Shown here: positions 1 through 64,000 of the stretch, in pieces
Layout: each line of letters starts with the position of its first letter
Numbering within the stretch: position 1 is the first letter of the stretch
Assembly: GCA_012799635.1 (NCBI GenBank)
Contig: JAAZKW010000034.1
Location: 9,930-73,929, forward strand
Source: Mollicutes bacterium
GTDB lineage: Bacteria > Bacillota_I > Bacilli_A > RF39 > UBA660
Direction: 5' to 3'
Length of the DNA: 64,000 bases
Made by a program: the position numbers and the translations under genes
The notes under the pieces: model-generated
The model's input: only the letters and a program-made list of their open reading frames with translations
The model's database searches: none
What the model was told of the DNA's origin: nothing

Positions 1-497
1 AATTCAACCTTTTTTTCTTTTTTAAGATCATCAATAATTTCTTCAAAAAATGATTTAGATACTTCCATAACTACATCGGAATACATTTGAATAAATCTAC
101 GATATGAATCATAAGCAAATCTAGGATTATTAGTCTTTTTTGCAAAACCTTCAACCGCTACATCATTTAAGCCTAAATTCAAAATAGTATCCATCATTCC
201 AGGCATTGATGCTCTTGCACCACTTCTAACTGAAAGTAACAGAGGATCTGATGTATCTCCAAATTTTTTACCTTGCAATTTTTCTAATTTTTTTAGATTA
301 TCAAAGATCTCTTTTTCTATTTTGTCAGAGATTTTTTCTCCATTATTATAGTAGTCTATACAAGCTTCAGTGGTAATTGTAAAACCTTGAGGTATAGGTA
401 ATCCTAAATTAGTCATTTCTGCTAAATTAGCCCCTTTTCCTCCTAATAAATTTTTTAATTCTTTGTTTCCTTCCGAAAACATATACACATACTTCAT
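1..497 (-). CDS. ppdK: Pyruvate, phosphate dikinase, 5' (N-terminal) fragment; the gene continues beyond the window start
   Basis: Minus-strand translation starts [50 protein letters not shown]...[26 protein letters not shown]. This is the classic PPDK N-terminus. A GGAG RBS precedes the ATG near 497. Confidence 0.8.
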
Positions 498-585
498 GTT
501 TGTTTTTCTCCTTCCTTGTATATTCTAACATATAAAAAATACTAAGTAAATTAATATATTTCATTTTACTTAGTATTTTTAAATT

Positions 586-1887
586 TTAGTCATTTTTATT
601 TTTAAACTGTAATATTATAGGAGTTCCTTCTAAATCAACAGCTTTTCTTATCTCGTTTTCTAAATATCTTTTATAAGAAAAATGAACTAATCTTTTATTA
701 TTAACTTCAAATGTAATCTTCGGAGGCCTATATCCGGTTTGATGTACAAAATATATTTTTAATCTCTTACCTTTATATGATGGTGGATTATGCATTACTA
801 CAGCCTGGGTAATAATATCATTTAAAACAGATGTAGCTATTTGTTTACGATGATTTGTTACTGCTTTAATAATATTTGGCATTAATTCACCAATTCTCTT
901 TCTATTTTTTGCCGATACATAAACAGTATTTACATAAGATATAAATTTAAACTCTTCTTTAATAAGAAGATTCCATTCTTTTATCATTTCATTGGGTTTT
1001 TTTACTGTATCCCATTTATTCACTGCAATAACTAAAGCTTTTCCTGCTTCTAAAGCAAAAGAAGCAATATGTTTATCATGTTCTATTATTCCTTCTTCAG
1101 CATTAATAACAAGTACCACTACATCACTTCGATCAATTGCTTTTAGACTTCTAAGCAAACTATATTTTTCAATATTTTCATATATTTTACCTTTTTTACG
1201 AATACCCGCAGTATCAATAACAACATATTCCTCATTATTATATTTAAACTTAGTATCAACAGCATCTCTTGTTGTTCCCGCTTTATCTGATACAATTAAT
1301 CTATTGTCATTAATTAAAGTATTAATTAAACTACTTTTTCCTACATTCGGTCTACCAACAACACAAAACTTAATAATGGGATCCTCGATCACTGGAGTTT
1401 CCCTCATATCTTTTATGATTTCATTTAATAATTTATCAAAACCAATATTATGTTCCGCTGAAACTCCAATTACATTTTCAAACCCTAATTCATAATAATT
1501 ATATATGTTATTTGCTCTTTCTTTATTATCAAGTTTATTTACAACTACAATAACTTTTTTATTTGCTTTATGAAGCATTTCTCTAACATTTTTATCTTCA
1601 ATATCTATCTCAGCAGTTCCATCGACTACAAAAAGAATAATATCGGCCTCATCTATGGCAATATTAGCTTGAATTAAAACTTCATTATCAAACTCATTGT
1701 TATCGCTTGTTATACCTCCGGTGTCAATTAGATGAAAACTAATATCATTATATGTAACAATTCCATATATCCGATCTCTTGTTACTCCAGGAGTATCTAA
1801 TATTATTGCTTTTCTTTCTTTAATAAGACGATTAAAAATAGTACTCTTACCTACATTAGGTTTTCCTATTAAACAAACCGTTTTCAT
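586..1887 (-). CDS. der: Ribosome-biogenesis GTPase Der (EngA): two tandem G domains plus a KH-like C-terminus
   Basis: Two P-loops are present, GKPNVGKSTIFNRL and GRPNVGKSSLINTL. Domain order and size (433 aa) are typical of Der. Confidence 0.9.
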   Translation of the reverse strand: MKTVCLIGKPNVGKSTIFNRLIKERKAIILDTPGVTRDRIYGIVTYNDISFHLIDTGGITSDNNEFDNEVLIQANIAIDEADIILFVVDGTAEIDIEDKNVREMLHKANKKVIVVVNKLDNKERANNIYNYYELGFENVIGVSAEHNIGFDKLLNEIIKDMRETPVIEDPIIKFCVVGRPNVGKSSLINTLINDNRLIVSDKAGTTRDAVDTKFKYNNEEYVVIDTAGIRKKGKIYENIEKYSLLRSLKAIDRSDVVVLVINAEEGIIEHDKHIASFALEAGKALVIAVNKWDTVKKPNEMIKEWNLLIKEEFKFISYVNTVYVSAKNRKRIGELMPNIIKAVTNHRKQIATSVLNDIITQAVVMHNPPSYKGKRLKIYFVHQTGYRPPKITFEVNNKRLVHFSYKRYLENEIRKAVDLEGTPIILQFKNKND

Positions 1888-1953
1888 AATATTATCTCCT
1901 TTCTTTTATGAGCAAACCTCCTTATTTGCTTTAAGTATTACAATACTAAAATA

Positions 1954-2388
1954 TTATATTAGAAATTGAGGACAGATCGACTCATTTGCTCTAAGCACTT
2001 TTATAACTTCTTCTCCCAATAAAGAATTATCCTCGTAAACGCAAGTATAAACTCTTCGATTCACAAAATATAATGCGACTTCTAAATCTCGTAAACTATT
2101 ACCATTTACTTCATTATAAATTTCACCATCTGCTAAATCCGTTTCAATATAACCTTCATCAATAAGTTCTCCAATAGTTTTAATTGTCAGGCCACTTTTT
2201 ACTATTTCCATATTATCTTGTCCCCACTTGGAAACACCACCTAAAGCAAGACTTACTTTATCTGCAGTTGCTTTTACGTCAATATTTCTTTTAACAGCAG
2301 TTATTCCTACACCTCCTATTGTTGCCACAACACCTAGTATTACAATAACTGCTAGTAATTCTACTAACGTTAATCCTTTATTATTCAT
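1954..2388 (-). CDS. Type IV pilin / ComGC-like prepilin (N-terminal cleavage/methylation motif)
   Basis: N-terminus MNNKG|LTLVELLAVIVILGVVATIG shows the class III signal motif G|(F/L)TLxELL followed by a hydrophobic helix. The protein is 144 aa. Confidence 0.7.
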   Translation of the reverse strand: MNNKGLTLVELLAVIVILGVVATIGGVGITAVKRNIDVKATADKVSLALGGVSKWGQDNMEIVKSGLTIKTIGELIDEGYIETDLADGEIYNEVNGNSLRDLEVALYFVNRRVYTCVYEDNSLLGEEVIKVLRANESICPQFLI

Positions 2389-2396
2389 ACTTCCTC

Positions 2397-2978
2397 CTAT
2401 AAATATTTTGATATTATTTCAAGCACTTCTTCTCGACCTTTTTTAGTCATACTAGAAAAAGGAATAAATTTATGATCATCATTTAATTTAAAAGTCTCAT
2501 TAAAATATTTATCTTGCTTTACTCTACCATTTTTAGTTATCTTATCATATTTAGTAGCAATAATATCAACATTTAAATTATAATATTTTAAATAATTATA
2601 CATTAATAAATCATCTTCTGAAGGTTTATGTCTATAATCTACAAGTAAAAAAACATGTTTTAAATTTTCTCTTGATTTAATATAATCTTCAATCATCATT
2701 CCAAATTTTCTTTGAGTATCCTTATTAACTGCAGCATATCCATAACCGGGAACATCAACTAAATAAAAAGCATTATTAATAAGATAAAAATTAAGCGTTT
2801 GAGTTCTGCCTGGTTTTGATGAAATACGAGCAAAGTTTTTCCTTTCAATAAGAGTATTAATAAAACTACTTTTACCAACATTACTTTTACCGACCAAAAG
2901 AAATTCTGCTTTGTCACCAGACGGATATTGACTAACTCTAACGGCAATTTTCGGTTCTTCTACTGAAGTAATTTTCAT
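2397..2978 (-). CDS. engB: Ribosome biogenesis GTP-binding protein EngB/YsxC
   Basis: GKSNVGKSSFINTL P-loop, ~190 aa, YsxC-like throughout. Confidence 0.88.
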   Translation of the reverse strand: MKITSVEEPKIAVRVSQYPSGDKAEFLLVGKSNVGKSSFINTLIERKNFARISSKPGRTQTLNFYLINNAFYLVDVPGYGYAAVNKDTQRKFGMMIEDYIKSRENLKHVFLLVDYRHKPSEDDLLMYNYLKYYNLNVDIIATKYDKITKNGRVKQDKYFNETFKLNDDHKFIPFSSMTKKGREEVLEIISKYL

Positions 2979-3036
2979 AACATATCACCTAATCAATATT
3001 ATATATTAAAAAACTTGCATTTTCAATTCTTTAAAA

Positions 3037-3996
3037 TTAAGCTAAATCTTCATTATTATCTAAATTAATTTTTTTATAATCTTTACCATCTAACTTAATA
3101 TCTAAAATATTATCTTGTAAAGTATATTCTAAGATTCCACCAGCTTCATCATAAAATGTTTTAATAACGCTTTTTAATTCTTGATTATATATATTTATTG
3201 TTTGATTTGAAAGAACAATTACATAATTTTTATATATATTACAATTATCAATAATATCTTCTGGGAACAGATCTTCTTTATTAAAATTAAATATTTTATA
3301 TTCCCCAACAGTAGATTTAGTAATAATCACTTTTGAATTATATTCATATATTGGTTCATTAAAGATTTGAGTTTGCTTGTTATTTAAAGTATCAATTAAA
3401 TAATAACCTGTTTCATCTTTAACAAGTACATATTCAGCTTCATTATCTAAATAACCAATATAATTATATCTAGTACTAATAGAAAAAAGATAAGTTTCTG
3501 TATTAAAAAGTCCAAAATAACCTTCTTTATTTTCAACAATTAAATATTTCTTATTTAATTTTCCACCATAATTAACAATACTTTTTACTTGTGAAATCAA
3601 TATATTATTCTTAATATTTTGAAAATAAATGTCTTCACCATCCTGAATAAAAGCATATGTATCATAGATATAAGTTTCATAATTATCTCCCACACTTATA
3701 TTCAAAGGTTCCTCTTCGATTAAAGAAGTTTTAGCTAAATGACAAGGATCATTTTTACAATCATATGTTCCTTGCAAATTCTTTCCATCATAAAAATATA
3801 ATTTATTTCCTATTCGAGGTAATCTTTTAGGATTTTCTCCTAAAAAGATTTTTTTATTGGCATTAAAAAAACCATAACCAGCAAGAGGAACAATTAGGAT
3901 AATTAGGATAAGCAAAAAAGGTAAAAATAGTCGATTATTTTTTATTTTATTCACCTGCTCCTCCATCTTCTTTCTTAATAATAATTGAATTAGCAT
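3037..3996 (-). CDS. Single-pass membrane protein with a repeated Cys-pair extracellular module (paralogous to the next gene)
   Basis: N-terminal TM helix LFLPFLLILIILIVPLAGYGFF. Module KLYFYDGKNLQGTYDCKNDPCHLAK...YAFIQDGEDIYF parallels modules in the 708-aa neighbour. Confidence 0.5.
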   Translation of the reverse strand: MLIQLLLRKKMEEQVNKIKNNRLFLPFLLILIILIVPLAGYGFFNANKKIFLGENPKRLPRIGNKLYFYDGKNLQGTYDCKNDPCHLAKTSLIEEEPLNISVGDNYETYIYDTYAFIQDGEDIYFQNIKNNILISQVKSIVNYGGKLNKKYLIVENKEGYFGLFNTETYLFSISTRYNYIGYLDNEAEYVLVKDETGYYLIDTLNNKQTQIFNEPIYEYNSKVIITKSTVGEYKIFNFNKEDLFPEDIIDNCNIYKNYVIVLSNQTINIYNQELKSVIKTFYDEAGGILEYTLQDNILDIKLDGKDYKKINLDNNEDLA

Positions 3997-6073
3997 CTAT
4001 TATATATGTATAAATAGTCTCTTGACCACCAACATCTATTATTGTAATTTTTTTATTTTCGACATCTACTTTATATTCTTTATAATTTAAAGGTAAATCA
4101 ATACCTAAAGAAGGATAAGCAGTAGTATTGTTGTATTTATACAAGTATAATTTATTATTTTCTATTCCTAAATAAAAATCATTATATAATTTTAGAGAAC
4201 TAAATTTCTTATTAGGATCTGATGTAATTTTACCTTTATCAATATCATATAATAAATATTCTTTGTTTTTTGCATCATAAACTATTAAATATTTTCCATT
4301 CTTACTTATAATATCAAACTGACTTTGTACTACTTCAATTCCTTCCAAAGTATACAAATAATTATAAGTAGTTCTTTTAACAAGATAATAATCATTATCA
4401 AATCTACTTATTGATTTGGTACCATCTAATTTATTATTAATAGTTTCACCAAAATTAATTATTTTCTTAGGGCCATTTTCTTTTATTGTAATCATGCCAT
4501 AATTATTACTCATATTTTGGGCTGTAATATTCTTATCTGTGTTTTGAATATGAGTTATATTAGAACTTCCATAACCTGTATCAACGGCTTGATATTTAAT
4601 TAACACTTCTGTTTTTACAAAATCATACAGACTAATATTTATCAAACTACTTCCTGTCTGACAATCATATATTAAGGCATATCTATTAGAAATAATTGGA
4701 GCATAACCACTGTTGTTTTGATTTAATATACTTGATTCTTTAGCAATAAAACAATTAGTATATTCACTATTTGCATCAAAGATTTTATTTTTATTAGTAC
4801 AAGTATATTTCCCAAGTAGTTCAGTTTTTTCTAAGTCTTTATAAAAATATAAAATACCATCTGAATAATTAACATAATTATATTTTTTATTAACTAATGC
4901 TTCATAAACATTTATTTCTTTTGTATTTTTATCAGATAACTTAACTTTAAGAACCCCGTTTTCAAAGGAAAATTCATATGCCTTTAAAGTTTCAACAACC
5001 TCCCCTTTTTCATTAATTCTATTTAAAGGATTATAATACATACTATTTAATAAAATCCCTCTTTCATTAAGCTTAACTAAATTATTATCATATACTGTTA
5101 GTTTTCCTTCAGTAATAGTTATAACAAAATCGGTATAAAAATCAATATAATCAAAGGTAAGCTTTAACATATCATTTCCAGAGTAATCGTATAAATTATA
5201 TTTATTGTTGTATAATGAAATATACTTATCAGTAAATTTTCTTATTTCACCATCGGTTTTAGAACTTAATTCAACCCCTTCCTGATTAACTAAAAAGGAT
5301 GTCTCCCCTTCTTTTACAACAAAAACTTCATCATTATCAGAAATGCCTAAATAAGAATAATTAAATGGTAAAACAATTTTCATAGTTGATGTAGATATAT
5401 CTATTATTCCATATTTATCTTCAATATCTTTGGCAATTACATATTTTAAAGGATTTTTACTTAATTTAATAAGATTATATTTACCTAGAATTTTATTACT
5501 TTTTAAATCATATAAATTAATTACGTCACCATCTTGAATAAATACAAACATATTATTATAAATTTCAGAACTTAATTCTATTTCTTTATTATCTAAATCA
5601 ACTACCTTTGGAGCATCAAAAGTATCCTCGCTAGTAAATTTAGCAAGATAACATTTTTTTGCTTTTTTTACATTACATTCATATCTACCTATTTCATTAT
5701 TAGGGCCATCATAAAATATTAGTTTACCATTAACATATGAATAATTACTTGTTTTAACTATTACATCAAGTTTTTTAATTTTATTTTTTCTAATTACAAA
5801 GAAATATAATAATAGTCCTATTATAATTAAAGTTATTAAAGAAATACTAATCCAAAAAATAATTTTTCCTTTTTTAGAAAGTTTTTTATAAAAACAATCT
5901 TTTTTTACTTTCTCTTTATTTTTCTTATTTTTCTTTCCTTTTTTATTTGTATCATTACCAATAACAAGTTCATTTGTACTTTCTTTAATTTTTGCTATAT
6001 CTTCATCAAATAAAGTGTCTTCAATATCATTATTTAATTCTACAATAACGTTCTTATCTTCTTCATTATCCAT
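3947..6073 (-). CDS. Large single-pass membrane protein (708 aa) with a Lys-rich cytoplasmic N-terminus and an internally repeated extracellular module
   Basis: TM helix IIFWISISLITLIIIGLLLYFFVI. It carries repeated units: GKLIFYDGPNNEIGRYECNVKKAKKCYLAK...FVFIQDGDVINLY, and again ILYFYKDLEKTELLGKYTCTNKNK...NCFIAK...ALIYDCQTG. Confidence 0.5.
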   Translation of the reverse strand: MDNEEDKNVIVELNNDIEDTLFDEDIAKIKESTNELVIGNDTNKKGKKNKKNKEKVKKDCFYKKLSKKGKIIFWISISLITLIIIGLLLYFFVIRKNKIKKLDVIVKTSNYSYVNGKLIFYDGPNNEIGRYECNVKKAKKCYLAKFTSEDTFDAPKVVDLDNKEIELSSEIYNNMFVFIQDGDVINLYDLKSNKILGKYNLIKLSKNPLKYVIAKDIEDKYGIIDISTSTMKIVLPFNYSYLGISDNDEVFVVKEGETSFLVNQEGVELSSKTDGEIRKFTDKYISLYNNKYNLYDYSGNDMLKLTFDYIDFYTDFVITITEGKLTVYDNNLVKLNERGILLNSMYYNPLNRINEKGEVVETLKAYEFSFENGVLKVKLSDKNTKEINVYEALVNKKYNYVNYSDGILYFYKDLEKTELLGKYTCTNKNKIFDANSEYTNCFIAKESSILNQNNSGYAPIISNRYALIYDCQTGSSLINISLYDFVKTEVLIKYQAVDTGYGSSNITHIQNTDKNITAQNMSNNYGMITIKENGPKKIINFGETINNKLDGTKSISRFDNDYYLVKRTTYNYLYTLEGIEVVQSQFDIISKNGKYLIVYDAKNKEYLLYDIDKGKITSDPNKKFSSLKLYNDFYLGIENNKLYLYKYNNTTAYPSLGIDLPLNYKEYKVDVENKKITIIDVGGQETIYTYIIDANSIIIKKEDGGAGE

Positions 6074-6150
6074 AAGCTCACATCCCTATTTTTCTATTTA
6101 CAATTATAACACATAACATATTAAAATAAAACATATCTTAATACTTGATG

Positions 6151-7155
6151 TTACTTCTTAAAAACCTTATTTTTACAAGTTTCTTCTTTAATTAAAAGAT
6201 AGTTTTCATTTAATTCATTCATTATCTTATTAATATTCTTAAATACCGTTTCATTTTTCCCTTCAGTAGTTAAAATGCTTATATAATAAGGGTTTTTTGT
6301 ATATACAATGCCATTAAGATGAAAATAACTATCTGCATAACCATACTTAGATGCTGCTTTAATATCATCATATGCAAGGTAATTAAGGATGCTATTTATA
6401 AAATGTTCTTGCAACTCCATAGCATTATGAGTATTTGTTTGAAAATATTCATCTAAACTTTTGATATATATCATTGAATCATTAACATTAGTTGAACCAA
6501 AAAAATCATTATTACTAATATTTAAATACTTAACGCCAAGAGAATTTAAATATGAAATAAAATTGTTTATCCCTATATGATTTAAAAGCATTATATAAGC
6601 AGAATTATCGCTATATCTAATAGAATATTTAAGCAAAGATCTTATTGGTATATAACTATTAAGTTGGTGCTTTTTTGTTCCTTTTGAATTCTCATATAGA
6701 TAATCACTTGTATATTTAATTCCTTCATCTAAATTAATTATTCCTTCATCTGCTTTTAAATAATAGTATAAAGCAAGTGGCATCTTTCTAAGACTAGCAG
6801 CATAATATATTTTATCCTCATTATATTTAAATGAATAATTATTTTGAGGATTAAATAAATAAATGCTTGTTTTATATTTATTTAGATAATTTTTAATTTC
6901 TGCTTCTTTATTTAAAAGTTCTTCAGGTTTTTCTTCATCATTAAAAGGAAGATTAAGACATTCATTATACTGCTGCTCTTTAAGTTTTAATTTTTTCAAT
7001 AATTCATTTGCCACTTTATTTTCTTTAATTAATCGATTTGCGTTAATATTAATCTTAATATCATTAATAAATAAAAATAAGAATGTAAAAAAAACAATAC
7101 CAAGTATTATATATATATGTTTTCTAGTAAATGGTTTTAATTTAAACTTAATCAT
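6151..7155 (-). CDS. Membrane-anchored serine hydrolase of the beta-lactamase (class A-like) / penicillin-binding fold
   Basis: N-terminal TM anchor. SxxK motif in YYAASLRKMPLA and SDN motif in RYSDNSAYIMLL. No clear KTG box was found. Confidence 0.4.
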   Translation of the reverse strand: MIKFKLKPFTRKHIYIILGIVFFTFLFLFINDIKININANRLIKENKVANELLKKLKLKEQQYNECLNLPFNDEEKPEELLNKEAEIKNYLNKYKTSIYLFNPQNNYSFKYNEDKIYYAASLRKMPLALYYYLKADEGIINLDEGIKYTSDYLYENSKGTKKHQLNSYIPIRSLLKYSIRYSDNSAYIMLLNHIGINNFISYLNSLGVKYLNISNNDFFGSTNVNDSMIYIKSLDEYFQTNTHNAMELQEHFINSILNYLAYDDIKAASKYGYADSYFHLNGIVYTKNPYYISILTTEGKNETVFKNINKIMNELNENYLLIKEETCKNKVFKK

Positions 7156-7156
7156 T

Positions 7157-7861
7157 TTAAAAATTAATAAAATACCTAATTAATACTGGACCTAATATTA
7201 ATAATAAAATAAGGGGTATAAAAAAGATTACAGATATTATTGATATTTTAGTTGGAAGTCTATTTATTTGGGCTTTAATAGAAAGAATTCTTTTATCAGT
7301 AAGATATTCTATTTGATTATTTAATAAATCTACAATACTATTCCCATATTTATTTGACTCTATTATATTAAATAAAACATTATTAACTTCTTTTGATGGA
7401 ATTCTTTTTTTAGTATCATTTAATGCTTCAATTAAGCTTTTACCGTATTTCAATTCCTCTAAAGATATTTGTATTTCTCTAGAAATATTACTATCAATCG
7501 CTTTAGAAGTAATCTCAAAACATGTTTTTAAATTTTTTTCATGTTCAATTGTTAAAGCTAATACTTTAAAATAAAATACAGCTTCTTTCTCAAGCAATTT
7601 GCTTCGTTTTTTAATTTTTAAATCTAAAATTATATAATCGTATAAATAATAAACAATAAAACTAAATACCGGAGCCATTAGATATCCTTGGTGAGAAAAT
7701 AATAGTAATGTAAAAAAGGTTAACACTAAAAGAACTGTTTTTACATTTAAAAAAGTATTAATATTTATTTTATTATCTGATCCTAAAGCAATAATTTTTC
7801 TCTTAGTATTTTCTATTGTTGATTTGCGATAAACTTTATTTATTAAGATGCTTTTTTTCAT
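7157..7861 (-). CDS. tadC: Tad/type II secretion system F-family inner-membrane protein (TadC-like)
   Basis: Polytopic membrane protein immediately downstream of the TadB-like and CpaF genes; start overlaps the previous gene (ATGA). Confidence 0.55.
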   Translation of the reverse strand: MKKSILINKVYRKSTIENTKRKIIALGSDNKININTFLNVKTVLLVLTFFTLLLFSHQGYLMAPVFSFIVYYLYDYIILDLKIKKRSKLLEKEAVFYFKVLALTIEHEKNLKTCFEITSKAIDSNISREIQISLEELKYGKSLIEALNDTKKRIPSKEVNNVLFNIIESNKYGNSIVDLLNNQIEYLTDKRILSIKAQINRLPTKISIISVIFFIPLILLLILGPVLIRYFINF

Positions 7862-8868
7862 ACTTCATCCACCTTCATAACTCTTTTGATAATAAATATG
7901 TATAAGAAGTACTGAACTACTAGTATTGCATCTATTACATAACCTGCTTTAGTATATATAAGAGGTTTAAAAAATTCTGGATTTAACATAACAATTAGAA
8001 AAACTAATACAAAAGGAACAATTAATAAAACATAATATAAAAGTTTGCTTGTTGCCAAAAGAGCATTAAGTTCGTTTTTAATTTTTAAGCGGTCATAAAA
8101 ATTGTTTTCTATCATATTAAATACCGATACTATATTACCTCCGGTTTTATTTAGTAATGCTAAAGATGAGGTAATCAGTTTTGCTTCTTCCAGATTAATT
8201 CTTTTATAAAATCTTTCAAACGCTGCTTCTACAGAAATACCATATTTTAAATCTTGATAAATAATATTAAACTCTGATTTAATGGGATTTGGTAATTCAG
8301 TTTTAACTATTTCAATAGCACCTAAAATATTTTTACCACTTTTAAAAGCACTATTCATAATTACTACGGCTTCAAGTAATTGTTCCGAAGTTAAATTTTG
8401 TCTTCTGGTATAAATGAAAAGAACAAAAAAGTCTATTAAAAAGAATCCAACAATTGAAATAATTATAAAATTATAAAAGTTAAAACTAATAATACGAAAT
8501 ATAATTGAAATAAAATATAAAAAGTCAATAAATAACATAACAATAAATTTTAAAGATATATAATCCATAGGTTCTATTGTATGTGATTCATCAAAAGCTA
8601 AATATTTAATAAAATGATTAGCATATTTAGTAAGGAATCGTGATTTACCTAAAAATGACGATATTTTTTTAATAATTTTATTTATATTACTAATAAATAC
8701 ATCGGTATATGAAAGGCCCACAATTTCATCACCATCAATTAAAAATGGCCTAAATCTTTTTTCGATTGATACACTTAAATAAAAGCGATAAATTATAAAA
8801 ACTAGTATTACCACTATAACACCTAACATTAAAGCAAATAATAATTGATTATTAATAGAACTAGTCAT
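7858..8868 (-). CDS. tadB: Tad/type II secretion system F-family inner-membrane protein (TadB-like)
   Basis: 336-aa polytopic membrane protein in operon position directly after the CpaF ATPase. Confidence 0.55.
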   Translation of the reverse strand: MTSSINNQLLFALMLGVIVVILVFIIYRFYLSVSIEKRFRPFLIDGDEIVGLSYTDVFISNINKIIKKISSFLGKSRFLTKYANHFIKYLAFDESHTIEPMDYISLKFIVMLFIDFLYFISIIFRIISFNFYNFIIISIVGFFLIDFFVLFIYTRRQNLTSEQLLEAVVIMNSAFKSGKNILGAIEIVKTELPNPIKSEFNIIYQDLKYGISVEAAFERFYKRINLEEAKLITSSLALLNKTGGNIVSVFNMIENNFYDRLKIKNELNALLATSKLLYYVLLIVPFVLVFLIVMLNPEFFKPLIYTKAGYVIDAILVVQYFLYIFIIKRVMKVDEV

Positions 8869-8879
8869 TTTTATCCTTT

Positions 8880-10199
8880 CTATTTAAACATATTTTTTAT
8901 TTCATCATAACCATAGGAGCTCATTTTTTCTAAACATTTTGGCTTTATCTTGTGCTTTTTATATACCCCATCTATTTCTTTGCTTTTTGTAACACCTATT
9001 TGTTCAAAAGTAAAGATATCATTTAATCTTATTTCTTCATTTTCAAAACCATCAACTTCACAAATAGCACTTATCTTTCTTTTACCATCAGAATATCTAT
9101 TCATATTAATAACGATATTAATAGCACTATTAATATATTCTCTAATAGCTTTAACAGGAAGTTCCATTGCTCCCATTAAAACCATTGTTTCAAGTCTATG
9201 TAAGGCATCTTTACAACCATTAGCATGAAGAGTGGTAATACTTCCTTCATGCCCTGTATTCATCGCTTGAAGCATATCAAAAGCTTCTTTATTCCTAACT
9301 TCTCCTACTATTATACGATCAGGTCTCATACGAAGAGAGTTTCTTACTAAATCTCTAATTGTAATTTCACCACTTTTTTCATAATTAGTTGTCCTTGTTT
9401 CAAGACTTATTACATGAGGTTGCGTTAAACGAATTTCTGCAGCATCTTCAATAGTAATTATTCTTTCATCTTCATTTATAAAGGCACTTAAAACATTTAA
9501 TAATGTTGTTTTACCTGATCCTGTTCCACCACAAACAATTATATTTAATTTAGATTTAACTGCAGCTTCCAAAAATACTGCCATCTCTGTTGTTAAAGAA
9601 CCAACTCTTAATAATTCTTCAATATTATTCATTGATTTTTTAAATTTTCTTATTGTCATAACAGGACCTTTAGTAGATAACGGTGGAATTACGGCATTTA
9701 TTCTAGAACCATCTTTTAATCTTGAATCCACCATAGGACTTGAAGAATCAATTGTTCTTCCCATTGGCTCAACTAATCTTTGAATAGTTCTGATAATATG
9801 CTCATCATTAATAAATGATATACTATCATCTTTAATAAGATTTCCTTCAAGTTCTATGTATATTTCATGAGGTGAATTAACCATTATTTCTGTTATATTT
9901 TCGTCTTTTAAAAGTTCAGTTAAGGGACCATACCCTTTTATTTCATTATCAATCAAATTAAATAAATGATTTTTTTCAAGACTACTTAAATTATATTCAG
10001 CAATAGCTTTATCAATCTGAAAATTTATAAAATCTTCCACACTATCATCTGTAACATTATTATCAATAATATTTTCAACTATCTTCATTCGAAGACTATC
10101 AAGTAAATCTTTATCTTCAAAAACTTCATAATCATTTACTAAGCTAGTATTACTTTTTATTTGATCATATTTAAATGCTTCTCTTAAATTACTTTTCAT
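8880..10199 (-). CDS. cpaF: CpaF/TadA-type secretion ATPase (VirB11/PilT-like superfamily)
   Basis: Walker A CGGTGSGKTTLLN, Asp box IITIEDAAEI, RPDRIIVGEVR, and a His box. Size (439 aa) and N-terminal domain fit CpaF. Confidence 0.85.
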   Translation of the reverse strand: MKSNLREAFKYDQIKSNTSLVNDYEVFEDKDLLDSLRMKIVENIIDNNVTDDSVEDFINFQIDKAIAEYNLSSLEKNHLFNLIDNEIKGYGPLTELLKDENITEIMVNSPHEIYIELEGNLIKDDSISFINDEHIIRTIQRLVEPMGRTIDSSSPMVDSRLKDGSRINAVIPPLSTKGPVMTIRKFKKSMNNIEELLRVGSLTTEMAVFLEAAVKSKLNIIVCGGTGSGKTTLLNVLSAFINEDERIITIEDAAEIRLTQPHVISLETRTTNYEKSGEITIRDLVRNSLRMRPDRIIVGEVRNKEAFDMLQAMNTGHEGSITTLHANGCKDALHRLETMVLMGAMELPVKAIREYINSAINIVINMNRYSDGKRKISAICEVDGFENEEIRLNDIFTFEQIGVTKSKEIDGVYKKHKIKPKCLEKMSSYGYDEIKNMFK

Positions 10200-10956
10200 C
10201 TTTTACCCCCATTAAATCCACACAAATATTAGTAAATGCAAGAGATGCTCTGGGATAACTTTTAGCAAAATTTGATTCTAAAGTTAAAATCTTACCATCT
10301 ATTAAATAATTATCGTAATTTTTTATATAAAAGTTTGTTCCTAATGTGTAATCAATGTTACATTTCATAATATTTCTTAAATCAAACAAACTGAAATAAC
10401 TCTTATGAGGATATACTGAATTATTAAGTAATACTTTATACTTAGTTAAATTATTTTCTTCGAATATCTTTAACAAATTATACATATTTTTAATATTAAC
10501 TAAGTCATTACAACAAACTAATAATATTTGATCAACAATATCAAGAACAGTTATATTAAATTCATTTAAATTGTGATTAAGATCCACTAAAATATAATCA
10601 TATTCATAAAGAGCATTAGTAATTATATGCTCAATATGTTTTGACGATACCTTAACTCCTTGTCTTGGATCTGAAGGTGCGGCTAAAAAAGAAATATATT
10701 CATTATATTTTGTTGCATAATTATCTATTGCCTTAAATCTATTATTAGTATAATCATCAACAAAATTATATATTGATTTTTTAAAAGACCTATTTAAAGA
10801 TGTTCCTACAGCACCACTTGTTAAATCAAAATCAATAATTAAAACTTTTTTATTCATACCAGCAAAAACACCAGCAACATTTAAAAGAACTGTCGTTTTA
10901 CCAACGCCTCCTTTAGTTGAAAATACACATAAACTTTTTCCTTTGCTTTTTCCCAT
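10189..10956 (-). CDS. CpaE/TadZ-like ParA/MinD-family ATPase (pilus assembly localisation ATPase)
   Basis: Deviant Walker A STKGGVGKTT, 255 aa, located immediately upstream of cpaF. Confidence 0.7.
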   Translation of the reverse strand: MGKSKGKSLCVFSTKGGVGKTTVLLNVAGVFAGMNKKVLIIDFDLTSGAVGTSLNRSFKKSIYNFVDDYTNNRFKAIDNYATKYNEYISFLAAPSDPRQGVKVSSKHIEHIITNALYEYDYILVDLNHNLNEFNITVLDIVDQILLVCCNDLVNIKNMYNLLKIFEENNLTKYKVLLNNSVYPHKSYFSLFDLRNIMKCNIDYTLGTNFYIKNYDNYLIDGKILTLESNFAKSYPRASLAFTNICVDLMGVKDEK

Positions 10957-10959
10957 ATT

Positions 10960-11325
10960 TTATCCCTTTTTAATCTTTATTACATTATCTTCTTTTGTAC
11001 CTATCAAAGAAGTTCTAATAATGTAATAATTCTTACCTATAACTTTACCAAGTAAACTATCTATTTTAATTTCTATTTTAATATGTAACCCTTCCTCAAA
11101 AGATATCTCTATTTTTTCATATTCAATATTATTATCATTATATAGTTTTATTATATCATCTTTATCATTTCTTTCAATAGAAGTTTTAATAATCGTTCTT
11201 GTAATGGAATTTAATTTAACTTTATTATATGTTATTAATGATGTATCAATAATAACAGCACATGCAAGTAATAATAAAGGAAGAATTATAATAAATAAAG
11301 CAAGTGTTTGACCTTTATTATTCAT
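10960..11325 (-). CDS. TadE-like pseudopilin
   Basis: MNNKGQTLALFIIILPLLLLACAVIIDTSL is a TadE/Flp-like N-terminus. Confidence 0.5.
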   Translation of the reverse strand: MNNKGQTLALFIIILPLLLLACAVIIDTSLITYNKVKLNSITRTIIKTSIERNDKDDIIKLYNDNNIEYEKIEISFEEGLHIKIEIKIDSLLGKVIGKNYYIIRTSLIGTKEDNVIKIKKG

Positions 11326-11626
11326 ATATTATCCTTTTAATAAGGACTTTATGTTCTTGTCCTAAAACAGGTGTTAAAAATGGTGAATAAATATCCACTT
11401 TGTTAGATAAAATATATATTTTATAATTTTCTTTGCTTTCAATTACAAATTCATATTCACTAGAAAGAGCATAGCTTTCATCGGAAATTAAATTTTCTAA
11501 TGTAAGTTCTAAATTGCTTTTATTTTGCATTATTCTTACGTAATCTAAAGTAGCAATTAATAGCATTATAAAAACGGGTACAACGATAATAAATTCGACT
11601 AAAGCCTGACCCTTTTTATTCATCAT
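11318..11626 (-). CDS. TadE-like pseudopilin
   Basis: MMNKKGQALVEFIIVVPVFIMLLIATLDYV shows the G/xxxVEF TadE signature. It is the first gene of the operon; a TTGCAT...TATAAT promoter and an RBS lie in 11627-11731. Confidence 0.6.
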   Translation of the reverse strand: MMNKKGQALVEFIIVVPVFIMLLIATLDYVRIMQNKSNLELTLENLISDESYALSSEYEFVIESKENYKIYILSNKVDIYSPFLTPVLGQEHKVLIKRIIYE

Positions 11627-11731
11627 ATCACCTACTATATTATATTATAGTTAATTTTATCTAAAAATTCAATTATATTTCATTGATTAAAGAACAAAAA
11701 TGCAATATAATTATTTAAAGGAAGGTATTAG

Positions 11732-12370
11732 ATGAACAAAAAAATTATTTTATTGCTATTTATTATAAATTTATTATTATTATCGGCTTGTACTAGTACA
11801 AGTGGTGTTGATAAAATAACTATGCCAAAAGAAAACCCTATTGTAACAATGGAATTTGAAAAATATGGAACAATAACAATTGAACTATATCCAGAAAAAG
11901 CCTTTAATACTGTTGCTAATTTTGTAAACTTAATCGAAGATAAGTTTTATGATGATAATACTGTTCATAGAGTTCAAAAAGGATTTGTAATTCAGGGAGG
12001 AGATCCAACAGGCAAAGGAAATGGGGGACCGGGTTACTCTATTAAGGGAGAATTTAGTGAAAATGGTCATGATAATGATCTAAAGCATACTAAAGGAGTT
12101 ATATCCATGGCAAGAACAAATGATCCTGATTCTGCTGGAAGTCAGTTCTTTATTGTAACAAATGATGATGCAAAATATTCTCTTGATAATAAATACGCTG
12201 GATTTGGTAAAGTAATCGAAGGAATGGATGTTATAGAAAAAATAGAAAAAGAGAAATTTAAATATACTAATGAACAAATGGGAATGTTAAAATCACCATT
12301 TAAAATAATTAAAGCTACTGTAGATACTAAAGGATATGAATATAAGGTAAGAAAAATAGAACAAAATTAA
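11732..12370 (+). CDS. Cyclophilin-type peptidyl-prolyl cis-trans isomerase, lipoprotein
   Basis: Lipobox LLLSAC. Cyclophilin core HRVQKGFVIQGGDPTGKGNGGPGYSIKGEF...QFFIVT. Confidence 0.9.
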   Translation: MNKKIILLLFIINLLLLSACTSTSGVDKITMPKENPIVTMEFEKYGTITIELYPEKAFNTVANFVNLIEDKFYDDNTVHRVQKGFVIQGGDPTGKGNGGPGYSIKGEFSENGHDNDLKHTKGVISMARTNDPDSAGSQFFIVTNDDAKYSLDNKYAGFGKVIEGMDVIEKIEKEKFKYTNEQMGMLKSPFKIIKATVDTKGYEYKVRKIEQN

Positions 12371-12383
12371 TTGTTCTATTTTT
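12357..12383 (+). terminator. Rho-independent terminator of the cyclophilin gene (the stop codon lies in the loop)
   Basis: Hairpin TAGAACAA-AATTAA-TTGTTCTA followed by TTTTT. Confidence 0.6.
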
Positions 12384-12418
12384 ATAACCTCCAAACAAAT
12401 TTTAATATATATGGAGTT

Positions 12419-13909
12419 TTACATGCTCATGGTTTTTTCTGGTTCAATTACCTTTTCTTGTTCCAAAGTTATTTGCAAAGCATCATAAACGCTAATTTTT
12501 ATTAAATAATCTATATAATTATATGGATAAATCCCAGATATACTATCTGCAGGAATTTGATAATCGTCCGTATATTGTTTTTGCATTTCTTTTGTTAAAC
12601 AATCATTTGTAGGTTCTGAATTTATTTTACTTAAAATTTCTTCCACTTGCAACTCTATATCACTTGGAAGAATAATCCCAATTTTATTTAATTCTTCTCT
12701 TATTTGTCTAATAATTAAATCAATACCATAATCAGTAGATGTAGAAGGCGAAAAATAAACCGGCCGAACAATATCTAAATATTCTTTTCTAGTAAAATAA
12801 GTTTTAGTTTCATGAGTTTTTTTAATAAATTCAATAAAACAATTTATATCATCAAAATATTTTTCTCTTGCAGCATCTATAGTATTAAAATGTGGTTCTA
12901 TTGGAAGATTAGGCATGATTTTTTTTAACATTTCATAGTATTTAGCATCATTCCCTGAAAGCCATTCCCACGAAGTAGCTTGTTCAACATGTTTCCCAAG
13001 CAAACCTACTAAAGCATTGGCATATCCTGAAACTTTTTGTCCTTCATAAGCAACAACTATTATATTAGGATTTTGTTTTTTAACACTCTTTATATCTTCT
13101 TTAGGACAAAGAAAAATAGCTTCTGGAGGTAATTGAATTCCACCTTCAAAATAAGTATCAACAACTACACCAGATTTTAAATTTTCAAGTGGCATTTTAT
13201 CAAATGGAATCACAACTGCATACCTACAATTGTCCCAATTACCTAGTCCATGATTTCCTACCTCTGAATTAACTGAAAAATGAAGTGTGTTCCTATTTCT
13301 TGTAAACTTATATTCGCCAACTTTATTCATTCCAAAGAAACCTTTATGAATTAATCCGGTTTCTTTCAGAGTTCTAATTCTTCCACCAGATGGAATATAT
13401 CTTGTTTTATGAACTAAAACAAAATCTTCTAAACCATTATACCTTTCGGGGTTATTTTGGGTTGTTTTATCTTTTTCACTTAAAGTGATGGTTATACCAT
13501 TTGCATCAGCTAAAGATATTAATTCTGAAAAACTCAAATTAAAATCTGCTAATTTTTCTTTTTCTTGATATAACCGAGTTATTTTTTTAATTATTTCATT
13601 TCTATCTTTAAATAAAGATATACATCTAGATAATAATAATTTCTTTTCCTCTAATAACTCAATATGCTCTTTTAATTTTTTAATTCCTTTAGGATTAAAT
13701 AATCTTTTTAAAAAACTCCTTTGATTTATTTTAGCTTCATTTAAAAGTTGTTCATGCTCATTATAAACTGCCTGTATTTCTTCCAACATTGTGTTACAAT
13801 CTAAGCTCAACTTTTCTAACAATTCTTGTATTTGCTTATTATAACTTATTAATTCCTCATTTTCTTTTAGTTCTTTTTGACAAAGAATTTCTCTTAATTG
13901 TTCAATCAT
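12419..13909 (-). CDS. Hypothetical cytoplasmic protein (496 aa), coiled-coil N-terminus, no recognisable family
   Basis: Long uninterrupted ORF downstream of ileS on the same strand. No signal peptide or TM segment. Confidence 0.4.
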   Translation of the reverse strand: MIEQLREILCQKELKENEELISYNKQIQELLEKLSLDCNTMLEEIQAVYNEHEQLLNEAKINQRSFLKRLFNPKGIKKLKEHIELLEEKKLLLSRCISLFKDRNEIIKKITRLYQEKEKLADFNLSFSELISLADANGITITLSEKDKTTQNNPERYNGLEDFVLVHKTRYIPSGGRIRTLKETGLIHKGFFGMNKVGEYKFTRNRNTLHFSVNSEVGNHGLGNWDNCRYAVVIPFDKMPLENLKSGVVVDTYFEGGIQLPPEAIFLCPKEDIKSVKKQNPNIIVVAYEGQKVSGYANALVGLLGKHVEQATSWEWLSGNDAKYYEMLKKIMPNLPIEPHFNTIDAAREKYFDDINCFIEFIKKTHETKTYFTRKEYLDIVRPVYFSPSTSTDYGIDLIIRQIREELNKIGIILPSDIELQVEEILSKINSEPTNDCLTKEMQKQYTDDYQIPADSISGIYPYNYIDYLIKISVYDALQITLEQEKVIEPEKTMSM

Positions 13910-13973
13910 ACTATCACCAGTTTTATTTTAACATACCAATAATATTTTAACAATCTGAGACCTTTTAATATTA

Positions 13974-16900
13974 TTAATTCTTTATTAGACTAATACCAAT
14001 ATTATAATCGTTTAAATTATAATCTAAACTTAATGTATCATCAAAAATAATATCTACTGCTAAAGTTTCATTTTTAATATAATCAGCATTATCAATAATA
14101 CTATCTTTAAATAAACCCTCCGTATTATATTTAATTATAATCCGATCTGCAATATCAAAATTGTTTTCTTTTCTTAGCATTTGTACTTTAGATACAAATT
14201 CTCGTGCATTACCTTCTTTGATTAAAGATTCATTTAAAGTAGTATTTAAAATAACAAAATCACCTAAAGATGTTCCAATATTAAAACCTTCTTTTGCAGT
14301 ATATCGAATATCTACCATATCTTTAGTAATATCATATAAAGTATTATCAATTTTCATTTGGATAACACTATCATTTTGAAGTTTTTCAATATCTGATGAT
14401 GATAATTCTAATAATTTTTTAGCATATTCATGAATGTTTTTACCAAAGATTTTACCCACTACTTTAAATTCTGGTTTAATTGTAAAGTCCATATACTTGT
14501 TTAAATCTTTTTCAAAAACAACTTCTTTAACATTTAATTCTTCTTTAATCAATGTTGTAAGACTAGATAATAATTTTTCATTCTTACCATCAATTAATAC
14601 TTCTGACAACGGTTGTCTTACTTTAATTTTATTTTCTTCTCTAACATATCTTCCAATACTAATTAAATTTCTTACTAAATCCATTTTATCTTCTAAATCT
14701 TTATTTATTAATGATTTATCATATTTAGGAAAAGGTGCTAAATGAACTGACTTATTCCCAGTTATTTTTTGATATATTTCTTCGGATACAAAAGGTACTA
14801 TTGGAGCAATCATTTTACATAACCCAGTTATTACTTCATATGTTGTTATATATACTGATTTCTTACTATTATTAAGTTCTGATCCCCAGAAACGATCTCT
14901 ATTTCTCCTGATATACCAATTAGATAAATCTTCAGATACAAAATTAGTAATAACTTTTACTACTTTATTTAAATCATATACATCATAACTTTCTGTTACA
15001 TATTTTAATAAACTATTATATTTAGATAATAACCATTTATCTATTTCTTCGCGCTCTTTTACATCAATATTACAATCATTGATATCAATATTATCTGTAG
15101 TTGCATACATCGAAAAGAAATTATAAGTATTTTTTAAAGGATTAAAGAACTTAGAATGGACTTCTTTTAAGCCTTCTTCATCAAACTTTAGTGGTATCCA
15201 AACTGGTGATGCATAAGGAATATACCATCTAATAGCATCTGCTCCATACTTTTCTAGTAAAGCAAATGGTTCAATAGAATTACCTTTTGATTTATGCATT
15301 TTTTGACCATGTTTATCAAGCAACAATTCATTTACTAAAACATTCTTATAAGGAGACTTGCCAGTTAAAAAGACTCCGATTACAAGTAGTGAATAAAACC
15401 AACCTCTTGTTTGATCAATACCTTCACAAATAAAATCAGCTGGATATTGTTCTTCCCATAGCTTTTTATTTTCAAAAGGATAATGATATTGTGCAAATGG
15501 CATAGATCCCGAATCAAACCAACAATCAATAACTTCAGGTGTTCTTTGCATCTTTTTACTACATTTAGGGCATTTGATAAAAACATTATCAACAAATGGC
15601 TTATGTAAATCAATATCCTTATCATTTAACTTTTCTATTGACCTTTCTTTCAGCTCTTTAATTGAACCTATCATTTCCATATGACCACAGTCACAGCGCC
15701 ATAAAGGAAGAGGGGTTCCCCAATATCTATTTCTTGATATTGCCCAATCGGTCATATTTAAAAGCCAGTTACCAAATCTTTTGGTTCCAACATATTCAGG
15801 GAACCAGTTTACTTTTTCATTTGCTTTTATAATTTCATCTTTAATCTTAGTAACTTCAAGATAATAAGATGGTCTTGCATAGTAAACTAAAGGACTATGA
15901 CATCTCCAACAATGAGGATATTCATGATCCATCTTCTGTTTTTTAAATAACTTATTATTTTCTTTTAAGTAATCTACTATTTTTAAATCAGCATCAAAAA
16001 TATTTTCTCCTTGCCAAGGTCCCTCATTAAATGTTCCATCTTCATTAACGGGATTTAATATAGCAAGATTATATCTTTTGCATACTTTATTATCATCCTC
16101 ACCAAACGCAGGAGCTATATGAACAATTCCCGTACCATCTTCAGTTGTTACAAAATCATCACACATAACTATAAAAGCTTTTTTTGATGGTTTTAATATC
16201 GGCATTAATTGCTCATATTCTGTATATTCTAAATCTTTACCTTTACATTTAGATAAAACTTTATATTCATCACCCAAAATCACAGGAGCTAATTTTTCTG
16301 ATAAAATAAATTTATTTCCTTTAGAAAGAGCTGTAATATATGTTTCATTTGGATTAACACAAAGGCCTACATTTGATATTAAAGTCCATGGTGTTGTAGT
16401 CCATACAAGAAAATATTCATCACTATCTTTCTTCTTAAAAGTAACATAAACAGTGTTTGCCGTTATATTTTCATATCCTTGAGCAACTTCATGAGAAGCA
16501 AGTCCTGTACCACATCTAGGGCACCAAGGAAGAATCTTTTGCCCTTCATAAAACATCTTTTCTTCAAAAAATCTTTTTAAAATATACCATACGGTTTCAA
16601 TATATGAATTATCATACGTAATGTAAGGGTTATCAAGATCAATGAATTGACCCATTTCTTTAGTTAATCGATTAAAAGCATCAACATTTTTCCAAACAGA
16701 TTCACGACATTTCTGATTAAATTTATCAATGCCATATTTTTCAATATCATCTTTCCCAGAAAAGCCTAATTCTTTTTCAACTTGTACTTCAACAGGAAGA
16801 CCATGAGTATCCCATCCTACTTTTCGAAGAACTTTTTTACCTTTCATAGTTTGATATTTACCAAAAGTATCTTTTAAAAACTTTGCTATCATATGATGAA

Positions 16901-17057
16901 GTCCTGGATTTCCATTGGCAGTTGCTGGTCCATCATAAAAAACAAAAGTTTCGTTTTCTTCCTTTATTGATTTTTCAAAAATTTTTTCTGTTTCAAAAAA
17001 GGTTCTAATATCTTTTTCTGTTTCATACACTTTTTTATCACTTAATTTTTTAAACAT
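13974..17057 (-). CDS. ileS: Isoleucyl-tRNA synthetase
   Basis: HIGH-like PATANGNPGLHH and KMSKS-like KMHKSKGN motifs, plus a Zn-finger Cys cluster. The true start is ATG MFKKLSD with a GGAGGG RBS. The ORF-track N-terminal extension (17058-17108) overlaps the T-box terminator. Confidence 0.93.
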   Translation of the reverse strand: MFKKLSDKKVYETEKDIRTFFETEKIFEKSIKEENETFVFYDGPATANGNPGLHHMIAKFLKDTFGKYQTMKGKKVLRKVGWDTHGLPVEVQVEKELGFSGKDDIEKYGIDKFNQKCRESVWKNVDAFNRLTKEMGQFIDLDNPYITYDNSYIETVWYILKRFFEEKMFYEGQKILPWCPRCGTGLASHEVAQGYENITANTVYVTFKKKDSDEYFLVWTTTPWTLISNVGLCVNPNETYITALSKGNKFILSEKLAPVILGDEYKVLSKCKGKDLEYTEYEQLMPILKPSKKAFIVMCDDFVTTEDGTGIVHIAPAFGEDDNKVCKRYNLAILNPVNEDGTFNEGPWQGENIFDADLKIVDYLKENNKLFKKQKMDHEYPHCWRCHSPLVYYARPSYYLEVTKIKDEIIKANEKVNWFPEYVGTKRFGNWLLNMTDWAISRNRYWGTPLPLWRCDCGHMEMIGSIKELKERSIEKLNDKDIDLHKPFVDNVFIKCPKCSKKMQRTPEVIDCWFDSGSMPFAQYHYPFENKKLWEEQYPADFICEGIDQTRGWFYSLLVIGVFLTGKSPYKNVLVNELLLDKHGQKMHKSKGNSIEPFALLEKYGADAIRWYIPYASPVWIPLKFDEEGLKEVHSKFFNPLKNTYNFFSMYATTDNIDINDCNIDVKEREEIDKWLLSKYNSLLKYVTESYDVYDLNKVVKVITNFVSEDLSNWYIRRNRDRFWGSELNNSKKSVYITTYEVITGLCKMIAPIVPFVSEEIYQKITGNKSVHLAPFPKYDKSLINKDLEDKMDLVRNLISIGRYVREENKIKVRQPLSEVLIDGKNEKLLSSLTTLIKEELNVKEVVFEKDLNKYMDFTIKPEFKVVGKIFGKNIHEYAKKLLELSSSDIEKLQNDSVIQMKIDNTLYDITKDMVDIRYTAKEGFNIGTSLGDFVILNTTLNESLIKEGNAREFVSKVQMLRKENNFDIADRIIIKYNTEGLFKDSIIDNADYIKNETLAVDIIFDDTLSLDYNLNDYNIGISLIKN

Positions 17058-17290
17058 ATTCCCTCCATAAAAAAAGGTAATACCAAAGGGCGAAAACCGC
17101 GGTACCACCTTTATTTTTTCTTAATAATTTAACGCTTCTTAGCGTCTTATCTTACTGTGTTTTCAGATAAGAAGTTTACAAGTGATCTAGATATATCATC
17201 ATTACTAATTTTCATCAACCATCAGCTTTCTTAAAACTTTAATATATCCCCTCTTGGTCATAACTTTTAAACAATACATTCATTTTAATA
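17058..17290 (-). promoter_or_regulatory. T-box riboswitch leader of ileS with its promoter
   Basis: Minus-strand sequence AAUAAAGGUGGUACCGCGG matches the conserved T-box. It is followed by a terminator hairpin, AAGGUGGUACC...GGUAUUACCUU plus a U-run, directly before the ileS RBS. Candidate specifier AUC-A lies in ...UAGAUCACU.... A promoter TTGCAG-N17-TAAAAT sits at about 17282-17310. Confidence 0.8.
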
Positions 17291-17453
17291 TAAATATTGT
17301 AAAACTGCAAGAGTTATTGACTAACTTTGTTATTTATCAAAGTAAATGCAATAAATAATAAAATCTAAGTCTTTTATATTTTTACTTTTTAGGACTCGAA
17401 AAAAACAACACTTCTTAATGAAAGAATATCATCACTAAATACATATTAGTACA

Positions 17454-17759
17454 TTATTGTAAATCATCACGTGATATTCTTGAAATAGCTATATCATTTT
17501 CGTATTCTATAAAAGTTAATTTCTTGTTATTATCAAAAAAATATTTAGAAAGTGATACATATATAGGATTTATCTCATTTAATTTATTAATAGTCTCTTG
17601 ATTCAAAGGCTTTAACAAATCATTAATAATGATTTCTTCATTTCCGATATCAAAATTTTCAAAACCATTTCCATTATTATTAATTTTAACATTATAACCA
17701 AATTTTATAATATTAGTCTTCCCAAACAAATTAATATTTCTTTTTATAATATATTTCAT
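17454..17759 (-). CDS. Hypothetical protein (101 aa)
   Basis: ORF only, no motif recognised. Confidence 0.25.
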   Translation of the reverse strand: MKYIIKRNINLFGKTNIIKFGYNVKINNNGNGFENFDIGNEEIIINDLLKPLNQETINKLNEINPIYVSLSKYFFDNNKKLTFIEYENDIAISRISRDDLQ

Positions 17760-17840
17760 AATATCACTTCTTTCTAAAAAAGGGGAAAGTAAAACTACTA
17801 CTCACCAATAATTTAAATTATACTTTTCACAAAACTTCTT

Positions 17841-17864
17841 AAAATAAAAAGAGATTACTCTCTT
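17841..17864 (-). terminator. Rho-independent terminator after yneF
   Basis: Minus-strand hairpin AAGAGA-GUAA-UCUCUU followed by a U-run. Confidence 0.45.
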
Positions 17865-18072
17865 ATTTAAATCGATTCATTTGACTCATAACTTGTTTAA
17901 CTTGCTTAGCAGATGGTTTTCTTCCCATACTACTCATCATAGCTTCAATCATTTTCTCATTAATTGGTGGGTTTTCAGTAAGTTGTTTTTTCATCAACTG
18001 TTTAGAAATTATAAATCCAATAATTATCCCTACAACTAAAGAGCCAATACTCCATAATATTGTTTCTAACAT
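17863..18072 (-). CDS. yneF: UPF0154 family small membrane protein (YneF-like)
   Basis: A TM helix followed by ENPPINEKMIEAMMSSMGRKPSAKQVKQVM, collinear with Bacillus YneF. A GGAG RBS is present. Confidence 0.75.
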   Translation of the reverse strand: MLETILWSIGSLVVGIIIGFIISKQLMKKQLTENPPINEKMIEAMMSSMGRKPSAKQVKQVMSQMNRFK

Positions 18073-18128
18073 TTTCTATCTCCTTAACTGATATTTTACT
18101 ATAATTAGATTATTCTAGCAACCTCTCT

Positions 18129-20117
18129 TTAATCAAAATTTTTCTTTATTCGATATAAAATAGAATTATAATCAAAATTTAAATATTTAAGAACATCATC
18201 TTTTTTACCAGATATACCAAACTCATCAACACCAATAGCACAATCTTTGTTTGTTGCAAAACGATTCCATATCATTGATGAACCTGCTTCTAAGGTAATA
18301 ATTTTGACTTCTTTAGGGAAAAGCTTTTCCTCATAAATAGGAGTTTGTTTTAAAAACAATTCCATACATGGCATAGATACTACCCTAAGATCTATTCCTT
18401 GAGTAAATAATTCCTCTGCAGCTTTTAATGCAATAGCTACTTCAGATCCTGTCGCAATAAGTACTCCAGATAATTTTTCTTTTTCTTTTCTAACAATATA
18501 AGCTCCATATTGAACATATTTTCCGTTTGTATGCTTATTAACAATCATTTTTTCTTTAGAAATAATTAAACACGAAGGTCCTTTATTTTTTAAAATATAT
18601 TCCCACGAACCAATAATCTCCTTAATATCACAAGGCCTAAACACCTTCATATTAGGAATACTACGAAGCATAGTAAGTTGTTCTATTGGTTGAAAGGTTG
18701 GACCATCTTGGCCAATAGAAATGCTATCATGAGTAAAGATATAAGTGATTGGTAAATTCATCATAGCACTAACTCTCATCGCAGGTTTCATATAATCAGC
18801 AAAAGCTAAAAATGTTGAGGAAAAAACCCTAAGGCCACAAAGGGCCATGCCACCTAGAATACCAGCCATAGCATGTTCTCTAATTCCAAAAGCAATATTT
18901 TTAGCAAGAGGGTTTTCCGAAGATGAAATGCCACTTTTTGTAAAATAAGCTTTTGTTAAAGTTTTAATATTACTAGAGCCACCTAAAAAGAATTTAGTCT
19001 TCGGAGAAATAAAATTAAGCACCTTTTGATTTGATAATCTTCCGTCTTCAAAATAATCGTTATTAATTTTATAATTATTACTATCAAAATCAATAATAAA
19101 TTGATCATTCTCAAGTAAATTAATCATATATACTAAATCAGGATTCCTACTTTTCTTAGCTTTATCATATTCTTTTAACCAAGCTTCATATTTTTTAGAA
19201 ACTCTTTTATCAATAGAACTTATTATCTCTTCTTTTATTTTTTCATCATAACTAAAAGATTCTTTTGGAAGTCCATATTTAACTTTTAAATCGATAATAT
19301 CTTTTTCATCAAGACCTCCAGCATGAAGGATATTATTATTTTCTTTTTTTAAATCTTTACCCAAAATTGTTTTAAAAATAATTATAGAAGGATACTTACT
19401 TCTTTTAGCTTCTTTTATAGCACTACTCACTTCATTTAAATTATGACCATTTTTAACATATATCACATTAAAGTCTAAAGCATCAAAACGATCTTCAATA
19501 TCTTCGATAGTTGAATTATATGTTGGCCCATCTGCATTCATATCATTACTATCATATAAAACAATTAATTTATTTAGTTTTTGCTTAGCTGCAAAAGCAA
19601 GTGCTTCATAACTAATACCTTCATCTAAATCACCATCGCTACATAAAACATAAGTATAAAAATCAATTAATTTACTTTTTGGATCAACCTTTTTACTTAA
19701 ATTTTCATAATATCTTTCTGCCATAGCAACACCAACTGCAGTTGCAATTCCTTGACCAAGAGGGCCAGTTGTTGCCTCAATTCCTAATTCTGGATCCATT
19801 TCTGGATGGCCTGGAGTAAACGAATCTATTTGTCTAAACCTTTTTAAATCCTCTAAGGAAAGATTATAACCTGCTAAATGAAGCATAGAATAATACATAG
19901 CAGAGCCATGACCACATGACATAATAAAACGATCCCTATTAATCCATTTAGGAATTTTACTAATGGTATTTAAATGATTTAAATAAAGACTATATAAAAT
20001 TGGTGACGCACTAAGGACAATACCAGGATTACCACTTTCTGCTTCATTTATCATATCAAGAGCTAGTAATTTTACAGTATTAAGTTTTTTATCGTTCCTT
20101 ATTGCCATATATATCAC
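18129..20117 (-). CDS. tkt: Transketolase
   Basis: 662 aa. ThDP-binding GHPE...GPLGQGI...CSDGDLDEG motifs. Confidence 0.9.
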   Translation of the reverse strand: MIYMAIRNDKKLNTVKLLALDMINEAESGNPGIVLSASPILYSLYLNHLNTISKIPKWINRDRFIMSCGHGSAMYYSMLHLAGYNLSLEDLKRFRQIDSFTPGHPEMDPELGIEATTGPLGQGIATAVGVAMAERYYENLSKKVDPKSKLIDFYTYVLCSDGDLDEGISYEALAFAAKQKLNKLIVLYDSNDMNADGPTYNSTIEDIEDRFDALDFNVIYVKNGHNLNEVSSAIKEAKRSKYPSIIIFKTILGKDLKKENNNILHAGGLDEKDIIDLKVKYGLPKESFSYDEKIKEEIISSIDKRVSKKYEAWLKEYDKAKKSRNPDLVYMINLLENDQFIIDFDSNNYKINNDYFEDGRLSNQKVLNFISPKTKFFLGGSSNIKTLTKAYFTKSGISSSENPLAKNIAFGIREHAMAGILGGMALCGLRVFSSTFLAFADYMKPAMRVSAMMNLPITYIFTHDSISIGQDGPTFQPIEQLTMLRSIPNMKVFRPCDIKEIIGSWEYILKNKGPSCLIISKEKMIVNKHTNGKYVQYGAYIVRKEKEKLSGVLIATGSEVAIALKAAEELFTQGIDLRVVSMPCMELFLKQTPIYEEKLFPKEVKIITLEAGSSMIWNRFATNKDCAIGVDEFGISGKKDDVLKYLNFDYNSILYRIKKNFD

Positions 20118-20208
20118 TTCCTAAGTATATATTTTAACATGTAAATCAAAGTTAGTAAATTGAATAAAGTTTTTTAATTAAAAAACATATCCTTTAATAG
20201 GATATATT

Positions 20209-20730
20209 TTAATTATATTTTAAACAACAACCATCTTTATCACAATAACAGTCTACTAATCCCATTCTATGTTCACCACAATTTGTAGCAGCGCTTGTTC
20301 CTTCAGCTGCTTGATCAGATTTATAATTACTTACAAGGACATCATCAAATACATAAGTACCATCAGATATGGAGAAATAATAATTATATTTACCTGAATC
20401 ATATTCTACAAAAACTGAACCAGTATATTTATCCCCTGGATTATCATCTTCTGTCCACATTCCAGAACCTTTAGTAAAATAGCCATATTTATAAAGATAT
20501 TCCAAATCAAAACAAATATCACTATTCGAACTAAAAGAACCATTTAATTGTTCAAATTGATATGCATTTTTAGCTGCTTCCACTGCTGAAAGCCCTTCAA
20601 GTCCTAAAGATGATTTCTTAGCTCTTCCCACTAATGGTCCTATCGCTGTTACACCAATTAACATTACTACTGAAAGTATTGTTATTATTGCTAAAAGTTC
20701 TATTAAAGTAAATCCTTTATTATTTTTCAT
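20209..20730 (-). CDS. Type IV pilin-like protein (prepilin cleavage/methylation N-terminus) with a Cys-rich C-terminal tail
   Basis: MKNNKG|FTLIELLAIITILSVVMLIGV. C-terminus CGEHRMGLVDCYCDKDGCCLKYN has 6 Cys in 23 aa. Confidence 0.7.
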   Translation of the reverse strand: MKNNKGFTLIELLAIITILSVVMLIGVTAIGPLVGRAKKSSLGLEGLSAVEAAKNAYQFEQLNGSFSSNSDICFDLEYLYKYGYFTKGSGMWTEDDNPGDKYTGSVFVEYDSGKYNYYFSISDGTYVFDDVLVSNYKSDQAAEGTSAATNCGEHRMGLVDCYCDKDGCCLKYN

Positions 20731-20789
20731 TAAGCCTCCACAATATAATGTTATTTTAGCATATTAATTTTGTTTAATGAATAATTACA

Positions 20790-20825
20790 AACAAAAAAAT
20801 AGAGATACTTGTAATATCTCTATTT
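20790..20825 (-). terminator. Rho-independent terminator between the paralog genes and the pilin gene
   Basis: AAATAGAGATA-(7 nt loop)-TATCTCTATTT, followed on the minus strand by TTTTTTT. Confidence 0.6.
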
Positions 20826-20828
20826 TAT

Positions 20829-22085
20829 TTATTCTGTTCTAATTATTTTCAAAAATAAATCATTTGTACTAGGATTCGTTGGCGAAGAAATTAAGTTATC
20901 TCCTGCATCCAGTAAATCAGATGCTACTCTAAATGTATTACCATCTTCATCTATTACCTGAGCATATACCAAATATTTTCCACCTGCTACTGCTTCTGTG
21001 TTACCTAAATCAGATAATTCTATTTCATCTAGAAGGTTATCATAAACAGGTACTTCGGAAAAATCTTCGTATTTATCTACAAGTTCTATACATTCCCCAT
21101 TATTATATTGCATTCTCGTTGCCATATAATCTAATTGATCTAAACTAGGAGATACAGGATTATGTTTTTGATATAAAAGTAAGAAATCTTTAATACTAAA
21201 ATGATCATTATGCATCCAGTCTTCAAAATATCGATATAAAGAAGCTTCTATTAACTTATATTTTTGAGTATTTTCATCTGTTACGTTTATTTTTAATTTA
21301 TCATTTTCAAAAGATGCATTTAAAGTTAAATCATTTCTAACTGAGGCAACAGAACTATACAAAGTACTATTTCCATACACAGGAGATACCGGAGGAGCTC
21401 CTTCTAAAACTTCTAGTTTTAAATATATTTTTTTAGAGTTTCCTACTTTATCAACAACATTTATATATGGATAGCCTATAACTGTGTAATTTGATATATC
21501 AGGATTAAATGTTACTTCTATTCCTTGAACGTCCCACATACCAGTTGCTTCTTGTTCTAATAAATTTAAACTCATTGATTCAAAACCAACTTCATCTGGA
21601 TAATAAAACTCTTGTGTCCCAAAGACCTTTGCATTTTTACCATCACTAAAACTATAATATTCTACTCCAGCATCAAGAAGAGGTGTCCATTTCCAAAGAT
21701 TGATTTTATCACTTTGAAAAATGTAACTTGTTGTCGTCTTGGAATAAAAACTTTTTATTACTGGAATTGTATACATATTATAATAGTTAATATTTGCAAT
21801 TAAATGTTCTTCATTAACTAACTTTTCTTCACCAGTTAGTCCATCAATAAAACTACCATCGGCTCTTTTATATATAACTGTTGTTCCATTTGGTACACCT
21901 TTTGATGTCATAGAAGCAAAAGTTAAATCCTCAGTTGTTAAAACTCCACCATAGTTATTACTACCATCTCTAGTAAATAGATGTTTCCCTATAACATAGG
22001 AATTTGGTGGTATTTCCAGTAGTGCATTAACTTTGAAAGTACCAATGATGAATAATAATATTGCTAATAATATTTTTTTCTTCAT
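20829..22085 (-). CDS. Secreted protein, paralog 2 of a tandem pair (418 aa)
   Basis: Signal peptide MKKKILLAILLFIIGTFKVNA. About 65-70% identical to the upstream gene, with shared blocks FESM(S/G)LNLLE, GYPY(I/V)NVVD and LDEIELSDLGN. Confidence 0.6.
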   Translation of the reverse strand: MKKKILLAILLFIIGTFKVNALLEIPPNSYVIGKHLFTRDGSNNYGGVLTTEDLTFASMTSKGVPNGTTVIYKRADGSFIDGLTGEEKLVNEEHLIANINYYNMYTIPVIKSFYSKTTTSYIFQSDKINLWKWTPLLDAGVEYYSFSDGKNAKVFGTQEFYYPDEVGFESMSLNLLEQEATGMWDVQGIEVTFNPDISNYTVIGYPYINVVDKVGNSKKIYLKLEVLEGAPPVSPVYGNSTLYSSVASVRNDLTLNASFENDKLKINVTDENTQKYKLIEASLYRYFEDWMHNDHFSIKDFLLLYQKHNPVSPSLDQLDYMATRMQYNNGECIELVDKYEDFSEVPVYDNLLDEIELSDLGNTEAVAGGKYLVYAQVIDEDGNTFRVASDLLDAGDNLISSPTNPSTNDLFLKIIRTE

Positions 22086-22097
22086 TTCTTTCTCCTT

Positions 22098-23357
22098 TTA
22101 TATACCAGTAAGCCTATAAAATAAAGCACTTGTACCGGGATCTGCCGGTTGAGAAACTAAATTAGTTCCTGCTTCCTGTAGATAAGATGCCACTTTAAAT
22201 ATATTCCCATCTTCATCTACTACCTGAGCATATATCAAATATTTTCCACCTGCTACTTCTTCTCTGTTACCTAAATCAGATAATTCTACTTCATCTAAAA
22301 GGTTATCATAAACTGGGTCTATAGAAAAATCTTCATATTTATCTACAATTTCTAAATATGTACCATTAAAACTTTTTAATCTATAAATAAAGTAAAAAAC
22401 AGACATTGGATAATCCATATCACCACCATCAGCTTGCACCAAATTCGCAAAATCCAAAAGATTAAAATGCTCATGAGACACATCTTCAAAATATCGATAT
22501 AAAGAAACTTCTATTAACTTATATTTTTGAGTGTTTTGATCTGTTACATTTATTTTCAATTTGTTATTTTCAAAAGTTCCATTTATAGTTAAATCATCTC
22601 TAACCGAAGCAACACTGGTATATAACTTACTATTTCCATAAAAATAAGGAAATCCTTCTTCAATATAATGAAGGTTAAGGTCATAATCAAGTTCTAAATA
22701 TATTTTTTGAAGTTTTCCTACTCTATCAACTACGTTTACATATGGATAACCGATAACTGTATAATTTGATATATCGGAATCAAATGTTACTTCTACTCCT
22801 TGAACACCCCACATACCAGTTGCTTGTGGTTCTAATAAATTTAAACCCATTGATTCAAATCCGTCTTCATCTGGATAATAAAATTCTTGAGTTCCAAAAA
22901 TTCTTGCATTTTTACTATCACTAAAACTATAATACTCTACTCCAGCTGCAAGATAAGTATCTGGGTCCCAATAACTAGTAGCTATAACATCATTTTGAAA
23001 AATATAACCTGTTGCTGTTTTTGAATAAAAACTCTTTATTATTGGAATTTCTTTTAAATTATAATACTTAATCTCAGCAAGCAAATACTCTTCATCAGCA
23101 TATAATAATAATTCACCAGTTAACCCATCAATATAACTACCATCAGCTCTTTTATAAAAAAGCCGATTGTCCCAAGCGCTTTGAGCAGCCATCATTAAAT
23201 GTTGAGTTGTCAAAACTCCATCATATTCATTACTACCATCTCTAGTAAATAGATATTCCCCTAAAACATAGGAATTTGGTGGTATTTCCAATAATGCATT
23301 AACATTATAAATACCAAAGATGAACATTAAAATTGCTAATAATATTTTTTTCTTCAT
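22098..23357 (-). CDS. Secreted protein, paralog 1 of a tandem pair (419 aa)
   Basis: Signal peptide MKKKILLAILMFIFGIYNVNA. Collinear with the downstream paralog. Confidence 0.6.
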   Translation of the reverse strand: MKKKILLAILMFIFGIYNVNALLEIPPNSYVLGEYLFTRDGSNEYDGVLTTQHLMMAAQSAWDNRLFYKRADGSYIDGLTGELLLYADEEYLLAEIKYYNLKEIPIIKSFYSKTATGYIFQNDVIATSYWDPDTYLAAGVEYYSFSDSKNARIFGTQEFYYPDEDGFESMGLNLLEPQATGMWGVQGVEVTFDSDISNYTVIGYPYVNVVDRVGKLQKIYLELDYDLNLHYIEEGFPYFYGNSKLYTSVASVRDDLTINGTFENNKLKINVTDQNTQKYKLIEVSLYRYFEDVSHEHFNLLDFANLVQADGGDMDYPMSVFYFIYRLKSFNGTYLEIVDKYEDFSIDPVYDNLLDEVELSDLGNREEVAGGKYLIYAQVVDEDGNIFKVASYLQEAGTNLVSQPADPGTSALFYRLTGI

Positions 23358-23367
23358 TTTTTCTCCT

Positions 23368-24648
23368 TTATTCTCTATTAGCCGTTACTCTTCTTCCATT
23401 TATTAGTACAACTGTAACAGCATTTATTCCCTCAACATCAAACTTATTAATAGTTGGGTTTGACCCAGTACAAATTTTATTACCATTAACTTCTATAGAT
23501 GTAAAATTAATCTTTGTTCCATCTTCATAAACAGAAATTATTCTATCTGGGGAATAATCATCCACTAAGGTTACTTTAAATGTGTAACTTTTTTCAACCC
23601 AAGTTGCATTTAAAACAATATTACCAGTAACTGCTTGATTAAAATCATAATTACTTCCATTTAATTGCCAGCTACCAAAATTATAACCCTCTTTTGTTGG
23701 ATTATTTGGTTTTGTTACTTTATTGCCCTCTGTAACAGTTTGTGATGGAACACTACTTCCGCCATTACTATTGAAAATTACTGAATAACTATTTATAACT
23801 ACTTCTTTCCAACGAGCTACTAAAGTTATGTTACTATTAACTTTCAAACTAAAATTATACTTGCTTCCATCTAAATACCAACCTTCAAATGTATATCCAC
23901 TTCTTGTTGGATTTTTTGGCTGTACTGCAGTTTTTCCTGCAATCACTCTTTGTGTTGCAACACTATTTCCTCCATCGCTGTTAAATTTAACCTCATATCT
24001 TTTTACATTTGGATCTTCTTTCCACTTTGCTACTAATGTTATATTTCCAGTAACTACAGTATTAAAATCATATTTTTTATTATTCAAATACCAGCCATCA
24101 AAAATATAACCTTCTTTCTTCATATTATTAGGTTCAGATACTTTACCACCAACATTAACCGTTTGATTGTTAACTCTTGTACCTCCATTTGAATTAAATT
24201 TCACAGTATAAGATGATACCTTTTCATATTTTCCTTCGATTGTTAAATCCTTAGTTATTGGTGTAGTAAGGTCATATTCCTTACCATCAACATACCATAC
24301 AAGAGCATAGCCACTTCTATCCTCAAAACCTAATTCTGACACGTTGATTTCACTACTTTCACTAACTTCAATTGTTTTTGTTTTACCTTCAACATTAAAT
24401 GTAAGTTTATATTTTTCTGCTTCTTCATCTGATTTTGTCCAAATAGCTTTTAATGTCATATTTTCTTTTACTGTGCTTGAAAAATCATATTCTTCATCAT
24501 TATATTCCCATCTGACAAAATCATATTCCTCTTTTGTTGGATCATCAGGTTTAATTACTTTTCCACCTTTTTTAACCGTTTGGATTGGAATTTCACTTCC
24601 GCCATCAGTATCAAAAGTCACTTTATAACCTCTTGTACTTAAAAGCAA
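23368..24648 (-). CDS. Surface protein with about 5 Listeria-Bacteroides (Flg_new-type) repeats; the body of a gene whose signal-peptide exon is out of frame upstream (24626-24718)
   Basis: Repeats xYxVxFNSNGGxxVxxQTVxxGxKVxxPxNPTKEGYxFxGWYLNGxxYDFNxxVTGNITLxAxW recur five times. The ORF only begins at a TTG, with no signal peptide of its own. An upstream 31-codon ORF MSSKATMIIAGFIAALIALLSSFFAFKYKRL* with a GGAGG RBS is in the +1 frame. Confidence 0.65.
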   Translation of the reverse strand: MLLSTRGYKVTFDTDGGSEIPIQTVKKGGKVIKPDDPTKEEYDFVRWEYNDEEYDFSSTVKENMTLKAIWTKSDEEAEKYKLTFNVEGKTKTIEVSESSEINVSELGFEDRSGYALVWYVDGKEYDLTTPITKDLTIEGKYEKVSSYTVKFNSNGGTRVNNQTVNVGGKVSEPNNMKKEGYIFDGWYLNNKKYDFNTVVTGNITLVAKWKEDPNVKRYEVKFNSDGGNSVATQRVIAGKTAVQPKNPTRSGYTFEGWYLDGSKYNFSLKVNSNITLVARWKEVVINSYSVIFNSNGGSSVPSQTVTEGNKVTKPNNPTKEGYNFGSWQLNGSNYDFNQAVTGNIVLNATWVEKSYTFKVTLVDDYSPDRIISVYEDGTKINFTSIEVNGNKICTGSNPTINKFDVEGINAVTVVLINGRRVTANRE

Positions 24649-24653
24649 AAAAA
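24647..24653. repeat. A7 (T7 on the coding strand) homopolymer at the junction between the signal peptide and the repeat-protein body
   Basis: With 7 T the reading frame terminates after 31 aa. With 6 (or 9) T the frames fuse into MSSKATMIIAGFIAALIALLSSFLLLSTRGYKVTFD.... Confidence 0.7.
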
Positions 24654-24786
24654 GAACTCAACAAAGCAATTAATGCTGCGATAAAACCAGCAATTATCAT
24701 TGTTGCCTTGCTACTCATTTTTTTCCTCCTTTCCCTCAAAAAAACAAATCGCACATTACTAAAGCTACCTTTAGTATGTTAGCAAC

Positions 24787-24877
24787 ATTGTACTAAAAGT
24801 ATTACCTCAATGTCAATCTTTTTATGTTTTGATTAATAAAAACATTTGTTTGACTTTTATGTAATACTATAATAGAA
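24787..24877. promoter_or_regulatory. Divergent promoter region between lexA and the surface-protein cluster, with a candidate LexA operator
   Basis: Plus strand: TTGACT-N17-TAGAAT upstream of lexA. Minus strand: TTGACA-N18-TACAAT upstream of the repeat-protein gene. Palindrome AAACATTTGTTT (about 24840-24851) resembles a degenerate Cheo box GAAC-N4-GTTC and overlaps the lexA -35. Confidence 0.4.
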
Positions 24878-24896
24878 TTTAATTATAAAAAGGAGT

Positions 24897-25526
24897 TTGA
24901 AAATGGAGAAAAACCTTTCTAAAAGACAAAAAGATGTTTTAGATTTTATAAAAAAATATAGTGCTAAAAATGGTTATCCTCCTACTATAAGAGAAATATG
25001 TAAAGGAGTGGGCTTATCTAGTACTGCTACTGTCTTTGTTCATGTTAAAAATTTAGAAAACCTCGGAGTTTTAAAAAGTAGTAACAATAAATTTCGTACT
25101 TTAGAACTTCTAGTTGATAATGAATACGAAAAGAAAAATGAAGAAGTAGTTAAGGTACCTCTTCTTGGAAAAGTAACTGCAGGTAATCCTATTACTGCCA
25201 TTGAAATGCCTAATGAATTTTTCTTCCTTCCTTCATATTTAGTGCCTCCTTCTAAAGAAATATTTACCTTACATGTATCTGGAGATAGTATGATAAATGC
25301 TGGAATATTTGATAATGATTATGTTATTGTTCAAAGACAAAAAAATGCTAATAATGGACAAATTGTAGTCGCTATGAATAATGACAATGAGGTTACTTTA
25401 AAAAGATTTTATAAAGAAAAGGGACATATTAGATTACAACCTGAAAACGATACCATGGAACCCATTATCCTTGATGATTGTGAAATCCTTGGCATCGCTA
25501 TCGGTCTTTATCGCAAAATAAAATAG
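24897..25526 (+). CDS. lexA: LexA repressor (S24 peptidase)
   Basis: N-terminal winged-HTH, catalytic Ser in SGDSMINAGI and Lys in VTLKRF, 209 aa. Confidence 0.9.
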   Translation: MKMEKNLSKRQKDVLDFIKKYSAKNGYPPTIREICKGVGLSSTATVFVHVKNLENLGVLKSSNNKFRTLELLVDNEYEKKNEEVVKVPLLGKVTAGNPITAIEMPNEFFFLPSYLVPPSKEIFTLHVSGDSMINAGIFDNDYVIVQRQKNANNGQIVVAMNNDNEVTLKRFYKEKGHIRLQPENDTMEPIILDDCEILGIAIGLYRKIK

Positions 25527-25556
25527 TAAGAATTTTAATCTTTCTTACTATTTTTT
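25525..25556. terminator. Bidirectional terminator shared by lexA and the convergent gene
   Basis: AGTAAGAA-(loop)-TTCTTACT followed by TTTTTT. The stop codons of both convergent genes lie within it. Confidence 0.55.
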
Positions 25557-26614
25557 ATTACTTTAATTTTCTTACTATTAATAATTATAATTACTAAAAT
25601 TGCTACCATTATTATTAAAATAACTGGAATACCTATAATTAATAAATATTTATTAACACTTTTTTTTGTTATATCATCAGGTGATTCTTCGATTACTTTA
25701 GTCTTGATACTTTCCTTTATTTGCTTTTGTTTTTCTTCTTCAGTTAATGGTTCTTTTTTCTTAGCATCTATTATAATATCATGATCATCTGCTTCATCTG
25801 TAGGATACTGCAAAATATACAGTTTTCCATCAACATCTATATATAAATTATCTACCTCAGCATAATTTTGTGAATTAGAATATTTAGGATAAGAAATATA
25901 TTTAATTTGATATTCTTTATTAAGTTTAAAAACATCTTCTAAATTTAATTTGTTTCCTTCTAAATCAAATACTCGGCATAACTTATTTGAATAATTTTTA
26001 CATTCAAAACTCTTAAACGTCAATTTATAATTATAATCTTCTAGAACATTACTTGAGTGAATTGGAACTAATTTGCCATTATATTTCATATAAAAAGCAT
26101 ATTTATCAGAGAAAGGATAGCCAATATCTTTTAGAGCAAGATATTTAACATCAATTGGAGTTAAAAACTTTAGTCCGTATTTATCATACTCTTCATCTTT
26201 TCTTTCCCAACCGTATATTTTATCATCGTATTTTTTAATAACATCTTTTGTATAATAATAAGGAATATTTTCTAATCTTTGTCCTAAATATCTCCCGCAA
26301 TTAAACTTATCTTCTCGATAATCAAGTTTAACATATCCAGAAAGATTACCCTCGGTAATATAAACCCAGCCACCCGTTTCATAACAATCATTTGAATATT
26401 TGACTTTTGTTTCAGCTTTTAAAGTGCCAACTTCTTCGAACAGTTCCGATGGACCTCTTCTTAATATTACATCAACAAGTAAATAACGAACAACATACTT
26501 TTCAATTTTATGTTCAAAACTGGGATTTATTAAGTCTTCAGCTTTAATATAATGGTGGATATAAGGTTCATTAGTAGGGATGGCAAAAAAATTAACTTTT
26601 TGAACATTTGACAC
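25535..26614 (-). CDS. C-terminally anchored (tail-anchor TM) protein with an SH3-like N-terminal region
   Basis: C-terminal TM LLIIGIPVILIIMVAILVIIII. No N-terminal signal peptide. Confidence 0.35.
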   Translation of the reverse strand: MSNVQKVNFFAIPTNEPYIHHYIKAEDLINPSFEHKIEKYVVRYLLVDVILRRGPSELFEEVGTLKAETKVKYSNDCYETGGWVYITEGNLSGYVKLDYREDKFNCGRYLGQRLENIPYYYTKDVIKKYDDKIYGWERKDEEYDKYGLKFLTPIDVKYLALKDIGYPFSDKYAFYMKYNGKLVPIHSSNVLEDYNYKLTFKSFECKNYSNKLCRVFDLEGNKLNLEDVFKLNKEYQIKYISYPKYSNSQNYAEVDNLYIDVDGKLYILQYPTDEADDHDIIIDAKKKEPLTEEEKQKQIKESIKTKVIEESPDDITKKSVNKYLLIIGIPVILIIMVAILVIIIINSKKIKVIKNSKKD

Positions 26615-26631
26615 TTTAGCACCACGGGGTA

Positions 26632-26994
26632 TTAAAAATTTTTTTCATTTTCACTAAGAAGAGTATTAACATCATATTCATCAGTTATTTCCGCTGTAAA
26701 GTTATCTGCAATATGCTCGTTTTTTAAGCTTCTTATTGAAATATAATATTTTTTATTATTATAAATGACAGAAACATACTCTGAAACCATATTATCTATT
26801 GGAACTTTTGTGCCATATGGTATTATGGTTTTATCATTTTCACCAAAACCACAACAACTAAATACCTTAGCGCCATCTTGATTACCCACCTTTGCCATAG
26901 GTGTTTCTTTTACAAAGATAGGTCCAGAATCTGCTGAAACGACAAGAGACATTAACATTACTACAACAATTAATAATTTTAAAATTTTTTTCAT
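26632..26994 (-). CDS. Small secreted protein (SH3b-like)
   Basis: Signal peptide MKKILKLLIVVVMLMSLVVSA. Confidence 0.4.
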   Translation of the reverse strand: MKKILKLLIVVVMLMSLVVSADSGPIFVKETPMAKVGNQDGAKVFSCCGFGENDKTIIPYGTKVPIDNMVSEYVSVIYNNKKYYISIRSLKNEHIADNFTAEITDEYDVNTLLSENEKNF

Positions 26995-27063
26995 CTTTAA
27001 CTCCTATAAATTTAAAAACATTTACTAAATCTTTTTTTCTGCGTTAAAACATGATTAAATTTG

Positions 27064-27696
27064 TTAAATACTATCTTTTAATATTTTAATCTGTTTATTA
27101 AAGTCATCTGATGATGTTATAAAAGAACCACTTACTATTAAATCAATGTTTTTATCTTTTAAATAACTAATACTTTCATCATTTATTCCTCCATCGACAC
27201 TAATAGTAAAATGGTATTTGTTTTTTATTTTATTTAAATAATCAATTTTATCTAAAACTTTAGGAATAAAACTTTGTCCTCCTTTACCAGGATTAACACT
27301 CATTATAAGTATTTGATCAACAACATCTAAAAAATTATCAATCATTCTTATATCTTGCTTAGGATTGATAGCAATACCCACTTTTAATCCTAAAGAATTA
27401 ATATAATTAATACTTTCTTTCAAATTAGGAATACTTAAATGAACAGTAATTGTTTCAATATCATAATAAAGAATTTCATTTATATAATCTATTGGATTAT
27501 TAACCATTAAATGAACATCTAATTTCTTTTTTGCAACTTTTAATGTCTTATTTAAAAGTTTTGGAGTAAAGTTTTTACCTTCAACATATTTTCCATCGCA
27601 AACGTCCACATGAATAAAATCTGCTTTAGATTTGTTTATTCTTTTAATACAATTTACATAATTATCACTTTTTAAAAAACTTACTGCTACTTTCAT
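27064..27696 (-). CDS. rpe: Ribulose-phosphate 3-epimerase
   Basis: HVDVCDG...; 210 aa, TIM-barrel Rpe motifs. Confidence 0.88.
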   Translation of the reverse strand: MKVAVSFLKSDNYVNCIKRINKSKADFIHVDVCDGKYVEGKNFTPKLLNKTLKVAKKKLDVHLMVNNPIDYINEILYYDIETITVHLSIPNLKESINYINSLGLKVGIAINPKQDIRMIDNFLDVVDQILIMSVNPGKGGQSFIPKVLDKIDYLNKIKNKYHFTISVDGGINDESISYLKDKNIDLIVSGSFITSSDDFNKQIKILKDSI

Positions 27697-28516
27697 CTTT
27701 CTCCTTTATAAACCTTTTATAATTTTTATACCTTGAAGGTAAAATGTTTTTATTACCTTCAATGCCACAACCATCAATATTTATATGATAACACCCAGTA
27801 TATTTACAAGTATAATTATTAAATTCTATAAAACAATCTTTTATTACTTCTTTATCGATATTATCAAAATCAAGAGCACTAAATCCTGGTGTATCTACGA
27901 TATAAAAATCATCAACTTTATATATACTGTTAAGCCTTGTTGTATGAACTCCTCTTCCAAGAGCTTTTGATATTGGAGCTGTTTTTAAATCTAAAGTGCT
28001 ATCAATTTTATTAATAAAAGTTGACTTTCCTGAACCAGTTTGTCCTGCACATACAACAGTTTTGCCCGAAACTAGCTTTTTAAAATAACTAATTTCGGTA
28101 TTTTCTATTACTTCAAAACCAATTTTTTTATAATATTTTTTTATTTCTTTTATCTTTTCATATTCATCATCATTTAGTAAATCACACTTAGTAAAACATA
28201 TAATTGGAGTAATTTTACTTGCCAAAGAATGAACAAGAAGCTTATCTAATAAAAGCAAATCCAAATTAGGTTTTTTAACACTAACCATAATAAGAGACAT
28301 ATCAATATTAGCAACACTTGGTCTTTGTAATTGATTTTTTCTTTTAAGTATTTCAATAATTTGGCTATCTTTTACATTTATTACTACGTTATCACCAACT
28401 AAAGGAGTAACCTTTTTTTCCCGAAAAACACCTCTTACAGTACATACATATTTTTTATCTTTTGCAATAACAGTATAATTACTACTATTAATATTTATTA
28501 TTCGTCCTTTTAACAT
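27665..28516 (-). CDS. rsgA: Ribosome small-subunit-dependent GTPase A
   Basis: Circularly permuted GTPase motifs, GQTGSGKSTFINKI, C-terminal Zn-finger CKYTGCYHINIDGC. Confidence 0.85.
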   Translation of the reverse strand: MLKGRIININSSNYTVIAKDKKYVCTVRGVFREKKVTPLVGDNVVINVKDSQIIEILKRKNQLQRPSVANIDMSLIMVSVKKPNLDLLLLDKLLVHSLASKITPIICFTKCDLLNDDEYEKIKEIKKYYKKIGFEVIENTEISYFKKLVSGKTVVCAGQTGSGKSTFINKIDSTLDLKTAPISKALGRGVHTTRLNSIYKVDDFYIVDTPGFSALDFDNIDKEVIKDCFIEFNNYTCKYTGCYHINIDGCGIEGNKNILPSRYKNYKRFIKEKDESSSKFFKK

Positions 28517-28518
28517 AA

Positions 28519-30279
28519 TTATGTATCCAAATCATTATATTCTTCGCTGCCACCACCACTAAAATCAATTTTAATAGTAAGGTTGCCACCTGATTTAGGT
28601 ATTTCACTTCCTGCTGCTCTACTTTGAGACAAAATAGCATTATTATTATAATTTGTAGCATTATTATTATTAATCTCTAAGTCATTACCACCATTATCTT
28701 TAAATGTTACCATAACTTTATATTGATTACAAAAATCAAGAATATCAATTACTTTATAAGTTCCATCTGTAAAATCCGGATATACATTAGTAACTGTAGC
28801 TATATACAACGTTATTATGTCTCCTTTAGTTAATAATTCACCCTTTTCAACTGATTGTCTTACAATCTCATTTTCATGATATTCTTTACCAGAATCTTTT
28901 TCTATTTCTTCTTCTTCAACAGTAACACTAATTCCAAATGCTTCAAGCATTCCTTTAACTTCATAAAAGTTTTTACCGGTATAATCCTCTATTTCAATTG
29001 AATTAGTACCTGATGATATATATATTGTTACATCTGCTCCTTTTTTTACTTTACTATTTGCTGATGGAGTAGTTCTTGTTATTGAGCCTTTCTCAATATC
29101 CTCTGAAGGCTCTACAATTCTATCTTTTATTTCAAACCCTTCATCTTGAAGTTTTTTTACAGCTTTCTTTTCACTCATACCTTCAACATCTGGAATATAT
29201 TTATTGTTTGATTTATTAATATATGGAAGAAGTACAACTATAGTTGTAATTAAAACAACAATAGAAGTAAATACAGAAAATAAAATTACTAAAGTTTTAT
29301 TTTGACTTTTTATCGTTCCTTCAGCCATTTTTTTGGCTATCAATTCATCACTTTCAGCTTTTGATAATTTAGTATCTTTTAATGTTTTCATAATTTTACT
29401 ATCATCACGTTCTTTTTCAGGATAAGTATATTCAATCTCCTCTTCATTTTTTCTAGAATCTTCTAGGCATGTTAATAAATCTTCATGCATCTCCCTTGCA
29501 TCAGCATACCTATTTTTAGGGTTCTTTGCAGTTGCTCTTTTAATAATGTTACAAATGCTTTGAGGTATATTTAAAATTTCATCTTTAATCAAAGGCATCG
29601 GTTCTTTTAATTGTTTCAAAGCTATTTCAACAGCATTATCTCCTTTAAAAGGAAGTTTTCCAGTAAGAAGTTCATACATTAAAATACCAAGAGAATAGAT
29701 ATCACTTTGAAGTGTTGCACCTTTTCCAGAAGCTTGTTCTGGAGGAAGATAATGAACTGAACCCATTACTGAATTAGTTTGCGTAAGCTGAGTTGAATTC
29801 ATAGCAACGGATATACCAAAATCCGTAAGTTTTACAATCCCGTTTTCTAAAATCATTATATTTTGGGGTTTAATATCTCTATGAATAATATATGAATCAT
29901 GGGCAACAGAAAGACCTGAGGTAACTTGAAGTAAAATATCTACAACTTCATTTACAGTAAGTTTTCCTCTTCTTTTAAGTAAATTCTTTAGATGTTTACC
30001 TTCAATATATTCCATGACAATATAATAATCACCATGATCTTCTCCAACATCATATACTTCAACAATATTCTTATCATTTAAACTGCTTGCCTGAAGAGCT
30101 TCTCTTTGAAAACGCCTAACAAATTTTTCGTCTAAAGAAAGATCTCCACGTAATATTTTTACAGCTACATTACGTTCTAATATAGTATCTTTAGCTAAAT
30201 AAACATTAGCCATACCACCTTCGCCAATTGTTTTAATTATTTGATATCTATCACTAATTTTCTGCCCCTTAGCAATCAC
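28519..30279 (-). CDS. prkC: Ser/Thr protein kinase with a TM segment and an extracellular PASTA-like region
   Basis: Hanks kinase motifs VAVKIL, HRDIKPQN, DFGIS, SVHYLPPE; a TM helix; a C-terminal extracellular domain. Confidence 0.88.
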   Translation of the reverse strand: MIAKGQKISDRYQIIKTIGEGGMANVYLAKDTILERNVAVKILRGDLSLDEKFVRRFQREALQASSLNDKNIVEVYDVGEDHGDYYIVMEYIEGKHLKNLLKRRGKLTVNEVVDILLQVTSGLSVAHDSYIIHRDIKPQNIMILENGIVKLTDFGISVAMNSTQLTQTNSVMGSVHYLPPEQASGKGATLQSDIYSLGILMYELLTGKLPFKGDNAVEIALKQLKEPMPLIKDEILNIPQSICNIIKRATAKNPKNRYADAREMHEDLLTCLEDSRKNEEEIEYTYPEKERDDSKIMKTLKDTKLSKAESDELIAKKMAEGTIKSQNKTLVILFSVFTSIVVLITTIVVLLPYINKSNNKYIPDVEGMSEKKAVKKLQDEGFEIKDRIVEPSEDIEKGSITRTTPSANSKVKKGADVTIYISSGTNSIEIEDYTGKNFYEVKGMLEAFGISVTVEEEEIEKDSGKEYHENEIVRQSVEKGELLTKGDIITLYIATVTNVYPDFTDGTYKVIDILDFCNQYKVMVTFKDNGGNDLEINNNNATNYNNNAILSQSRAAGSEIPKSGGNLTIKIDFSGGGSEEYNDLDT

Positions 30280-31034
30280 TTCGTATCACCCTTTTCTTCT
30301 TTTTCTAAAAGTGCAATTGATATATTATCATTGCCTCCCCTTATATTACATCTATTAACTAGTTTCTTAACTTTTTCTTCGACATCAATATCTTCTTGTA
30401 ATATTTTTTCAATTAATTCGTTTGAAAGCATTGTTGTAAGTCCATCACTACATAACATTATTCCGCTTATATCTTCATCCATTACGTCAAATATATCAAT
30501 TTCAGCTTTGTCATTCGCGCCCAAAGCCCTCATTAAAACATTTTTCTGAGGATGACTCATAGCTTCTTCTTCAGTCAAATCACCTGCTTGAACTAAAAGA
30601 TTTACAAGAGTATGATCCTTTGTTATTTTATGTAATTTATTATTTTTCATTACATATCCTGATGAATCACCAATATTACCAATTATTAAAAATTCTTTTG
30701 TTAATATTGCCGCTACTAAGGTTGTGCCCATTCCTGATGAATCCTCATGTTCCAAAGTATATTCAATTATTAACTTATTTATCTCATTTACATTATCATT
30801 AAGCCAGTTTATCGCATCAATTTTAGTTCCTATACTTGCACAGGCACTAAAACGTTTCCCTAAGCTAGATATAGCAAGCATCGAAGCAATTTCTCCTTTA
30901 CGATGTCCACCCATGCCGTCTGCTACCATCATCAGATATTCGTTATTTTGGTTTTTAAGGATAGTAACGCTATCTTCATTATGACTTCTAACTTTTCCAG
31001 CATCAGTTAAATAAAATGTTTTCAATTTTATCAC
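30276..31034 (-). CDS. stp: PP2C-family Ser/Thr phosphatase
   Basis: MVADGMGGH...; DGLT...; GGNDNIS; overlaps prkC (ATGA). Confidence 0.88.
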   Translation of the reverse strand: MIKLKTFYLTDAGKVRSHNEDSVTILKNQNNEYLMMVADGMGGHRKGEIASMLAISSLGKRFSACASIGTKIDAINWLNDNVNEINKLIIEYTLEHEDSSGMGTTLVAAILTKEFLIIGNIGDSSGYVMKNNKLHKITKDHTLVNLLVQAGDLTEEEAMSHPQKNVLMRALGANDKAEIDIFDVMDEDISGIMLCSDGLTTMLSNELIEKILQEDIDVEEKVKKLVNRCNIRGGNDNISIALLEKEEKGDTK

Positions 31035-31074
31035 CTGTCTTCTTCTTCATTATATCATTATTTATTCAAATTTA

Positions 31075-32097
31075 CTATATTTCTTTACTTCGAAGTTGCC
31101 CACAAGCTGCCGAAATATTATCGCCGAATTTTCTTCGCATTGTAACATTCAATCCCCTTTTTTTAAGCCTATCAAAAAACAAATCAATTTGTTTTTTATC
31201 ACTAGTATTAATATCATTATTATTAGTTTTGTTATATGAAATTAAATTAATATAAATATTCATATTTTTAAACAGCAAGGCTAATTCATCAGCATATTTC
31301 AGATCATCATTAATATCTTTTAACAAAATATATTCTAAAGAAACCCTTCTTCCTGTAACATTGATATAATCTTTAATTGCTTTATGTAAAGAAATATAAT
31401 CATATACTTTTGATATTGGCATAATCTTATTTCTAACTTCATCATTTGAGGCATGAAGACTAATTGCCAAATTAACTTGTAATCCTAATTTAGAAAACTC
31501 ATATATTTTAGGAACTATTCCACAAGTTGATACTGTTATATGTCTTGCACCAATGTTAAGCATTTTAGGATTATTAATAATTTTTAAAGCTTTTATTAGA
31601 TTATCATAGTTATCAAAGGGTTCACCAATTCCCATAACCACAACACTATTTATTTTTTTATTAACATAATTTGAAACCAGTATTATTTGCTCTATCATTT
31701 CAGATACTTCAAGATTTCTTGTTTTTTTAAGTCTTCCACTTTCACAAAAAGCACATCCCATATTACAACCAACTTGACTAGATATACATATACTTAAGCC
31801 ATAATCATGATACATTAAAACTGTCTCTATAAATTCATTATCATGTAATTCAAATAAAAATTTTTTTACATCTTCATCTTCTTGAACTTTTTTTATTTTA
31901 ATAGATCCAAAAGAAAACTTTTCTTTTAAAAAATTTCGGACTTCACTACTTATATTAGAAAAGTTAAGAGGATCATATACCTTTTTATCATATACCCAGT
32001 CAATTACTTGACTTGCTACAAACTTCTTATATCCACGTTTCTCTAATAAAGCTTCTAAATCTTCTTTTTCATAATTAAATATATTTCCCATAACCAT
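31075..32097 (-). CDS. rlmN: 23S rRNA/tRNA m2A methyltransferase RlmN (radical SAM)
   Basis: CNMGCAFCESG radical-SAM cluster. The N-terminus aligns from MVMGNIFNYEKEDL. The ORF-track extension MCINILLFYLHKKYN is a terminator hairpin plus promoter. Confidence 0.85.
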   Translation of the reverse strand: MVMGNIFNYEKEDLEALLEKRGYKKFVASQVIDWVYDKKVYDPLNFSNISSEVRNFLKEKFSFGSIKIKKVQEDEDVKKFLFELHDNEFIETVLMYHDYGLSICISSQVGCNMGCAFCESGRLKKTRNLEVSEMIEQIILVSNYVNKKINSVVVMGIGEPFDNYDNLIKALKIINNPKMLNIGARHITVSTCGIVPKIYEFSKLGLQVNLAISLHASNDEVRNKIMPISKVYDYISLHKAIKDYINVTGRRVSLEYILLKDINDDLKYADELALLFKNMNIYINLISYNKTNNNDINTSDKKQIDLFFDRLKKRGLNVTMRRKFGDNISAACGQLRSKEI

Positions 32098-32105
32098 ATT
32101 ATACT

Positions 32106-32137
32106 TTTTATGTAAATAAAAAAGCAAGATGTTTATA
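32106..32137 (-). terminator. Terminator of the upstream gene, overlapping the rlmN promoter
   Basis: Minus strand: CAAGAUG-(8 nt)-CAUCUUG followed by CUUUUUUAUUU. Then TTGCTT-N18-TATAAT immediately before the rlmN ATG, so a leaderless or near-leaderless transcript is possible. Confidence 0.55.
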
Positions 32138-32182
32138 CACATCTTGACTATTACTAGGCAGAAAGACTAATTTTTACAAATA

Positions 32183-32923
32183 TTATCTGTTTTTCTTTAC
32201 AAATTCTCTTAGTCCTTTTAATCCTGCGCTATCTTTATATTTTTCATATATATCATTGTTAAGCCATAATAACCTAAAATTATAAAATTTATCTTTAAAG
32301 CTTTTGGGTTTTTTTAATTTAATATCAATATCTGAATATGATTCTTGAATAACTTCTTTATCACTTCTAAATCTAACTAAATATGAAGCTAAAGTAAGTA
32401 TTTCAAATATATATAATGGCATAAATATTGTTCCAAGTAGTTTAACTTGATCTAAAGAAGTAACATAATTTATAAAATTAGCATTTAAAAAGGTAATCTT
32501 TTTAATATCAATAACTAAATATATTAAAATAACAGTCATTGAAATTACTATTGTTTTAAATTTACCAGTTTTAGAACTTTTAACATTAGCATTTTTAGAA
32601 TATCTTATTGTTTGAATAATAAAAATAGCTAGTTCACACAATATTGGAAAAACAGCATATTTAGTCATTGTTACAAGTAAAATTAGGTTAGCTACTGTAA
32701 ATAACTTATCAGCAGTTCCATCAAATACACTTCCAAAAAAAGTAGATACTTTAGCTTTTCTTGCAATAATACCATCTAAAAAATCCGTAAAATAACAAAT
32801 CATTGAAAGACTAGCTGCTGCTAATGCTCCTTTTTTTAAATATAGGGGAACTAAAAAAATTGCTCCTATTATTCTAAGTGCTGTAAGTAAATTTACAAAT
32901 AATGCTACCGATAGTTTAATCAT
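32183..32923 (-). CDS. CDP-alcohol phosphatidyltransferase family membrane protein
   Basis: DFLDGIIARK...G..FDGTADK matches D(x)2DG(x)2AR...G(x)3D(x)3D. Confidence 0.6.
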   Translation of the reverse strand: MIKLSVALFVNLLTALRIIGAIFLVPLYLKKGALAAASLSMICYFTDFLDGIIARKAKVSTFFGSVFDGTADKLFTVANLILLVTMTKYAVFPILCELAIFIIQTIRYSKNANVKSSKTGKFKTIVISMTVILIYLVIDIKKITFLNANFINYVTSLDQVKLLGTIFMPLYIFEILTLASYLVRFRSDKEVIQESYSDIDIKLKKPKSFKDKFYNFRLLWLNNDIYEKYKDSAGLKGLREFVKKNR

Positions 32924-32931
32924 ATTACCTC

Positions 32932-33477
32932 TTATAAATTAAATTTTAGTTTATACTTAATGTTATCTTTATCTAAATTAATTATAATTATATCATTTTC
33001 AATTGATATATCACCAGTAAAATAATTACTGTCAAAATAAACAATTCCATCACGAGCATAAACCTTTTTAATATTATTTAATATATAATCTAAATAAAAT
33101 TCTTTTTCCATAATATTATTATCTAACATTGATAAAGATTGTTCTTCTTCAACAAGATATTCATTTTTACCTTCGATCAAATATTTTTTATCATCAATTA
33201 TTACTTCACATGTATCATTACAAGTACCATAATATAGTTTAACACCATCTTTATAAAATTCAAAATCATATTTTTTTATAGCTAACTTTTCTACAATTTT
33301 TTCATATTCTTTATAGTGTTTTAACTCTATTTTACGATCGTTCGTAAGTTTTAATAAATATAAATAACATATTAATATGAAAGCCATCCATAATAATAGC
33401 TGAATAATTTGTTTCTTCTTTTTTTCATCTAATTTATTTTTATTCGACATTAATATCACCTTTATTTCTAAAGCCAT
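32932..33477 (-). CDS. Hypothetical membrane-anchored protein
   Basis: Single TM helix; no recognised motif. Confidence 0.3.
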   Translation of the reverse strand: MALEIKVILMSNKNKLDEKKKKQIIQLLLWMAFILICYLYLLKLTNDRKIELKHYKEYEKIVEKLAIKKYDFEFYKDGVKLYYGTCNDTCEVIIDDKKYLIEGKNEYLVEEEQSLSMLDNNIMEKEFYLDYILNNIKKVYARDGIVYFDSNYFTGDISIENDIIIINLDKDNIKYKLKFNL

Positions 33478-34369
33478 TTAGAAAAGATTTAATATCCATT
33501 TCTTTTTTTCCTAAAACCTTTAATCTTTCTATTCTAATGCTTCCATCATTACATCCAATATACATATTATTTTTATCAATCAATACTTCTTTTATCTTCA
33601 AAGATATGTTTTTTATAAAACTAGCTTTAGTGATTTTTGTTTCTAAACCATTTAAAATTATATATGCTCCAGGCCAAGGGGTAAAAGCTCTTATTTTATT
33701 AATAATATCTTTACCATTATTATTAAAAGCTATTTTTTCATCTTCTCTTTTTATTAATCTTGTATAACTAGCTTTTCTTTCATCTTGTTTTATTCTACTA
33801 TTTTGGTTCTTTATAATTAATGGTAATGTTTCAGCAAGTAATTTTTGACCTAATATAGATAGTTTATCATGAAGCATCTTTACATTATCAGAATCTTTAA
33901 TATCAATAGATTCCATTGCTATTATATCCCCAGTATCCATACTTTTATCCATATACATAATTGTAACTCCAGTAGTTTTATCCCCATTAAGAAGAGCCCA
34001 CTGAATAGGAGATGCTCCTCGATACTTTGGTAATAATGAAGCATGAACATTAATACAACCTAATCTAGGTATGTTAAGTATTTCTTCGGGTAATATTTGT
34101 CCATAAGCACAAGTTATAATAATATCAGGATTTATTTCACTTATTATTTCATAATCTTCTTTTATTTTATTAGGTTGAAAGACAGCTATATTTTTTTGGA
34201 TAGCTAATTTTTTTGTAGGTGAAAAAGATAATTCATTATTTTTGCCTTTCTTTTTATCTGGCTGAGTAACTACTAAAACAACATTGGTATTTTCTATTAA
34301 ATAAGAAAGGATTGGTAAAGAAAAATCAGGTGTTCCCATGAATATAACTTTTAAATCTTCCATTAACAC
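33440..34369 (-). CDS. fmt: Methionyl-tRNA formyltransferase
   Basis: FMGTPDFS..., HASLLPKYRGASPIQ. Confidence 0.9.
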   Translation of the reverse strand: MLMEDLKVIFMGTPDFSLPILSYLIENTNVVLVVTQPDKKKGKNNELSFSPTKKLAIQKNIAVFQPNKIKEDYEIISEINPDIIITCAYGQILPEEILNIPRLGCINVHASLLPKYRGASPIQWALLNGDKTTGVTIMYMDKSMDTGDIIAMESIDIKDSDNVKMLHDKLSILGQKLLAETLPLIIKNQNSRIKQDERKASYTRLIKREDEKIAFNNNGKDIINKIRAFTPWPGAYIILNGLETKITKASFIKNISLKIKEVLIDKNNMYIGCNDGSIRIERLKVLGKKEMDIKSFLNGFRNKGDINVE

Positions 34370-34442
34370 TCTCCCTATATAATTGTATCAAAGTTCTTTT
34401 AAAAAGTCTTTAAAAACCTATTAAATAATCAAAAATGCAAGA

Positions 34443-34970
34443 TTATACTCGCATTAATTCTTCTTCTTTAAGTTTTATTTCTTCATCAATTTCTTTATTA
34501 TATTTATTTATTGTATCTTGAAGATTATCTAAATAACGTTTTTCTTCATCTTCAGGATATTTAGCTTTAGTTATTGTATCTTTTTCATCTTGCCTAATAT
34601 TTCTTAAAGCAACCTTTCCTTCTTCACCAATAGCTTTGGCCATCTTAACATATTCTCTTCTTCTTTCTTCATTAAGCTCAGGAATTGCTAAAATAACCAT
34701 TTCACCATTATTTGTAGGATTAATACCAATATTTGCTTCAGCAATAGCTTTTTCTATTTCTTTAACAATGCTTTTATCAAACGGTTTAATTAATAATTCT
34801 CTTGCTTCGGGGATTGTAATATTTGCAATACTATGAATAGAAGTTGGTACACCATAGTAATCAACCATAATACCATTAAGCATTGCCGGATTAGCTCTCC
34901 CCGCTCTAATTGTATTTAGCCTTTCCTTAACATTTTCAACCGCCGCTTTCATCTTCGTATCAAAATCCAT
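34443..34970 (-). CDS. frr: Ribosome recycling factor
   Basis: 175 aa; MKAAVENVKERLNTIRAGRANPAML.... Confidence 0.9.
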   Translation of the reverse strand: MDFDTKMKAAVENVKERLNTIRAGRANPAMLNGIMVDYYGVPTSIHSIANITIPEARELLIKPFDKSIVKEIEKAIAEANIGINPTNNGEMVILAIPELNEERRREYVKMAKAIGEEGKVALRNIRQDEKDTITKAKYPEDEEKRYLDNLQDTINKYNKEIDEEIKLKEEELMRV

Positions 34971-34981
34971 ATATTCATCTC

Positions 34982-35710
34982 CTAACTTAAAACTACATCT
35001 TCATTATAATCATTCTGATCATTTTTTACAAGAACTCTTACATTAAGTTTACCTATTTTATTAATATATAAAGGATATTCCTTTAATAGATTCATTGTTT
35101 GATTTACATCTATTTTTATATCTGTTCTTAAAAGGGCAAGACCTTCAATATACTTTTTGGTATTATTAACCATCTTAGTTTCATCAATTTGAAATAGGCC
35201 TAATAAATCATTATTGTTTATAATAAAACCATTATTTTTATTAAAATTATATGTTTTACTATTTATTGGTATTACAAGACTTTCTTTATCATATTTATAA
35301 TAACTAACTACCAAAGATAAATAGTTATCATATTCATATATTTCATAAGTTTTGTATTCAGCATACGATATACCACCAAGTTCATTACCCTGTTTTTTAA
35401 CCGTTTCTTTCAAGTTTATTGTCTCATCATTAAGTGTATTTGCAAGATTACTATCTTCTTTAAAATTAAATACAATATCTTTATATCCTATATCAAGATT
35501 GTCACCAATTAGCGTTTCATTAGTAAAATATATAAAATCTTTCGTTTTATCTATTCTTATATCCGTAACTTCTTCTTTTTGAACCATTTTTTGAGGACTA
35601 TCCTTCTCATTTTTTTCTTTGATACTAATTTGAGTTAATATAAATCCTCCAATGATAATAACCACAAAAATAATAAAAACAAAAATTATTTTATATTTAT
35701 TATTCTCCAT
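34982..35710 (-). CDS. Hypothetical membrane-anchored protein
   Basis: N-terminal TM; no motif. Confidence 0.3.
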   Translation of the reverse strand: MENNKYKIIFVFIIFVVIIIGGFILTQISIKEKNEKDSPQKMVQKEEVTDIRIDKTKDFIYFTNETLIGDNLDIGYKDIVFNFKEDSNLANTLNDETINLKETVKKQGNELGGISYAEYKTYEIYEYDNYLSLVVSYYKYDKESLVIPINSKTYNFNKNNGFIINNNDLLGLFQIDETKMVNNTKKYIEGLALLRTDIKIDVNQTMNLLKEYPLYINKIGKLNVRVLVKNDQNDYNEDVVLS

Positions 35711-36374
35711 CTTTTTCTCCTACATAATAATTAAAAACATCTGTTAGCTCATTTATAGCAAGATTTTTATGATATTCATTCCAATATTCTTCTGCGGTAA
35801 TCATTCCTTTAGATAACGCTGTATCATCATTAAAATAATATATTAAACCATCTTTTTTAACAAGAATTGTTGGAGCATATAAATTAGCTCTACCATCATC
35901 TAAATAAGTAATATAATCTTCTAGATATTTAACAATACTTTGATAGCTTCCATTTCGATCTTCACGATCAGCAGTAATATCAAAATAATATATCTTATCG
36001 ATACCAACTTTACTTGCTACATCACTAACTATCTTAACATAACTAGATACCCATTTACTATTTTTAAGACCAAAAATAATTATTGCATTATCTTCTTGAA
36101 CATGTTTATAAGCATCTGAAGCTGTTACATATACAAACACATTGTCTTTTCCAACATTAAATTCTTTATCAAATCGCACGGAATCTTTTAATACTTTTTT
36201 ACTATAATTTCTAGTTCCAACAAAAACAAAACAACCAAGTAATATAAAAAATAGGATTATTTGGATTATCATTGTCTTCTTATCTTTAAAAAACTTCTTT
36301 TTCTTCAATTCAACCACCATATAAATATTATCATAATATATATTATTTTTAAAGAATAAAAAATAATTTTGCAT
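35700..36374 (-). CDS. Hypothetical membrane-anchored protein
   Basis: TM helix, then a soluble domain. Confidence 0.3.
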   Translation of the reverse strand: MQNYFLFFKNNIYYDNIYMVVELKKKKFFKDKKTMIIQIILFFILLGCFVFVGTRNYSKKVLKDSVRFDKEFNVGKDNVFVYVTASDAYKHVQEDNAIIIFGLKNSKWVSSYVKIVSDVASKVGIDKIYYFDITADREDRNGSYQSIVKYLEDYITYLDDGRANLYAPTILVKKDGLIYYFNDDTALSKGMITAEEYWNEYHKNLAINELTDVFNYYVGEKDGE

Positions 36375-36420
36375 TAATACAAAATTATTTAATAGTTTTA
36401 ATTACATTATATTCAAATTC

Positions 36421-37848
36421 TTAATTAACACTCTTAATATAAAACTCATATCCAAAGGTGCCTTCAACTACTTCAAAAGTAATATTATATTCAGTTCCTG
36501 CAACTAGATTTAATGGTGTATTATCAAAATCTTTATATTGCATTTCATACTTAGTATTATTAGCATCAGTTAATATATAATCTACATAATCATATTTTCT
36601 ATCATCTTCTTCTCCAGAACCAGATGTGCCTATCTCGGTTAAAGTAAATGTCTCAGTATGTGTTCCTATTAAGTAAAGACCTAGCTTTGTTCTTAAATCC
36701 GCTTCAGTTTGAATATCAACAATTTCCTTCATATCTGATTTCGTAAATATTTTATAATCAACAATTGTTTTTTCATCACCCTTTTTAGTATAGTATATAT
36801 CTACTTTAACATATTCACTATAATCATCTAGTGATACAAACAATTCAATATTATTGGCTTTTAATGTATAATCTTCTGTATTTTCTTTACTTTCAATTGT
36901 AACAGTACATGACGTTCCAAAACAAAAATGCCCAGTAACAATTACATCCTCTAATAAGGTTCCTTTTTTTGAAGTACTATAATTACCAGTATTATCACTA
37001 ATTGCTGAAGTTGAATTATTAGAATTGAAAAAATTTTCTATATTTGATTTCACAATATAAAACAATAAGGATATATTAATAAGAAGACAAATAACAATTA
37101 AGACGAAAACATTTGCAACATTAGTTCCACCTTTTTTTGCACAAAGCACTTTTAATCCATTTAAATCTGTTTGAGGATTCTTTTGTTTGATTTTAGCAAT
37201 TTTTCTTTTAGCAAAATCTAAATAATATTTATTAGTTAAAGAGCCACTTAATATCATTAAAATAAGAATAAAAGAAAGCGAAACTATAAGTGAAAGTGTT
37301 GAATTTAATTTTGATGTAACAAGCATTACTAATGTCCCCAAACTACATACAATCACACTAAGTAATACCATTTTTCTATATATAAAATAAGAAGAAGCCC
37401 AACATAAAGCTGCAAAATTAAATTTCCTTGTTGTTATTTTATCGTAGTTTTTTCCAATAAAAGCTTTTAATAACTCTTCATCATCACCCAAAACAGGAGC
37501 AACTGTTGGTTGACTTGGCACCACATTAGGTTGTTCTGCCTCGTTTACTTCGTTATGTAATATAGGGCTTACTGGTTGCGCAATAGTCGGTGTAACAGGT
37601 ATATTCTCTTGTTGTGCCATATTATCTATAGATGGCGTTTCGTTAATAATTGGTGATAAAGCAGGTTCATTTGCTCCTACTGCCTCACTATTTATACTAG
37701 GTTGCTGAGGTATTGGATTTATATTGCTATCCATCGCTGGTGAATCTAAGTTTGGAGTGATATTGATATTAACATTATCTTCTCCATTAAAATTATCGTT
37801 ATTCATAATTGCCTCCTTGATTATAACTATAATATTTATAAGGTACAT
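36421..37848 (-). CDS. Membrane protein with a P/Q/S-rich low-complexity N-terminus and a DUF2628-like TM region
   Basis: FNFAALCWASSYFIYRKM resembles the DUF2628 motif. Multiple TM helices. Confidence 0.4.
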   Translation of the reverse strand: MYLINIIVIIKEAIMNNDNFNGEDNVNINITPNLDSPAMDSNINPIPQQPSINSEAVGANEPALSPIINETPSIDNMAQQENIPVTPTIAQPVSPILHNEVNEAEQPNVVPSQPTVAPVLGDDEELLKAFIGKNYDKITTRKFNFAALCWASSYFIYRKMVLLSVIVCSLGTLVMLVTSKLNSTLSLIVSLSFILILMILSGSLTNKYYLDFAKRKIAKIKQKNPQTDLNGLKVLCAKKGGTNVANVFVLIVICLLINISLLFYIVKSNIENFFNSNNSTSAISDNTGNYSTSKKGTLLEDVIVTGHFCFGTSCTVTIESKENTEDYTLKANNIELFVSLDDYSEYVKVDIYYTKKGDEKTIVDYKIFTKSDMKEIVDIQTEADLRTKLGLYLIGTHTETFTLTEIGTSGSGEEDDRKYDYVDYILTDANNTKYEMQYKDFDNTPLNLVAGTEYNITFEVVEGTFGYEFYIKSVN

Positions 37849-38043
37849 AAAATAAGCTATAAAAGAATAAAATTTATTCTTATTAGATCACTTTAGTCAC
37901 CTCTTATCTTCATAAATATACCATAATACTTTTTATAATTCAATAACTAAGTTTACCTTGTTATTTGATAAAAATACGAATATTGATATAATTGAATATA
38001 TCGATTTATTTTTGTATAATATTAGTTAGCTGGAGATGATGAT

Positions 38044-39408
38044 ATGTTTAAAAATAAAAAAATTCACTTTATTGGTATTGGTGGATCATCAATGAGTGGG
38101 ATTGCCGATATAATGCATAATAAAAACGCTATTGTAACGGGTTATGACTTAGTAGAAAGTAAAATAACAAAAAGATTAGTTAAAGAAGGAATTGATGTAT
38201 ATCATAAGCCTAATTTATCATATATAGATAATGCTGATATTATTGTTTATTCCGCTGCTATTAATGATAATTTTGAAGAATTAAAATATGCTCGGAAACT
38301 AAATAAAAAAATTTATGAAAGATCTGAATTTCTTGGAATATTAATGCAAGAATATGAAAATGTTTTATGTATCAGTGGAACGCATGGTAAAAGCACAACT
38401 ACTAGTATGATAGCAACTATTTTCTTAAAAGCTAATTTAAATCCTACTATATCTATTGGGGCTATGCTTCCTTTAATAAATGGCAATTATCATATTGGTA
38501 ATAATAAACATTTTATTGTAGAAGCTTGTGAATATGTAGATAGTTTTCTTGATTTTAAACCTACAAGTGCAATAATTTTGAATATTCAGACTGATCACAT
38601 AGACTATTTTAAAAATCTAGACAATATTATTAAATCTTTTAATAAGTTTGTAAAACTCCTTCCTAAAAATGGTTATTTAATTGTAAATAATGATGATAAA
38701 AATACTTTGAAAGCTGTTTGTAATCATGAAAAAACAACATATGGTATTAATAACGATTCTAATTACATGGCTAAAAATATTAAATTTGATAAATTGGGAT
38801 ATCCATCATATGATTTGTATATAGATAATATAAATATTAATAGAGTCAATCTTAATGTATTAGGTAAACATAATATTTATAACTCTCTTGCCGCTATTGC
38901 TCTTTCACATAAATATATTAATGATATATCATTAATTGTATCAGCATTGAAATTTTATAAAGGCATTGAAAGAAGATTTGAATACTTGGGTAAATTTAAA
39001 TCAGCTAATGTTTTTGATGACTATGCCCATCATCCAAATGAAGTAGAAAGTATTTTAGATCTAATTAAAAAAACGAAACATAACAGAAGTATTGCTGTTT
39101 TTCAACCTCATACATATTCTAGAACTAATGCCTTCTTAAAAGATTTTGCTAATATATTAAAAGATTTTGATTGTATTATAATTGCACCTATATATGCTGC
39201 TAGAGAGGAAAACATTTATAACATTAAAGAAGATGATTTATTAAAACTAATTAAAGAAGAAAATGAAAATGTTGTTTTTATTGATTCGTTTGAAAAGATT
39301 ATAAACTTTTTAGATAAAAAGGTTCAAAAGGATGATATAATTGTAACAATGGGAGCTGGTGATATAACACTACTAGCCCACATGTTAGTAGGTGATAATA
39401 ATGGATGA
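38044..39408 (+). CDS. murC: UDP-N-acetylmuramate--L-alanine ligase
   Basis: IHFIGIGGSSMSGIA, GTHGKSTTTSMIA; an extended -10 TGTATAAT and GGAG RBS lie upstream. Confidence 0.9.
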   Translation: MFKNKKIHFIGIGGSSMSGIADIMHNKNAIVTGYDLVESKITKRLVKEGIDVYHKPNLSYIDNADIIVYSAAINDNFEELKYARKLNKKIYERSEFLGILMQEYENVLCISGTHGKSTTTSMIATIFLKANLNPTISIGAMLPLINGNYHIGNNKHFIVEACEYVDSFLDFKPTSAIILNIQTDHIDYFKNLDNIIKSFNKFVKLLPKNGYLIVNNDDKNTLKAVCNHEKTTYGINNDSNYMAKNIKFDKLGYPSYDLYIDNININRVNLNVLGKHNIYNSLAAIALSHKYINDISLIVSALKFYKGIERRFEYLGKFKSANVFDDYAHHPNEVESILDLIKKTKHNRSIAVFQPHTYSRTNAFLKDFANILKDFDCIIIAPIYAAREENIYNIKEDDLLKLIKEENENVVFIDSFEKIINFLDKKVQKDDIIVTMGAGDITLLAHMLVGDNNG

Positions 39409-39919
39409 AAAAACCACTAAAAAAAGAAAGAAAACCGGTATATATATATTAATATTGGGTTTAATATTAGTATGTAGCTTAGTTTTTATATATTATATGC
39501 TTAGAATAAATCAGAAAGAAAAATTTGATAAATTATATTCGAAAGAAAGATATCTAACTGTAAGTTATGGTGTTATTGAACAAGAAAAAATGTTTCAAGA
39601 AGAAAATGCTTTATTTAAAAAAGTATTTCAAGAAAATAAATATTATCTTATTATAACTAAAGATAACACTTTATTTACTTATTATTTGGATTGGTATTAT
39701 CAAATTGATCCTTTAAAAGGTTATAAACTAGTTTATAATATAAAACTTACTGATAAACAAGTCCAAAATATTCTAAATAATGTTAGAGAAAAAGCTTTAG
39801 AACAAAATCTTAGAGAAGATGAAAACATAGCTATTTATATTGATAAGAAAAATATGTATATTAATAGTAATGATTTTCAACTAATACTTCAAAAAGAAGA
39901 TATTTTAATTAGTATATAA
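39392..39919 (+). CDS. Hypothetical membrane-anchored protein
   Basis: TM helix; overlaps the murC stop. Confidence 0.3.
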   Translation: MIIMDEKTTKKRKKTGIYILILGLILVCSLVFIYYMLRINQKEKFDKLYSKERYLTVSYGVIEQEKMFQEENALFKKVFQENKYYLIITKDNTLFTYYLDWYYQIDPLKGYKLVYNIKLTDKQVQNILNNVREKALEQNLREDENIAIYIDKKNMYINSNDFQLILQKEDILISI

Positions 39920-39930
39920 TATCTTCTTTT

Positions 39931-42900
39931 TTATTCTATTATTTCAAGTTTATTTAATAAAATGGAATATAAATATAATTTACAAGGTTTATTTTTGATA
40001 CTTTTAAGATATTTTTCATATATCTTTAATTGTTTTTTATAAGATTCATCAATTATATTATTAAGTTTATAATCAATTATTTTTATTTCATTGTCACTTT
40101 CAATTATTAAATCTATAATACCATGATATTTATTACCATCTTCTTCATAAATAAACTCATGTTCTTTATATAACAGATCATCTTTTGTAATATTTAAAGT
40201 TTTAACAAAGTTATTAATTAAATTATAATGTTTATCTTCTTTAGATATATTAAAGAAATTACTTCTTTCAAATACTTTATGAATATAGGTACCATACTCT
40301 AAATTATCATAAAGTTCTTTATCAATAAAGGATACTATTTCCTTAGATATTTTCTTATTATCAATAATATTATTTTTAACATCTATTTTTTTATTAATAA
40401 TTAATTTAGTATCTTTTTTTAGTTCTTTACTACTTTTTTTATTATCCAAATAATCCTTAGTTAAATTATAATCATCTAAATTTATCTTAATAATATATTT
40501 AGACAAATAATTTTTAATTGACTCTATTATATCTAAAAAAGATGAATACTTATTTTTATCACTTAAAGTTAACTTACAATCATCATTAAGCGATGTTACT
40601 ATTATGATTTTTTCTCTTGCCCTTGTTAAAGCTACATAAAATAATCTTATTCTTTCTGATATATCATCTAAATAAAAATTATGTTTATTTAATTCCTTAG
40701 TTATTAAATTACCAAGCTTTTCATTATAATATGGGGTTATTAAACCATATTTTTTATCATATAAGAAACGATCTTTAATATCTTCGATATTAAAAGTCTT
40801 ATGATAACCACTATAATAACAGATTGGATATTCAAGACCTTTAGATTTGTGAATATTCATAAGTAATACACTATTTATATTATTTAAAGCCCCCTTAACT
40901 GTTATTTCATATTTACTTTCTATTAATTCATTTAAATAATCACATATATCATATACATTAAATCCTATTTTATTAAACTCTTTTGATAAAGATAAAATAT
41001 TATCTACTCTTATTAAACAGTTTTTTATATCCCCAAGAGTTATTAATTTTTCATAAAAGTTAAATTCCTTTAACAAAGTATTAATTAATACATATGAATC
41101 TTCGATTATAGGAAGGTTTTTTAGTTTTTGATATAAAGTACTATCTTTAAAAGTTTTGTTCTTAAAATAGTTATAAATGTCTTCATCAGGCATATTTATT
41201 AAGAAACTTCTTGCTATACTTGTAAAATAAAATTTAAAATCATAATCAAATTCATAATTTTTAACTTTTAAATATAACCCTACTAAATTTTTAATAACGA
41301 TGATGTCATCTTTACTTATAATTTTTTCATCTTGATAAATATAAAGGGGAATTTTTAAATATTCAAAGATTTTATAATAAGTATTAAAACTTGTTCCTCT
41401 GTCCATAATAATACAAAAATCACTAAAGGTTGCTTTTCTTAATTTTTTAGCTTCAGGATCATATACTTCATAACCTTTTTTTAATTTAGATAAAATATCT
41501 TGTCCTATTATAAAAGCTTCTTTTTCTTCTTTAGTAAAATCATCTTTATCATCATTGTAATTAAGAATCTCAAGATCACTGTTTGTATAATAATTTTCAT
41601 CATAATCTTTTAATCCATAAAGCATTTGATGATCTTTTTTATAATTGGCTCCACCAATATTATCATCCATAACTAAACTAAAGATGGTATTTATCCCTTC
41701 GATTACTTCTGGCCTTGATCTAAAATTATGAAGAAGATCTATTTTAATTCCTATATCATCTTTAGCATATTTATCATATTTATCTTTAAATATTAAAGGA
41801 TTAGCATTTCTAAAACCATATATCGACTGTTTAATATCCCCAACCATATATACATTATTATTTTCTATTAAGTTAATAAATTCTTCTTGCAAATCAGATG
41901 TATCTTGATATTCATCAATCATTATTTCATAATAACTGTTCTTAACTTCCTTACGTATCTGATCATTTTCTTTCAATAATTTTATAATAAGAATCTCAAT
42001 ATCAATAAATTCATACAAGTCATTATCAAATTTATATTGATTTAGTTTTTCATAATATATTTTTATTATATTAACAATACTTATAGCATTATTTTTAGCA
42101 AGACTAAAACTTGTTAGTATTTCTTCGGTATTTTCATATCTTAAATAAGATTTAATCTCTTTTTCCAAAAGCGTAATGCTATCTTTAATATCTTTAATAT
42201 CTTCACTTCCTTTTGGCCTTCTTACCGTAGGAATTTCAATATTTAATTTTATTTCATCATAAGTTTTTGAATTTAATAATGGCGTATAAGCTTTGACCAT
42301 TTCATTATAAAAAGTATCATAACCACTTCCTTCTAAAAGCATAATTAAATCATTAATACTTGAGATTTTATTAATCAAAATATCTTCATATTCTTTAATA
42401 TAACTTAAAATATAATCTTGATTAAAGAAAGTTACTGTTAAGTCATTATATAAATGTTCTTTATCACTTACTAAATCTATTTTCTTAATAATCTTTTTTA
42501 TTGCTTCTTTAATTTGTTTATCGTCTTTAACAGAGAAGTTTTCAATCAAATCTAAAAATAACAAGTCTTCTTTTTCATAAAAATTATCAAATACTTCATC
42601 TAATATTTTATCTTTAACTAATGTTATTAATCCTTCATCAATAATTTTTAAGTTTTTATCAATGTTAAGAAGAAAATGATATTTTTTAACTAAATGAAGA
42701 CAATAAGCATCAAAAGTAGTAATATCTGCAGTATCAAGCAAATATAAATTATCTTTTAATGAAAGATCCTTGCTTATCTTTTTTCTTATTCGATTTCTCA
42801 TCTCACCTGCTGCAGCATTAGTAAACGTTAATATCAATAATTTATTAATCTTAATATTATTTTTAAGGTGAGTAATAACTCTCTGTGTTAAAACAGCTGT

Positions 42901-42996
42901 TTTACCTGAACCTGCACCTGCTGAAACAATAATATTCTTACCAGTTTTATTTATTGCTAATTTTTGAGCCTCTGTCCACTTAGTCATTGTTATCAC
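39931..42996 (-). CDS. addA: ATP-dependent helicase/nuclease subunit A (UvrD-like helicase plus a C-terminal PD-(D/E)xK nuclease)
   Basis: GAGSGKTAVLTQRV; C-terminal IDLIIESDNEIKIIDYKLN nuclease motif. Confidence 0.85.
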   Translation of the reverse strand: MITMTKWTEAQKLAINKTGKNIIVSAGAGSGKTAVLTQRVITHLKNNIKINKLLILTFTNAAAGEMRNRIRKKISKDLSLKDNLYLLDTADITTFDAYCLHLVKKYHFLLNIDKNLKIIDEGLITLVKDKILDEVFDNFYEKEDLLFLDLIENFSVKDDKQIKEAIKKIIKKIDLVSDKEHLYNDLTVTFFNQDYILSYIKEYEDILINKISSINDLIMLLEGSGYDTFYNEMVKAYTPLLNSKTYDEIKLNIEIPTVRRPKGSEDIKDIKDSITLLEKEIKSYLRYENTEEILTSFSLAKNNAISIVNIIKIYYEKLNQYKFDNDLYEFIDIEILIIKLLKENDQIRKEVKNSYYEIMIDEYQDTSDLQEEFINLIENNNVYMVGDIKQSIYGFRNANPLIFKDKYDKYAKDDIGIKIDLLHNFRSRPEVIEGINTIFSLVMDDNIGGANYKKDHQMLYGLKDYDENYYTNSDLEILNYNDDKDDFTKEEKEAFIIGQDILSKLKKGYEVYDPEAKKLRKATFSDFCIIMDRGTSFNTYYKIFEYLKIPLYIYQDEKIISKDDIIVIKNLVGLYLKVKNYEFDYDFKFYFTSIARSFLINMPDEDIYNYFKNKTFKDSTLYQKLKNLPIIEDSYVLINTLLKEFNFYEKLITLGDIKNCLIRVDNILSLSKEFNKIGFNVYDICDYLNELIESKYEITVKGALNNINSVLLMNIHKSKGLEYPICYYSGYHKTFNIEDIKDRFLYDKKYGLITPYYNEKLGNLITKELNKHNFYLDDISERIRLFYVALTRAREKIIIVTSLNDDCKLTLSDKNKYSSFLDIIESIKNYLSKYIIKINLDDYNLTKDYLDNKKSSKELKKDTKLIINKKIDVKNNIIDNKKISKEIVSFIDKELYDNLEYGTYIHKVFERSNFFNISKEDKHYNLINNFVKTLNITKDDLLYKEHEFIYEEDGNKYHGIIDLIIESDNEIKIIDYKLNNIIDESYKKQLKIYEKYLKSIKNKPCKLYLYSILLNKLEIIE

Positions 42997-45301
42997 CTCC
43001 TAAAAAGGATAAATCTTCTTCTTGCTTAATATTTTCATAATAATAATCTTTCTTATAACATATTTCTTTATATGGACAATAAGGACACGATACATCATCT
43101 TTGTTATTAACTTTTTTAGGATTTATTTGAAAATCATTATTATTTATTTTTTCTACTGCTTCATTTAAAATAGCTTCTACTAAAAAGACCATACTATCCA
43201 TTTCTTCACTAGAAAGTGTTTTAGAGTTAGAATAAAAATTACCATCATTTTTTAACTTCATTCCTCTTATTACTTTACTATTTTTAAAGCTAGAATCGAA
43301 CTTTTCAAGCAATGATATATCTTTATTTGAATAACCGTTTAATTTAAGATTAGCTTCTTTTTGTTCTATTGGGCTCTTATCACATATTTTTTCACTATGT
43401 AAAAAATGTTGTAAATAAAATCCAATTATTTTAGGATTATTAAAATAAGAATCTTTTTTTACTAAATATAAATATAAAAAAAGTTGCATACTAAGTCCAG
43501 AAGATAATAATTTATAACTTATATTTTCATTACCAGTTTTATAGTCTATAATAACTAACTCTTCTTTATCATTATATAATATTTTATCAATAAAACCATT
43601 TAATATAAAATGTTCATTATTATCTTGAAATTCTTTTTCCAAAACTCTTTTATCTAAAGTATTATACGTATTTTGTTTATCTATTATTATAAGATCAGTT
43701 TCTATTTCTTTTACGATTTTATTTATATAAAATGCTTCTTTTTTAGTTAATACAATATTATTATTGTTTAGATATTCCTCTTTTAAAAGCATTATATCTT
43801 TTTTATTTTCTAAATATTCTTTCAATATATGATGATATAACGATCCAATTAAGGCACCAAAAGTTATTTTATAATTATCTAAATATAATACTTTAGATAG
43901 AAAATATTTAAATTTACATTCAAAATATTTATTTATTGAAGAATAAGATAATTTTATTTTTTTATCAAATATTTTTTGTTTAATCTTTTTATAAGAAGAA
44001 TCATAAGTAAAATAATTAATATCTTGATAAGTATTTTTATAAATAAATATATTATCATCTAAAATACCATATTTATAATAATCATCTAGTTTCATAGCAT
44101 AATTTAGTTTATCATTTAAAATACTATAACTTTCATAAAGATCATCTTCTTCATTTAATATTTCTAAATCTAAATCTTCGATTAAAGAAGAAGGATATAC
44201 TTTTTTTTCTAAATCATATTCCTTTAAAGTAATAACGATATTTTTTATGCTTTTAATAATATTAATGGTATTGCTTTTTACTATTTTATTAATTTCATTA
44301 ACACTTTTTAAATTTACCATTTTTTTAATATTGTCAGTAATATAACTATCATCTTTATAGACCTTAGGAAAACTTTCAATATTAAAGTTCATTAAAAAAA
44401 CATATTCCTCTTTAAAAGGATAATTTATTGAAACAAGTTCAACATAGTTTTCTAAAAGATTTTGATTAATATTAGTTTTTTTGAATTCATATATTAAAAA
44501 AGTCTTTAAATCATTCATATCTTCGATGAAAAAATACTTATTACAAATATTAACAATCTTTGTAATTATATCTTGATTTAACTTTTTAATTTTATCTAAA
44601 GCATTATCTTTTCCCTCGTAAAGATGACTTAAAAAAAGTTTTGCTTCTCTTGTTCCATATAAACATGAATTAATGTTTAAATTTATTGGTATATTATATA
44701 AATAAGCATATCTTTCTAATAAATTTTTATATTCTTCGGGGACATTAACAAGTTTTATATTATTTATATTCTCCCCATTTAAAATTAACTTTGCAATCCT
44801 TTTACATACATAATTTACCTCTTTTGCAATCGTCTTAAACATCTGAGCAAAAACTGGTTTATAATTAGTATCATTTTTAATTTGAATTGCATTTAATGAT
44901 TTAAAAACCTTTTCCTCATCATTTTCTAAATATATATAAGGCGCCAAGTAAATAGTTTTATCTTGCAAAAAAGTTTTAAAACGATCATCATAAATAAGAA
45001 GTTTTTCTTTATCTAATTCTTCTTTTAACTTAACTAAAAAATCTAGTTTTTCATTATTATAGTTTTTATTTTGAACAAATCTTAAATTATCTAAATACAT
45101 TTTAATAATGCTTATTTTAAATTGATATTTTCTATAAATATAATAAAGGGTCTTTTCATTATATGAAAAAAAATAAGCTTCTAAAAACTCTTTTTTAGTC
45201 ATAAAATTAACATTTAAAAGAACTTTATTTTCATTAAATTCTTTTAAAAGTTTATTTTTATAATCATTTTCACATATAATGATAGCATTTTCTTTAAACA
45301 T
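42980..45301 (-). CDS. addB: ATP-dependent helicase/nuclease subunit B, short form (RexB-like)
   Basis: C-terminal nuclease GFIDKI...IIDYKTG and an Fe-S Cys cluster C(x)n CPYCPYKEIC. It is upstream of and overlapping addA. Confidence 0.7.
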   Translation of the reverse strand: MFKENAIIICENDYKNKLLKEFNENKVLLNVNFMTKKEFLEAYFFSYNEKTLYYIYRKYQFKISIIKMYLDNLRFVQNKNYNNEKLDFLVKLKEELDKEKLLIYDDRFKTFLQDKTIYLAPYIYLENDEEKVFKSLNAIQIKNDTNYKPVFAQMFKTIAKEVNYVCKRIAKLILNGENINNIKLVNVPEEYKNLLERYAYLYNIPINLNINSCLYGTREAKLFLSHLYEGKDNALDKIKKLNQDIITKIVNICNKYFFIEDMNDLKTFLIYEFKKTNINQNLLENYVELVSINYPFKEEYVFLMNFNIESFPKVYKDDSYITDNIKKMVNLKSVNEINKIVKSNTINIIKSIKNIVITLKEYDLEKKVYPSSLIEDLDLEILNEEDDLYESYSILNDKLNYAMKLDDYYKYGILDDNIFIYKNTYQDINYFTYDSSYKKIKQKIFDKKIKLSYSSINKYFECKFKYFLSKVLYLDNYKITFGALIGSLYHHILKEYLENKKDIMLLKEEYLNNNNIVLTKKEAFYINKIVKEIETDLIIIDKQNTYNTLDKRVLEKEFQDNNEHFILNGFIDKILYNDKEELVIIDYKTGNENISYKLLSSGLSMQLFLYLYLVKKDSYFNNPKIIGFYLQHFLHSEKICDKSPIEQKEANLKLNGYSNKDISLLEKFDSSFKNSKVIRGMKLKNDGNFYSNSKTLSSEEMDSMVFLVEAILNEAVEKINNNDFQINPKKVNNKDDVSCPYCPYKEICYKKDYYYENIKQEEDLSFLGGDNND

Positions 45302-45304
45302 AAT

Positions 45305-46312
45305 TTATCCTTTATAATAGTCTTCTAGTATTTGAAATATTTCATCTTTACTTTTTGCCTTACATATTAAGTTTTTAACAATTGCATTATTTGGTATGCC
45401 TTTTAGATAATGTAGAAAATGGGTTCGAATTTCAAGAATAGCTATTTTTTCACCTTTTTCTTTTACTAATTTTTCCAAATGATACCTCATCATCTTTATT
45501 TTATCATGAAAACTGATCTCTTTTGGGATAATTTTAGCTTTTAAATATTCATTAATTTCTTTTATAAGCCAAGGATTACCAAGCAGCCCTCTTCCAATCA
45601 TAACAGCATTACACCCTGTTGTTAAAAGCATCTTTTCGGCATCTTTATAAGTTCTAATATCACCATTACCAATCACTGGAATATTAACACTTGCAACCAA
45701 TTTTTTTATAGCTGTTAAATCTGCTTTACCACTATACCCTTGGGATCTTGTTCTAGCATGAAGAAAAATAGCTGATGCTCCTGCTTTTTCACATATTTTA
45801 CCAACCTTGATATAATTAATATTTTTTTCATCCCATCCCAAACGTATTTTAACTGTAACAGGACATGGCACAGCTTTTACTACTGCTGAGACAATTTCTT
45901 TTATTTTCTTTTGATCTTTTAATAAAGCACTACCCGCTTGCGATTTAATTGCTACTTTAGGAACAGGACAACCCATATTAATATCAATAATATCTGGATG
46001 CATATATTCATATACTTTTTTAGCAGCCATAACAAAACTTTCTTTATCAGAACCAAATATTTGCTGAGAAATAGGTCTTTCTTTTTCATCCATATCAAGA
46101 AGTTTATATGTTTTTTCATTATCAAATAAAATAGCTTTATTAGATACCATTTCACCCACTACTAGAGCTGCACCAAAACTTTTACAAATTAGTCTAAATG
46201 TTTTGTTAGAAATACCAGCCATAGGGGCTACAACTACTTGCCCTTTTATTTTTACATTACCTATATACCATTCTTTCATAAGAAGCTCCTTATATATATT
46301 TACTTGCTTCAC
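45305..46312 (-). CDS. dusB: tRNA-dihydrouridine synthase
   Basis: VAPMAGISN..., NMGCP...; FMN-binding TIM barrel. Confidence 0.85.
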   Translation of the reverse strand: MKQVNIYKELLMKEWYIGNVKIKGQVVVAPMAGISNKTFRLICKSFGAALVVGEMVSNKAILFDNEKTYKLLDMDEKERPISQQIFGSDKESFVMAAKKVYEYMHPDIIDINMGCPVPKVAIKSQAGSALLKDQKKIKEIVSAVVKAVPCPVTVKIRLGWDEKNINYIKVGKICEKAGASAIFLHARTRSQGYSGKADLTAIKKLVASVNIPVIGNGDIRTYKDAEKMLLTTGCNAVMIGRGLLGNPWLIKEINEYLKAKIIPKEISFHDKIKMMRYHLEKLVKEKGEKIAILEIRTHFLHYLKGIPNNAIVKNLICKAKSKDEIFQILEDYYKG

Positions 46313-46964
46313 GTATACTTAATTTAGCCATTTTATTTTTATATTTATTAATAAATTTTTTTACCCATATTGGATTTGTAAAAGAATACTCTCTAAGACT
46401 CCACCCAATAGCCTTATTAATAAAGAACTCCGTACTACCTAAATTATTTACTAATATTTCTTCGAGTAATTTAGTATTAGTTTTTTCCTTTTGATATAAC
46501 TGATGAATAATTGCTATTCTACGTATCCAAAAATCTTCATCTGTTGACCACTCAATCATAACATATGACATTTTATTATCAATTAAAGCTATATATGCAA
46601 CAATTTTATTAAAACTATCTATAGTATCCCACCATGGTTTAGTTTTAATATATCGCTTTATTTTAGGTAAATCATTAATACTTAAATATTTTTTTAAAGC
46701 AAATAAATAATCTATTACAAAATATTGAAATTCTCTATGTTCATCATTATAACAATAATCAAGAAACTTCCAATCAATTTTCTTATTTGCTTTTTCTTGA
46801 TTTAAGATAGTTTTATAAGCTTTCCTCCTAAGTGGTGTTGGTAAACCATAAAATAAAAATTTATTTCTCATATATTTTGACATTTCAAAAGCATTATTTT
46901 CATCTTGATTTTCTTCGAATAGTTTTTTTAATATGATATATTTATCCATCTTAAATACTCTCAC
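46290..46964 (-). CDS. DNA alkylation repair protein (AlkD/AlkC-like HEAT-repeat glycosylase family)
   Basis: WWDTIDS...WIRRIAI...KAIGWSLRE motifs. Confidence 0.6.
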   Translation of the reverse strand: MRVFKMDKYIILKKLFEENQDENNAFEMSKYMRNKFLFYGLPTPLRRKAYKTILNQEKANKKIDWKFLDYCYNDEHREFQYFVIDYLFALKKYLSINDLPKIKRYIKTKPWWDTIDSFNKIVAYIALIDNKMSYVMIEWSTDEDFWIRRIAIIHQLYQKEKTNTKLLEEILVNNLGSTEFFINKAIGWSLREYSFTNPIWVKKFINKYKNKMAKLSIREASKYI

Positions 46965-47275
46965 TATTCTAAATAACTAATTTTCTTTTTTCTTTTTCTT
47001 GCATACTCTATTTCTGACCGGGTGCTTTCGCCAATATAACCACCAACATTTATAACAAATATTTCATCTGACATATCTATTCTTCTTTTATGCATATCAT
47101 CTAGCATTTCTTTTGTTGCCCCCATGTTCTCCCAAACTTCATTATCTCCAGAATGACCAAAAAGTCCTACTGACATTACAATATTACCCTTTAATGTTAA
47201 TTCTTTTTGTGCTTTTATAAATGCGTCCTTAAACCTTGTTGAACCACAAAGGGTAATTATATTATATCTTGTCAT
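46964..47275 (-). CDS. DUF4406-like (nucleoside 2-deoxyribosyltransferase-like fold) small protein
   Basis: IITLCGSTRF...VINVGGYIGESTRSEIEYARKRKKKISYLE resembles the DUF4406 C-terminal G-W/Y-x-x-S-x-G-x-x-x-E motif. Confidence 0.4.
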   Translation of the reverse strand: MTRYNIITLCGSTRFKDAFIKAQKELTLKGNIVMSVGLFGHSGDNEVWENMGATKEMLDDMHKRRIDMSDEIFVINVGGYIGESTRSEIEYARKRKKKISYLE

Positions 47276-47289
47276 CTTACCTAACCTCC

Positions 47290-47844
47290 TTAAAAATGCA
47301 ATTCAAATTCATCTCCTTGATTAATAGAAAAAGCAGCAGCTTCATCAGTATCAATATGAGCAGCAAAAACACCCTTTTCAGATAACTTAAAATAAGCATC
47401 CATTACTCCAGATCTTTCATTATCAATTATTATCTTTGCTTTTTGACCGTTTGTTATATTTAATTTTTTAGCATCTTCATAACTCATATGAATATGTCTT
47501 TGGGCTATAATACAAATATTATTTGTATATTCATTTTTTGCTGTTTTAATAGTAATTTTAGTTGCACCATCTAAATTACCACTAGCTCTTACTGGAGGAT
47601 TAATTCCTAGTTTTATAGCATCTTTTTTAGAAATTTCAACTTGACTATAATTTCGTATTGGGCCAAGTACTCTAACATTTTCTATAATGTTATTTTCGGT
47701 TACTATAGATACAAATTTATCACTTACAAACTCTCCAGTTTGACTTAAATCTCTTACTTTGTTCATCGTTTCATCAAATAAAAAATCATAAACTTCTTTA
47801 CTTAAATGAACGTGTCTATTACTTACTTCTACCATTACTTTCAT
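47290..47844 (-). CDS. PduL/EutD-type phosphate propanoyl/acetyl-transferase-like protein (PTAC domain)
   Basis: N-terminal VSNRHVHLS and a second QRHIHMS repeat. Confidence 0.5.
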   Translation of the reverse strand: MKVMVEVSNRHVHLSKEVYDFLFDETMNKVRDLSQTGEFVSDKFVSIVTENNIIENVRVLGPIRNYSQVEISKKDAIKLGINPPVRASGNLDGATKITIKTAKNEYTNNICIIAQRHIHMSYEDAKKLNITNGQKAKIIIDNERSGVMDAYFKLSEKGVFAAHIDTDEAAAFSINQGDEFELHF

Positions 47845-47861
47845 CTTAATATCCTTCTTTC

Positions 47862-48647
47862 CTATATATTACCACTTATTTTATCTTTTAAAACCCCAAT
47901 AAACTCTCTTAAAAGATTATGAGGAAGATAAAACAGGCTGGATCTTGCACCTATACCATAAACATTTGTAAGCCCCAATTTTTTAGCGATTTTTAATGAT
48001 CTATAAAGATGAAATTTATTAGTAACAATTCCGATTTTTAGATCTTTATCTCCTAAAAGGGCAATACTATTTTTAATATTTTGGACAGTATCTTTTGCTT
48101 TGTTTTCAATTATCATTCGATTTTTATCAATTTTGTTTTTAGTCATATATAACATCATACCATGACTTTCTTCAAAAGGTTCCTTTAAATTTTGACCACC
48201 AGATACAATACATTTAGTATTTTTATTTTGATTTAAATATTCAATTGCTTTATCAAGGCGGCACTTCAAAATAACACTAGGACCATCTTTTCTTATTTGA
48301 GCTCCAAGAACAATTATATAATCTAAGTTTTTTTCATATTGATTATTAAAATGACTAATTATGATTATTTCTATTAATAAAAAAATAATTAGTAAAACTA
48401 AACTGAAAAGAAAGATAATATTAAAACATATAAGAGGAATTTTACTAAAAATATTATAATAAATTAATATTCCAAGAAGAATAAATCCAAAACTTATCAA
48501 AAACCAAATTAACTGAAATTTAGTGCTCGATTCTTTGCTATAAATAAAAATGCCATAAACAAAAGATATAATACCAAGGGTTATCAAAATACTGGTTATT
48601 ACAACTTTATTAACTACTAAAAAATTTAATAAATTTATAAAAAACAT
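47862..48647 (-). CDS. DUF218 (YdcF/SanA/ElyC family) membrane protein
   Basis: N-terminal TM helices; IIVLGAQIRKDGPS...CIVSGGQ. Confidence 0.65.
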   Translation of the reverse strand: MFFINLLNFLVVNKVVITSILITLGIISFVYGIFIYSKESSTKFQLIWFLISFGFILLGILIYYNIFSKIPLICFNIIFLFSLVLLIIFLLIEIIIISHFNNQYEKNLDYIIVLGAQIRKDGPSVILKCRLDKAIEYLNQNKNTKCIVSGGQNLKEPFEESHGMMLYMTKNKIDKNRMIIENKAKDTVQNIKNSIALLGDKDLKIGIVTNKFHLYRSLKIAKKLGLTNVYGIGARSSLFYLPHNLLREFIGVLKDKISGNI

Positions 48648-48649
48648 AT

Positions 48650-49264
48650 TTATACCTCAATTTGACTAATATCGACGATTTTTTTATTAATAACCTTTAA
48701 TTCTATAATATTAACATTTCTTTCGATATCATCATAAATAACTTTATCATTATATTCAATTATTAAATTATCATCTAAATTATAACCACACTTACCATAT
48801 TTTGTTAAAAGAGCCATTATAACCCTTTTATGAGTAAAGATAACTACCTTACCTAACATATTATTAATGATTTTATTTAAAACTTTATCCACTCTATTTA
48901 ATACATCATTTACTGATTCACCACCAGTTAATTTAATATCAAAATTATGAGTCTGAACAAATCGTACCATTTTAATACTACGAGTTCCAAGCTCTCCGAT
49001 AACATAATCATCTAGTTTGTCATTGATAATAATTTTTTTGTTTAATCTATCGGCAAGATATTTAGCACTTCCTACAGAAGAAGAATACATTGATGAATAT
49101 ATATTAATTGTTTTATTAAAAATATCTAGTGAAGATATTTGTTTAGCTAGTTCTTCGCCTGCAATCGAAAGAGGTCTTGAAATTCTTTTTTTCTCAATAT
49201 CTCCTCTTTCATAATAAGAAATATTGTTTTCATATAAATTGTTACTTACTAAATATACTTCCAT
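48650..49264 (-). CDS. Hypothetical protein, possibly a degenerate histidine-phosphatase fold
   Basis: C-terminal VVIFTHKRVIMALL resembles the histidine phosphatase H motif. The N-terminal RHG motif is absent. Confidence 0.25.
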   Translation of the reverse strand: MEVYLVSNNLYENNISYYERGDIEKKRISRPLSIAGEELAKQISSLDIFNKTINIYSSMYSSSVGSAKYLADRLNKKIIINDKLDDYVIGELGTRSIKMVRFVQTHNFDIKLTGGESVNDVLNRVDKVLNKIINNMLGKVVIFTHKRVIMALLTKYGKCGYNLDDNLIIEYNDKVIYDDIERNVNIIELKVINKKIVDISQIEV

Positions 49265-49265
49265 A

Positions 49266-50108
49266 TTATTTTTCTCTTATTACTTTATAGGCAAGAAAAA
49301 AGCCACCAATGAAAAGTAAAATACCTATAAACAATTCTATCTTACTTGCACTTAAACCATATATTTCTAATAATACATTTATTACTGAAGCAATAACAAA
49401 GCCAGTAATGGCAAAATGAGTTTTAACACTATGCTTTTTCATCATATGTTCCATTACTTTAGAAGTAATAATAATACCTAGGATTGCTCCCGCACCAAAT
49501 ATTAAAATAATGGGAATATTAATCGCTAAACTTTTAAATTTTAATATTTCATAAACGACTCTAATAATGCCATCATAACAACCAAGAACAACAAGAACAA
49601 CACTTCCTGATACTCCAGGAATAATCATAGCTCCGGCACCAATTGCTCCCGCACTAAACAAAAATAAAGAACCCATTCCATTAATAGAAAGATCCGCTTT
49701 ACCTCCACTAATAAAGGATATACCTACAAGAATTAGTGCTCCTATTAATAAAAAAAGGAAGTTAGATGTTTTATATTCTTTTTTAGTTTCCTTCCATATA
49801 ATTGGAATTCCCCCGACTATTACACCTAAAAAGGATAAAAGAGTAGCAACGGGATATTTATCATAAGTATAGTGAATTGCCACAACACTAAATGCACACG
49901 ACAATATGATACCAATCACAAAGATAATAATCTCGCGCCAATTCTCTTTAATCTTTTTCTTAAAGTTATTAATAATATCAAGTATCCAATCATACATACC
50001 TAAAACAAAAGCTAAGTATGAACCACTGATTGGAAAAATAATACCCATACCAATTAAAAAGCTCTTAATAAAAATAGTTAAGTAATTATTATTTTTTTTC
50101 TTCTTCAT
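49266..50108 (-). CDS. DUF368 family membrane protein (candidate undecaprenyl-phosphate translocase family)
   Basis: IPGVSGSVV motif (DUF368 IPGxSRSG-like), polytopic. Confidence 0.65.
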   Translation of the reverse strand: MKKKKNNNYLTIFIKSFLIGMGIIFPISGSYLAFVLGMYDWILDIINNFKKKIKENWREIIIFVIGIILSCAFSVVAIHYTYDKYPVATLLSFLGVIVGGIPIIWKETKKEYKTSNFLFLLIGALILVGISFISGGKADLSINGMGSLFLFSAGAIGAGAMIIPGVSGSVVLVVLGCYDGIIRVVYEILKFKSLAINIPIILIFGAGAILGIIITSKVMEHMMKKHSVKTHFAITGFVIASVINVLLEIYGLSASKIELFIGILLFIGGFFLAYKVIREK

Positions 50109-51174
50109 AAGTTATCTCCTTTACATCTAGTTCGACTTTATTAATTTGATCAAATCTTTTTACTATTTTATCTGATGTAATATTAATTTCATCAACGGAA
50201 GTATTTACAGCTTTTATATTTCTAGAAAGTTTATCCCAACGATCTTTATACCTTGTAAATTCAACCCCTAATTTAGTTAATTCATTATGAATAACTTTTG
50301 CATATTTATCTCTTTCAATATTTTTAATAATCATTGAAATAGTAGATAAAGTTGCAATTAATGTAGTTGGACTTGTAATCCATACATTATTACTATAAGC
50401 ATAAGCAACTAAGTCTTCATGGTAGGCATTAATTTCGGCGAATATTGCTTCTGCTGGCAAAAACATTATTGCTTCATTTGTTGTTACTCCGGGAATGATA
50501 TATTTATTTTTAATATCATCAATATGTTTTTTAACATCTGTAACGAACATTTTTTCTGCAGCTGCTCTTTCTTCTTTAGAAGCTGATTTATCAGTCATTT
50601 TTTGATAATTTTCTAAAGGAAACTTACTATCTATGGCAATTGTTCCCAAAGGAGCTGGAGCATATAATATTGCATCCACAATATAACCGTTTTCTAATTT
50701 TTTTTGAATTTCATATATCCCATTTTTACTACTTCCAAAAGCATTATTTAAAATATATTCAAGATTCACTTCACCAAAAATACCCCTAGTCTTTTTATCA
50801 GTTAAAACGCTTTGTAAAGAAACTATATCCGTCGATAAAGAATCAATCTTCTTTTGAGCTTCATCAATCTTTTTAAGTCTTTCAATAACATCTAAAAAGG
50901 TTTTATTACTTTTTTCAAAGTTCTTATCCAATCTTTCATTAACAAAATCATTTATATAAGTAAGTTTTCTTTCAATATTATAAGTTAATTTTTCAAAATC
51001 ATTATTAATATTCTTATTAATATCAAATTTAAAATCTCCTAAATCCTTAGTGGTATCTTTTTGAAGTTGACTTATTCGGTCAATCATATCATTATTATTG
51101 TTCTTTTTAAAAAGTAAGATTATAAGAATAATAAGATTGATAACTATAAGTCCAATAATAATATAATTAATCAT
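50089..51174 (-). CDS. rmuC: DNA recombination protein RmuC
   Basis: N-terminal TM, coiled coil, then a RmuC-type nuclease-like C-terminus; 361 aa. Confidence 0.65.
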   Translation of the reverse strand: MINYIIIGLIVINLIILIILLFKKNNNNDMIDRISQLQKDTTKDLGDFKFDINKNINNDFEKLTYNIERKLTYINDFVNERLDKNFEKSNKTFLDVIERLKKIDEAQKKIDSLSTDIVSLQSVLTDKKTRGIFGEVNLEYILNNAFGSSKNGIYEIQKKLENGYIVDAILYAPAPLGTIAIDSKFPLENYQKMTDKSASKEERAAAEKMFVTDVKKHIDDIKNKYIIPGVTTNEAIMFLPAEAIFAEINAYHEDLVAYAYSNNVWITSPTTLIATLSTISMIIKNIERDKYAKVIHNELTKLGVEFTRYKDRWDKLSRNIKAVNTSVDEINITSDKIVKRFDQINKVELDVKEITYEEEKK

Positions 51175-51175
51175 T

Positions 51176-51601
51176 TTATCTTTTCCTTTTCTTTGCCCCT
51201 TTATTATTACAACGCCTTATTAATTTATTTAGAAAATCATTCATATTTTCTGGGCTTATATAAATTAGTTTTTCTTTTAGCTTAATACCAATTCTTTTTA
51301 CACTTGTAGCAAAGCTAAATTTATAATTATCAGTTATAAAACATTTTTCAATATCTTTAAACTCAAGTTTTTTACTAAAAGGGCCTATTTTGATAATAAT
51401 ATAATCTTTTTCAAAAATATAATATCTATTAAAATATAAAATATATAAGAAAATTAATATTAACATTAGAAATAAAGCTACTATTACATAAACCATATTA
51501 ACATGAAAGAAAAAGATAATTCCTAGTAATAAAAAGCAGATAATAAAATATAAATTACCTATAACATAATAAAAAGTATCCATTCGATTTTTTATTTTCA
51601 T
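51176..51601 (-). CDS. Bacterial PH-domain (bPH_2/YdbS-like) membrane protein
   Basis: Two TM helices followed by a roughly 80-aa PH-like domain. Confidence 0.45.
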   Translation of the reverse strand: MKIKNRMDTFYYVIGNLYFIICFLLLGIIFFFHVNMVYVIVALFLMLILIFLYILYFNRYYIFEKDYIIIKIGPFSKKLEFKDIEKCFITDNYKFSFATSVKRIGIKLKEKLIYISPENMNDFLNKLIRRCNNKGAKKRKR

Positions 51602-51660
51602 TTTTACCTCTTATAACATTGTAACAAAACTTTAATAAAAAGTCTTTAGTAATTATTTGT

Positions 51661-52149
51661 TTATGAACCACCACTAGCCCCTGAAGCTTCTTCTTCACTA
51701 CCTGTTGTTTCAGCTTTTTTTGCTTCAGCAATATATTCGTGACACCTTTTAGGATTAGTTAGACAATTAGTACAACGAGTAAAATCATTTTTAACATCTA
51801 CATAATCATTTATCATATTACCAAAGCCATTAATAATATCAGGAACAAAAAGAACCAAAAAGCCTATAATTAAACGTTGAATAAATTCAACAACAGCAGG
51901 TTTTATAGCATCATCACTACTTGTTATAGCTACAATTATACCCTTAATACCCTTGAAGATAATAATTATTGGAACCATGATTTTTAAAACAAGCAAGGTA
52001 TAAGATAATACTTTTAGGGATTCTAATACTGACTTTTGTTGACAAATTGTTTTTGATGTTACATCAGTCAAACATTTAACGTCAATACTAGTTATATGTA
52101 TAATAAAAATTATTAATAATGAATAAATAATGAACTTTCTTTTCTTCAT
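51661..52149 (-). CDS. Small membrane protein carrying a CxxC...C module; paralogous N-terminal module to 62268..63419
   Basis: KIMVPIIIIF...IIGFLVLFVPDII...TRCTNCLTNPKRCHEY, with an acidic Gly/Ser tail. Confidence 0.35.
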   Translation of the reverse strand: MKKRKFIIYSLLIIFIIHITSIDVKCLTDVTSKTICQQKSVLESLKVLSYTLLVLKIMVPIIIIFKGIKGIIVAITSSDDAIKPAVVEFIQRLIIGFLVLFVPDIINGFGNMINDYVDVKNDFTRCTNCLTNPKRCHEYIAEAKKAETTGSEEEASGASGGS

Positions 52150-52261
52150 AAAATACTACCTCACATTAATTATAACTATTTATCATCCTTAATACAAGTT
52201 TTTTAAATCATCCTTACAAAAAATTCTTTTTATTGTATAATGTATTATATATGGAGTTCTT

Positions 52262-53206
52262 ATGGCTAAAAGAAGATATAAACTTAAAAAAAATGTAAAA
52301 ATAGGTCTTATATTATTTGTTTTATTACTAGGAGTATTATACTTATATAATGACTTTAGATATAAATCAACATATGAATATAAACTTACTCAAATAGGAT
52401 ATTCTTTAAAAGAAGTAAAACTTTTAAAAGAAAATTTTAATGAAAATAAACTTGATTATTTGGTTTCAACTCAAAAAAAAGATACTATATTAATAGAGGT
52501 TTTAAAAAATACTTTTTATAAAAAAGAGAATCATGATCGTTATATTGATTATATTAATAAACATAAATATGATACTGATAAAGCAATAAATGAAGTAAAT
52601 ATTAATTTAGATTATCCTTTTTATAGCTTAAATATTAATACCGATATCAATAAAAAAAAGTTAATGATTGTTAATAAATATTATATATTAAATAGTGATT
52701 ATATACCTGAAAACCTTGTTAATGTATCATCTGATTATAGTTGGGGTACTAATAATCAATTAGATAAAGAAGCATTTGAAAACTTTAAAATTATGCATAC
52801 TAATGCTAAAGAAGATGGTATTTATTTAATGATTAATTCTGCTTATAGATCTTATAATGACCAAGAAAAAGTTTATAATCATTTTAAAAATAAGTATAAT
52901 GAAGAAGACGCTGATAAATTAGCAGCTAGACCTGGTTCATCAGAACATCAGACAGGTCTTGCGATTGATGTTTTTTCTACTAAAGATACTACAACAGGAA
53001 AATTTGCTACTTCAGAAACTTATCTATGGCTTAAGAATAATAGTTATAAATATGGCTATATTTTAAGATATCCTGAAGAAAAAGAAAACATAACTGGGTA
53101 TGTCTTTGAATCATGGCACTATCGATATGTAGGTATAAAGGATGCTAAAAAAATATATGATTTAAAAATTACTTTTGATGAATACTATGGAAACTATTTG
53201 TCTTGA
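52262..53206 (+). CDS. D-Ala-D-Ala carboxypeptidase VanY-like / peptidase M15B, membrane-anchored
   Basis: SAYRSY..., SEHQTGLAIDV, ESWHYRYVG are the Zn-binding M15 motifs. Confidence 0.8.
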   Translation: MAKRRYKLKKNVKIGLILFVLLLGVLYLYNDFRYKSTYEYKLTQIGYSLKEVKLLKENFNENKLDYLVSTQKKDTILIEVLKNTFYKKENHDRYIDYINKHKYDTDKAINEVNINLDYPFYSLNINTDINKKKLMIVNKYYILNSDYIPENLVNVSSDYSWGTNNQLDKEAFENFKIMHTNAKEDGIYLMINSAYRSYNDQEKVYNHFKNKYNEEDADKLAARPGSSEHQTGLAIDVFSTKDTTTGKFATSETYLWLKNNSYKYGYILRYPEEKENITGYVFESWHYRYVGIKDAKKIYDLKITFDEYYGNYLS

Positions 53207-53502
53207 TTTGAAATTATATTTAAAAGAATATCAAAATCATCATCATTTGCCATAATATTTCTTTTGATTTCCCCACATTTAACACATTTATAAACTATTT
53301 TATAACTATTTTTGTGTTTATCAATATTTATTGGTTTTAATATGCCATTACAATTATTTTGCCTATCTCCAGGATTATTATCAACATGTTTACCACAAAG
53401 ACAATAAGGACAATGATCCCTTGCAGTATATTTAAGTGACTCAACCTCTTTAAAACATACATCGCATATAAAATCTTCATCAATCATTTTAAATCTTTTC
53501 AT
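53194..53502 (-). CDS. RNHCP-domain Cys-rich small protein
   Basis: CDVC...RDHCPYCLCGKHVD...CVKCG matches the RNHCP(x)C Zn-ribbon pattern. Confidence 0.45.
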   Translation of the reverse strand: MKRFKMIDEDFICDVCFKEVESLKYTARDHCPYCLCGKHVDNNPGDRQNNCNGILKPINIDKHKNSYKIVYKCVKCGEIKRNIMANDDDFDILLNIISNQDK

Positions 53503-53570
53503 TATATACTATCACCAACTTTACTATAACAAAAATTTTTATAATTTACTAATATATAAAATATGATAAA

Positions 53571-54566
53571 ATGATAATAGAAAGGATAGCTCTTATGGTT
53601 AAAAAGTTAATTATACCTTTTATGTGTTCTTGTTTTTTACTAATTATATCTATTAATTTTAATGCAATTACTGACTATATAACAAAACAGATTGTTAGTC
53701 ACCAAATTGTTACTTTAAAAAATAATATATATTCTAAAAAAGAAGGATTTTTATATGTTCCAATAAGTAACGACATCATTCCATATTCATATAATGATTT
53801 ATTATCCGTTTTATTTTCAATTATTAACTCTGGTACCAAAAAGTTTACCTTTTATTGTCCTTCAGAATATAAAGATTGTATTAATGATTTAGAAAAAATT
53901 AGTAATGATGATATCATTCTTACTCATATAAATAATTTTGTTCATCCATATAATAGTTTTTCATCTTTTAATACAACAATATATGAAACTGGAGAAGTTG
54001 TTATTAAGATAGAACATTTATATAATAAAAAACAAATAAATGCTATTAATAAAAAAGTTAATAAAATTATTAAAGAACAAATAAATGAAGCTTTATCTGA
54101 TTATGATAAAATTAAAAAAATTCATGATTATATTATCAATACAACAAAATATGATGAATCTGCTAAAGAAGATGGTAAAATATATAATCATTCCAATATT
54201 GCTTATGGAGTATTATTTAATAATTTAGCTACTTGTAATGGTTATACCGATACCATGGCTATATTTTTAGATAAAATGGGTTATATCAACTATAAAATTG
54301 CCACAACCCCAAAAGAAATAACTTATAAGTCTTCAGGCCATGTTTGGAACGCAGTATCTGTTAATGATAAATGGTACCATATTGATTTGACTTGGGATGA
54401 TCCAGTTGGAGATGATGGCCAAGAATACTTACTACATGAATATTTTTTAGTTGATAATAAAGGCCTTCTTTCTTCGGATAGTGGCGATGTTAAAATTGAA
54501 GAACATAATTTTTTAAAAAATATTTATTTAGAATTTAATGAACTTACATATTCAATTACATCTTGA
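53571..54566 (+). CDS. Transglutaminase-like cysteine protease-fold protein, membrane-anchored
   Basis: Cys-His-Asp core: LATCNGYTD...SGHVWNAVSV...YHIDLTWDD. Confidence 0.7.
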   Translation: MIIERIALMVKKLIIPFMCSCFLLIISINFNAITDYITKQIVSHQIVTLKNNIYSKKEGFLYVPISNDIIPYSYNDLLSVLFSIINSGTKKFTFYCPSEYKDCINDLEKISNDDIILTHINNFVHPYNSFSSFNTTIYETGEVVIKIEHLYNKKQINAINKKVNKIIKEQINEALSDYDKIKKIHDYIINTTKYDESAKEDGKIYNHSNIAYGVLFNNLATCNGYTDTMAIFLDKMGYINYKIATTPKEITYKSSGHVWNAVSVNDKWYHIDLTWDDPVGDDGQEYLLHEYFLVDNKGLLSSDSGDVKIEEHNFLKNIYLEFNELTYSITS

Positions 54567-55372
54567 TATAAATTTTTAGATACATCAAACCATTTAATAT
54601 TCATTTGATTATTAAACCATGTATATTGTCTTTTTACATAGTTGCGCGTATGCTTTTTAATTAACTCTTTAGCTTCTTCTAAAGAGATTTCTTTTTCTAA
54701 ATACATAATTAACTCTTTATAACCAATTGCTCTTCTTAATATCTTACTAGTAGGATATTTTTTATATAGCGCTTTTACTTCTTCGAGTAAACCTTCTTTA
54801 AACATTTTATCTACCCGTTGATTACATTTATCATATAATTGTTCTCGGTCCATTTTTAGACCAATAAAGATTACATCATATAATAAATTCTCTGCTTTAA
54901 TAGGTTGATATGGCCTATTTAAAAAATTAATTAGTCTTACCCTATTATTTAAATTAATATCCATATTAGGATCCTTTTTTAAAGCTAAATCATATAATTC
55001 TTTATTTGTAAGATTTTGAAATATTTCAAAAGTACTTATTTTAGGGAATTCATATTCATAAAATAAAGCCTTAATATAAAGACCGGTTCCCCCGCATACA
55101 ATTATATTTTTATCTTTGTTATTATTTAAAATTTTTCTTGCTTCTAATTGATAGTCCATAACACTATATTCTTCATCGGGAGATTTTATATTTATCATAT
55201 GATGCTTTATTTCTTGCATCTGCTTTTTAGTTATTTTAGCACTTCCAATATTTAATTCTTTATAAATTTGAGTTGCATCAGCATTTATAATAAAAGCATT
55301 AAACTTTTTTGCAAGCCTAATACTTAAATCACTTTTACCAACACCAGTAGGACCCACAACACATATTATCAT
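54524..55372 (-). CDS. miaA: tRNA dimethylallyltransferase
   Basis: VVGPTGVGKSDLSIRLAKKF...INADATQIYKELNIGSAK. Confidence 0.9.
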   Translation of the reverse strand: MIICVVGPTGVGKSDLSIRLAKKFNAFIINADATQIYKELNIGSAKITKKQMQEIKHHMINIKSPDEEYSVMDYQLEARKILNNNKDKNIIVCGGTGLYIKALFYEYEFPKISTFEIFQNLTNKELYDLALKKDPNMDINLNNRVRLINFLNRPYQPIKAENLLYDVIFIGLKMDREQLYDKCNQRVDKMFKEGLLEEVKALYKKYPTSKILRRAIGYKELIMYLEKEISLEEAKELIKKHTRNYVKRQYTWFNNQMNIKWFDVSKNLYQDVIEYVSSLNSK

Positions 55373-55449
55373 TTAATCACTTCATTTCCTTTTTTATTAT
55401 AATATATATCCGTTTGACAAACAACTTTATTTTTTGGTATATTAATTTT

Positions 55450-56550
55450 ATGGAAAAAATAGGTATTATTTGTGAATATAATCCTTTTCATAATGGACAT
55501 TTACATCATATTAAAATGATTAAAAAAATGTATCCAAACGATATAATCATTTTGATTTTAAATGGTTATTTTTTACAAAGAGGAGAAATATCCATTTTAA
55601 ATAAAGAAGATAAAACTAAAATAGCTTTACAAAATAAGGTTGATCTTGTTGTTGAACTTCCAGTACTTTATGGAACCCAAAGTGCTGATAATTTTGCTTA
55701 TTATAGTATATTTATATTAAATGAACTTAAAATTGATAAACTAGTGTTTGGTAGTGAAACAAATGATGTTAATAATTTAAAAATAATAGCTGCCGAAGTA
55801 GAAAAAAGTAAATATAAAAATAAAATAAAATCCTATTTAAAAAAAGGATATAGTTATCCAGCTTCACTTAGTAAAGCATTAGGTCAAAATATTATTTATG
55901 GCCCAAATGATATTTTAGGTATATCGTATATTAAAGCTATTAATAAAATTAATAATAAAATTGAAGTAATAAGTATCAAAAGAACTAGTGATTATCTAGA
56001 TACATTAAGTGATGATAAGATAATTAGTGCTTCAAATATTAGAGAAAAACTTAAAAATAATATTGATATTAATACGTATTTACCAAAATCATCGTTAAAG
56101 GCAATTAAAAATATTGATTATGATTTATACTTTGATATCTTAAAGACAATTATTATTACCAACAATAATCTTCATGATATTTTAGATGTTGATGAAGGAA
56201 TAGAAAAACTTCTTAAAAAGGAAGTTGTTAAAGCAAATAACATTGATGATTTTATTCAAAGAGTTAAAACTAAAAGATATACCTATAATAAGATTAATCG
56301 AATGTTAGTTCACATTCTTCTTAATATTAAAAAAAGTGATACAAAATTAAAACCAAATTATATTAAAATTCTGGGATTTAATGATAAGGGTCAAAAACAT
56401 TTAAATGAAGCTAAAAAGAATATTAATCTAAAACTAAAAGTTATTAAAAATGATCCTTTATACCATTTAGAACTAAGAGCGGCAATTATATATGATTTAT
56501 TAACAAATGATACTTCATATAAAAAAGAGTTAGAAGCAAAACCTTTCTAA
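55450..56550 (+). CDS. tmcAL: tRNA(Met) cytidine acetate ligase (YlbM/UPF0348 nucleotidyltransferase family)
   Basis: MEKIGIICEYNPFHNGHLHHIK is the signature. The ORF-track TTG extension is the -35 (TTGACA) of its own promoter, with an extended -10 TGGTATATT. Confidence 0.75.
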   Translation: MEKIGIICEYNPFHNGHLHHIKMIKKMYPNDIIILILNGYFLQRGEISILNKEDKTKIALQNKVDLVVELPVLYGTQSADNFAYYSIFILNELKIDKLVFGSETNDVNNLKIIAAEVEKSKYKNKIKSYLKKGYSYPASLSKALGQNIIYGPNDILGISYIKAINKINNKIEVISIKRTSDYLDTLSDDKIISASNIREKLKNNIDINTYLPKSSLKAIKNIDYDLYFDILKTIIITNNNLHDILDVDEGIEKLLKKEVVKANNIDDFIQRVKTKRYTYNKINRMLVHILLNIKKSDTKLKPNYIKILGFNDKGQKHLNEAKKNINLKLKVIKNDPLYHLELRAAIIYDLLTNDTSYKKELEAKPF

Positions 56551-56554
56551 CTCT

Positions 56555-57397
56555 TTATTTAGTTTTAGTTGCTAAGTTATCTAATTCATATGAATTTTTA
56601 AGTTCTTCTAAAAAAAGCATTTCTTTTTCTAATTTAGAATTATTAGTAGTGTGCTGTGAAGATCCTTTCGTTGAATTATTTTCTCCCAGTAATGAACCAA
56701 AAGGAATCTCAGTAATATCAATGTTTATTAATCTTGAAGAACTTAATTTTATTATTAATTTTTCTAATTCATTTAAGCTTTCTTGACTAAACTTACTTCC
56801 TTGATACATTCTGATAAAAATTAATTGATATAAAATCGTTCCCCACGAACTATATAAATATCCTAAATGTTCTGTCGGTCTTTTTTTAAAGCTATATAGA
56901 CTTTCGGCAGAAAATTGTTTTTGATTAATTTTTTCATCAATTTCTTGCCAATTATGTTCCAATATAAGTTGTTGCAATTCTTCATTATTATGCATTTCAT
57001 TTTGATATGCTTCTTCAGGAAAAATAATTTTTTCTTTTGCAAAAATACTATTAATATCAAAGCCTTCCCTTATTTTTTTAGCATTTTTATCTGGTGTCGT
57101 TAAATCTATTTGATGGATGATATCATCGGCAATAACTCTAAGGCACTTTAACTTTAGCTTTTCATTTGCCAAAGATTGACAAAATTTTAATTCCACCACA
57201 TACATCCCACCATTATGAAGTATTTTTCTGTAAAAATTTATCTCCTCTTCTCTTATAATAGTTTCTGTTTCTGTCTTAATAAAGTTTTGAGTGTACCCAT
57301 CAGCAACAATTCTTTCTGATTCTTTATAATAATTTAAAAATTTTTTTATAACTTCATATTCATCATCAGAAATTGTATAACTATAATTACCCTCCAT
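56555..57397 (-). CDS. Hypothetical cytoplasmic protein (280 aa)
   Basis: ORF only. Confidence 0.3.
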   Translation of the reverse strand: MEGNYSYTISDDEYEVIKKFLNYYKESERIVADGYTQNFIKTETETIIREEEINFYRKILHNGGMYVVELKFCQSLANEKLKLKCLRVIADDIIHQIDLTTPDKNAKKIREGFDINSIFAKEKIIFPEEAYQNEMHNNEELQQLILEHNWQEIDEKINQKQFSAESLYSFKKRPTEHLGYLYSSWGTILYQLIFIRMYQGSKFSQESLNELEKLIIKLSSSRLINIDITEIPFGSLLGENNSTKGSSQHTTNNSKLEKEMLFLEELKNSYELDNLATKTK

Positions 57398-57448
57398 ATT
57401 AATCCTCCTTTAAATAAGATTTAACTATTTACAGTAATTTATTTCTTT

Positions 57449-57525
57449 TGGTGTCCTTGAAGGGATTCGAACCCCTGGCCTTTTGCACCGGAGGCAAACG
57501 CTCTATCCAGCTGAGCTACAAGGAC
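57449..57525 (-). tRNA. tRNA-Arg (anticodon CCG)
   Basis: Manual fold of the 77-nt sequence: acceptor GTCCTTG/CAAGGAC, D-arm GCTC-AGCTGGATA-GAGC, anticodon stem TTTGC/GCAAA with loop CTCCGGT, T-arm AGGGG-TTCGAAT-CCCTT, 3' ACCA. Confidence 0.9.
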
Positions 57526-57535
57526 AAAAAGATAA

Positions 57536-58642
57536 TTAAAACAATTTAATTATATCACTGATAGTAACAACAGCCATTAATAACATTATTAATGCAAAAC
57601 CAATTATATGTGCCATGCTTTCTATCCTAGAATCTAAAGGTTTTCCTATTATTTTTTCAATAATTAAAAATAAAATATGTCCACCATCAAATGCTGGAAA
57701 TGGTAATATATTAATAAAACCAACATTAATTGATAAGAAGGCTATAAGATATAAAACATACTTTATACCTTCTACAAAAGAATATTTAACAGTTTGTCCT
57801 ACTACTTCAAAAATACCAATGGGACCTGATAAAGCTGAAATAGATACTTTTCCTGATATTAATCCCCAAATTGTATAACACATTGAATCGATTAAAGCCC
57901 CAAATTTTTGAAAACCATACTTAATTGATTTTAAAAAGCCCTTAGTATCACTTGGTTTAATACTTATACCAATTATTTTCCTTTCTATTCCATTTTCATC
58001 TTTAATTTTTTCCGGTTTAATTTTATAAATATCCACAGTTTCATCTGAATGTTCTACCTTAAAAGTATGATAATTTTTTTTGTTTTTATAATACAAAATT
58101 ATCTGAGCTTTATCCCAATTACTAACCTTATAACCATTAATTTCTTTTATTAAATCACCTTTCTTAATATTAGCTTTAGCAGCAGGTGATCCTTCTAAGA
58201 CTTCTTCAACTACAGGCTTAATAGCAGTTCCAGGTGAAATATTTGCAAGAAAACTTATTATTATAATAGCAAGTATAAAGTTATTAATAACTCCCGATGC
58301 CAAAATAATAATTCTTTGCCACCAAGGTCGATTACACATAAGTCTTTCTTTAGGAACTTTTTTATCATCGTCATACACTTCACCAGCCATAGAAACAAAT
58401 CCACCAATTGGTATAACTCTAATATTATAAGTTATTCCATCTTTACCTTTACGAGTATAAATAATTGGACCCATACCAATAGAAAATTCATATATATATA
58501 CATTAAATTTCTTAGCCCATAAAAAATGGCCAAGTTCATGAACTAAAATAATAACTCCCAAAACAAAAGTCAATATAATAAATTTAAGTAAAAAAGTTCC
58601 AACATTTGCAAATGAACTTGTTAATAATAAATGTAACAACAT
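57536..58642 (-). CDS. rseP: Site-2 protease RseP/RasP (M50 zinc metalloprotease with a PDZ domain)
   Basis: HELGHF zinc motif in the first TM helix, a PDZ domain, and a second motif in a C-terminal TM helix. Confidence 0.85.
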   Translation of the reverse strand: MLLHLLLTSSFANVGTFLLKFIILTFVLGVIILVHELGHFLWAKKFNVYIYEFSIGMGPIIYTRKGKDGITYNIRVIPIGGFVSMAGEVYDDDKKVPKERLMCNRPWWQRIIILASGVINNFILAIIIISFLANISPGTAIKPVVEEVLEGSPAAKANIKKGDLIKEINGYKVSNWDKAQIILYYKNKKNYHTFKVEHSDETVDIYKIKPEKIKDENGIERKIIGISIKPSDTKGFLKSIKYGFQKFGALIDSMCYTIWGLISGKVSISALSGPIGIFEVVGQTVKYSFVEGIKYVLYLIAFLSINVGFINILPFPAFDGGHILFLIIEKIIGKPLDSRIESMAHIIGFALIMLLMAVVTISDIIKLF

Positions 58643-58652
58643 GTTTCCTCCT

Positions 58653-59444
58653 TTATAAGAATATTAATTTTAATACAACATACATAATTGAAACGAAAAG
58701 AACACTATCTATTCGGTCTAAAACGCCACCATGGCCAGGCATAATATTTGAAAAATCTTTAATATCATTTTCACGTTTCATCTTACTAAAAATTAAATCT
58801 CCTATTTGACCTATAACCGAAAGAATAATTGTCGCAATAACAAGTTTTAATGAAACATTACCAACTACTACTTTATAAAACAAAAGGGGTATAATCACTC
58901 CAAATATAGTTCCTCCAATTGCTCCTTCAAAGGTTTTACGAGGACTTATTTTAGGACACAATTTGTTTTTTCCAAAATATTTACCAGTAATCATTGCTGC
59001 TGTATCTGTAATGATGGGAATTAATATTAAAAAGATAAAAATCCCTAAACTAATATTTCTTGCAAAAATTAAAGAATTAAAACCCATACCTAAAAAAATT
59101 GTTGCGCCATATAAATACATAGCATCTGAAGTTTTATAAACATCATTTTTATACACTATCGTAGGAATAAATAAAGATAAAAATAAGCCTATTAAAATAA
59201 TGCTTGTAAGACCATATATATAATCACTATTAAAGTTATTATATGTTATAAAAAGTAATCCTGTCATTGAAAAAAGACATGGAATAAATGGAAGCATCTG
59301 ATGATGTTTTTTTAAATCAATTATCTCTTTAAAACCTAATATAGCAATAATACCTATAATAAAAGCATATATTGCTCCTCCAAAATATATAAACGGAATT
59401 AATATTGCGATTACAACAAATGCACTTATTACTCTAATTTTCAT
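58653..59444 (-). CDS. cdsA: Phosphatidate cytidylyltransferase
   Basis: C-terminal SPRKTFEGAIGG signature. The likely start is the internal MKIRVISAF. Confidence 0.85.
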   Translation of the reverse strand: MKIRVISAFVVIAILIPFIYFGGAIYAFIIGIIAILGFKEIIDLKKHHQMLPFIPCLFSMTGLLFITYNNFNSDYIYGLTSIILIGLFLSLFIPTIVYKNDVYKTSDAMYLYGATIFLGMGFNSLIFARNISLGIFIFLILIPIITDTAAMITGKYFGKNKLCPKISPRKTFEGAIGGTIFGVIIPLLFYKVVVGNVSLKLVIATIILSVIGQIGDLIFSKMKRENDIKDFSNIMPGHGGVLDRIDSVLFVSIMYVVLKLIFL

Positions 59445-59454
59445 TTTTACCTCT

Positions 59455-59880
59455 TCATAATTTATCATCAAAGTTGTTGACATCATCTACGTGAGATTCA
59501 ACTAATGCAATAAATCTTCTTTTATAACTAGCAACCTTTCTTTTTAAATCCTCTGCTTCACTTTCAATGTTTCCAGCTTTAACTAATGAATTATTAAGTA
59601 TTTTTGAGGCATTTCTTTTAGCTTCTTCGATAATTAGTTTTCCTTCGTTAATCGCAGCTCTTTGAGCATTAGCAGTAGCTTCTTGAGCAACTAAAAGAGT
59701 ATCATTTAATGATTTTTCTAAATTCTTATATTTTAAAAGATCATTTTTTAGATATTCTGCTTCTTTGGTACTATATTTTAATTTCTGTAAAATCTCATCA
59801 TACTCCTTTATTACAAGGGCGACAAAATCATTTACATCCTTTTTATTATAGCCTGAAAAACTAGTTCGAAACTTTTTCAT
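59455..59880 (-). CDS. DivIVA-domain protein
   Basis: N-terminal F..S..GY...VD.F......YE.L coiled-coil pattern; 141 aa. Confidence 0.6.
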   Translation of the reverse strand: MKKFRTSFSGYNKKDVNDFVALVIKEYDEILQKLKYSTKEAEYLKNDLLKYKNLEKSLNDTLLVAQEATANAQRAAINEGKLIIEEAKRNASKILNNSLVKAGNIESEAEDLKRKVASYKRRFIALVESHVDDVNNFDDKL

Positions 59881-59887
59881 TAGCCTC

Positions 59888-60301
59888 CTACAATTCTAAT
59901 TCATCATCACTTTCTTTATTTGAAATACTATCTGTGTCTTCTGATATTTTGCCTTGAACATTAAAGTTTTTCGGAGTACATAAATAAATACCAACCCCAA
60001 TTTTTTGCATCTCTCCTCCGATTGAATAAACACATCCACTTAAAAAATCAATAATTCTTTTAGCTTGTTCAGAAGTTACTCTCTTTAAATTAACAACAAC
60101 CCCATTACGACTTTTTAAATGATCAGCAATTTGCTGCGATTCAGAATAGGCTCTTGGTTCAAGAAGAATCATTTTGCTTCCTTTTTTATCGGTATCTTTT
60201 TCATATTCATCTTTACTAATTGAGTAAAAATCCTCTTCAATTTCATCTAGATTATCAGTTTTATCTTTGCCACCAAAAAACCCTTTAATACTAAAACCCA
60301 T
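59888..60301 (-). CDS. sepF: Cell division protein SepF
   Basis: ILLEPRAYSESQQIADHLKSRNGVVVNL...IDFLSG..YSIGG.... Confidence 0.8.
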   Translation of the reverse strand: MGFSIKGFFGGKDKTDNLDEIEEDFYSISKDEYEKDTDKKGSKMILLEPRAYSESQQIADHLKSRNGVVVNLKRVTSEQAKRIIDFLSGCVYSIGGEMQKIGVGIYLCTPKNFNVQGKISEDTDSISNKESDDELEL

Positions 60302-60479
60302 ATTATCCTCCTAGCATTCACAAATATATTTTAACAAAAAATTAGTGTATATGCAAGAAATTAATACATAATTATGCCCTATTTTTAAGCATTTTCGTTT
60401 GACTATTAACATGTTAAATGCTAGTATAGATAGCAACTATTTTAAATAAAGCCTACTACTTAAAGGAGATGTAATAACT

Positions 60480-61595
60480 ATGAAAAAATTATTATCAAAG
60501 ATAAAATTAATTCAAGAATTATTAAAAGATTTATATGAACTAAGAAGATTAAACAATATCGAAAGTCCCGAACAAATTTTTTCGGTTGATTATGATCATC
60601 AACGATTATTATATTTATTGAACTTTTTAGGAATTAAACTTAACTTATCATCTCCTATTGATGAGGAAACAATTACAAATATTTTAAATTGTTTAAAAGA
60701 AGACTTTTACAAATTTGATATAATGTGGATAATGATGGTTTGCGTTTCAAATATTTACGCTAATAAGATAATAACTTTTGCAAATGAAGCTAACGGTAAT
60801 ATAAACATTGATTATTTTGATAACCTAAAATGTAAAGGTGATTATAATTCTTACGAACAATTATTTTATGAATTTATAGAAAGTCTTGGCAAAGAGATCT
60901 CTGATTTATATTATGATTTGTTAAAAAACAACCATATCCAATATATTAAAACAATCTCTGGTGGAAAACATATAAAAACTTTTGTTAATAATAAAAAGGT
61001 TATTTTGTTAAGAAAAAGGCTATCTCCTTCGGTAAATTTTCTTATTCTTTCTCATGAATTAGGACACGCATGGGATTCAAAAATCAGAAATAAAGATGTT
61101 TTTTCTTTTTATATAGGTGACTTATTTAGGGAGTTTCCTAGCGAATTATTTAGTGCGATGTTTATAAAGTTTTTAGAAAATCATTTCCCTAATGATGCTA
61201 AAGAATTAAAAGATGAGGAATTAGGAAGATTTTTTTACCTTTCCCTTCAAATTAACATTATTTACGAAATAATAATAAATCGTAATACCCTTGTTAATGA
61301 TACGATAGATACCTTAGTTAAAGAAACTAATAAACATTTTGAAAGTAATTATCCTGAAATAGCAAAAAAAGCAGAATCTTTTGAAAAATCTAGTTTATAT
61401 TATTTTTTGGGCATGCTACTTTCTAATGAATTAATTTGGCAATATGATGATTTTTCTACAATTTTAGAAATTGCTAAAAAATTTTTAAGAACAACAACTT
61501 TTAAAGATAAAAAAACAATATTAAAAGAAAATAATCTTATGAGTTTTGAATTACCTAGTTTAGAAGAAGCTTTCAAAAGAGCAAGGACAAATTAA
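60480..61595 (+). CDS. Hypothetical HExxH (zinc metallopeptidase-like) protein
   Basis: LILSHELGHAWD motif; a promoter-like TTGACT...TATAGA lies upstream. Confidence 0.35.
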   Translation: MKKLLSKIKLIQELLKDLYELRRLNNIESPEQIFSVDYDHQRLLYLLNFLGIKLNLSSPIDEETITNILNCLKEDFYKFDIMWIMMVCVSNIYANKIITFANEANGNINIDYFDNLKCKGDYNSYEQLFYEFIESLGKEISDLYYDLLKNNHIQYIKTISGGKHIKTFVNNKKVILLRKRLSPSVNFLILSHELGHAWDSKIRNKDVFSFYIGDLFREFPSELFSAMFIKFLENHFPNDAKELKDEELGRFFYLSLQINIIYEIIINRNTLVNDTIDTLVKETNKHFESNYPEIAKKAESFEKSSLYYFLGMLLSNELIWQYDDFSTILEIAKKFLRTTTFKDKKTILKENNLMSFELPSLEEAFKRARTN

Positions 61596-61601
61596 AACAA
61601 C

Positions 61602-61632
61602 AAAAAACTTGAAATCGCTTTCAAGTTTTTAT
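61602..61632. terminator. Bidirectional rho-independent terminator between convergent genes
   Basis: AAAAACTTGAAA-TCGC-TTTCAAGTTTTT. Confidence 0.7.
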
Positions 61633-62051
61633 TCTTTATGTTTAAGCATATTTAATAAATCAATTTTAAACATATCTTTTGAAGCATTTTCTTTTGAAAT
61701 TATTATTCCTTTATATGTTGTAAGTTCGCTTCTGTGGCCTTCAAGTAAGATACTTTCTGGAGTAATTGTTTCAAGAATAACTATATTCTCTTTTAGGTGA
61801 ACAGTATATATCAACTTAACTTCACCGTGTATTTGAGTAAATATCCTATCTGAAGGAAGTTTTAACTCATAAGTCTCAGTATCATTCTTTTTATCTGAAG
61901 ATACCATTTCACCAACAAAGTTTCCTCTTCTTAAGTCTTTGTAATAATCAAAGTTTAATTTCTTAAAAGCTATCTTATTATACTTCTTTAAAGACCTTTC
62001 TAACTTTCTATATTCGTTTTCATTAATGTAGTCAAGGACAAAACCTTTCAT
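61629..62051 (-). CDS. RelE/ParE-like (toxin-fold) hypothetical protein, about 140 aa
   Basis: The real start is MKGFVLDYI, preceded by a GGGGGTAGAGGGA RBS and a TTGACA-N17-TATACT promoter. The ORF-track start at 62087 lies inside that promoter. The C-terminus IYTVHLKENIVILETI...LLEGHRSEL resembles the RelE/ParE ...ILRIGHR... motif. Confidence 0.3.
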   Translation of the reverse strand: MKGFVLDYINENEYRKLERSLKKYNKIAFKKLNFDYYKDLRRGNFVGEMVSSDKKNDTETYELKLPSDRIFTQIHGEVKLIYTVHLKENIVILETITPESILLEGHRSELTTYKGIIISKENASKDMFKIDLLNMLKHKE

Positions 62052-62267
62052 TCCCTCTACCCCCTTAAAACACCATAAGTATAGCATATATTATTTATTT
62101 TGTCAAGTAAGTGTATAATGTTTTGTTAAACTTTGACTTTTAAAAATATTTATGTGTCTAATTTGTTTTAAAGACAATTTATGTCTGCATCTATAATGTC
62201 AATATAAATTATATTAAGTTAATTTATAAACATTGCGATTTATCAATAATTTTAATATAATGTTGTT

Positions 62268-63419
62268 ATGAGTAAAATAATTAATATAAATTTGTTTTTA
62301 TCTACTAATACCGTTTGTGAAGAACCTAGAATTTTAAATGTTTTTATGATAATAGGTTTTATTATAAATGTTTTTAAAATATTAATACCAATATTTTTAA
62401 TACTTATTAGCACTATCTCTTTAGTAAAAGTATTATTTAATAAAGATGAAATAACGCTTAATACTTTTTCTGATTTATTAATTAAAATAACGATTGGTCT
62501 GTTAATCTTTTTTATTCCTTCTTTAATAAAAGCTTCTTTTGTATTTATTAATAATCAAACAAAAGCTAACTTAAAAAGTAACTGCATTAAATGTCTTGAA
62601 GCACCCAATGATTGCCAAACAATGGTTACAAGTTTAAAAAGTTTAGAAGAAACAAATCTTTTAAATAAAAAAGATTATATCGATATTATTAAAGAAAGCG
62701 CCAGGAAAAAACAGGAAGAAAAATTGCAGGAAGCTGGAGAAAGTGTTAATGAAATAACCACTTTACCAACTACTTCCGATGATCCTAATAATAGAGTTAC
62801 TACATATGGCGAGGCAGGTGATTTGCCTAATGGAACTGTTATTGGCCAAAAATATCATTTAACGACAGCCCAACTTAAATTCTTAGCTATGATTGCTCAA
62901 AAAGAACAAGGGTCACTAGAAGGAACAAAAGCTGAAGCATCTTTAATGGCTAACCTTTTTGAAAGAAAACCAGAAAAAAATAAAGCAAAATATGGTTCTG
63001 GGGGACAAGGATTATATAATTATGTATTAAATAGTGGCTGGTTTTCTAATACTAAAAAATACTTAAATAATTATGGTAAATTAAAGAAAAGATCAATTGA
63101 TGTAGTAAAAGATGTCTTAGTTGGAGGTAATAGAACCCTACCACCATATGTAACAAATCATGATTGTCGTAATTGTTATGGCATTTGTTTTAATGGTATT
63201 AAAGGTGATATTTGTAAATTAGTTTTAGAGGGGAAAAAATATGAAACTATCAAAGATATTATGAATGATAATTTATATAAAAAAGATAAAACATATATTT
63301 ATAGTAGATATGGAGATGGTAAATCAAGATGGATTTTTTATTCATTTCCAACCCCCAAAAGTGATCCTTTTGGATATTATATTGGAGATTATCGTCGCTA
63401 TAAAAATAGTCAAAATTAG
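62268..63419 (+). CDS. Membrane protein: N-terminal TM/CxxC...C module plus a C-terminal soluble domain of unknown function
   Basis: KILIPIFLILI...IGLLIFFIPSLI...SNCIKCLEAPNDCQTM parallels 51661..52149. The C-terminus has further Cys pairs (HDCRNCYGICFNG...DICK). Confidence 0.35.
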   Translation: MSKIININLFLSTNTVCEEPRILNVFMIIGFIINVFKILIPIFLILISTISLVKVLFNKDEITLNTFSDLLIKITIGLLIFFIPSLIKASFVFINNQTKANLKSNCIKCLEAPNDCQTMVTSLKSLEETNLLNKKDYIDIIKESARKKQEEKLQEAGESVNEITTLPTTSDDPNNRVTTYGEAGDLPNGTVIGQKYHLTTAQLKFLAMIAQKEQGSLEGTKAEASLMANLFERKPEKNKAKYGSGGQGLYNYVLNSGWFSNTKKYLNNYGKLKKRSIDVVKDVLVGGNRTLPPYVTNHDCRNCYGICFNGIKGDICKLVLEGKKYETIKDIMNDNLYKKDKTYIYSRYGDGKSRWIFYSFPTPKSDPFGYYIGDYRRYKNSQN

Positions 63420-63427
63420 GAGTTTTT

Positions 63428-63982
63428 ATGAGAAAAATATTAATTATATTTACAATAATTATCATACTAGGAGTACTTTTATTATCCTTTGTTAATACTA
63501 ATGATAAAAAGATTATTGATAATTTAAAAACTAATAACTTTATTGCGATTGATAAAGATAATTATTATAAAAAAACTTTATCAAAAAGCACACTTGAAGT
63601 ATATAATAACAATGTTAAATCCAAAAAGGAAGATGATTATGAACAAATTACTTTTTCTTTAGAAAATTATACAGCTGAAAAACTACACTCTCATTATAAA
63701 GATGAAGTAGAAACTATTTATAATTCTAAATATAATTTTATTACTAATGAAATTACATATAAAATAAGATTTACTTATACAACTTTAAATGTGATTATAG
63801 TTGGAACATATAAGGATGATAAAAGAAATACTTGTAATATTGATTTTTCATATGATGCTAAAAAAGAAGTTCTAGAAGATGAACTATGTAATAAAGCTAA
63901 AGAATATAATAAAAAGTTTATTTCACAAATTAACTTGATATTTACTAATAATGATAAAAATATAATTAAGAAAGCTATATAA
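63428..63982 (+). CDS. Small membrane-anchored or secreted protein
   Basis: Signal/anchor MRKILIIFTIIIILGVLLLSFV. It starts 9 nt after the preceding gene. Confidence 0.3.
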   Translation: MRKILIIFTIIIILGVLLLSFVNTNDKKIIDNLKTNNFIAIDKDNYYKKTLSKSTLEVYNNNVKSKKEDDYEQITFSLENYTAEKLHSHYKDEVETIYNSKYNFITNEITYKIRFTYTTLNVIIVGTYKDDKRNTCNIDFSYDAKKEVLEDELCNKAKEYNKKFISQINLIFTNNDKNIIKKAI

Positions 63983-64000
63983 TTCTTTTAGTTTTTCATA

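Follow-up and report, generated by a model that had tools for sequence, protein, structure and literature searches.

The serine hydrolase and the two large membrane proteins, p708 and p319, encoded behind a Tad pilus cassette in the 64-kb stretch of DNA analysed here (the window) are independent cell-envelope genes that neighbour the Tad genes by chance, and p708 and p319 belong to an uncharacterised, Tad-independent family of membrane proteins. We consider it very likely that the nine genes involved comprise three independent units arranged head to tail on the leading strand, namely the Tad cassette (positions 11626 to 7157), the hydrolase gene (7155 to 6151) and the p708/p319 cassette (6073 to 3037), rather than the single operon proposed in an earlier note, in which the last three genes extended the Tad machine. 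The gene list, gene order and motifs described in that note were all recovered by ORF analysis (Table 1).

Table 1. Features of the window, with positions, strands and the matches or signals by which they were recognized.
Feature	Position	Strand	Details
TadE-like prepilin	11318..11626	minus	102 aa; PF07811 5e-9, 36.5 bits, above cut-off; class III signal MMNKKG/QALVEF
Second pseudopilin-like (TadE/TadG-like) protein	10960..11325	minus	121 aa; Pfam TadE 2.6e-3, Tad (PF13400) 4.6e-3, below cut-off
TadZ/CpaE-position ParA/MinD/FleN-type ATPase	10189..10956	minus	255 aa; AAA_31 7e-15, ParA 3e-10, CbiA 7e-10
CpaF/TadA secretion ATPase	8880..10199	minus	439 aa; T2SSE 3e-63; TIGR03819 (TadA family) 322 bits
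TadB-type platform protein	7858..8868	minus	336 aa; single T2SSF domain, PF00482 1.4e-12
TadC-type platform protein	7157..7861	minus	234 aa; single T2SSF domain, PF00482 1.2e-11
Membrane-anchored class-A-beta-lactamase/PBP-fold serine peptidase (hydrolase)	6151..7155	minus	334 aa; Beta-lactamase2 PF13354 6e-26
p708	3947..6073	minus	708 aa; single-pass membrane protein (alignment, internal duplication, AF2 model)
p319	3037..3996	minus	319 aa (305 aa from the GTG start at 3954 chosen by gene callers); single-pass membrane paralogue of p708, one propeller-like module
Promoter-like site upstream of first TadE gene	11644..11672	minus	TTGAAT-17-TATAAT, 10/12 positions
77-nt intergenic region	6074..6150	minus	AU-rich hairpin and extended -10 element TGTTATAAT (6103-6111)
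Promoter-like site in 58-nt gap before engB	2998..3026	minus	TTGAAA-17-TATAAT, 11/12 positions
First Cys-pair motif of p708	5504..5737	minus	residues ~113-190; C133, C141; FIQDG; invariant columns
Second Cys-pair motif of p708	4622..4867	minus	residues ~403-484; C425, C441; invariant columns
Cys-pair motif of p319	3622..3813	minus	residues ~62-125
GFTLxE-type pilin	1954-2388		six-frame class-III-signal scan
GFTLxE-type pilin	20209-20730		six-frame class-III-signal scan

Judging from Pfam and NCBIfam matches, the first six genes are an ordinary monoderm Tad (type IVc pilus) assembly cassette, as the Tad/Cpa-type motor call of the earlier note implied. HMM searches back the TadE, ParA, CpaF, TadB and TadC assignments; only the second TadE-like match is weak, falling below the Pfam cut-off (22.9 bits for TadE, PF07811), and the N-terminus of this protein (MNNKG/QTLALF) is TadE/TadG-like and lacks Glu5. 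The closest solved structure to CpaF is that of Caulobacter CpaF (8e-103), followed by FlaI/GspE (1e-43). The cassette shares with Tad/Flp systems, such as those of Caulobacter (Cpa) and Aggregatibacter (Tad) and the monoderm version in Bulleidia extructa, the CpaF/TadA motor, TadB and TadC with one T2SSF domain each, a ParA-type ATPase in the TadZ position and TadE-type pseudopilins with G/xxxxEF class III signals. It differs from them in having no Flp major pilin, no TadV (at the locus or in the 64 kb) and no TadG, in the very small size of its pseudopilins (102 and 121 aa) and in its TadZ-like protein, which contains KGGVGKT, comprises nothing but an ATPase domain (255 aa; the N-terminal receiver-like domain is absent) and among solved structures is closest to MinD and FleN. 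The lack of a secretin, RcpB/C and TadD is expected for a monoderm. Monoderm Tad systems arose repeatedly through secretin loss, and Tad loci are frequently transferred horizontally (Denise et al. 2019, PMC6668835); Gram-positive Tad operons are diverse, and the 13-gene tad operon of Bulleidia extructa begins with tadV and two pilin genes (PMC12786226). If the cassette works like characterised Tad systems, class-III-signal pilins would first be cleaved at G/Q by a prepilin peptidase and then polymerised by CpaF, acting on the TadB/TadC platform.

Three ORFs with class III signals were found in a six-frame scan of the window, namely the 102-aa TadE-like protein (G/QALVEF), the sole Tad-type pilin candidate in the 64 kb by motif, and the two GFTLxE-type pilins. 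The scan detected no Flp-type pilin ORF in the window, and no A24 prepilin peptidase was seen among the window ORFs, so that the reported absence of Flp and of TadV/prepilin peptidase holds across all 64 kb. The peptidase and any Flp major pilin would be encoded beyond the window; alternatively, the ~100-aa TadE-like protein would itself be the fibre subunit. Prepilin peptidases are sometimes common to several systems (Denise et al. 2019, PMC6668835). Just 105 nt separate the first TadE gene from its divergently oriented upstream neighbour, and 5 of the 11 inspected relatives encode Flp_Fap-type ORFs of 63-85 aa ahead of TadE, as might be expected if the cassette were the leftover of a horizontally acquired island, decaying or no longer functional after the loss of its Flp gene. 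This reading is nonetheless quite improbable: none of the six ORFs is disrupted, their junctions overlap or are coupled, CpaF retains its Walker motifs and is 72% identical to its counterpart in the related locus L011, and the other six inspected relatives keep a full, intact cassette with no adjacent Flp gene (seven such cassettes with the window's own), which suggests that Flp is encoded elsewhere or is dispensable.

Evidence for separating the three units comes from two surveys of gene neighbourhoods, each covering 10 kb. The Tad-centred survey comprised about 20 loci whose CpaF shares 60-72% identity with that of the window. The TadE-TadE-TadZ-CpaF-TadB-TadC block is preserved in these loci, including the opening TadE-like gene and the position of the 121-aa pseudopilin gene; the cassettes stop at TadC, the final conserved gene, and are followed by YebC-like or other housekeeping genes, and all three downstream genes, the hydrolase gene and the p708/p319 pair, are absent within 10 kb of every one of them. 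The pair-centred survey comprised 80 species-level loci searched by tblastn with all window proteins, with neighbour clustering on 83 loci. At least 169 species of uncultured Bacilli with reduced genomes encode relatives of the pair, a p319-type paralogue directly follows the p708 homologue in 55 or more of the 83 loci, and valS (ValRS) lies at +1 to +4 downstream of the pair in 63, while the upstream genes vary; distant members occur in housekeeping contexts. Tad genes lie within 10 kb of the pair in a single locus of the 80, L011, and the hydrolase gene in none. The linkage of the last three genes to the Tad module thus fails in both directions, and each has a conserved context elsewhere, the pair beside valS and the hydrolase beside FemAB or FtsEX-PcsB genes. 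Separate promoters and a conserved context elsewhere are the outcome that the earlier note had named as refuting its proposal.

These counts weigh directly on the proposal that all nine genes encode one extended Tad machine, with the hydrolase opening the wall and the repeat proteins replacing TadG/RcpC/secretin for envelope-spanning alignment. Such a machine would agree with the common strand and tight packing of the genes, and with the fact that p708 and p319 are both extracytoplasmic and membrane-anchored. However, co-orientation is uninformative about a nine-gene unit, since almost the whole window is carried on the minus strand and the same-strand gene string runs past p319 through engB and a pilin-like gene to der. 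Junctions are indeed tight from TadE through the hydrolase (overlaps of 8, 11 and 4 nt; gaps of 3, 11 and 1 nt), and p708 and p319 overlap, but a 77-nt gap precedes p708. Locus L011, where Tad also lies immediately upstream of the pair, favours a link at first sight; the p708 proteins of the two loci are merely 43% identical, so the adjacency is either old or recurrent, yet L011 lacks the hydrolase and has a terminator hairpin followed by U6 (dG -12.4, z -3.9) 3' of TadC, and then an analogous element, TGATATAAT, ahead of the pair. Finally, no RcpC/CpaB, TadG/VWA or secretin domain was found in p708 or p319 with Pfam and NCBIfam, which leaves their suggested role as stand-ins for TadG, RcpC and secretin unsupported. 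We therefore regard the single extended machine as highly improbable.

The transcription signals also favour three units. The pair has its own conserved predicted promoter and 5' UTR in the 77-nt region, which folds with dG -12.6 (z -2.9) and contains TGTTATAAT some 30 nt ahead of the p708 start codon; the -10 element, the UTR and the RBS are conserved in L175, a 70% orthologue with a different upstream gene. At the head of the Tad cassette, the TTGCAT...TATAAT promoter of the earlier note is present as a TTGAAT-17-TATAAT site, but this is weak evidence, since promoter-like matches in the window are no commoner than in shuffled sequence (78 found versus 94 expected), and the site is only plausibly the cassette promoter. 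No canonical terminator is predicted between 11626 and 1954, which, together with the 1-nt junction between TadC and the hydrolase, would allow read-through transcription of all nine genes.

Because its start codon lies 1 nt past the TadC stop, the hydrolase gene is probably co-transcribed with the Tad cassette, in this genome only. The enzyme shares with class-A-beta-lactamase-fold PBPs (nearest solved structures in profile matches: 3cjm, a putative beta-lactamase, 3e-23; Tll2115, 6e-11) the Beta-lactamase2 match, SxxK (S121, K124) and SDN (182-184) motifs and a third K-x-G motif (270-272), all invariant in its family, and differs from them in its N-terminal membrane anchor followed by a ~90-aa linker and in having K-Y-G, not K-T/S-G. 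Tll2115 corresponds to PBP-A, a DD-peptidase (Urbach et al. 2008). The motifs (SxxK, SDN) and the anchor reported earlier are thus present, and the suggestion of a peptidoglycan-active hydrolase fits a membrane-anchored enzyme of penicilloyl-serine-transferase fold that plausibly acts on peptidoglycan. Against the NCBIfam class A beta-lactamase model it scores 60 bits (cut-off 200), and it lies far under every NCBIfam beta-lactamase cut-off. Its homologues adjoin FemAB, DUF308-enolase or FtsEX-PcsB cell-wall genes, not Tad genes, and the conserved FemAB and FtsEX-PcsB neighbours point to a family role in wall metabolism rather than resistance; in the window, the gene would have landed behind TadC.

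Recruitment of this peptidase alone, in this lineage alone, as a wall-remodelling enzyme co-expressed with the Tad cassette for passage of the pilus through peptidoglycan, with the propeller-like pair unrelated, is a more serious contender than the extended machine, although still unlikely. The 1-nt spacing leaves no room for an intergenic promoter, the catalytic motifs are intact, the anchor would place the enzyme at the membrane-wall interface, and the gene no longer lies in the FemAB neighbourhood usual for its family. Nevertheless, the TadC-hydrolase junction is confined to near-identical contigs of one species and is absent from L011 and about 20 other related cassettes. The enzymes recruited by trans-envelope machines are usually lytic transglycosylases or amidases rather than DD-peptidase-like ones, and in reduced genomes genes often come to lie next to one another by chance.

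Searches of Pfam, NCBIfam and the PDB gave no significant sequence match for p708 or p319, in line with the earlier failure to recognize a named domain; weak WG_beta_rep matches occur in 4 of 20 family members (best E 0.024). Single transmembrane helices appear, as described, in the AF2 models of both proteins, at residues 67-94 in p708 (pLDDT 81), behind a conserved cytoplasmic tail that is acidic and then Lys-rich, and at 10-30 of the 305-aa form of p319 (pLDDT 80). The p708 ectodomain is modelled as all-beta, with two homologous propeller-like modules of ~280 aa, each opened by a Cys pair; the internal duplication is detectable by BLASTP (8e-7), and p319 matches p708 residues 114-389 (1e-11). 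The Cys-pair motif is real, its four cysteines being invariant across 20 homologues, but it does not build the ectodomains as a ~60-aa tandem repeat: it occurs in only three copies, each heading a ~280-aa module, two in p708 and one in p319. The models resemble extracytoplasmic beta-propeller scaffolds (WD40-like, PQQ-like, BamB; WG_beta_rep) in their repeated four-strand units, and the top Foldseek matches are propellers, single or in tandem, among them beta'-COP, BamB, Gemin5 and IFT80 (tandem WD40 propellers for p708, E 1e-11, low TM; WD40 and BamB propellers for p319, E 2e-7, TM ~0.3). Since TM-scores reach just 0.15-0.34, the propeller assignment is tentative and functionally uninformative. 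Other differences from known propellers are the Cys pair at each module start, the N-terminal anchor and tail, and the pairing of two-module and one-module paralogues. The cassette would place three propeller-like modules on the outside of the membrane, and the two proteins most likely form a housekeeping complex of the envelope, acting as a scaffold or in ligand binding and having no connection with pili.

The window DNA has 25% GC, and the source MAG, labelled "Mollicutes bacterium" by NCBI, is regarded here as representing an uncultured, low-GC bacterium of the gut or of digesters, with a compact genome. The organism possesses a cell wall, since the window encodes a PASTA kinase and a Mur ligase, as well as a VanY-like protein recognized by eye.

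The nine minus-strand ORFs running from 11626 down to 3037 are present exactly as the earlier note listed them, and its family calls for the Tad core are backed by HMM searches (TadE, ParA/AAA_31/CbiA, T2SSE and twice T2SSF). That note had read all nine as one extended Tad machine, comprising six Tad genes, a 334-aa hydrolase of the PBP/class A beta-lactamase fold and two membrane proteins of 708 and 319 aa (p708 and its paralogue p319, together referred to as the pair). The Tad core and the missing Flp pilin and TadV peptidase are retained here, the extension by the three downstream genes is not; most likely, three units are merely juxtaposed. The first would be a mobile six-gene monoderm Tad cassette, the second a cell-wall PBP-fold peptidase displaced to just behind it, and the third a two-gene envelope cassette, independent of Tad, for propeller-like membrane proteins whose function is probably housekeeping. 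Where a genome is reduced and strand-biased, genes packed closely on one strand can mimic an extended operon: the window has a GC content of ~25%, its minus strand carries nearly every gene, and past p319 the same-strand string runs on into engB, a pilin-like gene and der, so co-orientation is uninformative on function here. Such cases can be tested simply from both directions, by examining the neighborhoods around the accessory gene and then around the core gene.

Coordinates of the features discussed, in the window or in fetched relative loci (L numbers)
Feature	Sequence	Position	Strand
Tad cassette, from TadE to TadC	window	11626-7157	-
Hydrolase, 334 aa	window	6151-7155	-
Element TGTTATAAT	window	6103-6111	
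p708	window	3947-6073	-
p319	window	3037-3996	-
engB	window	2397-2978	-
Pilin-like gene, 144 aa	window	1954-2388	-
der	window	586-1887	-
engB-pilin-der trio	window	586-2978	-
engB-pilin-der trio	L014	7452-9800	
engB-pilin-der trio	L103	663-3060	
engB-pilin-der trio	L175	4450-6809	
Giant prepilin-signal protein	L009	13065-15338	
Giant prepilin-signal protein	L011	13846-17079	
Flp-type pilin with cysteines	L094	8254-8463	
Flp-type pilin with cysteines	L095	8360-8572	
Flp-type pilin with cysteines	L096	8312-8545	
Flp-type pilin with cysteines	L107	4741-4998	
Flp-type pilin with cysteines	L109	8245-8436	
Protein of 496 aa	window	12419-13909	
Pilin-like gene, 173 aa	window	20209-20730	
Secreted paralogues, 418/419 aa	window	20829-23357	
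Flg_new repeat protein, 426 aa	window	23368-24648	
Phosphate propanoyltransferase	window	47290-47844	
Membrane or secreted proteins	window	51661-52149; 62268-63419	
Membrane or secreted protein	L097	14410-15174	

Relatives were found in at least 169 genomes (scan with one genome per species), all of uncultured Bacilli that go under various labels (Tenericutes, 'Mycoplasma sp. CAG' or Bacilli). Comparison by tblastn of every protein of window 586-17108 with the 80 loci retained, flanks of 10 kb included, revealed a ~700-aa gene followed by a ~300-aa paralogue, Tad genes in a single locus (L011, from the Bacillota MAG SIG203) and the hydrolase in none. Neighbor clustering placed the paralogue at +1 in at least 55 of 83 loci and valyl-tRNA synthetase at +1 to +4 in 63, the genes upstream of the pair being variable (YceD/L32, HemW and others); three distant family members, looked up singly, lie among lepA/hemW/dut/valS, sigma-factor or SpoIVB-type genes. 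In the reverse direction, a metagenome scan with CpaF yielded ~20 loci (60-72% identity) in which the six-gene block is kept. Within 10 kb of these, neither the hydrolase nor p708 nor p319 occurs, and the usual gene after TadC encodes a YebC-like regulator or another housekeeping protein. A conserved linkage of the three downstream genes to Tad, for which the earlier note had called for a survey, is not found from either side, and none of four independent contexts of hydrolase homologues has Tad. Lineage-specific co-option of the pair for Tad is very unlikely.

Consensus scans found 78 promoter-like sites in the window (94 expected) and two terminator-like sites (2.0 expected) and are uninformative at 25% GC, so conservation of intergenic sequence was used. 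The 77-nt gap before p708 contains a -10-type element, TGTTATAAT, ~30 nt upstream of the start codon. In L175, a locus with a 70%-identical p708 orthologue, the same element is found with a near-identical 5' UTR and RBS, and the upstream gene, which is another one than in the window, is followed by a hairpin and a T-run. In L011, the TadC stop codon is followed by a strong hairpin with U6 (dG -12.4 kcal/mol, z -3.9, 0/200 shuffles), and a second -10-type element, TGATATAAT, lies upstream of the pair. Together, these conserved elements and the L011 hairpin mark the pair as a predicted transcription unit of its own. One reading, restricted to the sublineage that includes the window and L011, is highly improbable as a whole: Tad was inserted directly upstream of the pair and kept that place as the pair diverged (to 43% identity), and the pair (with the hydrolase here) was secondarily recruited as a wall-spanning anchor or guide for an Flp-less Tad filament of the ~100-aa TadE-like pilin. 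Were this reading true, the pair (and the hydrolase) would play in a monoderm the part of the RcpC alignment complex.

The pair itself, taken as a separate cassette, has a modular structure. p319 can be aligned to p708 over residues 114-389 of the latter (25% identity, E 1e-11), and the halves of the p708 ectodomain are homologous to one another (E 8e-7); because of these matches, the ~60-aa unit described earlier is kept as a motif but not as the repeat that builds the ectodomain, as it opens a module of ~280 aa, of which p708 has two copies and p319 one. Cysteines C133/C141 and C425/C441 of p708 are invariant in 20 diverse homologues. AlphaFold2 models of both proteins are confident (pLDDT 81 for p708 and 80 for p319, the alignment for the latter being made against the first module of the p708 family) and all-beta apart from a single TM helix. 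All top Foldseek matches in the PDB are beta-propellers, a fold defined by four-stranded blades in a closed ring: p708 is matched by tandem WD40 proteins (E ~1e-11), p319 by beta'-COP, BamB and WDR5 (E ~2e-7). TM-scores are just 0.15-0.34 for both proteins, so a propeller fold of the ectodomains is tentative. WG_beta_rep matches weakly in four of 20 family members. Neither protein matches Pfam, NCBIfam or PDB sequence families, and when a profile of the p708 family was run against PDB sequences, nothing but SNARE/TM-tail noise came up (E 0.02 or weaker). The earlier suggestion that the pair stands in for RcpC/CpaB, TadG or the secretin RcpA finds no counterpart in these databases, since RcpC/SAF, TadG N-terminus with VWA and secretin domains are missing (Pfam at E<=1 for 20 members, NCBIfam for the two window proteins; a lone weak VWA_2 match occurs in one of the 20), and a class III signal is absent from both proteins.

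The p708 family, whose window member is deposited in NCBI as 'hypothetical protein GX951_04045 [Mollicutes bacterium]', comprises at least 201 clusters at 50% identity (E below 1e-30) in a profile search of 1.84 billion representatives, the best 150 listed being family members only, without a bridge to a named family. A word-indexed search with p319 returned only two near-identical proteins, and remoter homologues came from tblastn and from clustering the ORFs of the fetched loci. This unannotated pair of ~700 and ~300 aa, confined to uncultured Bacilli with reduced genomes, would deserve an entry of its own in Pfam. In the cytoplasmic tail of p708 (residues 1-66), an acidic motif is conserved (N8, E12; NxIxE...T..DE) and a Lys-rich stretch comes after it, with K55, K57, K67 and K70 invariant or nearly so; this pattern suggests a patch that binds lipid or a conserved partner in the cytoplasm.

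Two further associations of the pair were considered and dropped. A sporulation role was prompted by SpoIIP, SpoIVB and Spo0A near the pair in relatives and by its position upstream of valS, where spoVID and ysxE lie in B. subtilis; neither homology nor consistent linkage was found. Linkage to type IVa-style pilins does not hold as a general rule, pilin-like genes being at most six genes away in only 10 of 83 loci. Giant proteins of 570-1077 aa that begin with the type IV prepilin signal KKGFTLVELL are encoded in relatives; they follow the pair in L009, L011 (where the next gene encodes another), L012 and L020 and occur in four copies in L074.

The hydrolase matches Beta-lactamase2 (PF13354) above the cut-off (6e-26), and its SxxK, SDN and K-Y-G triad is invariant across the family. 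Class A beta-lactamases have KTG as the third motif, along with SxxK, SDN, the omega-loop Glu166 and a score over the curated family cut-off, whereas the hydrolase scores far under each such cut-off (60 bits against 200 for NCBIfam bla_class_A, in a match confined to the N-terminal half). By its motifs and scores, it is classed not with these enzymes but in the broader Beta-lactamase2/PBP-like superfamily; the closest solved structures are 3cjm and the class A-fold protein Tll2115. Its closest homologues outside the species (31-45% identity) adjoin a divergent FemAB gene, DUF308 and enolase, and one lies directly after FtsE-FtsX and a PcsB-like M23 peptidase; the neighborhood is one of cell wall and division. 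In the window, the hydrolase starts 1 nt past the TadC stop, a layout repeated in near-identical contigs only, and it is probably co-transcribed with the Tad cassette in this species only. Its co-option for Tad in this lineage alone, which that spacing would favor and the lack of the gene in L011 and in the ~20 related cassettes opposes, is unlikely. A wall-less organism, in which a peptidoglycan hydrolase would be pointless, was considered and rejected: since the window holds a PASTA Ser/Thr kinase, a Mur ligase and a VanY-like carboxypeptidase (identified by eye), the gene content indicates a walled organism despite the name 'Mollicutes'.

Among the Tad genes, the TadE/TadF minor pilins are represented by the first, 102-aa product (TadE PF07811 5e-9, above cut-off; signal MMNKKG/QALVEF), while the second, of 121 aa, gives weak TadE/Tad matches below cut-off and has the motif G/QTLALF without Glu5. 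TadZ/CpaE of Tad systems combines a ParA/MinD-type ATPase bearing a deviant Walker A with an N-terminal atypical receiver domain, whereas the 255-aa protein matches ParA/AAA_31/CbiA (AAA_31 7e-15), contains KGGVGKT and is an ATPase domain alone, too short for the N-terminal domain; its closest solved structures are MinD and FleN, not TadZ, and it is named TadZ by position. CpaF (439 aa; T2SSE 3e-63) is a secretion ATPase of the CpaF/TadA clade: its top NCBIfam match is TadA-family TIGR03819, at 322 bits under the equivalog cut-off of 373, and it matches the solved Caulobacter CpaF at 8e-103, as against 1e-43 for FlaI/GspE. As in Tad systems, the platform is divided over two proteins, TadB (336 aa) and TadC (234 aa), with a single T2SSF domain (PF00482) apiece (1e-12 and 1e-11).

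Tad systems use an Flp/Fap major pilin of ~50-80 aa with G/xxxxEY and TadV, an A24 peptidase without the methyltransferase domain. A six-frame motif scan detected no Flp/Fap-type ORF in the 64-kb window, the only class III signals being those of the 102-aa TadE and two GFTLxE-type pilin-like genes, and the window ORFs (30 scanned, the remainder read by eye) showed no A24 peptidase, so the earlier remark on their absence holds for the window. Absence of Flp beside the cassette is not unusual, because six of 11 inspected related cassettes also lack the upstream ORF and are otherwise intact. The other five have, directly upstream of TadE, an ORF of 63-85 aa of the form ...KGQALVEY... that matches Pfam Flp_Fap (1.5e-7 to 7e-4). 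The cassette would either depend on pilin and peptidase genes located elsewhere or polymerise its own ~100-aa TadE-like protein. An A24 peptidase may be common to the cassette and the type IVa-style pilins; type IV filament systems sometimes share prepilin peptidases, and monoderm Tad systems originated repeatedly via secretin loss and are transferred horizontally at high frequency (Denise et al. 2019, PMC6668835), Gram-positive tad operons being diverse in composition (PMC12786226). That about half of the Tad cassettes of this clade lack an adjacent Flp gene raises the question of what they polymerise, and the current view of Tad pili is affected neither by these cassettes nor by the family of the propeller-like pair. 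In related cassettes, the Flp-type pilins are extended at the C-terminus by a segment in which two cysteines are conserved (e.g. ...TKTSCSLVDKEYKEGAKPGEAKC...), which is unusual, as Flp pilins are normally short and devoid of cysteine.

Several other genes were observed. The 144-aa pilin-like gene (N_methyl, MNNKG/LTLVELL) lies between the essential GTPase genes engB and der with gaps of 8 and 66 nt, and the trio is kept in three relative loci with Der and EngB 62-74% identical. Upstream of the second type IVa-style pilin-like gene lie two paralogous secreted proteins without a Pfam match and, further upstream, a protein of Listeria-Bacteroides repeats; no pilus ATPase or platform gene is found near 20209-24648. 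The 496-aa protein, lacking a Pfam match, is encoded between a divergent PPIase gene and ileS and is conserved in near-identical contigs only. A PduL-type phosphate propanoyltransferase (PTAC, 1.8e-52) occurs amid housekeeping genes of this reduced genome. Finally, three small or medium membrane or secreted proteins, two from the window and one from L097, are alike in their hydrophobic N-terminal regions and contain Cys-containing segments, the 383-aa one also having a long C-terminal domain.

Follow-up and report, generated by a model that had tools for sequence, protein, structure and literature searches.

The LexA-like palindrome between lexA and a divergent surface-adhesin operon is very probably the repressor's own operator, and it should not be taken as evidence for an SOS-regulated adhesin. 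In the reading that we favor on comparative grounds, with a probability of about 0.7, an operator serving lexA only stands next to an inserted, LexA-independent adhesin operon whose product would be controlled by a T6/T7 homopolymer, and the neighboring prepilin gene is a separate unit. Throughout, the window denotes the whole 64-kb stretch of DNA that was analyzed.

Gene order between yneF and lexA

On the minus strand of the window, yneF (UPF0154, 17863-18072) and tkt (transketolase, 18129-20108) are followed by genes for an N_methyl prepilin, two paralogous secreted proteins and a Flg_new repeat protein, and then by lexA on the plus strand (24903-25526). Read away from lexA, this is the order of the original prediction: repeat adhesin, two paralogues, terminator, prepilin, tkt and yneF. 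Both conserved flanks are supported by Pfam and by synteny in relatives, tkt additionally by gene calls of 659 aa; note that the mechanical list of open reading frames places the tkt start at the GTG at 20117, upstream of 20108. LexA has 207 aa with the Pfam domains LexA_DNA_bind and Peptidase_S24, it matches the NCBIfam equivalog TIGR00498 at 218.6 bits (cut-off 110.95), and its translation displays the Ala-Gly cleavage site and the motifs of the catalytic Ser (GDSM) and Lys (TLKRF). Ribosome-binding-site spacing and 207 aa gene calls place its start at ATG 24903, not at TTG 24897. Rfam yielded no match over the region of interest, a T-box at 17083-17270 and one tRNA being the only matches. 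The window contains no recA, uvrA/B or dinB, and addAB, rmuC and an alkylation-repair gene are present instead, so that a definition of the LexA regulon from the window alone was abandoned. A search for recA in 80 related lexA loci likewise found none.

The palindrome at the lexA -35 element

The divergent sigma-A-like promoters anticipated between the adhesin gene and lexA were found. The adhesin operon promoter on the minus strand, TTGACA-18-TACAAT (24816-24787), matches in 11 of 12 positions and the lexA promoter on the plus strand, TTGACT-17-TAGAAT (24850-24878), in 10 of 12; the -35 position of the latter is conserved in relatives, and the two -35 hexamers are 33 bp apart. The palindrome of the type AAAC-N4-GTTT that had been said to overlap the lexA -35 is equally real. 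It reads AAACATTTGTTT at 24840-24851, shares two bases with the hexamer TTGACT (24850-24855), and forms the core of a putative Cheo-type LexA operator, AAAACATTTGTTTG at 24839-24852. With AAAC-ATTT-GTTT, six of the eight positions of the Cheo core GAAC-N4-GTTC are matched.

By sequence alone, this palindrome is no more than chance would produce in DNA of 25% GC. The pattern AAAC-N4-GTTT occurs six times in the 64-kb window, with 2.3 occurrences expected, and on a position-weight matrix built from the operators of relatives the site scores 10.2, a value that about 2.8 sites in shuffled sequence are expected to equal. GAAC-N4-GTTC was found nowhere in the 64 kb, and the other top matches to the matrix (50544, 60854 and 60569) all lie inside coding regions. 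The palindrome is the sole candidate box of its intergenic region, with nothing else in 24719-24902 scoring above 0.

A different picture emerges from the related lexA loci, of which 80 were collected and 78 were usable, with counts per box position available for 75. In approximately 64 of the 78, a box with at most two mismatches in eight positions is fused to the TTGAC of the lexA -35, in the form [G/A]AAC-N4-GTTT, and the two-mismatch state seen in the window is the commonest one (50/78). Because this position is conserved across the clade, the palindrome very probably serves LexA as a true operator, with a predicted role in the autoregulation of lexA: LexA bound at 24839-24852 would block RNA polymerase at the lexA promoter in the ordinary manner. 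The intergenic region would thus comprise a single LexA operator and a pair of sigma-A promoters arranged back to back.

One may object that the palindrome is an AT-rich, UP-element-like sequence on a strong -35, conserved only through the conservation of the promoter. Its two mismatches to the Cheo core, the number of comparable sites in the window and in shuffled sequence, and the fact that the -35 hexamer itself forms part of the palindrome would all be compatible with this. However, two box positions beyond the -35 hexamer, a C and a G, are retained in 55/75 and 65/75 loci, respectively, where 12.5% is expected for each, and 22 of the 75 relatives possess a full GAAC half-site at the same position. 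Moreover, a near-consensus box, CGAAC-N4-GTTCG, is located 28 bp away in the same loci, and therefore LexA of this clade would recognize this class of motif. Autoregulation of lexA is, in addition, a general phenomenon. We consider it improbable that the palindrome is anything other than a LexA site.

A small transmembrane gene occupies the slot in most relatives

In 58 of the 78 usable loci, the slot divergent from lexA holds a gene for a single-transmembrane protein of 42-64 aa, beyond which lie tkt-yneF or polA. The near-consensus box of these loci, CGAACAnnTGTTCG, fills the spacer of the divergent promoter, between its TTGACA and its -10. This distal box is found in 56 of the 58 loci with the small transmembrane gene, but in only 9 of the 20 without it (Fisher p = 1.3e-6), and by chance about 0.16 such boxes are expected per region. 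Eleven of the 20 relatives without the small gene have kept the proximal box alone.

A Pfam search assigned the 42-64 aa proteins to no family. Gram-positive SOS division inhibitors are known as single-transmembrane proteins that are encoded beside lexA and show little sequence conservation (PMC6851548). The premise that the slot beside lexA is where Gram-positive bacteria keep these genes is therefore sound, and the small gene of the relatives, transcribed away from lexA under a LexA box of its own, fits this synteny rule (PMC6851548). Judged by its position and type, the small gene would correspond to yneA and sosA, which encode SOS division inhibitors. What emerges is an unnamed family under a near-consensus LexA box in dozens of species of uncultured low-GC gut Bacilli, whose members are candidate SOS division inhibitors for the clade.

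No homologue of the small transmembrane protein was detected in the six reading frames of the window or among 86 database members, nor does the window hold a YneA/SosA-type small SOS gene beside lexA. The best six-frame match, at 37936-38025 (E = 0.0096), was rejected as AT-rich intergenic sequence without a start codon. A 31 aa anchor fragment encoded upstream of the adhesin repeats was likewise dismissed as an orthologue: it shows no sequence similarity to the small protein of relatives, it lacks a LexA box, and its start is 185 bp from lexA, compared to 110-140 bp. The lexA locus of this organism has neither the small transmembrane gene nor the operator that goes with it, and the copy appears to have been lost from this locus.

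The adhesin operon as an insertion

In place of the small gene, the locus carries a 3.9 kb operon that would encode a membrane-anchored Flg_new repeat protein and two tandem secreted paralogues. The repeat body of the adhesin (23368-24621, minus strand) consists of four Flg_new/InlB B-repeats (Pfam PF09479, E = 1.7e-71; TIGR02543) and a conserved C-terminal domain that is also present in an orthologue in L086. Paralogue A (22098-23357, minus strand, 419 aa) begins 10 nt downstream, and after a further gap of 12 nt follows paralogue B (20829-22085, minus strand, 418 aa), a tandem duplicate with 66% amino-acid identity to A and 79-87% nucleotide identity at a spacing of about 1270 nt. The intrinsic terminator predicted between the paralogues and the prepilin gene is present as an inverted repeat at 20793-20823 on the minus strand (-14.3 kcal/mol, z = -5.4) that is followed by U7 and ends the operon. 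Pfam returned no family for either paralogue, and a predicted structure of full-length paralogue A was unusable at a pLDDT of 39.6. As a side observation, some 300 cluster representatives among secreted or surface proteins share an N-terminal module of about 70 aa that carries no annotation.

The pair of adhesin and paralogue, with the same gap of 10 nt, recurs in L086. None of the 80 related loci showed a member of the adhesin/paralogue family beside lexA. In the closest relative, L001, with 79% identity in LexA, the order is yneF-tkt-small gene-lexA ... rpe-rsgA, and approximately 350 bp take the place of 4.8 kb in the window. As none of the 80 loci carries the operon, we regard it as a lineage-specific insertion into the slot where relatives keep their small, SOS-controlled membrane-protein gene. 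The original prediction of an accessory module that had replaced or entered the SOS-inhibitor slot thus holds up fairly well for the adhesin operon, but not for the prepilin gene, which is separate. A mobile genomic island was considered and rejected, since there are no flanking direct repeats around the insertion, there is no integrase between tkt and lexA, and the GC content of 0.29-0.30 does not deviate from that of the flanks (0.27-0.29).

The prepilin gene (20209-20730, minus strand) encodes 173 aa with seven Cys, and its product shows the N-terminal G-F-T-L-I-E cleavage/methylation motif and a hydrophobic helix typical of type IV prepilin-like proteins (N_methyl PF07963, E = 4.8e-8; TIGR02532). 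It had been grouped with the adhesin genes into one surface-protein and pilin cluster. The operon terminator and a TGnTAAAAT -10-like element upstream of the prepilin gene divide this cluster, and a second terminator with a U-run follows the gene at about 20176-20210 on the minus strand (-11.2 kcal/mol, z = -3.8). In the three contigs examined, prepilin homologues stand alone among housekeeping genes, and for this reason the prepilin is probably no part of the module; it probably constitutes a separate transcription unit, a solitary gene that lies next to the adhesin operon by coincidence. Genes for pilus assembly (a PilB/ComGA-type ATPase, a platform protein or a prepilin peptidase) are absent from its immediate neighborhood, and the Tad-type locus found at 6151-11626 represents another class of pilus.

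The adhesin promoter and SOS control

If the adhesin operon were co-regulated with the SOS response, as had been proposed, a LexA box would be expected to act on its promoter. The spacer of the minus-strand promoter in the window, TTGAGGTAATACTTTTAG, nevertheless contains none, in contrast to CGAACAnnTGTTCG in the relatives; the best candidate for a distal box has three mismatches in eight positions and a matrix score of -3.8, and the whole region from -35 to +1 of the operon is devoid of a box. The only operator is that at the lexA -35; its center precedes the transcription start of the adhesin by about 65 bp. SOS control of the adhesin is unlikely on this evidence, and the operon, driven by a strong promoter without an operator, would most likely be expressed independently of LexA. 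Its 5' leader forms a hairpin upstream of the ribosome-binding site (24786-24738, minus strand, -16.3 kcal/mol, z = -3.3) that is followed by a U-rich run and matches no Rfam family.

LexA at the shared palindrome might still repress both divergent promoters, in which case DNA damage would induce the adhesin operon. The slot is under LexA control in the relatives as well as in Bacillus and Staphylococcus (PMC6851548), the two -35 hexamers are close to each other, SOS control through a weak box has been proposed for the S. aureus adhesin gene fnbB (PMC11442139), and a repressor at -65 can in principle influence a divergent promoter through UP-element/alpha-CTD contacts or supercoiling coupling. 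The center of the box, however, lies outside the footprint of the RNA polymerase core, the dedicated spacer operator of the relatives is absent, and relatives without the small gene in 11 of 20 cases also retain the proximal box alone. We rate the chances of dual repression as slim. A more elaborate version, in which the adhesin operon that replaced the small SOS gene is still partly SOS-coupled and carries a T6/T7 slippage switch on top, strikes us as very improbable. Coupling would then have to proceed through the single operator 33 bp behind the adhesin -35, or through divergent-promoter supercoiling upon derepression of lexA; if it were true, adhesion would depend on DNA damage as well as on phase variation.

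A homopolymer in the anchor segment

Contrary to what had been assumed, 23368-24718 is not a single open reading frame. The N-terminal membrane-anchor segment is a separate 31-codon frame in the window, MSSKATMIIAGFIAALIALLSSFFAFKYKRL (24718-24623, minus strand), with an ATG at 24718 and a stop at 24623-24625, and the repeat body follows in another frame from TTG 24648 or GTG 24621. Between them lies a homopolymer, T7 on the minus strand or A7 on the plus strand (24647-24653), and with T6 an intact gene for 449 aa results. The tract is T7 in the window and in L081 and L083, but T6 in L082; seven contigs carry the 417 aa form and two the 449 aa form. The length of the tract is thus polymorphic and switches the reading frame. 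By our model it would set the expression of the anchored adhesin, T6 leading to the intact protein, and T7 cutting the anchor to 31 aa and depriving the repeat body of its export signal.

From these sequences, T7 may mark a phase-variable gene or else one that has recently become a pseudogene. We give about even odds to a one-off inactivating mutation that was fixed in one widely sampled lineage, with no reversible switch. All T7 contigs that were compared share 99.99-100% identity with the window, and the T6 contig L082 is a different strain, 99.7% identical with 24 mismatches in 8.6 kb, and not the window haplotype. Runs of A or T are also very common, with 334 of at least 6 and 115 of at least 7 in the 64 kb; the tract is therefore not specialized, nor is its length unusual for this genome. 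Against a pseudogene, the repeat frame of 417 codons is otherwise undamaged, with a translation identical to that of the T6 allele, the tract is situated in the 5' anchor-coding segment, and T6 and T7 both occur in independent samples. Frame-switching homopolymers are known from this position in surface-protein genes of low-GC bacteria. As an on/off polymorphism, the T6/T7 tract is of modest comparative interest.

Comparison with known systems

With the Cheo box of B. subtilis DinR/LexA, the operator described here shares the inverted repeat, the 4 bp spacing and the location over the lexA promoter, and the consensus of the stronger sites in this clade is CGAACAnnTGTTCG. The B. subtilis lexA-yneA intergenic region contains several LexA boxes, whereas the window has a single operator with degenerate outer positions (AAAC/GTTT), of which the right half is constrained, as it doubles as part of the -35 (GTTTGAC). 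The small single-transmembrane gene of the relatives resembles yneA of B. subtilis and sosA of S. aureus in its position and in the LexA box of its promoter, but its products are shorter (42-64 aa), lack a LysM domain and are candidate inhibitors; the window has no such gene. In S. aureus fnbB, the proposed box is located in the gene's own promoter region, unlike in the adhesin operon, where this region is free of a box.

To homopolymer phase variation, the adhesin gene is linked by a 5' mononucleotide run, a difference of one base between strains, and the alternative of a full-length anchored and a truncated product; the tract, however, is short (6 or 7), usual for this genome, and its two states are known from different strains. 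Finally, the four tandem Flg_new repeats are shared with InlB B-repeat surface proteins, but in place of an LRR internalin domain and an LPXTG or GW module, the adhesin combines its repeats with an N-terminal membrane anchor, an uncharacterized C-terminal domain, and partner genes of an orphan family downstream.

Organization of the lexA locus

The lexA gene of the window (24903-25526, plus strand; GC content of the window about 25%) belongs clearly to the equivalog family TIGR00498 (218.6 bits, cut-off 110.95), and its translation shows the Ala-Gly cleavage site together with the Ser and Lys catalytic motifs. Divergent from it, on the minus strand, follow an adhesin with four Flg_new (InlB B-repeat) units (from 23368), two paralogous proteins with signal peptides (22098-23357 and 20829-22085), a prepilin of 173 aa with an N_methyl motif (20209-20730), tkt (18129-20108) and yneF/UPF0154 (17863-18072). 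The paralogues, 419 and 418 aa long, are 66% identical to each other and matched no family in Pfam or NCBIfam. The original prediction had set this array against the order in B. subtilis, which we take to be lexA <> yneA-yneB-ynzC, then tkt ... yneF as quoted there. Its description of the locus was largely accurate, but it missed a frameshift in the adhesin and the start codon of lexA. Beyond yneF lie a 101 aa ORF without a family (17454-17759) and, on the minus strand, a T-box leader (17083-17270, Rfam RF00230, 100.8 bits) upstream of ileS (13974-17108).

The divergent promoters read TTGACA-18-TACAAT on the adhesin side (24816..24787, minus strand, 11/12 matches) and TTGACT-17-TAGAAT on the lexA side (24850..24878, plus strand, 10/12 matches). 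Adhesin and paralogues are separated by gaps of 10 and 12 nt, and the unit ends in a hairpin followed by U7 (20793-20823, -14.3 kcal/mol, z = -5.4). The prepilin has an extended -10-like element of its own, TGCTAAAAT, and its own terminator (about 20176-20210, z = -3.8), while a further promoter-like site belongs to tkt. The presumed pilin cluster thus breaks up, ahead of tkt, into two or more independent units. In the 5' leader of the adhesin operon (24738-24786, minus strand), a possible hairpin (-16.3 kcal/mol, z = -3.3) followed by UUGUUUUUUU lies just upstream of the ribosome-binding site; it matched no Rfam family and looks like a terminator/attenuator or a 5' stabiliser.

A conserved, probable LexA operator at the lexA promoter

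The palindrome AAACATTTGTTT (24840-24851) shares its final two bases with the -35 element of lexA. By sequence alone it is unremarkable: AAAC-N4-GTTT occurs at 6 sites in the window with 2.3 expected, shuffled sequence reaches its matrix score of 10.2 at about 2.8 sites, and the consensus GAAC-N4-GTTC has no site in the whole 64 kb. The highest matrix match of the window, CGAACATTTTTTCT at 50544, is located within rmuC and not in a promoter. As a side observation, rmuC (50089-51174) and addA and addB (39931-45301; UvrD-type helicase, PD-(D/E)XK nuclease) are all encoded on the minus strand.

The palindrome becomes credible as an operator because of its conservation among relatives. We have taken 80 lexA loci from one-genome-per-species contigs, representing uncultured gut Bacilli and MAGs labelled 'Mollicutes/Tenericutes' with a top LexA identity of 79%, and aligned their upstream regions, 78 of which were usable. 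In about 64 of these a [G/A]AAC-N4-GTTT box is joined to the TTGAC of the lexA -35 element, and the box with two mismatches found in the window is the commonest state (50/78). Box positions beyond the -35 hexamer are likewise conserved, the C in 55 and the G in 65 of 75 loci on a background of 25% GC. We conclude that the palindrome is most likely the autoregulatory operator of lexA, at which, to judge from this conservation, LexA would bind.

A small transmembrane gene in the relatives

At 58 of the 78 loci the strand opposite lexA carries an ORF of 42-64 aa, preceded by a good ribosome-binding site, whose start lies 110-140 bp upstream of lexA (about 9715-9876 in L001, the contig of the closest relative); beyond it come tkt-yneF in closer relatives and polA in more distant ones. 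The encoded protein begins with a short basic stretch, continues with a single transmembrane helix and ends in a polar tail, and it often contains an N/D-R-[FIV]-x-x-L motif. It matched no Pfam family, and all 86 of its relatives in the database lack a name and are annotated as hypothetical. Its promoter reads TTGACA-CGAACAnnTGTTCG-TGA-TAnnnT, and a near-consensus Cheo box occupies the spacer between -35 and -10.

This distal box goes together with the small gene: it is present at 56 of the 58 loci that have the gene, compared with 9 of the 20 without it (Fisher p = 1.3e-6), at a chance expectation of about 0.16. Two of the nine encode a LysM, YneA-like protein in the slot, and five (L024, L027, L028, L031 and L032) a different, soluble protein of 60-62 aa (MEYYTINDIQILTGY...) divergent from lexA. 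The gene of the latter protein retains the LexA box in its promoter and appears to be another small gene under SOS control.

No second LexA box at the adhesin promoter

L001 shows the order yneF-tkt-small gene-lexA ... rpe-rsgA, and its outer flanks are those of the window; the distance between tkt and lexA, however, is about 350 bp in L001 and 4.8 kb in the window. No homologue of the small gene was found in any frame of the window, and no adhesin gene or member of the paralogue family lies within 10 kb of lexA at any of the 80 loci. The idea of an insertion at the division-inhibitor slot is supported, and the relatives make it more precise. The insertion carries no integrase and is not flanked by repeats, and its base composition does not stand out. 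On the other side, lexA faces two convergent genes (25535-26994, minus strand) for uncharacterised exported or membrane proteins, one of 359 aa with a weak SH3_3 match and a C-terminal transmembrane segment, the other secreted and of 120 aa; neither has a detectable homologue in the L001 locus.

A second LexA box is absent from the window. Between its -35 and -10 elements the adhesin promoter reads TTGAGGTAATACTTTTAG, and the best distal candidate departs from the consensus at 3/8 positions and scores -3.8 with the matrix. The centre of the sole operator lies about 65 bp ahead of the inferred start of adhesin transcription, compared with about -22 for the dedicated operator of the relatives. 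As this operator is that of lexA, and the one needed at the adhesin promoter is the missing element, the proposed co-regulation of the adhesin with the SOS response is not supported, and we consider a residual effect of LexA on this promoter from -65 improbable. Since 11 of the 20 relatives without the small gene have the proximal box alone, the architecture of the window represents a recurring state of autoregulation only.

The adhesin operon and its frameshift

In the window the adhesin is FRAMESHIFTED. The frame opened by ATG 24718, behind a good ribosome-binding site, encodes MSSKATMIIAGFIAALIALLSSFFAFKYKRL* and stops at 24623-24625, and the repeat ORF lies in a different frame. Deleting a single T from the intervening T7 tract (24647-24653) joins the two frames into a protein of 449 aa with an N-terminal membrane anchor. 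Such a T6 allele was found in one near-identical contig (L082, ENA ERZ21942150, 449 aa gene call), whereas two others, L081 (JGI 3300002170, 100% identical to the window) and L083 (Logan ERR10905742, one mismatch), have T7 and a 417 aa call from GTG 24621. In a collection of 15 billion proteins the 417 aa form occurs on 7 contigs, including NCBI NMA51018.1, and the 449 aa form on 2. The two alleles would suit reversible phase variation, but the T6 strain differs from the window at 24 of 8631 positions, and A/T runs of six or more are very common (334 per 64 kb), so that a recent lineage-specific pseudogene is about equally likely.

Contig L086 encodes an adhesin orthologue that shares the C-terminal domain, and a gene of the paralogue family begins 10 nt behind it; adhesin and partner therefore form a conserved two-gene unit, whose partner is tandemly duplicated in the window. 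Close homologues of the paralogues number only three among 5.8 billion clustered proteins. A profile search retrieved 302 cluster representatives, most of which have in common only the first ~70 aa after the signal peptide (IPxxSYIIGxYLFTR...Y.G.LTT..IMLASKTI......DM.IYYK...G.WI..LTGE). Proteins with this module range from 87 to 1999 aa, and some also contain Flg_new repeats, DUF285/BspA leucine-rich repeats or cohesin domains. The module matched no Pfam family; it folds confidently (AF2 model, pLDDT 80.6) and had no match in the PDB at E <= 0.001. Within the window it lies in the first ~90 residues of each paralogue (20829-23357), and it also occurs in P0012-P0155. We infer a function of the operon in surface display.

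Prepilins in the window and in relatives

The prepilin has 24 homologues. On longer contigs these are solitary, after parE/parC-like genes and among housekeeping neighbours, with no linkage to adhesins, lexA or pilus assembly genes. Seven of the relatives (L019, L022, L023, L026, L030, L033 and L035) carry one or two prepilin-like genes downstream of lexA, with 30-42% identity to the prepilin of the window; pilin genes thus recur near lexA in this clade, in an arrangement that is not fixed. The window contains a second solitary N_methyl prepilin of 144 aa (1954-2388, minus strand), flanked by the GTPase genes der (586-1887) and engB (2397-2978), whose likeness to the first is limited to the N-terminal 50 residues. 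It also contains a Tad-type (type IVc) pilus locus (6151-11626, minus strand) with TadE-like (11318-11626) and ParA/TadZ-like (10189-10956) proteins, a T2SSE ATPase (8880-10199), two T2SSF proteins (7157-8868) and a beta-lactamase-family protein (6151-7155).

Relation to known systems

Nothing at the locus lies outside the known kinds of system. For an adhesin under LexA control, fnbB of S. aureus provides a precedent (PMC11442139). In Gram-positive bacteria the SOS division inhibitors show little conservation, span the membrane once and are encoded next to lexA (PMC6851548). The small transmembrane proteins of the relatives fit this rule by position and type and are candidates for the role of SOS division inhibitor in this uncultured clade.

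Follow-up and report, generated by a model that had tools for sequence, protein, structure and literature searches.

A single-nucleotide difference in a short T run separates the predicted membrane anchor from the body of a Flg_new repeat protein in one clone of an uncultured Bacillota-type bacterium

Organization of the repeat-protein locus

The locus lies on the minus strand of the 64-kb stretch of DNA analysed here (the window), and all positions below are given in the coordinates of that stretch. It opens with a strong sigma-70-type promoter (24787..24816), composed of TTGACA, an 18-nt spacer and TACAAT with 11 of 12 consensus matches, which scored highest of all in our promoter scan of 20000-25000. 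Downstream of it, a GGAGG ribosome-binding site (24725..24729) and a 6-nt all-A spacer precede an ATG at 24718, with which a short hydrophobic ORF begins. This ORF (24623..24718) ends at a TAA (24625-24623) and encodes 31 aa (MSSKATMIIAGFIAALIALLSSFFAFKYKRL). The arrangement is the one described in the initial annotation. Gene callers left the small ORF uncalled in every locus that we fetched.

Kyte-Doolittle means over 19 residues reach 2.7 across a hydrophobic N-terminal stretch of about 20 residues, and neither an AXA site nor a lipobox is present in this segment. On the strength of its hydropathy and of these two missing motifs, it looks like an uncleaved membrane anchor and not a cleavable signal peptide. 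The description as a 'signal or anchor sequence' given to it earlier would then narrow to the second, as suggested by hydropathy.

A second ORF, in the +1 frame, covers 23368..24648 and encodes the body of the repeat protein, made up of Flg_new repeats and a conserved C-terminal domain of about 80 aa. A TGA at 24660-24658 marks the point after which its frame is open. The TTG at 24648, inside the T run described below, is the earliest start codon and gives 426 aa with no export signal of their own, in agreement with what had been proposed for this ORF. Starting at the GTG at 24621, which has AAGAGG 7 nt upstream, yields the 417 aa of the public annotation NMA51018.1. The body matched the Pfam family Flg_new (PF09479 / TIGR02543) in four stretches with E=2.5e-71 and a score of 236 bits, against a gathering cut-off of 27, as expected of a protein with multiple repeats. 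No LPXTG motif was seen in the Flg_new repeat protein, and a search with the protein that results from fusing both frames returned more than 3000 homologues.

Both frames are open over 32 nt (24626..24657), and any 1-nt deletion inside this stretch would fuse them. It contains a run of seven T (24647..24653; A7 on the plus strand), which is where the natural difference between strains was observed: the run is the site of a 1-nt insertion, the in-frame allele having T6. The tract falls within the part that encodes the last turn of the hydrophobic helix. It had been placed exactly at the junction between signal peptide and mature domain, a position that we correct, the tract lying inside the end of the helix instead.

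The repeat-protein gene heads a cluster, and lexA is divergent upstream. Ten nucleotides downstream lies the gene for a secreted protein of 419 aa with a cleavable-looking signal peptide (22098..23357), which is probably co-transcribed with the repeat-protein gene; no terminator-like site was found in 20000-25000. The next gene (20829..22085) encodes a secreted paralogue of 418 aa. These tandem paralogues share 74% nucleotide identity and neither has a Pfam family. A type IV prepilin-like gene (20209..20730) with the N_methyl motif MKNNKGFTLIE... marks the end of the cluster. In orthologous clusters elsewhere, a Flg_new protein stands beside larger proteins with an 'IP..SYVIG.HLFTR' N-terminal motif. 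The organism encodes MurC, a PASTA kinase, AddAB, LexA and a Tad-type pilus locus, and because of these genes we regard it as a walled Bacillota-type bacterium despite its Mollicutes label.

The two ORFs are halves of one gene that exists in two natural alleles

According to the initial annotation, removal of one T would fuse both frames into a single protein. The predicted T6 fusion (MSSKATMIIAGFIAALIALLSSFLLLSTRGYKVTFDTDGG...) was indeed found as a real protein of 449 aa in public assemblies (P0001 and P0123). P0001 matched the hypothetical fusion with 100% identity and 100% coverage, and P0123 equals the T6 fusion of the window exactly. Both fall into a 90%-identity protein cluster of four members, together with two proteins of 417 aa (P0121 and P0122) whose sole difference is M versus V at the GTG start. 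P0121 is NCBI NMA51018.1, 'MAG: InlB B-repeat-containing protein [Mollicutes bacterium]'.

Pairwise alignment across the junction revealed that T6 and T7 DNA differ by one T in the run and by nothing else, so that the frame break sits in the homopolymer, as had been supposed. The T6 codons TCT TTT TTG CTT TTA specify S F L L L and complete the anchor helix, whereas the T7 allele reads TCT TTT TTT GCT TTT AAG TAC AAG AGG TTA TAA. Tract length therefore decides the integrity of the ORF: T6 gives one ORF of 449 aa, and T7 gives the 31-aa ORF plus a body in the +1 frame. Both the T6 allele and the orthologues have the hydrophobic N-terminal stretch in frame, and the T7 body ORF lacks it. The two ORFs are parts of a single gene.

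Orthologues with 44-62% identity (P0009, P0064, P0079, P0090, L009 and L011) all possess an in-frame N-terminal hydrophobic anchor. Each begins with a short polar segment, followed by a hydrophobic helix of about 20 residues that leads straight into the '(K)TY.V.FD..GG' of the first repeat. Since all distant orthologues carry the anchor in frame, the single ORF is the ancestral state. By this comparison T6 is the ancestral length, and T7 appears as a slippage-type insertion by which the export/anchor signal would have been removed.

Both tract lengths recur across assemblies

Homopolymers are the commonest place for indel errors, and the gene is intact apart from the tract, as it would be if the extra T were a sequencing or assembly indel in a genome that truly has T6. 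We read the tract in the fetched DNA of each locus. T7 was carried by the window and by loci L002-L005 and L012-L014, among which L002 comes from SRR3184675, L003 from SRR5947259, L013 from ERR10905742, and L004 and L005 from two contigs of JGI 3300002170 (SRR3184675 and SRR3184649 are adjacent accessions). Exactly T7 was thus found in four metagenome datasets besides the window, and the assembly pipelines behind the T7 loci differ (Logan, JGI). T6 was carried by three assemblies, L001 (ERR14964776), L007 (ENA ERZ21942150) and L008 (ERR11584774), the latter two of which share one protein and may be a single sample.

T7 therefore recurs in at least four other datasets from different pipelines, and T6 assembles cleanly in three others. 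In addition, no broken ORF is tied to any of the 107 other coding A/T runs of at least 7 nt in the window. Because both alleles are reproducibly assembled across pipelines and datasets, we reject a plain assembly error. The sequencing indel that had been offered as the alternative to a switch is almost certainly not the explanation, T7 being present in all four of the datasets named above.

The search for further alleles was extended beyond these loci. A length-tolerant pattern (T4-T12), which matches the window and the fetched loci, gave no match in further metagenome and genome contig collections, from which the species is absent. Searching for the locus of the fused protein returned only the distant orthologues L009-L011, which we used as outgroups, and no further alleles. 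A search via the TadA-like ATPase for more of the 34.6-kb T6 contig returned contigs of the T7 clone only.

The contig of locus L006 starts at 24623, 24 nt downstream of the tract. If this start marked a de Bruijn bubble at the tract, k=31 would predict a break at about 24652, and we do not read the contig ends of L006, L007 or L008 as such bubbles.

Tract length follows strain haplotype

In a true contingency locus, T6 and T7 would be reversible ON and OFF states of surface display, exchanged by slipped-strand mispairing at an ecologically relevant frequency. Such a switch could serve, for example, as an escape from phages or predators for which the protein is the receptor, and the sampled clone would now be mostly OFF. 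Tract length does differ among close strains, as expected of a phase-variable locus, and the occurrence of in-frame and out-of-frame lengths among near-identical strains speaks for this reading. We compared tract state with the surrounding haplotypes (SNP table, BLAST). The T7 loci have 0 mismatches to the window over 3.5-8.9 kb, except for L013, which has 1 mismatch (22128) in 7.9 kb. On this sequence evidence all T7 carriers are one clone.

Two of the T6 loci are distinguishable from this clone, L001 by 3 SNPs in 1.6 kb and L007 by 21 SNPs in 4.4 kb, none of them in the 3.3 kb closest to the tract. L008, which spans 1.7 kb, matches the T7 clone everywhere but in the tract and is too short to resolve the haplotype. 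By their SNPs, L001 and L007 represent other haplotypes, and T6 is found elsewhere than in the T7 clone wherever the haplotype can be resolved. Among the compared loci there was no homoplasy, that is, no tract state incongruent with strain haplotype, and hence no sign of recurrence. Nor did a third tract length appear: the four-member 90%-identity cluster contained no T5, T8 or T9, and a T9 allele, had one occurred, would have joined the same cluster. The congruence of tract state with haplotype and the presence of just two lengths among the loci both argue against a contingency locus. With T7 confined to one clone and T6 to other haplotypes, one insertion in the ancestor of a single clone explains all data.

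Since L008 and L007 are identical to the T7 clone near the tract, the T6/T7 change must be very recent relative to SNP accumulation. A fast switch, too, would be expected to show such a recent change. In the T7 allele, the downstream ORF carries no secondary damage, which is uninformative because the clone has almost no SNPs anywhere.

The tract is ordinary for this genome and is not conserved in orthologues

The window has a GC content of 25.4% and contains 115 A/T runs of at least 7 nt in 64 kb, about 1 per 560 nt. Because runs of 7 are so frequent, the tract alone is no more than would be expected by chance; it is the frameshift and the existence of an in-frame allele that make the observation real, not the tract itself. 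Nearly all of these runs (107 of the 115) fall within long intact ORFs, mostly of housekeeping genes. Run lengths fit a geometric decay from the 4-mer count as far as 7: runs of 7 were not depleted (104 observed versus about 81 expected), runs of 8 were depleted (11 versus about 33), and runs of 9 or more were missing from the window (about 19 expected). That 7-mers are tolerated in housekeeping genes while longer runs have been purged argues against strong hypermutability of a 7-mer in this genome.

The 107 runs in intact ORFs are at least as long as the tract. A hypermutable 7-mer would be an intolerable load there, and this further weakens the case for a contingency locus. Against the genome background the tract stands out neither in length nor in expected mutability. 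Coding runs in the window are enriched near gene starts, with 21 of 107 falling in the first 10% of the gene (binomial p = 0.002). In the 5' UTR, two nearby runs of 7 nt (24718-24724 and 24738-24744) are invariant among loci, the first of them, an A7 made up of the spacer of the ribosome-binding site and the A of the ATG, being the same in all. One comparison does favour a contingency locus: among the 14 A/T runs of at least 6 nt that could be compared with L007, the tract is the sole indel.

The initial annotation had recommended a comparison of tract length in orthologous loci. At the homologous site in the orthologue DNA of L009, L011 and L016 we found no run of 5 or more; the closest orthologue has T4 and the two others have nothing. 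With T4 at most in orthologue DNA, the tract is not a maintained feature of the family, and its absence there is a further argument against a contingency locus.

Variation in the promoter and in a downstream paralogue

Locus L001, which has T6, carries C instead of T at the start of the -10 box (24792), changing TACAAT to CACAAT. A second site of variation lies in the 418-aa gene, where the T7 clone and L007 differ by 14 SNPs in 65 codons, with 11 nonsynonymous versus 3 synonymous codon changes. The SNP at the -10 box and this cluster suggest, at the sequence level, selection on the expression and antigenicity of the operon, and both can be counted in favour of a contingency locus. Neighbouring genes with signs of diversifying selection are a setting in which contingency loci are common.

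We also asked whether the SNP cluster could have arisen by gene conversion from the 419-aa paralogue. This found no support, as only 6 of the 14 variant bases match the paralogue.

Recoding of the T7 allele is very unlikely

The T7 allele could still yield the full anchored protein, either if tRNA-Phe slips by +1 on UUU UUU U or through transcriptional slippage. Perfect re-pairing is possible, a +1 shift from UUU to UUU followed by UUG giving exactly the T6 protein, and the clone that carries T7 is widespread. However, no SD-like sequence immediately precedes the run, the codon in the A site is the common UUU and not a rare or stop codon, and the downstream RNA folds no better than shuffled sequences (z = -1.25). 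Nor is the shift conserved, since orthologues and sister strains simply have the gene in one frame. The U7 can therefore re-pair, but it lacks the stimulator, structure and conservation of a programmed +1 frameshift or slippage site. Transcriptional slippage, for its part, generally needs runs of about 9 or more to become appreciable. Taken with the sequence context, this makes recoding very unlikely in our view.

Discussion

We describe a frameshift mapped to its exact site, with both alleles occurring naturally, an in-frame ancestral state and a T7 allele confined to one clone. The explanation towards which we lean is a lineage-specific null allele generated by slippage, revertible in principle, and not a dedicated high-frequency switch. 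Replication slippage would have added one T to an ancestral T6 (Ser-Phe-Leu, TCT TTT TTG) at the end of the anchor segment. On the resulting T7 allele, the ribosome would make the 31-aa anchor peptide and then stop, with the repeat body in the +1 frame. As the body is left without an export or anchor signal, surface display would be OFF; at most, a cytoplasmic product of 417 aa might be made from the GTG at 24621, for which the AAGAGG 7 nt upstream could serve. The T7 allele belongs to a single clonal lineage found widely among the sampled metagenomes, and sister strains of the same species retain T6 and the intact 449-aa ORF. Reversion would be expected at the low rate typical of A/T runs of 6-7 nt, comparable to the A7/A6 tract of Listeria inlA.

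The 'classic' phase-variation switch seen in this layout at first is not supported, given a tract that follows haplotype, has two lengths, is an ordinary run for this genome and is absent from orthologues. What stands of that interpretation is one frameshifted gene with real alleles; a demonstrated fast switch does not. We are left with a natural 'off' allele of a familiar kind, which is real, and with weak evidence for fast switching.

By analogy, inlA of Listeria is the closest system in tract length and population pattern. There, A7 is in frame and A6 leads to a premature stop, the two interconverting at 5.5e-7 (A6 to A7) and 3.9e-8 (A7 to A6) (Orsi et al. 2010, PMC2831843). Both inlA alleles occur in otherwise identical sequences, and the OFF alleles have at least two independent origins. 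The two loci share a Bacillota surface protein, an A/T run of 6 or 7 nt within the first 30 or so codons, both alleles in natural near-identical strains and an OFF state that leaves a tiny N-terminal peptide. In both, the tract is not conserved across lineages and coding DNA holds many short runs; in prokaryotes at large, A/T runs of up to 7 occur frequently in coding sequences and are enriched at the 5' end (Orsi et al., PMC2831843). The inlA rate is above that of point mutation and far below that of classical phase variation, and the present locus may be similar. They differ in that the ON state here is the shorter tract (T6) and the OFF state the longer (T7), that the run lies at the end of a hydrophobic anchor instead of at codon 5, and that one OFF origin was seen compared with at least two. 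Moreover, inlA encodes a leucine-rich-repeat internalin with an LPXTG motif, and our gene a Flg_new repeat protein with an N-terminal anchor. We place the locus with null alleles of the inlA type, as one that would act like a slow ON/OFF switch, because the structural features are shared (a 1-nt indel in a short 5' A/T run, both alleles natural, the OFF state confined to a lineage) while recurrence, unusual length and conservation, which would point to a switch, were not found.

Three known switches also resemble the locus, and the position of the tract in the 5' export-signal region, as in all three, is a point for a contingency locus (PMC524362; bioRxiv 10.1101/2020.09.16.300947). According to the passage on vaa of Mycoplasma hominis in PMC524362, A8 is ON and A7 or A9 is OFF, with switching at 1e-3 to 1e-4 (Zhang and Wise 1997). 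As described there, vaa resembles our locus in having a short poly-A/T run of 7-9 nt near the 5' end of the coding sequence for an adhesin-like surface protein, where a 1-nt change means OFF, and the MAG behind the window is itself labelled 'Mollicutes bacterium' in NCBI. The same passage presents vaa as reversible within clonal cultures; the present locus was compared among assembled sequences. The peptidoglycan genes of our organism (MurC, PASTA kinase) also set it apart from a wall-less mycoplasma. In Mollicutes-type organisms without mismatch repair, going by that account of vaa, tracts as short as this one do switch fast.

The comparison offered by Gardnerella nanH3 is one of position: its C8-C14 tract, carried by all strains, directly follows the signal peptide and is heterogeneous within colonies (bioRxiv 10.1101/2020.09.16.300947). 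As in our locus, the homopolymer adjoins the region coding for the export signal, and out-of-frame lengths are annotated without a signal peptide, as happened with the 417-aa NMA51018.1. The difference is that nanH3 has a long tract in all strains and ours is 6-7 nt and lineage-specific. In Neisseria opa, according to the passage devoted to it in the same preprint, CTCTT repeats lie in the region coding for the signal peptide. There too, a change in repeat number in the export-signal region sets the mature protein in or out of frame, but the account describes a pentanucleotide array in a multi-copy family with well-documented fast switching, in contrast to the single short homopolymer found here.

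Weighing these likenesses against the haplotype and background evidence, we think that a true contingency locus is doubtful, though it deserves to be taken seriously. Besides the points made above, A6/A7 rates of 1e-7 to 1e-8 in a mismatch-repair-proficient member of the Bacillota (PMC2831843) argue against it, as does the walled, Bacillota-like nature of the host (MurC, PASTA kinase), which is not a classical mycoplasma. In its fullest form, which seems unlikely and somewhat more so than a contingency locus as such, a working T6/T7 switch would operate under phage or predator pressure in an uncultured, AT-rich, walled member of the Bacillota, and its OFF state would have swept to dominance in one widespread clone. 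It would toggle the display of the repeat protein and, with it, possibly how accessible the two secreted paralogues are, which are co-transcribed and diversify rapidly. If the switch were true, the -10 mutation in a T6 strain would be an independent second route to the same phenotype, and phase variation would have been detected purely from public metagenome assemblies, in a non-pathogen.

If, as we favour, T7 is instead a null allele produced by slippage, the mechanism itself has long been established and the finding is practical rather than conceptual. The public 417-aa 'InlB B-repeat-containing protein' NMA51018.1, which lacks an export signal, is the tail of a frameshifted gene, and a comparison of independent assemblies is enough to validate or reject a frameshift allele at a short homopolymer in a MAG. 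For this uncultured lineage, the result suggests that on/off and diversifying selection act on the operon: one clone has a null allele, another strain has a SNP in the -10 box, and the second gene downstream carries a cluster of nonsynonymous SNPs. Should heterogeneity be found at the level of reads, homopolymer phase variation would be extended to a non-host-associated, uncultured group of Bacillota.

Homopolymer lengths near the coding tract and across the window

Two further 7-nt homopolymers lie less than 100 nt from the coding tract, the T run of the Flg_new (Listeria-Bacteroides repeat) surface-protein gene that is in frame at six T (T6) and frameshifted at seven (T7). An A7 run forms the spacer between ribosome-binding site and ATG (24718-24724), and a T7 run lies in the 5' UTR (24738-24744). 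Neither varied in any fetched locus, making both suitable internal controls at the read level.

A whole-window census showed that A/T runs of 7 are common, with 104 observed against approximately 81 expected under geometric decay. Runs of 8 (for example 7087-7094 and 12919-12926) numbered only 11 against approximately 33 expected, a three-fold depletion, and none of at least 9 was present in the window, where approximately 19 were expected. The distribution breaks off sharply above 7, despite the GC content of 25%. This suggests either that purifying selection acts strongly on tracts of at least 8 nt, or that the slippage rate jumps with length.

Promoter and lexA intergenic region

In L001, a locus from an in-frame T6 strain, the best-matching promoter ahead of the Flg_new gene is altered: the first base of its -10 hexamer is changed from T to C, turning TACAAT into CACAAT (window 24792; L001 position approximately 31). 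This change may be an independent route to lower expression of the same operon. The intergenic region between this gene and the divergent lexA contains the motif AAAC-AAAT-GTTT (24840-24851). This motif overlaps lexA's predicted -35 element and looks like a degenerate form of the Cheo/LexA box (GAAC-N4-GTTC). The candidate LexA box probably serves lexA autoregulation, and it might also act on the divergent surface-protein promoter, which is 25 nt away.

Two contigs of JGI 3300002170, 10001259 (L004/L014) and 10002931 (L005/L012), overlap across the surface-protein locus for approximately 5.4 kb at 100% identity, and both carry T7. Several Logan contigs (L002, L013) stop at one shared point, window 25712, within the SH3-domain gene. 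Together, the overlap and the shared ends hint that strains differ structurally here or that a repeat lies immediately upstream of lexA.

Other features of the window

A Tad-type pilus locus occupies 7157-11325 and extends into 11326-11731. It encodes a ParA/TadZ-like ATPase, a T2SSE ATPase, two T2SSF proteins and a TadE-like ORF of 101 aa, which was called in the fetched locus L017 and falls in the window 'gap' at 11326-11731. Further prepilin-like genes are found at 1954-2388 and 20209-20730. Upstream of the Ile-tRNA synthetase gene is a T-box leader (100.8 bits); the leader and its preceding region were assigned to 17083-17270 and 17271-18128, and in the approximately 850 nt before the leader the only ORFs called are two small ones, of 69 and 101 aa in L012.

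The public record of the identical Flg_new protein labels the organism 'Mollicutes bacterium', yet the window encodes a Mur ligase (38044-39408) and a PASTA-domain Ser/Thr kinase (28519-30279), which makes a cell wall probable. TGA acts as a stop codon, as judged from the long ORFs under table 11.

Paralogues and the surface-protein gene cluster

The tandem paralogues of 418 and 419 aa (20829-23357) carry signal peptides, share 74% nucleotide identity and belong to no Pfam family. Comparing the T7 clone (the window and its near-identical loci) with the T6 locus L007 revealed 14 SNPs within 65 codons of the 418-aa gene (21206-21398, codons 230-294), 11 nonsynonymous and 3 synonymous; the preceding 3.3 kb contained none. 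Simple gene conversion from the 419-aa paralogue is not supported, as just 6 of the 14 variants match it. The patch looks like a hypervariable segment, positively selected or recombined.

Both paralogues share the N-terminal motif 'EIPPNSYV.G..LFTRDGSN' with far larger proteins (786-1139 aa) of distant relatives, whose genes come after the Flg_new gene (L009 5804-9223; L011 4671-7031). In these relatives, a small transmembrane protein with a 'VDDYSPDRI' domain is encoded between the Flg_new gene and the large-protein gene; in the window, this domain forms the C-terminus of the Flg_new protein. The Flg_new and motif-protein genes are a conserved yet undescribed surface-protein gene cluster.
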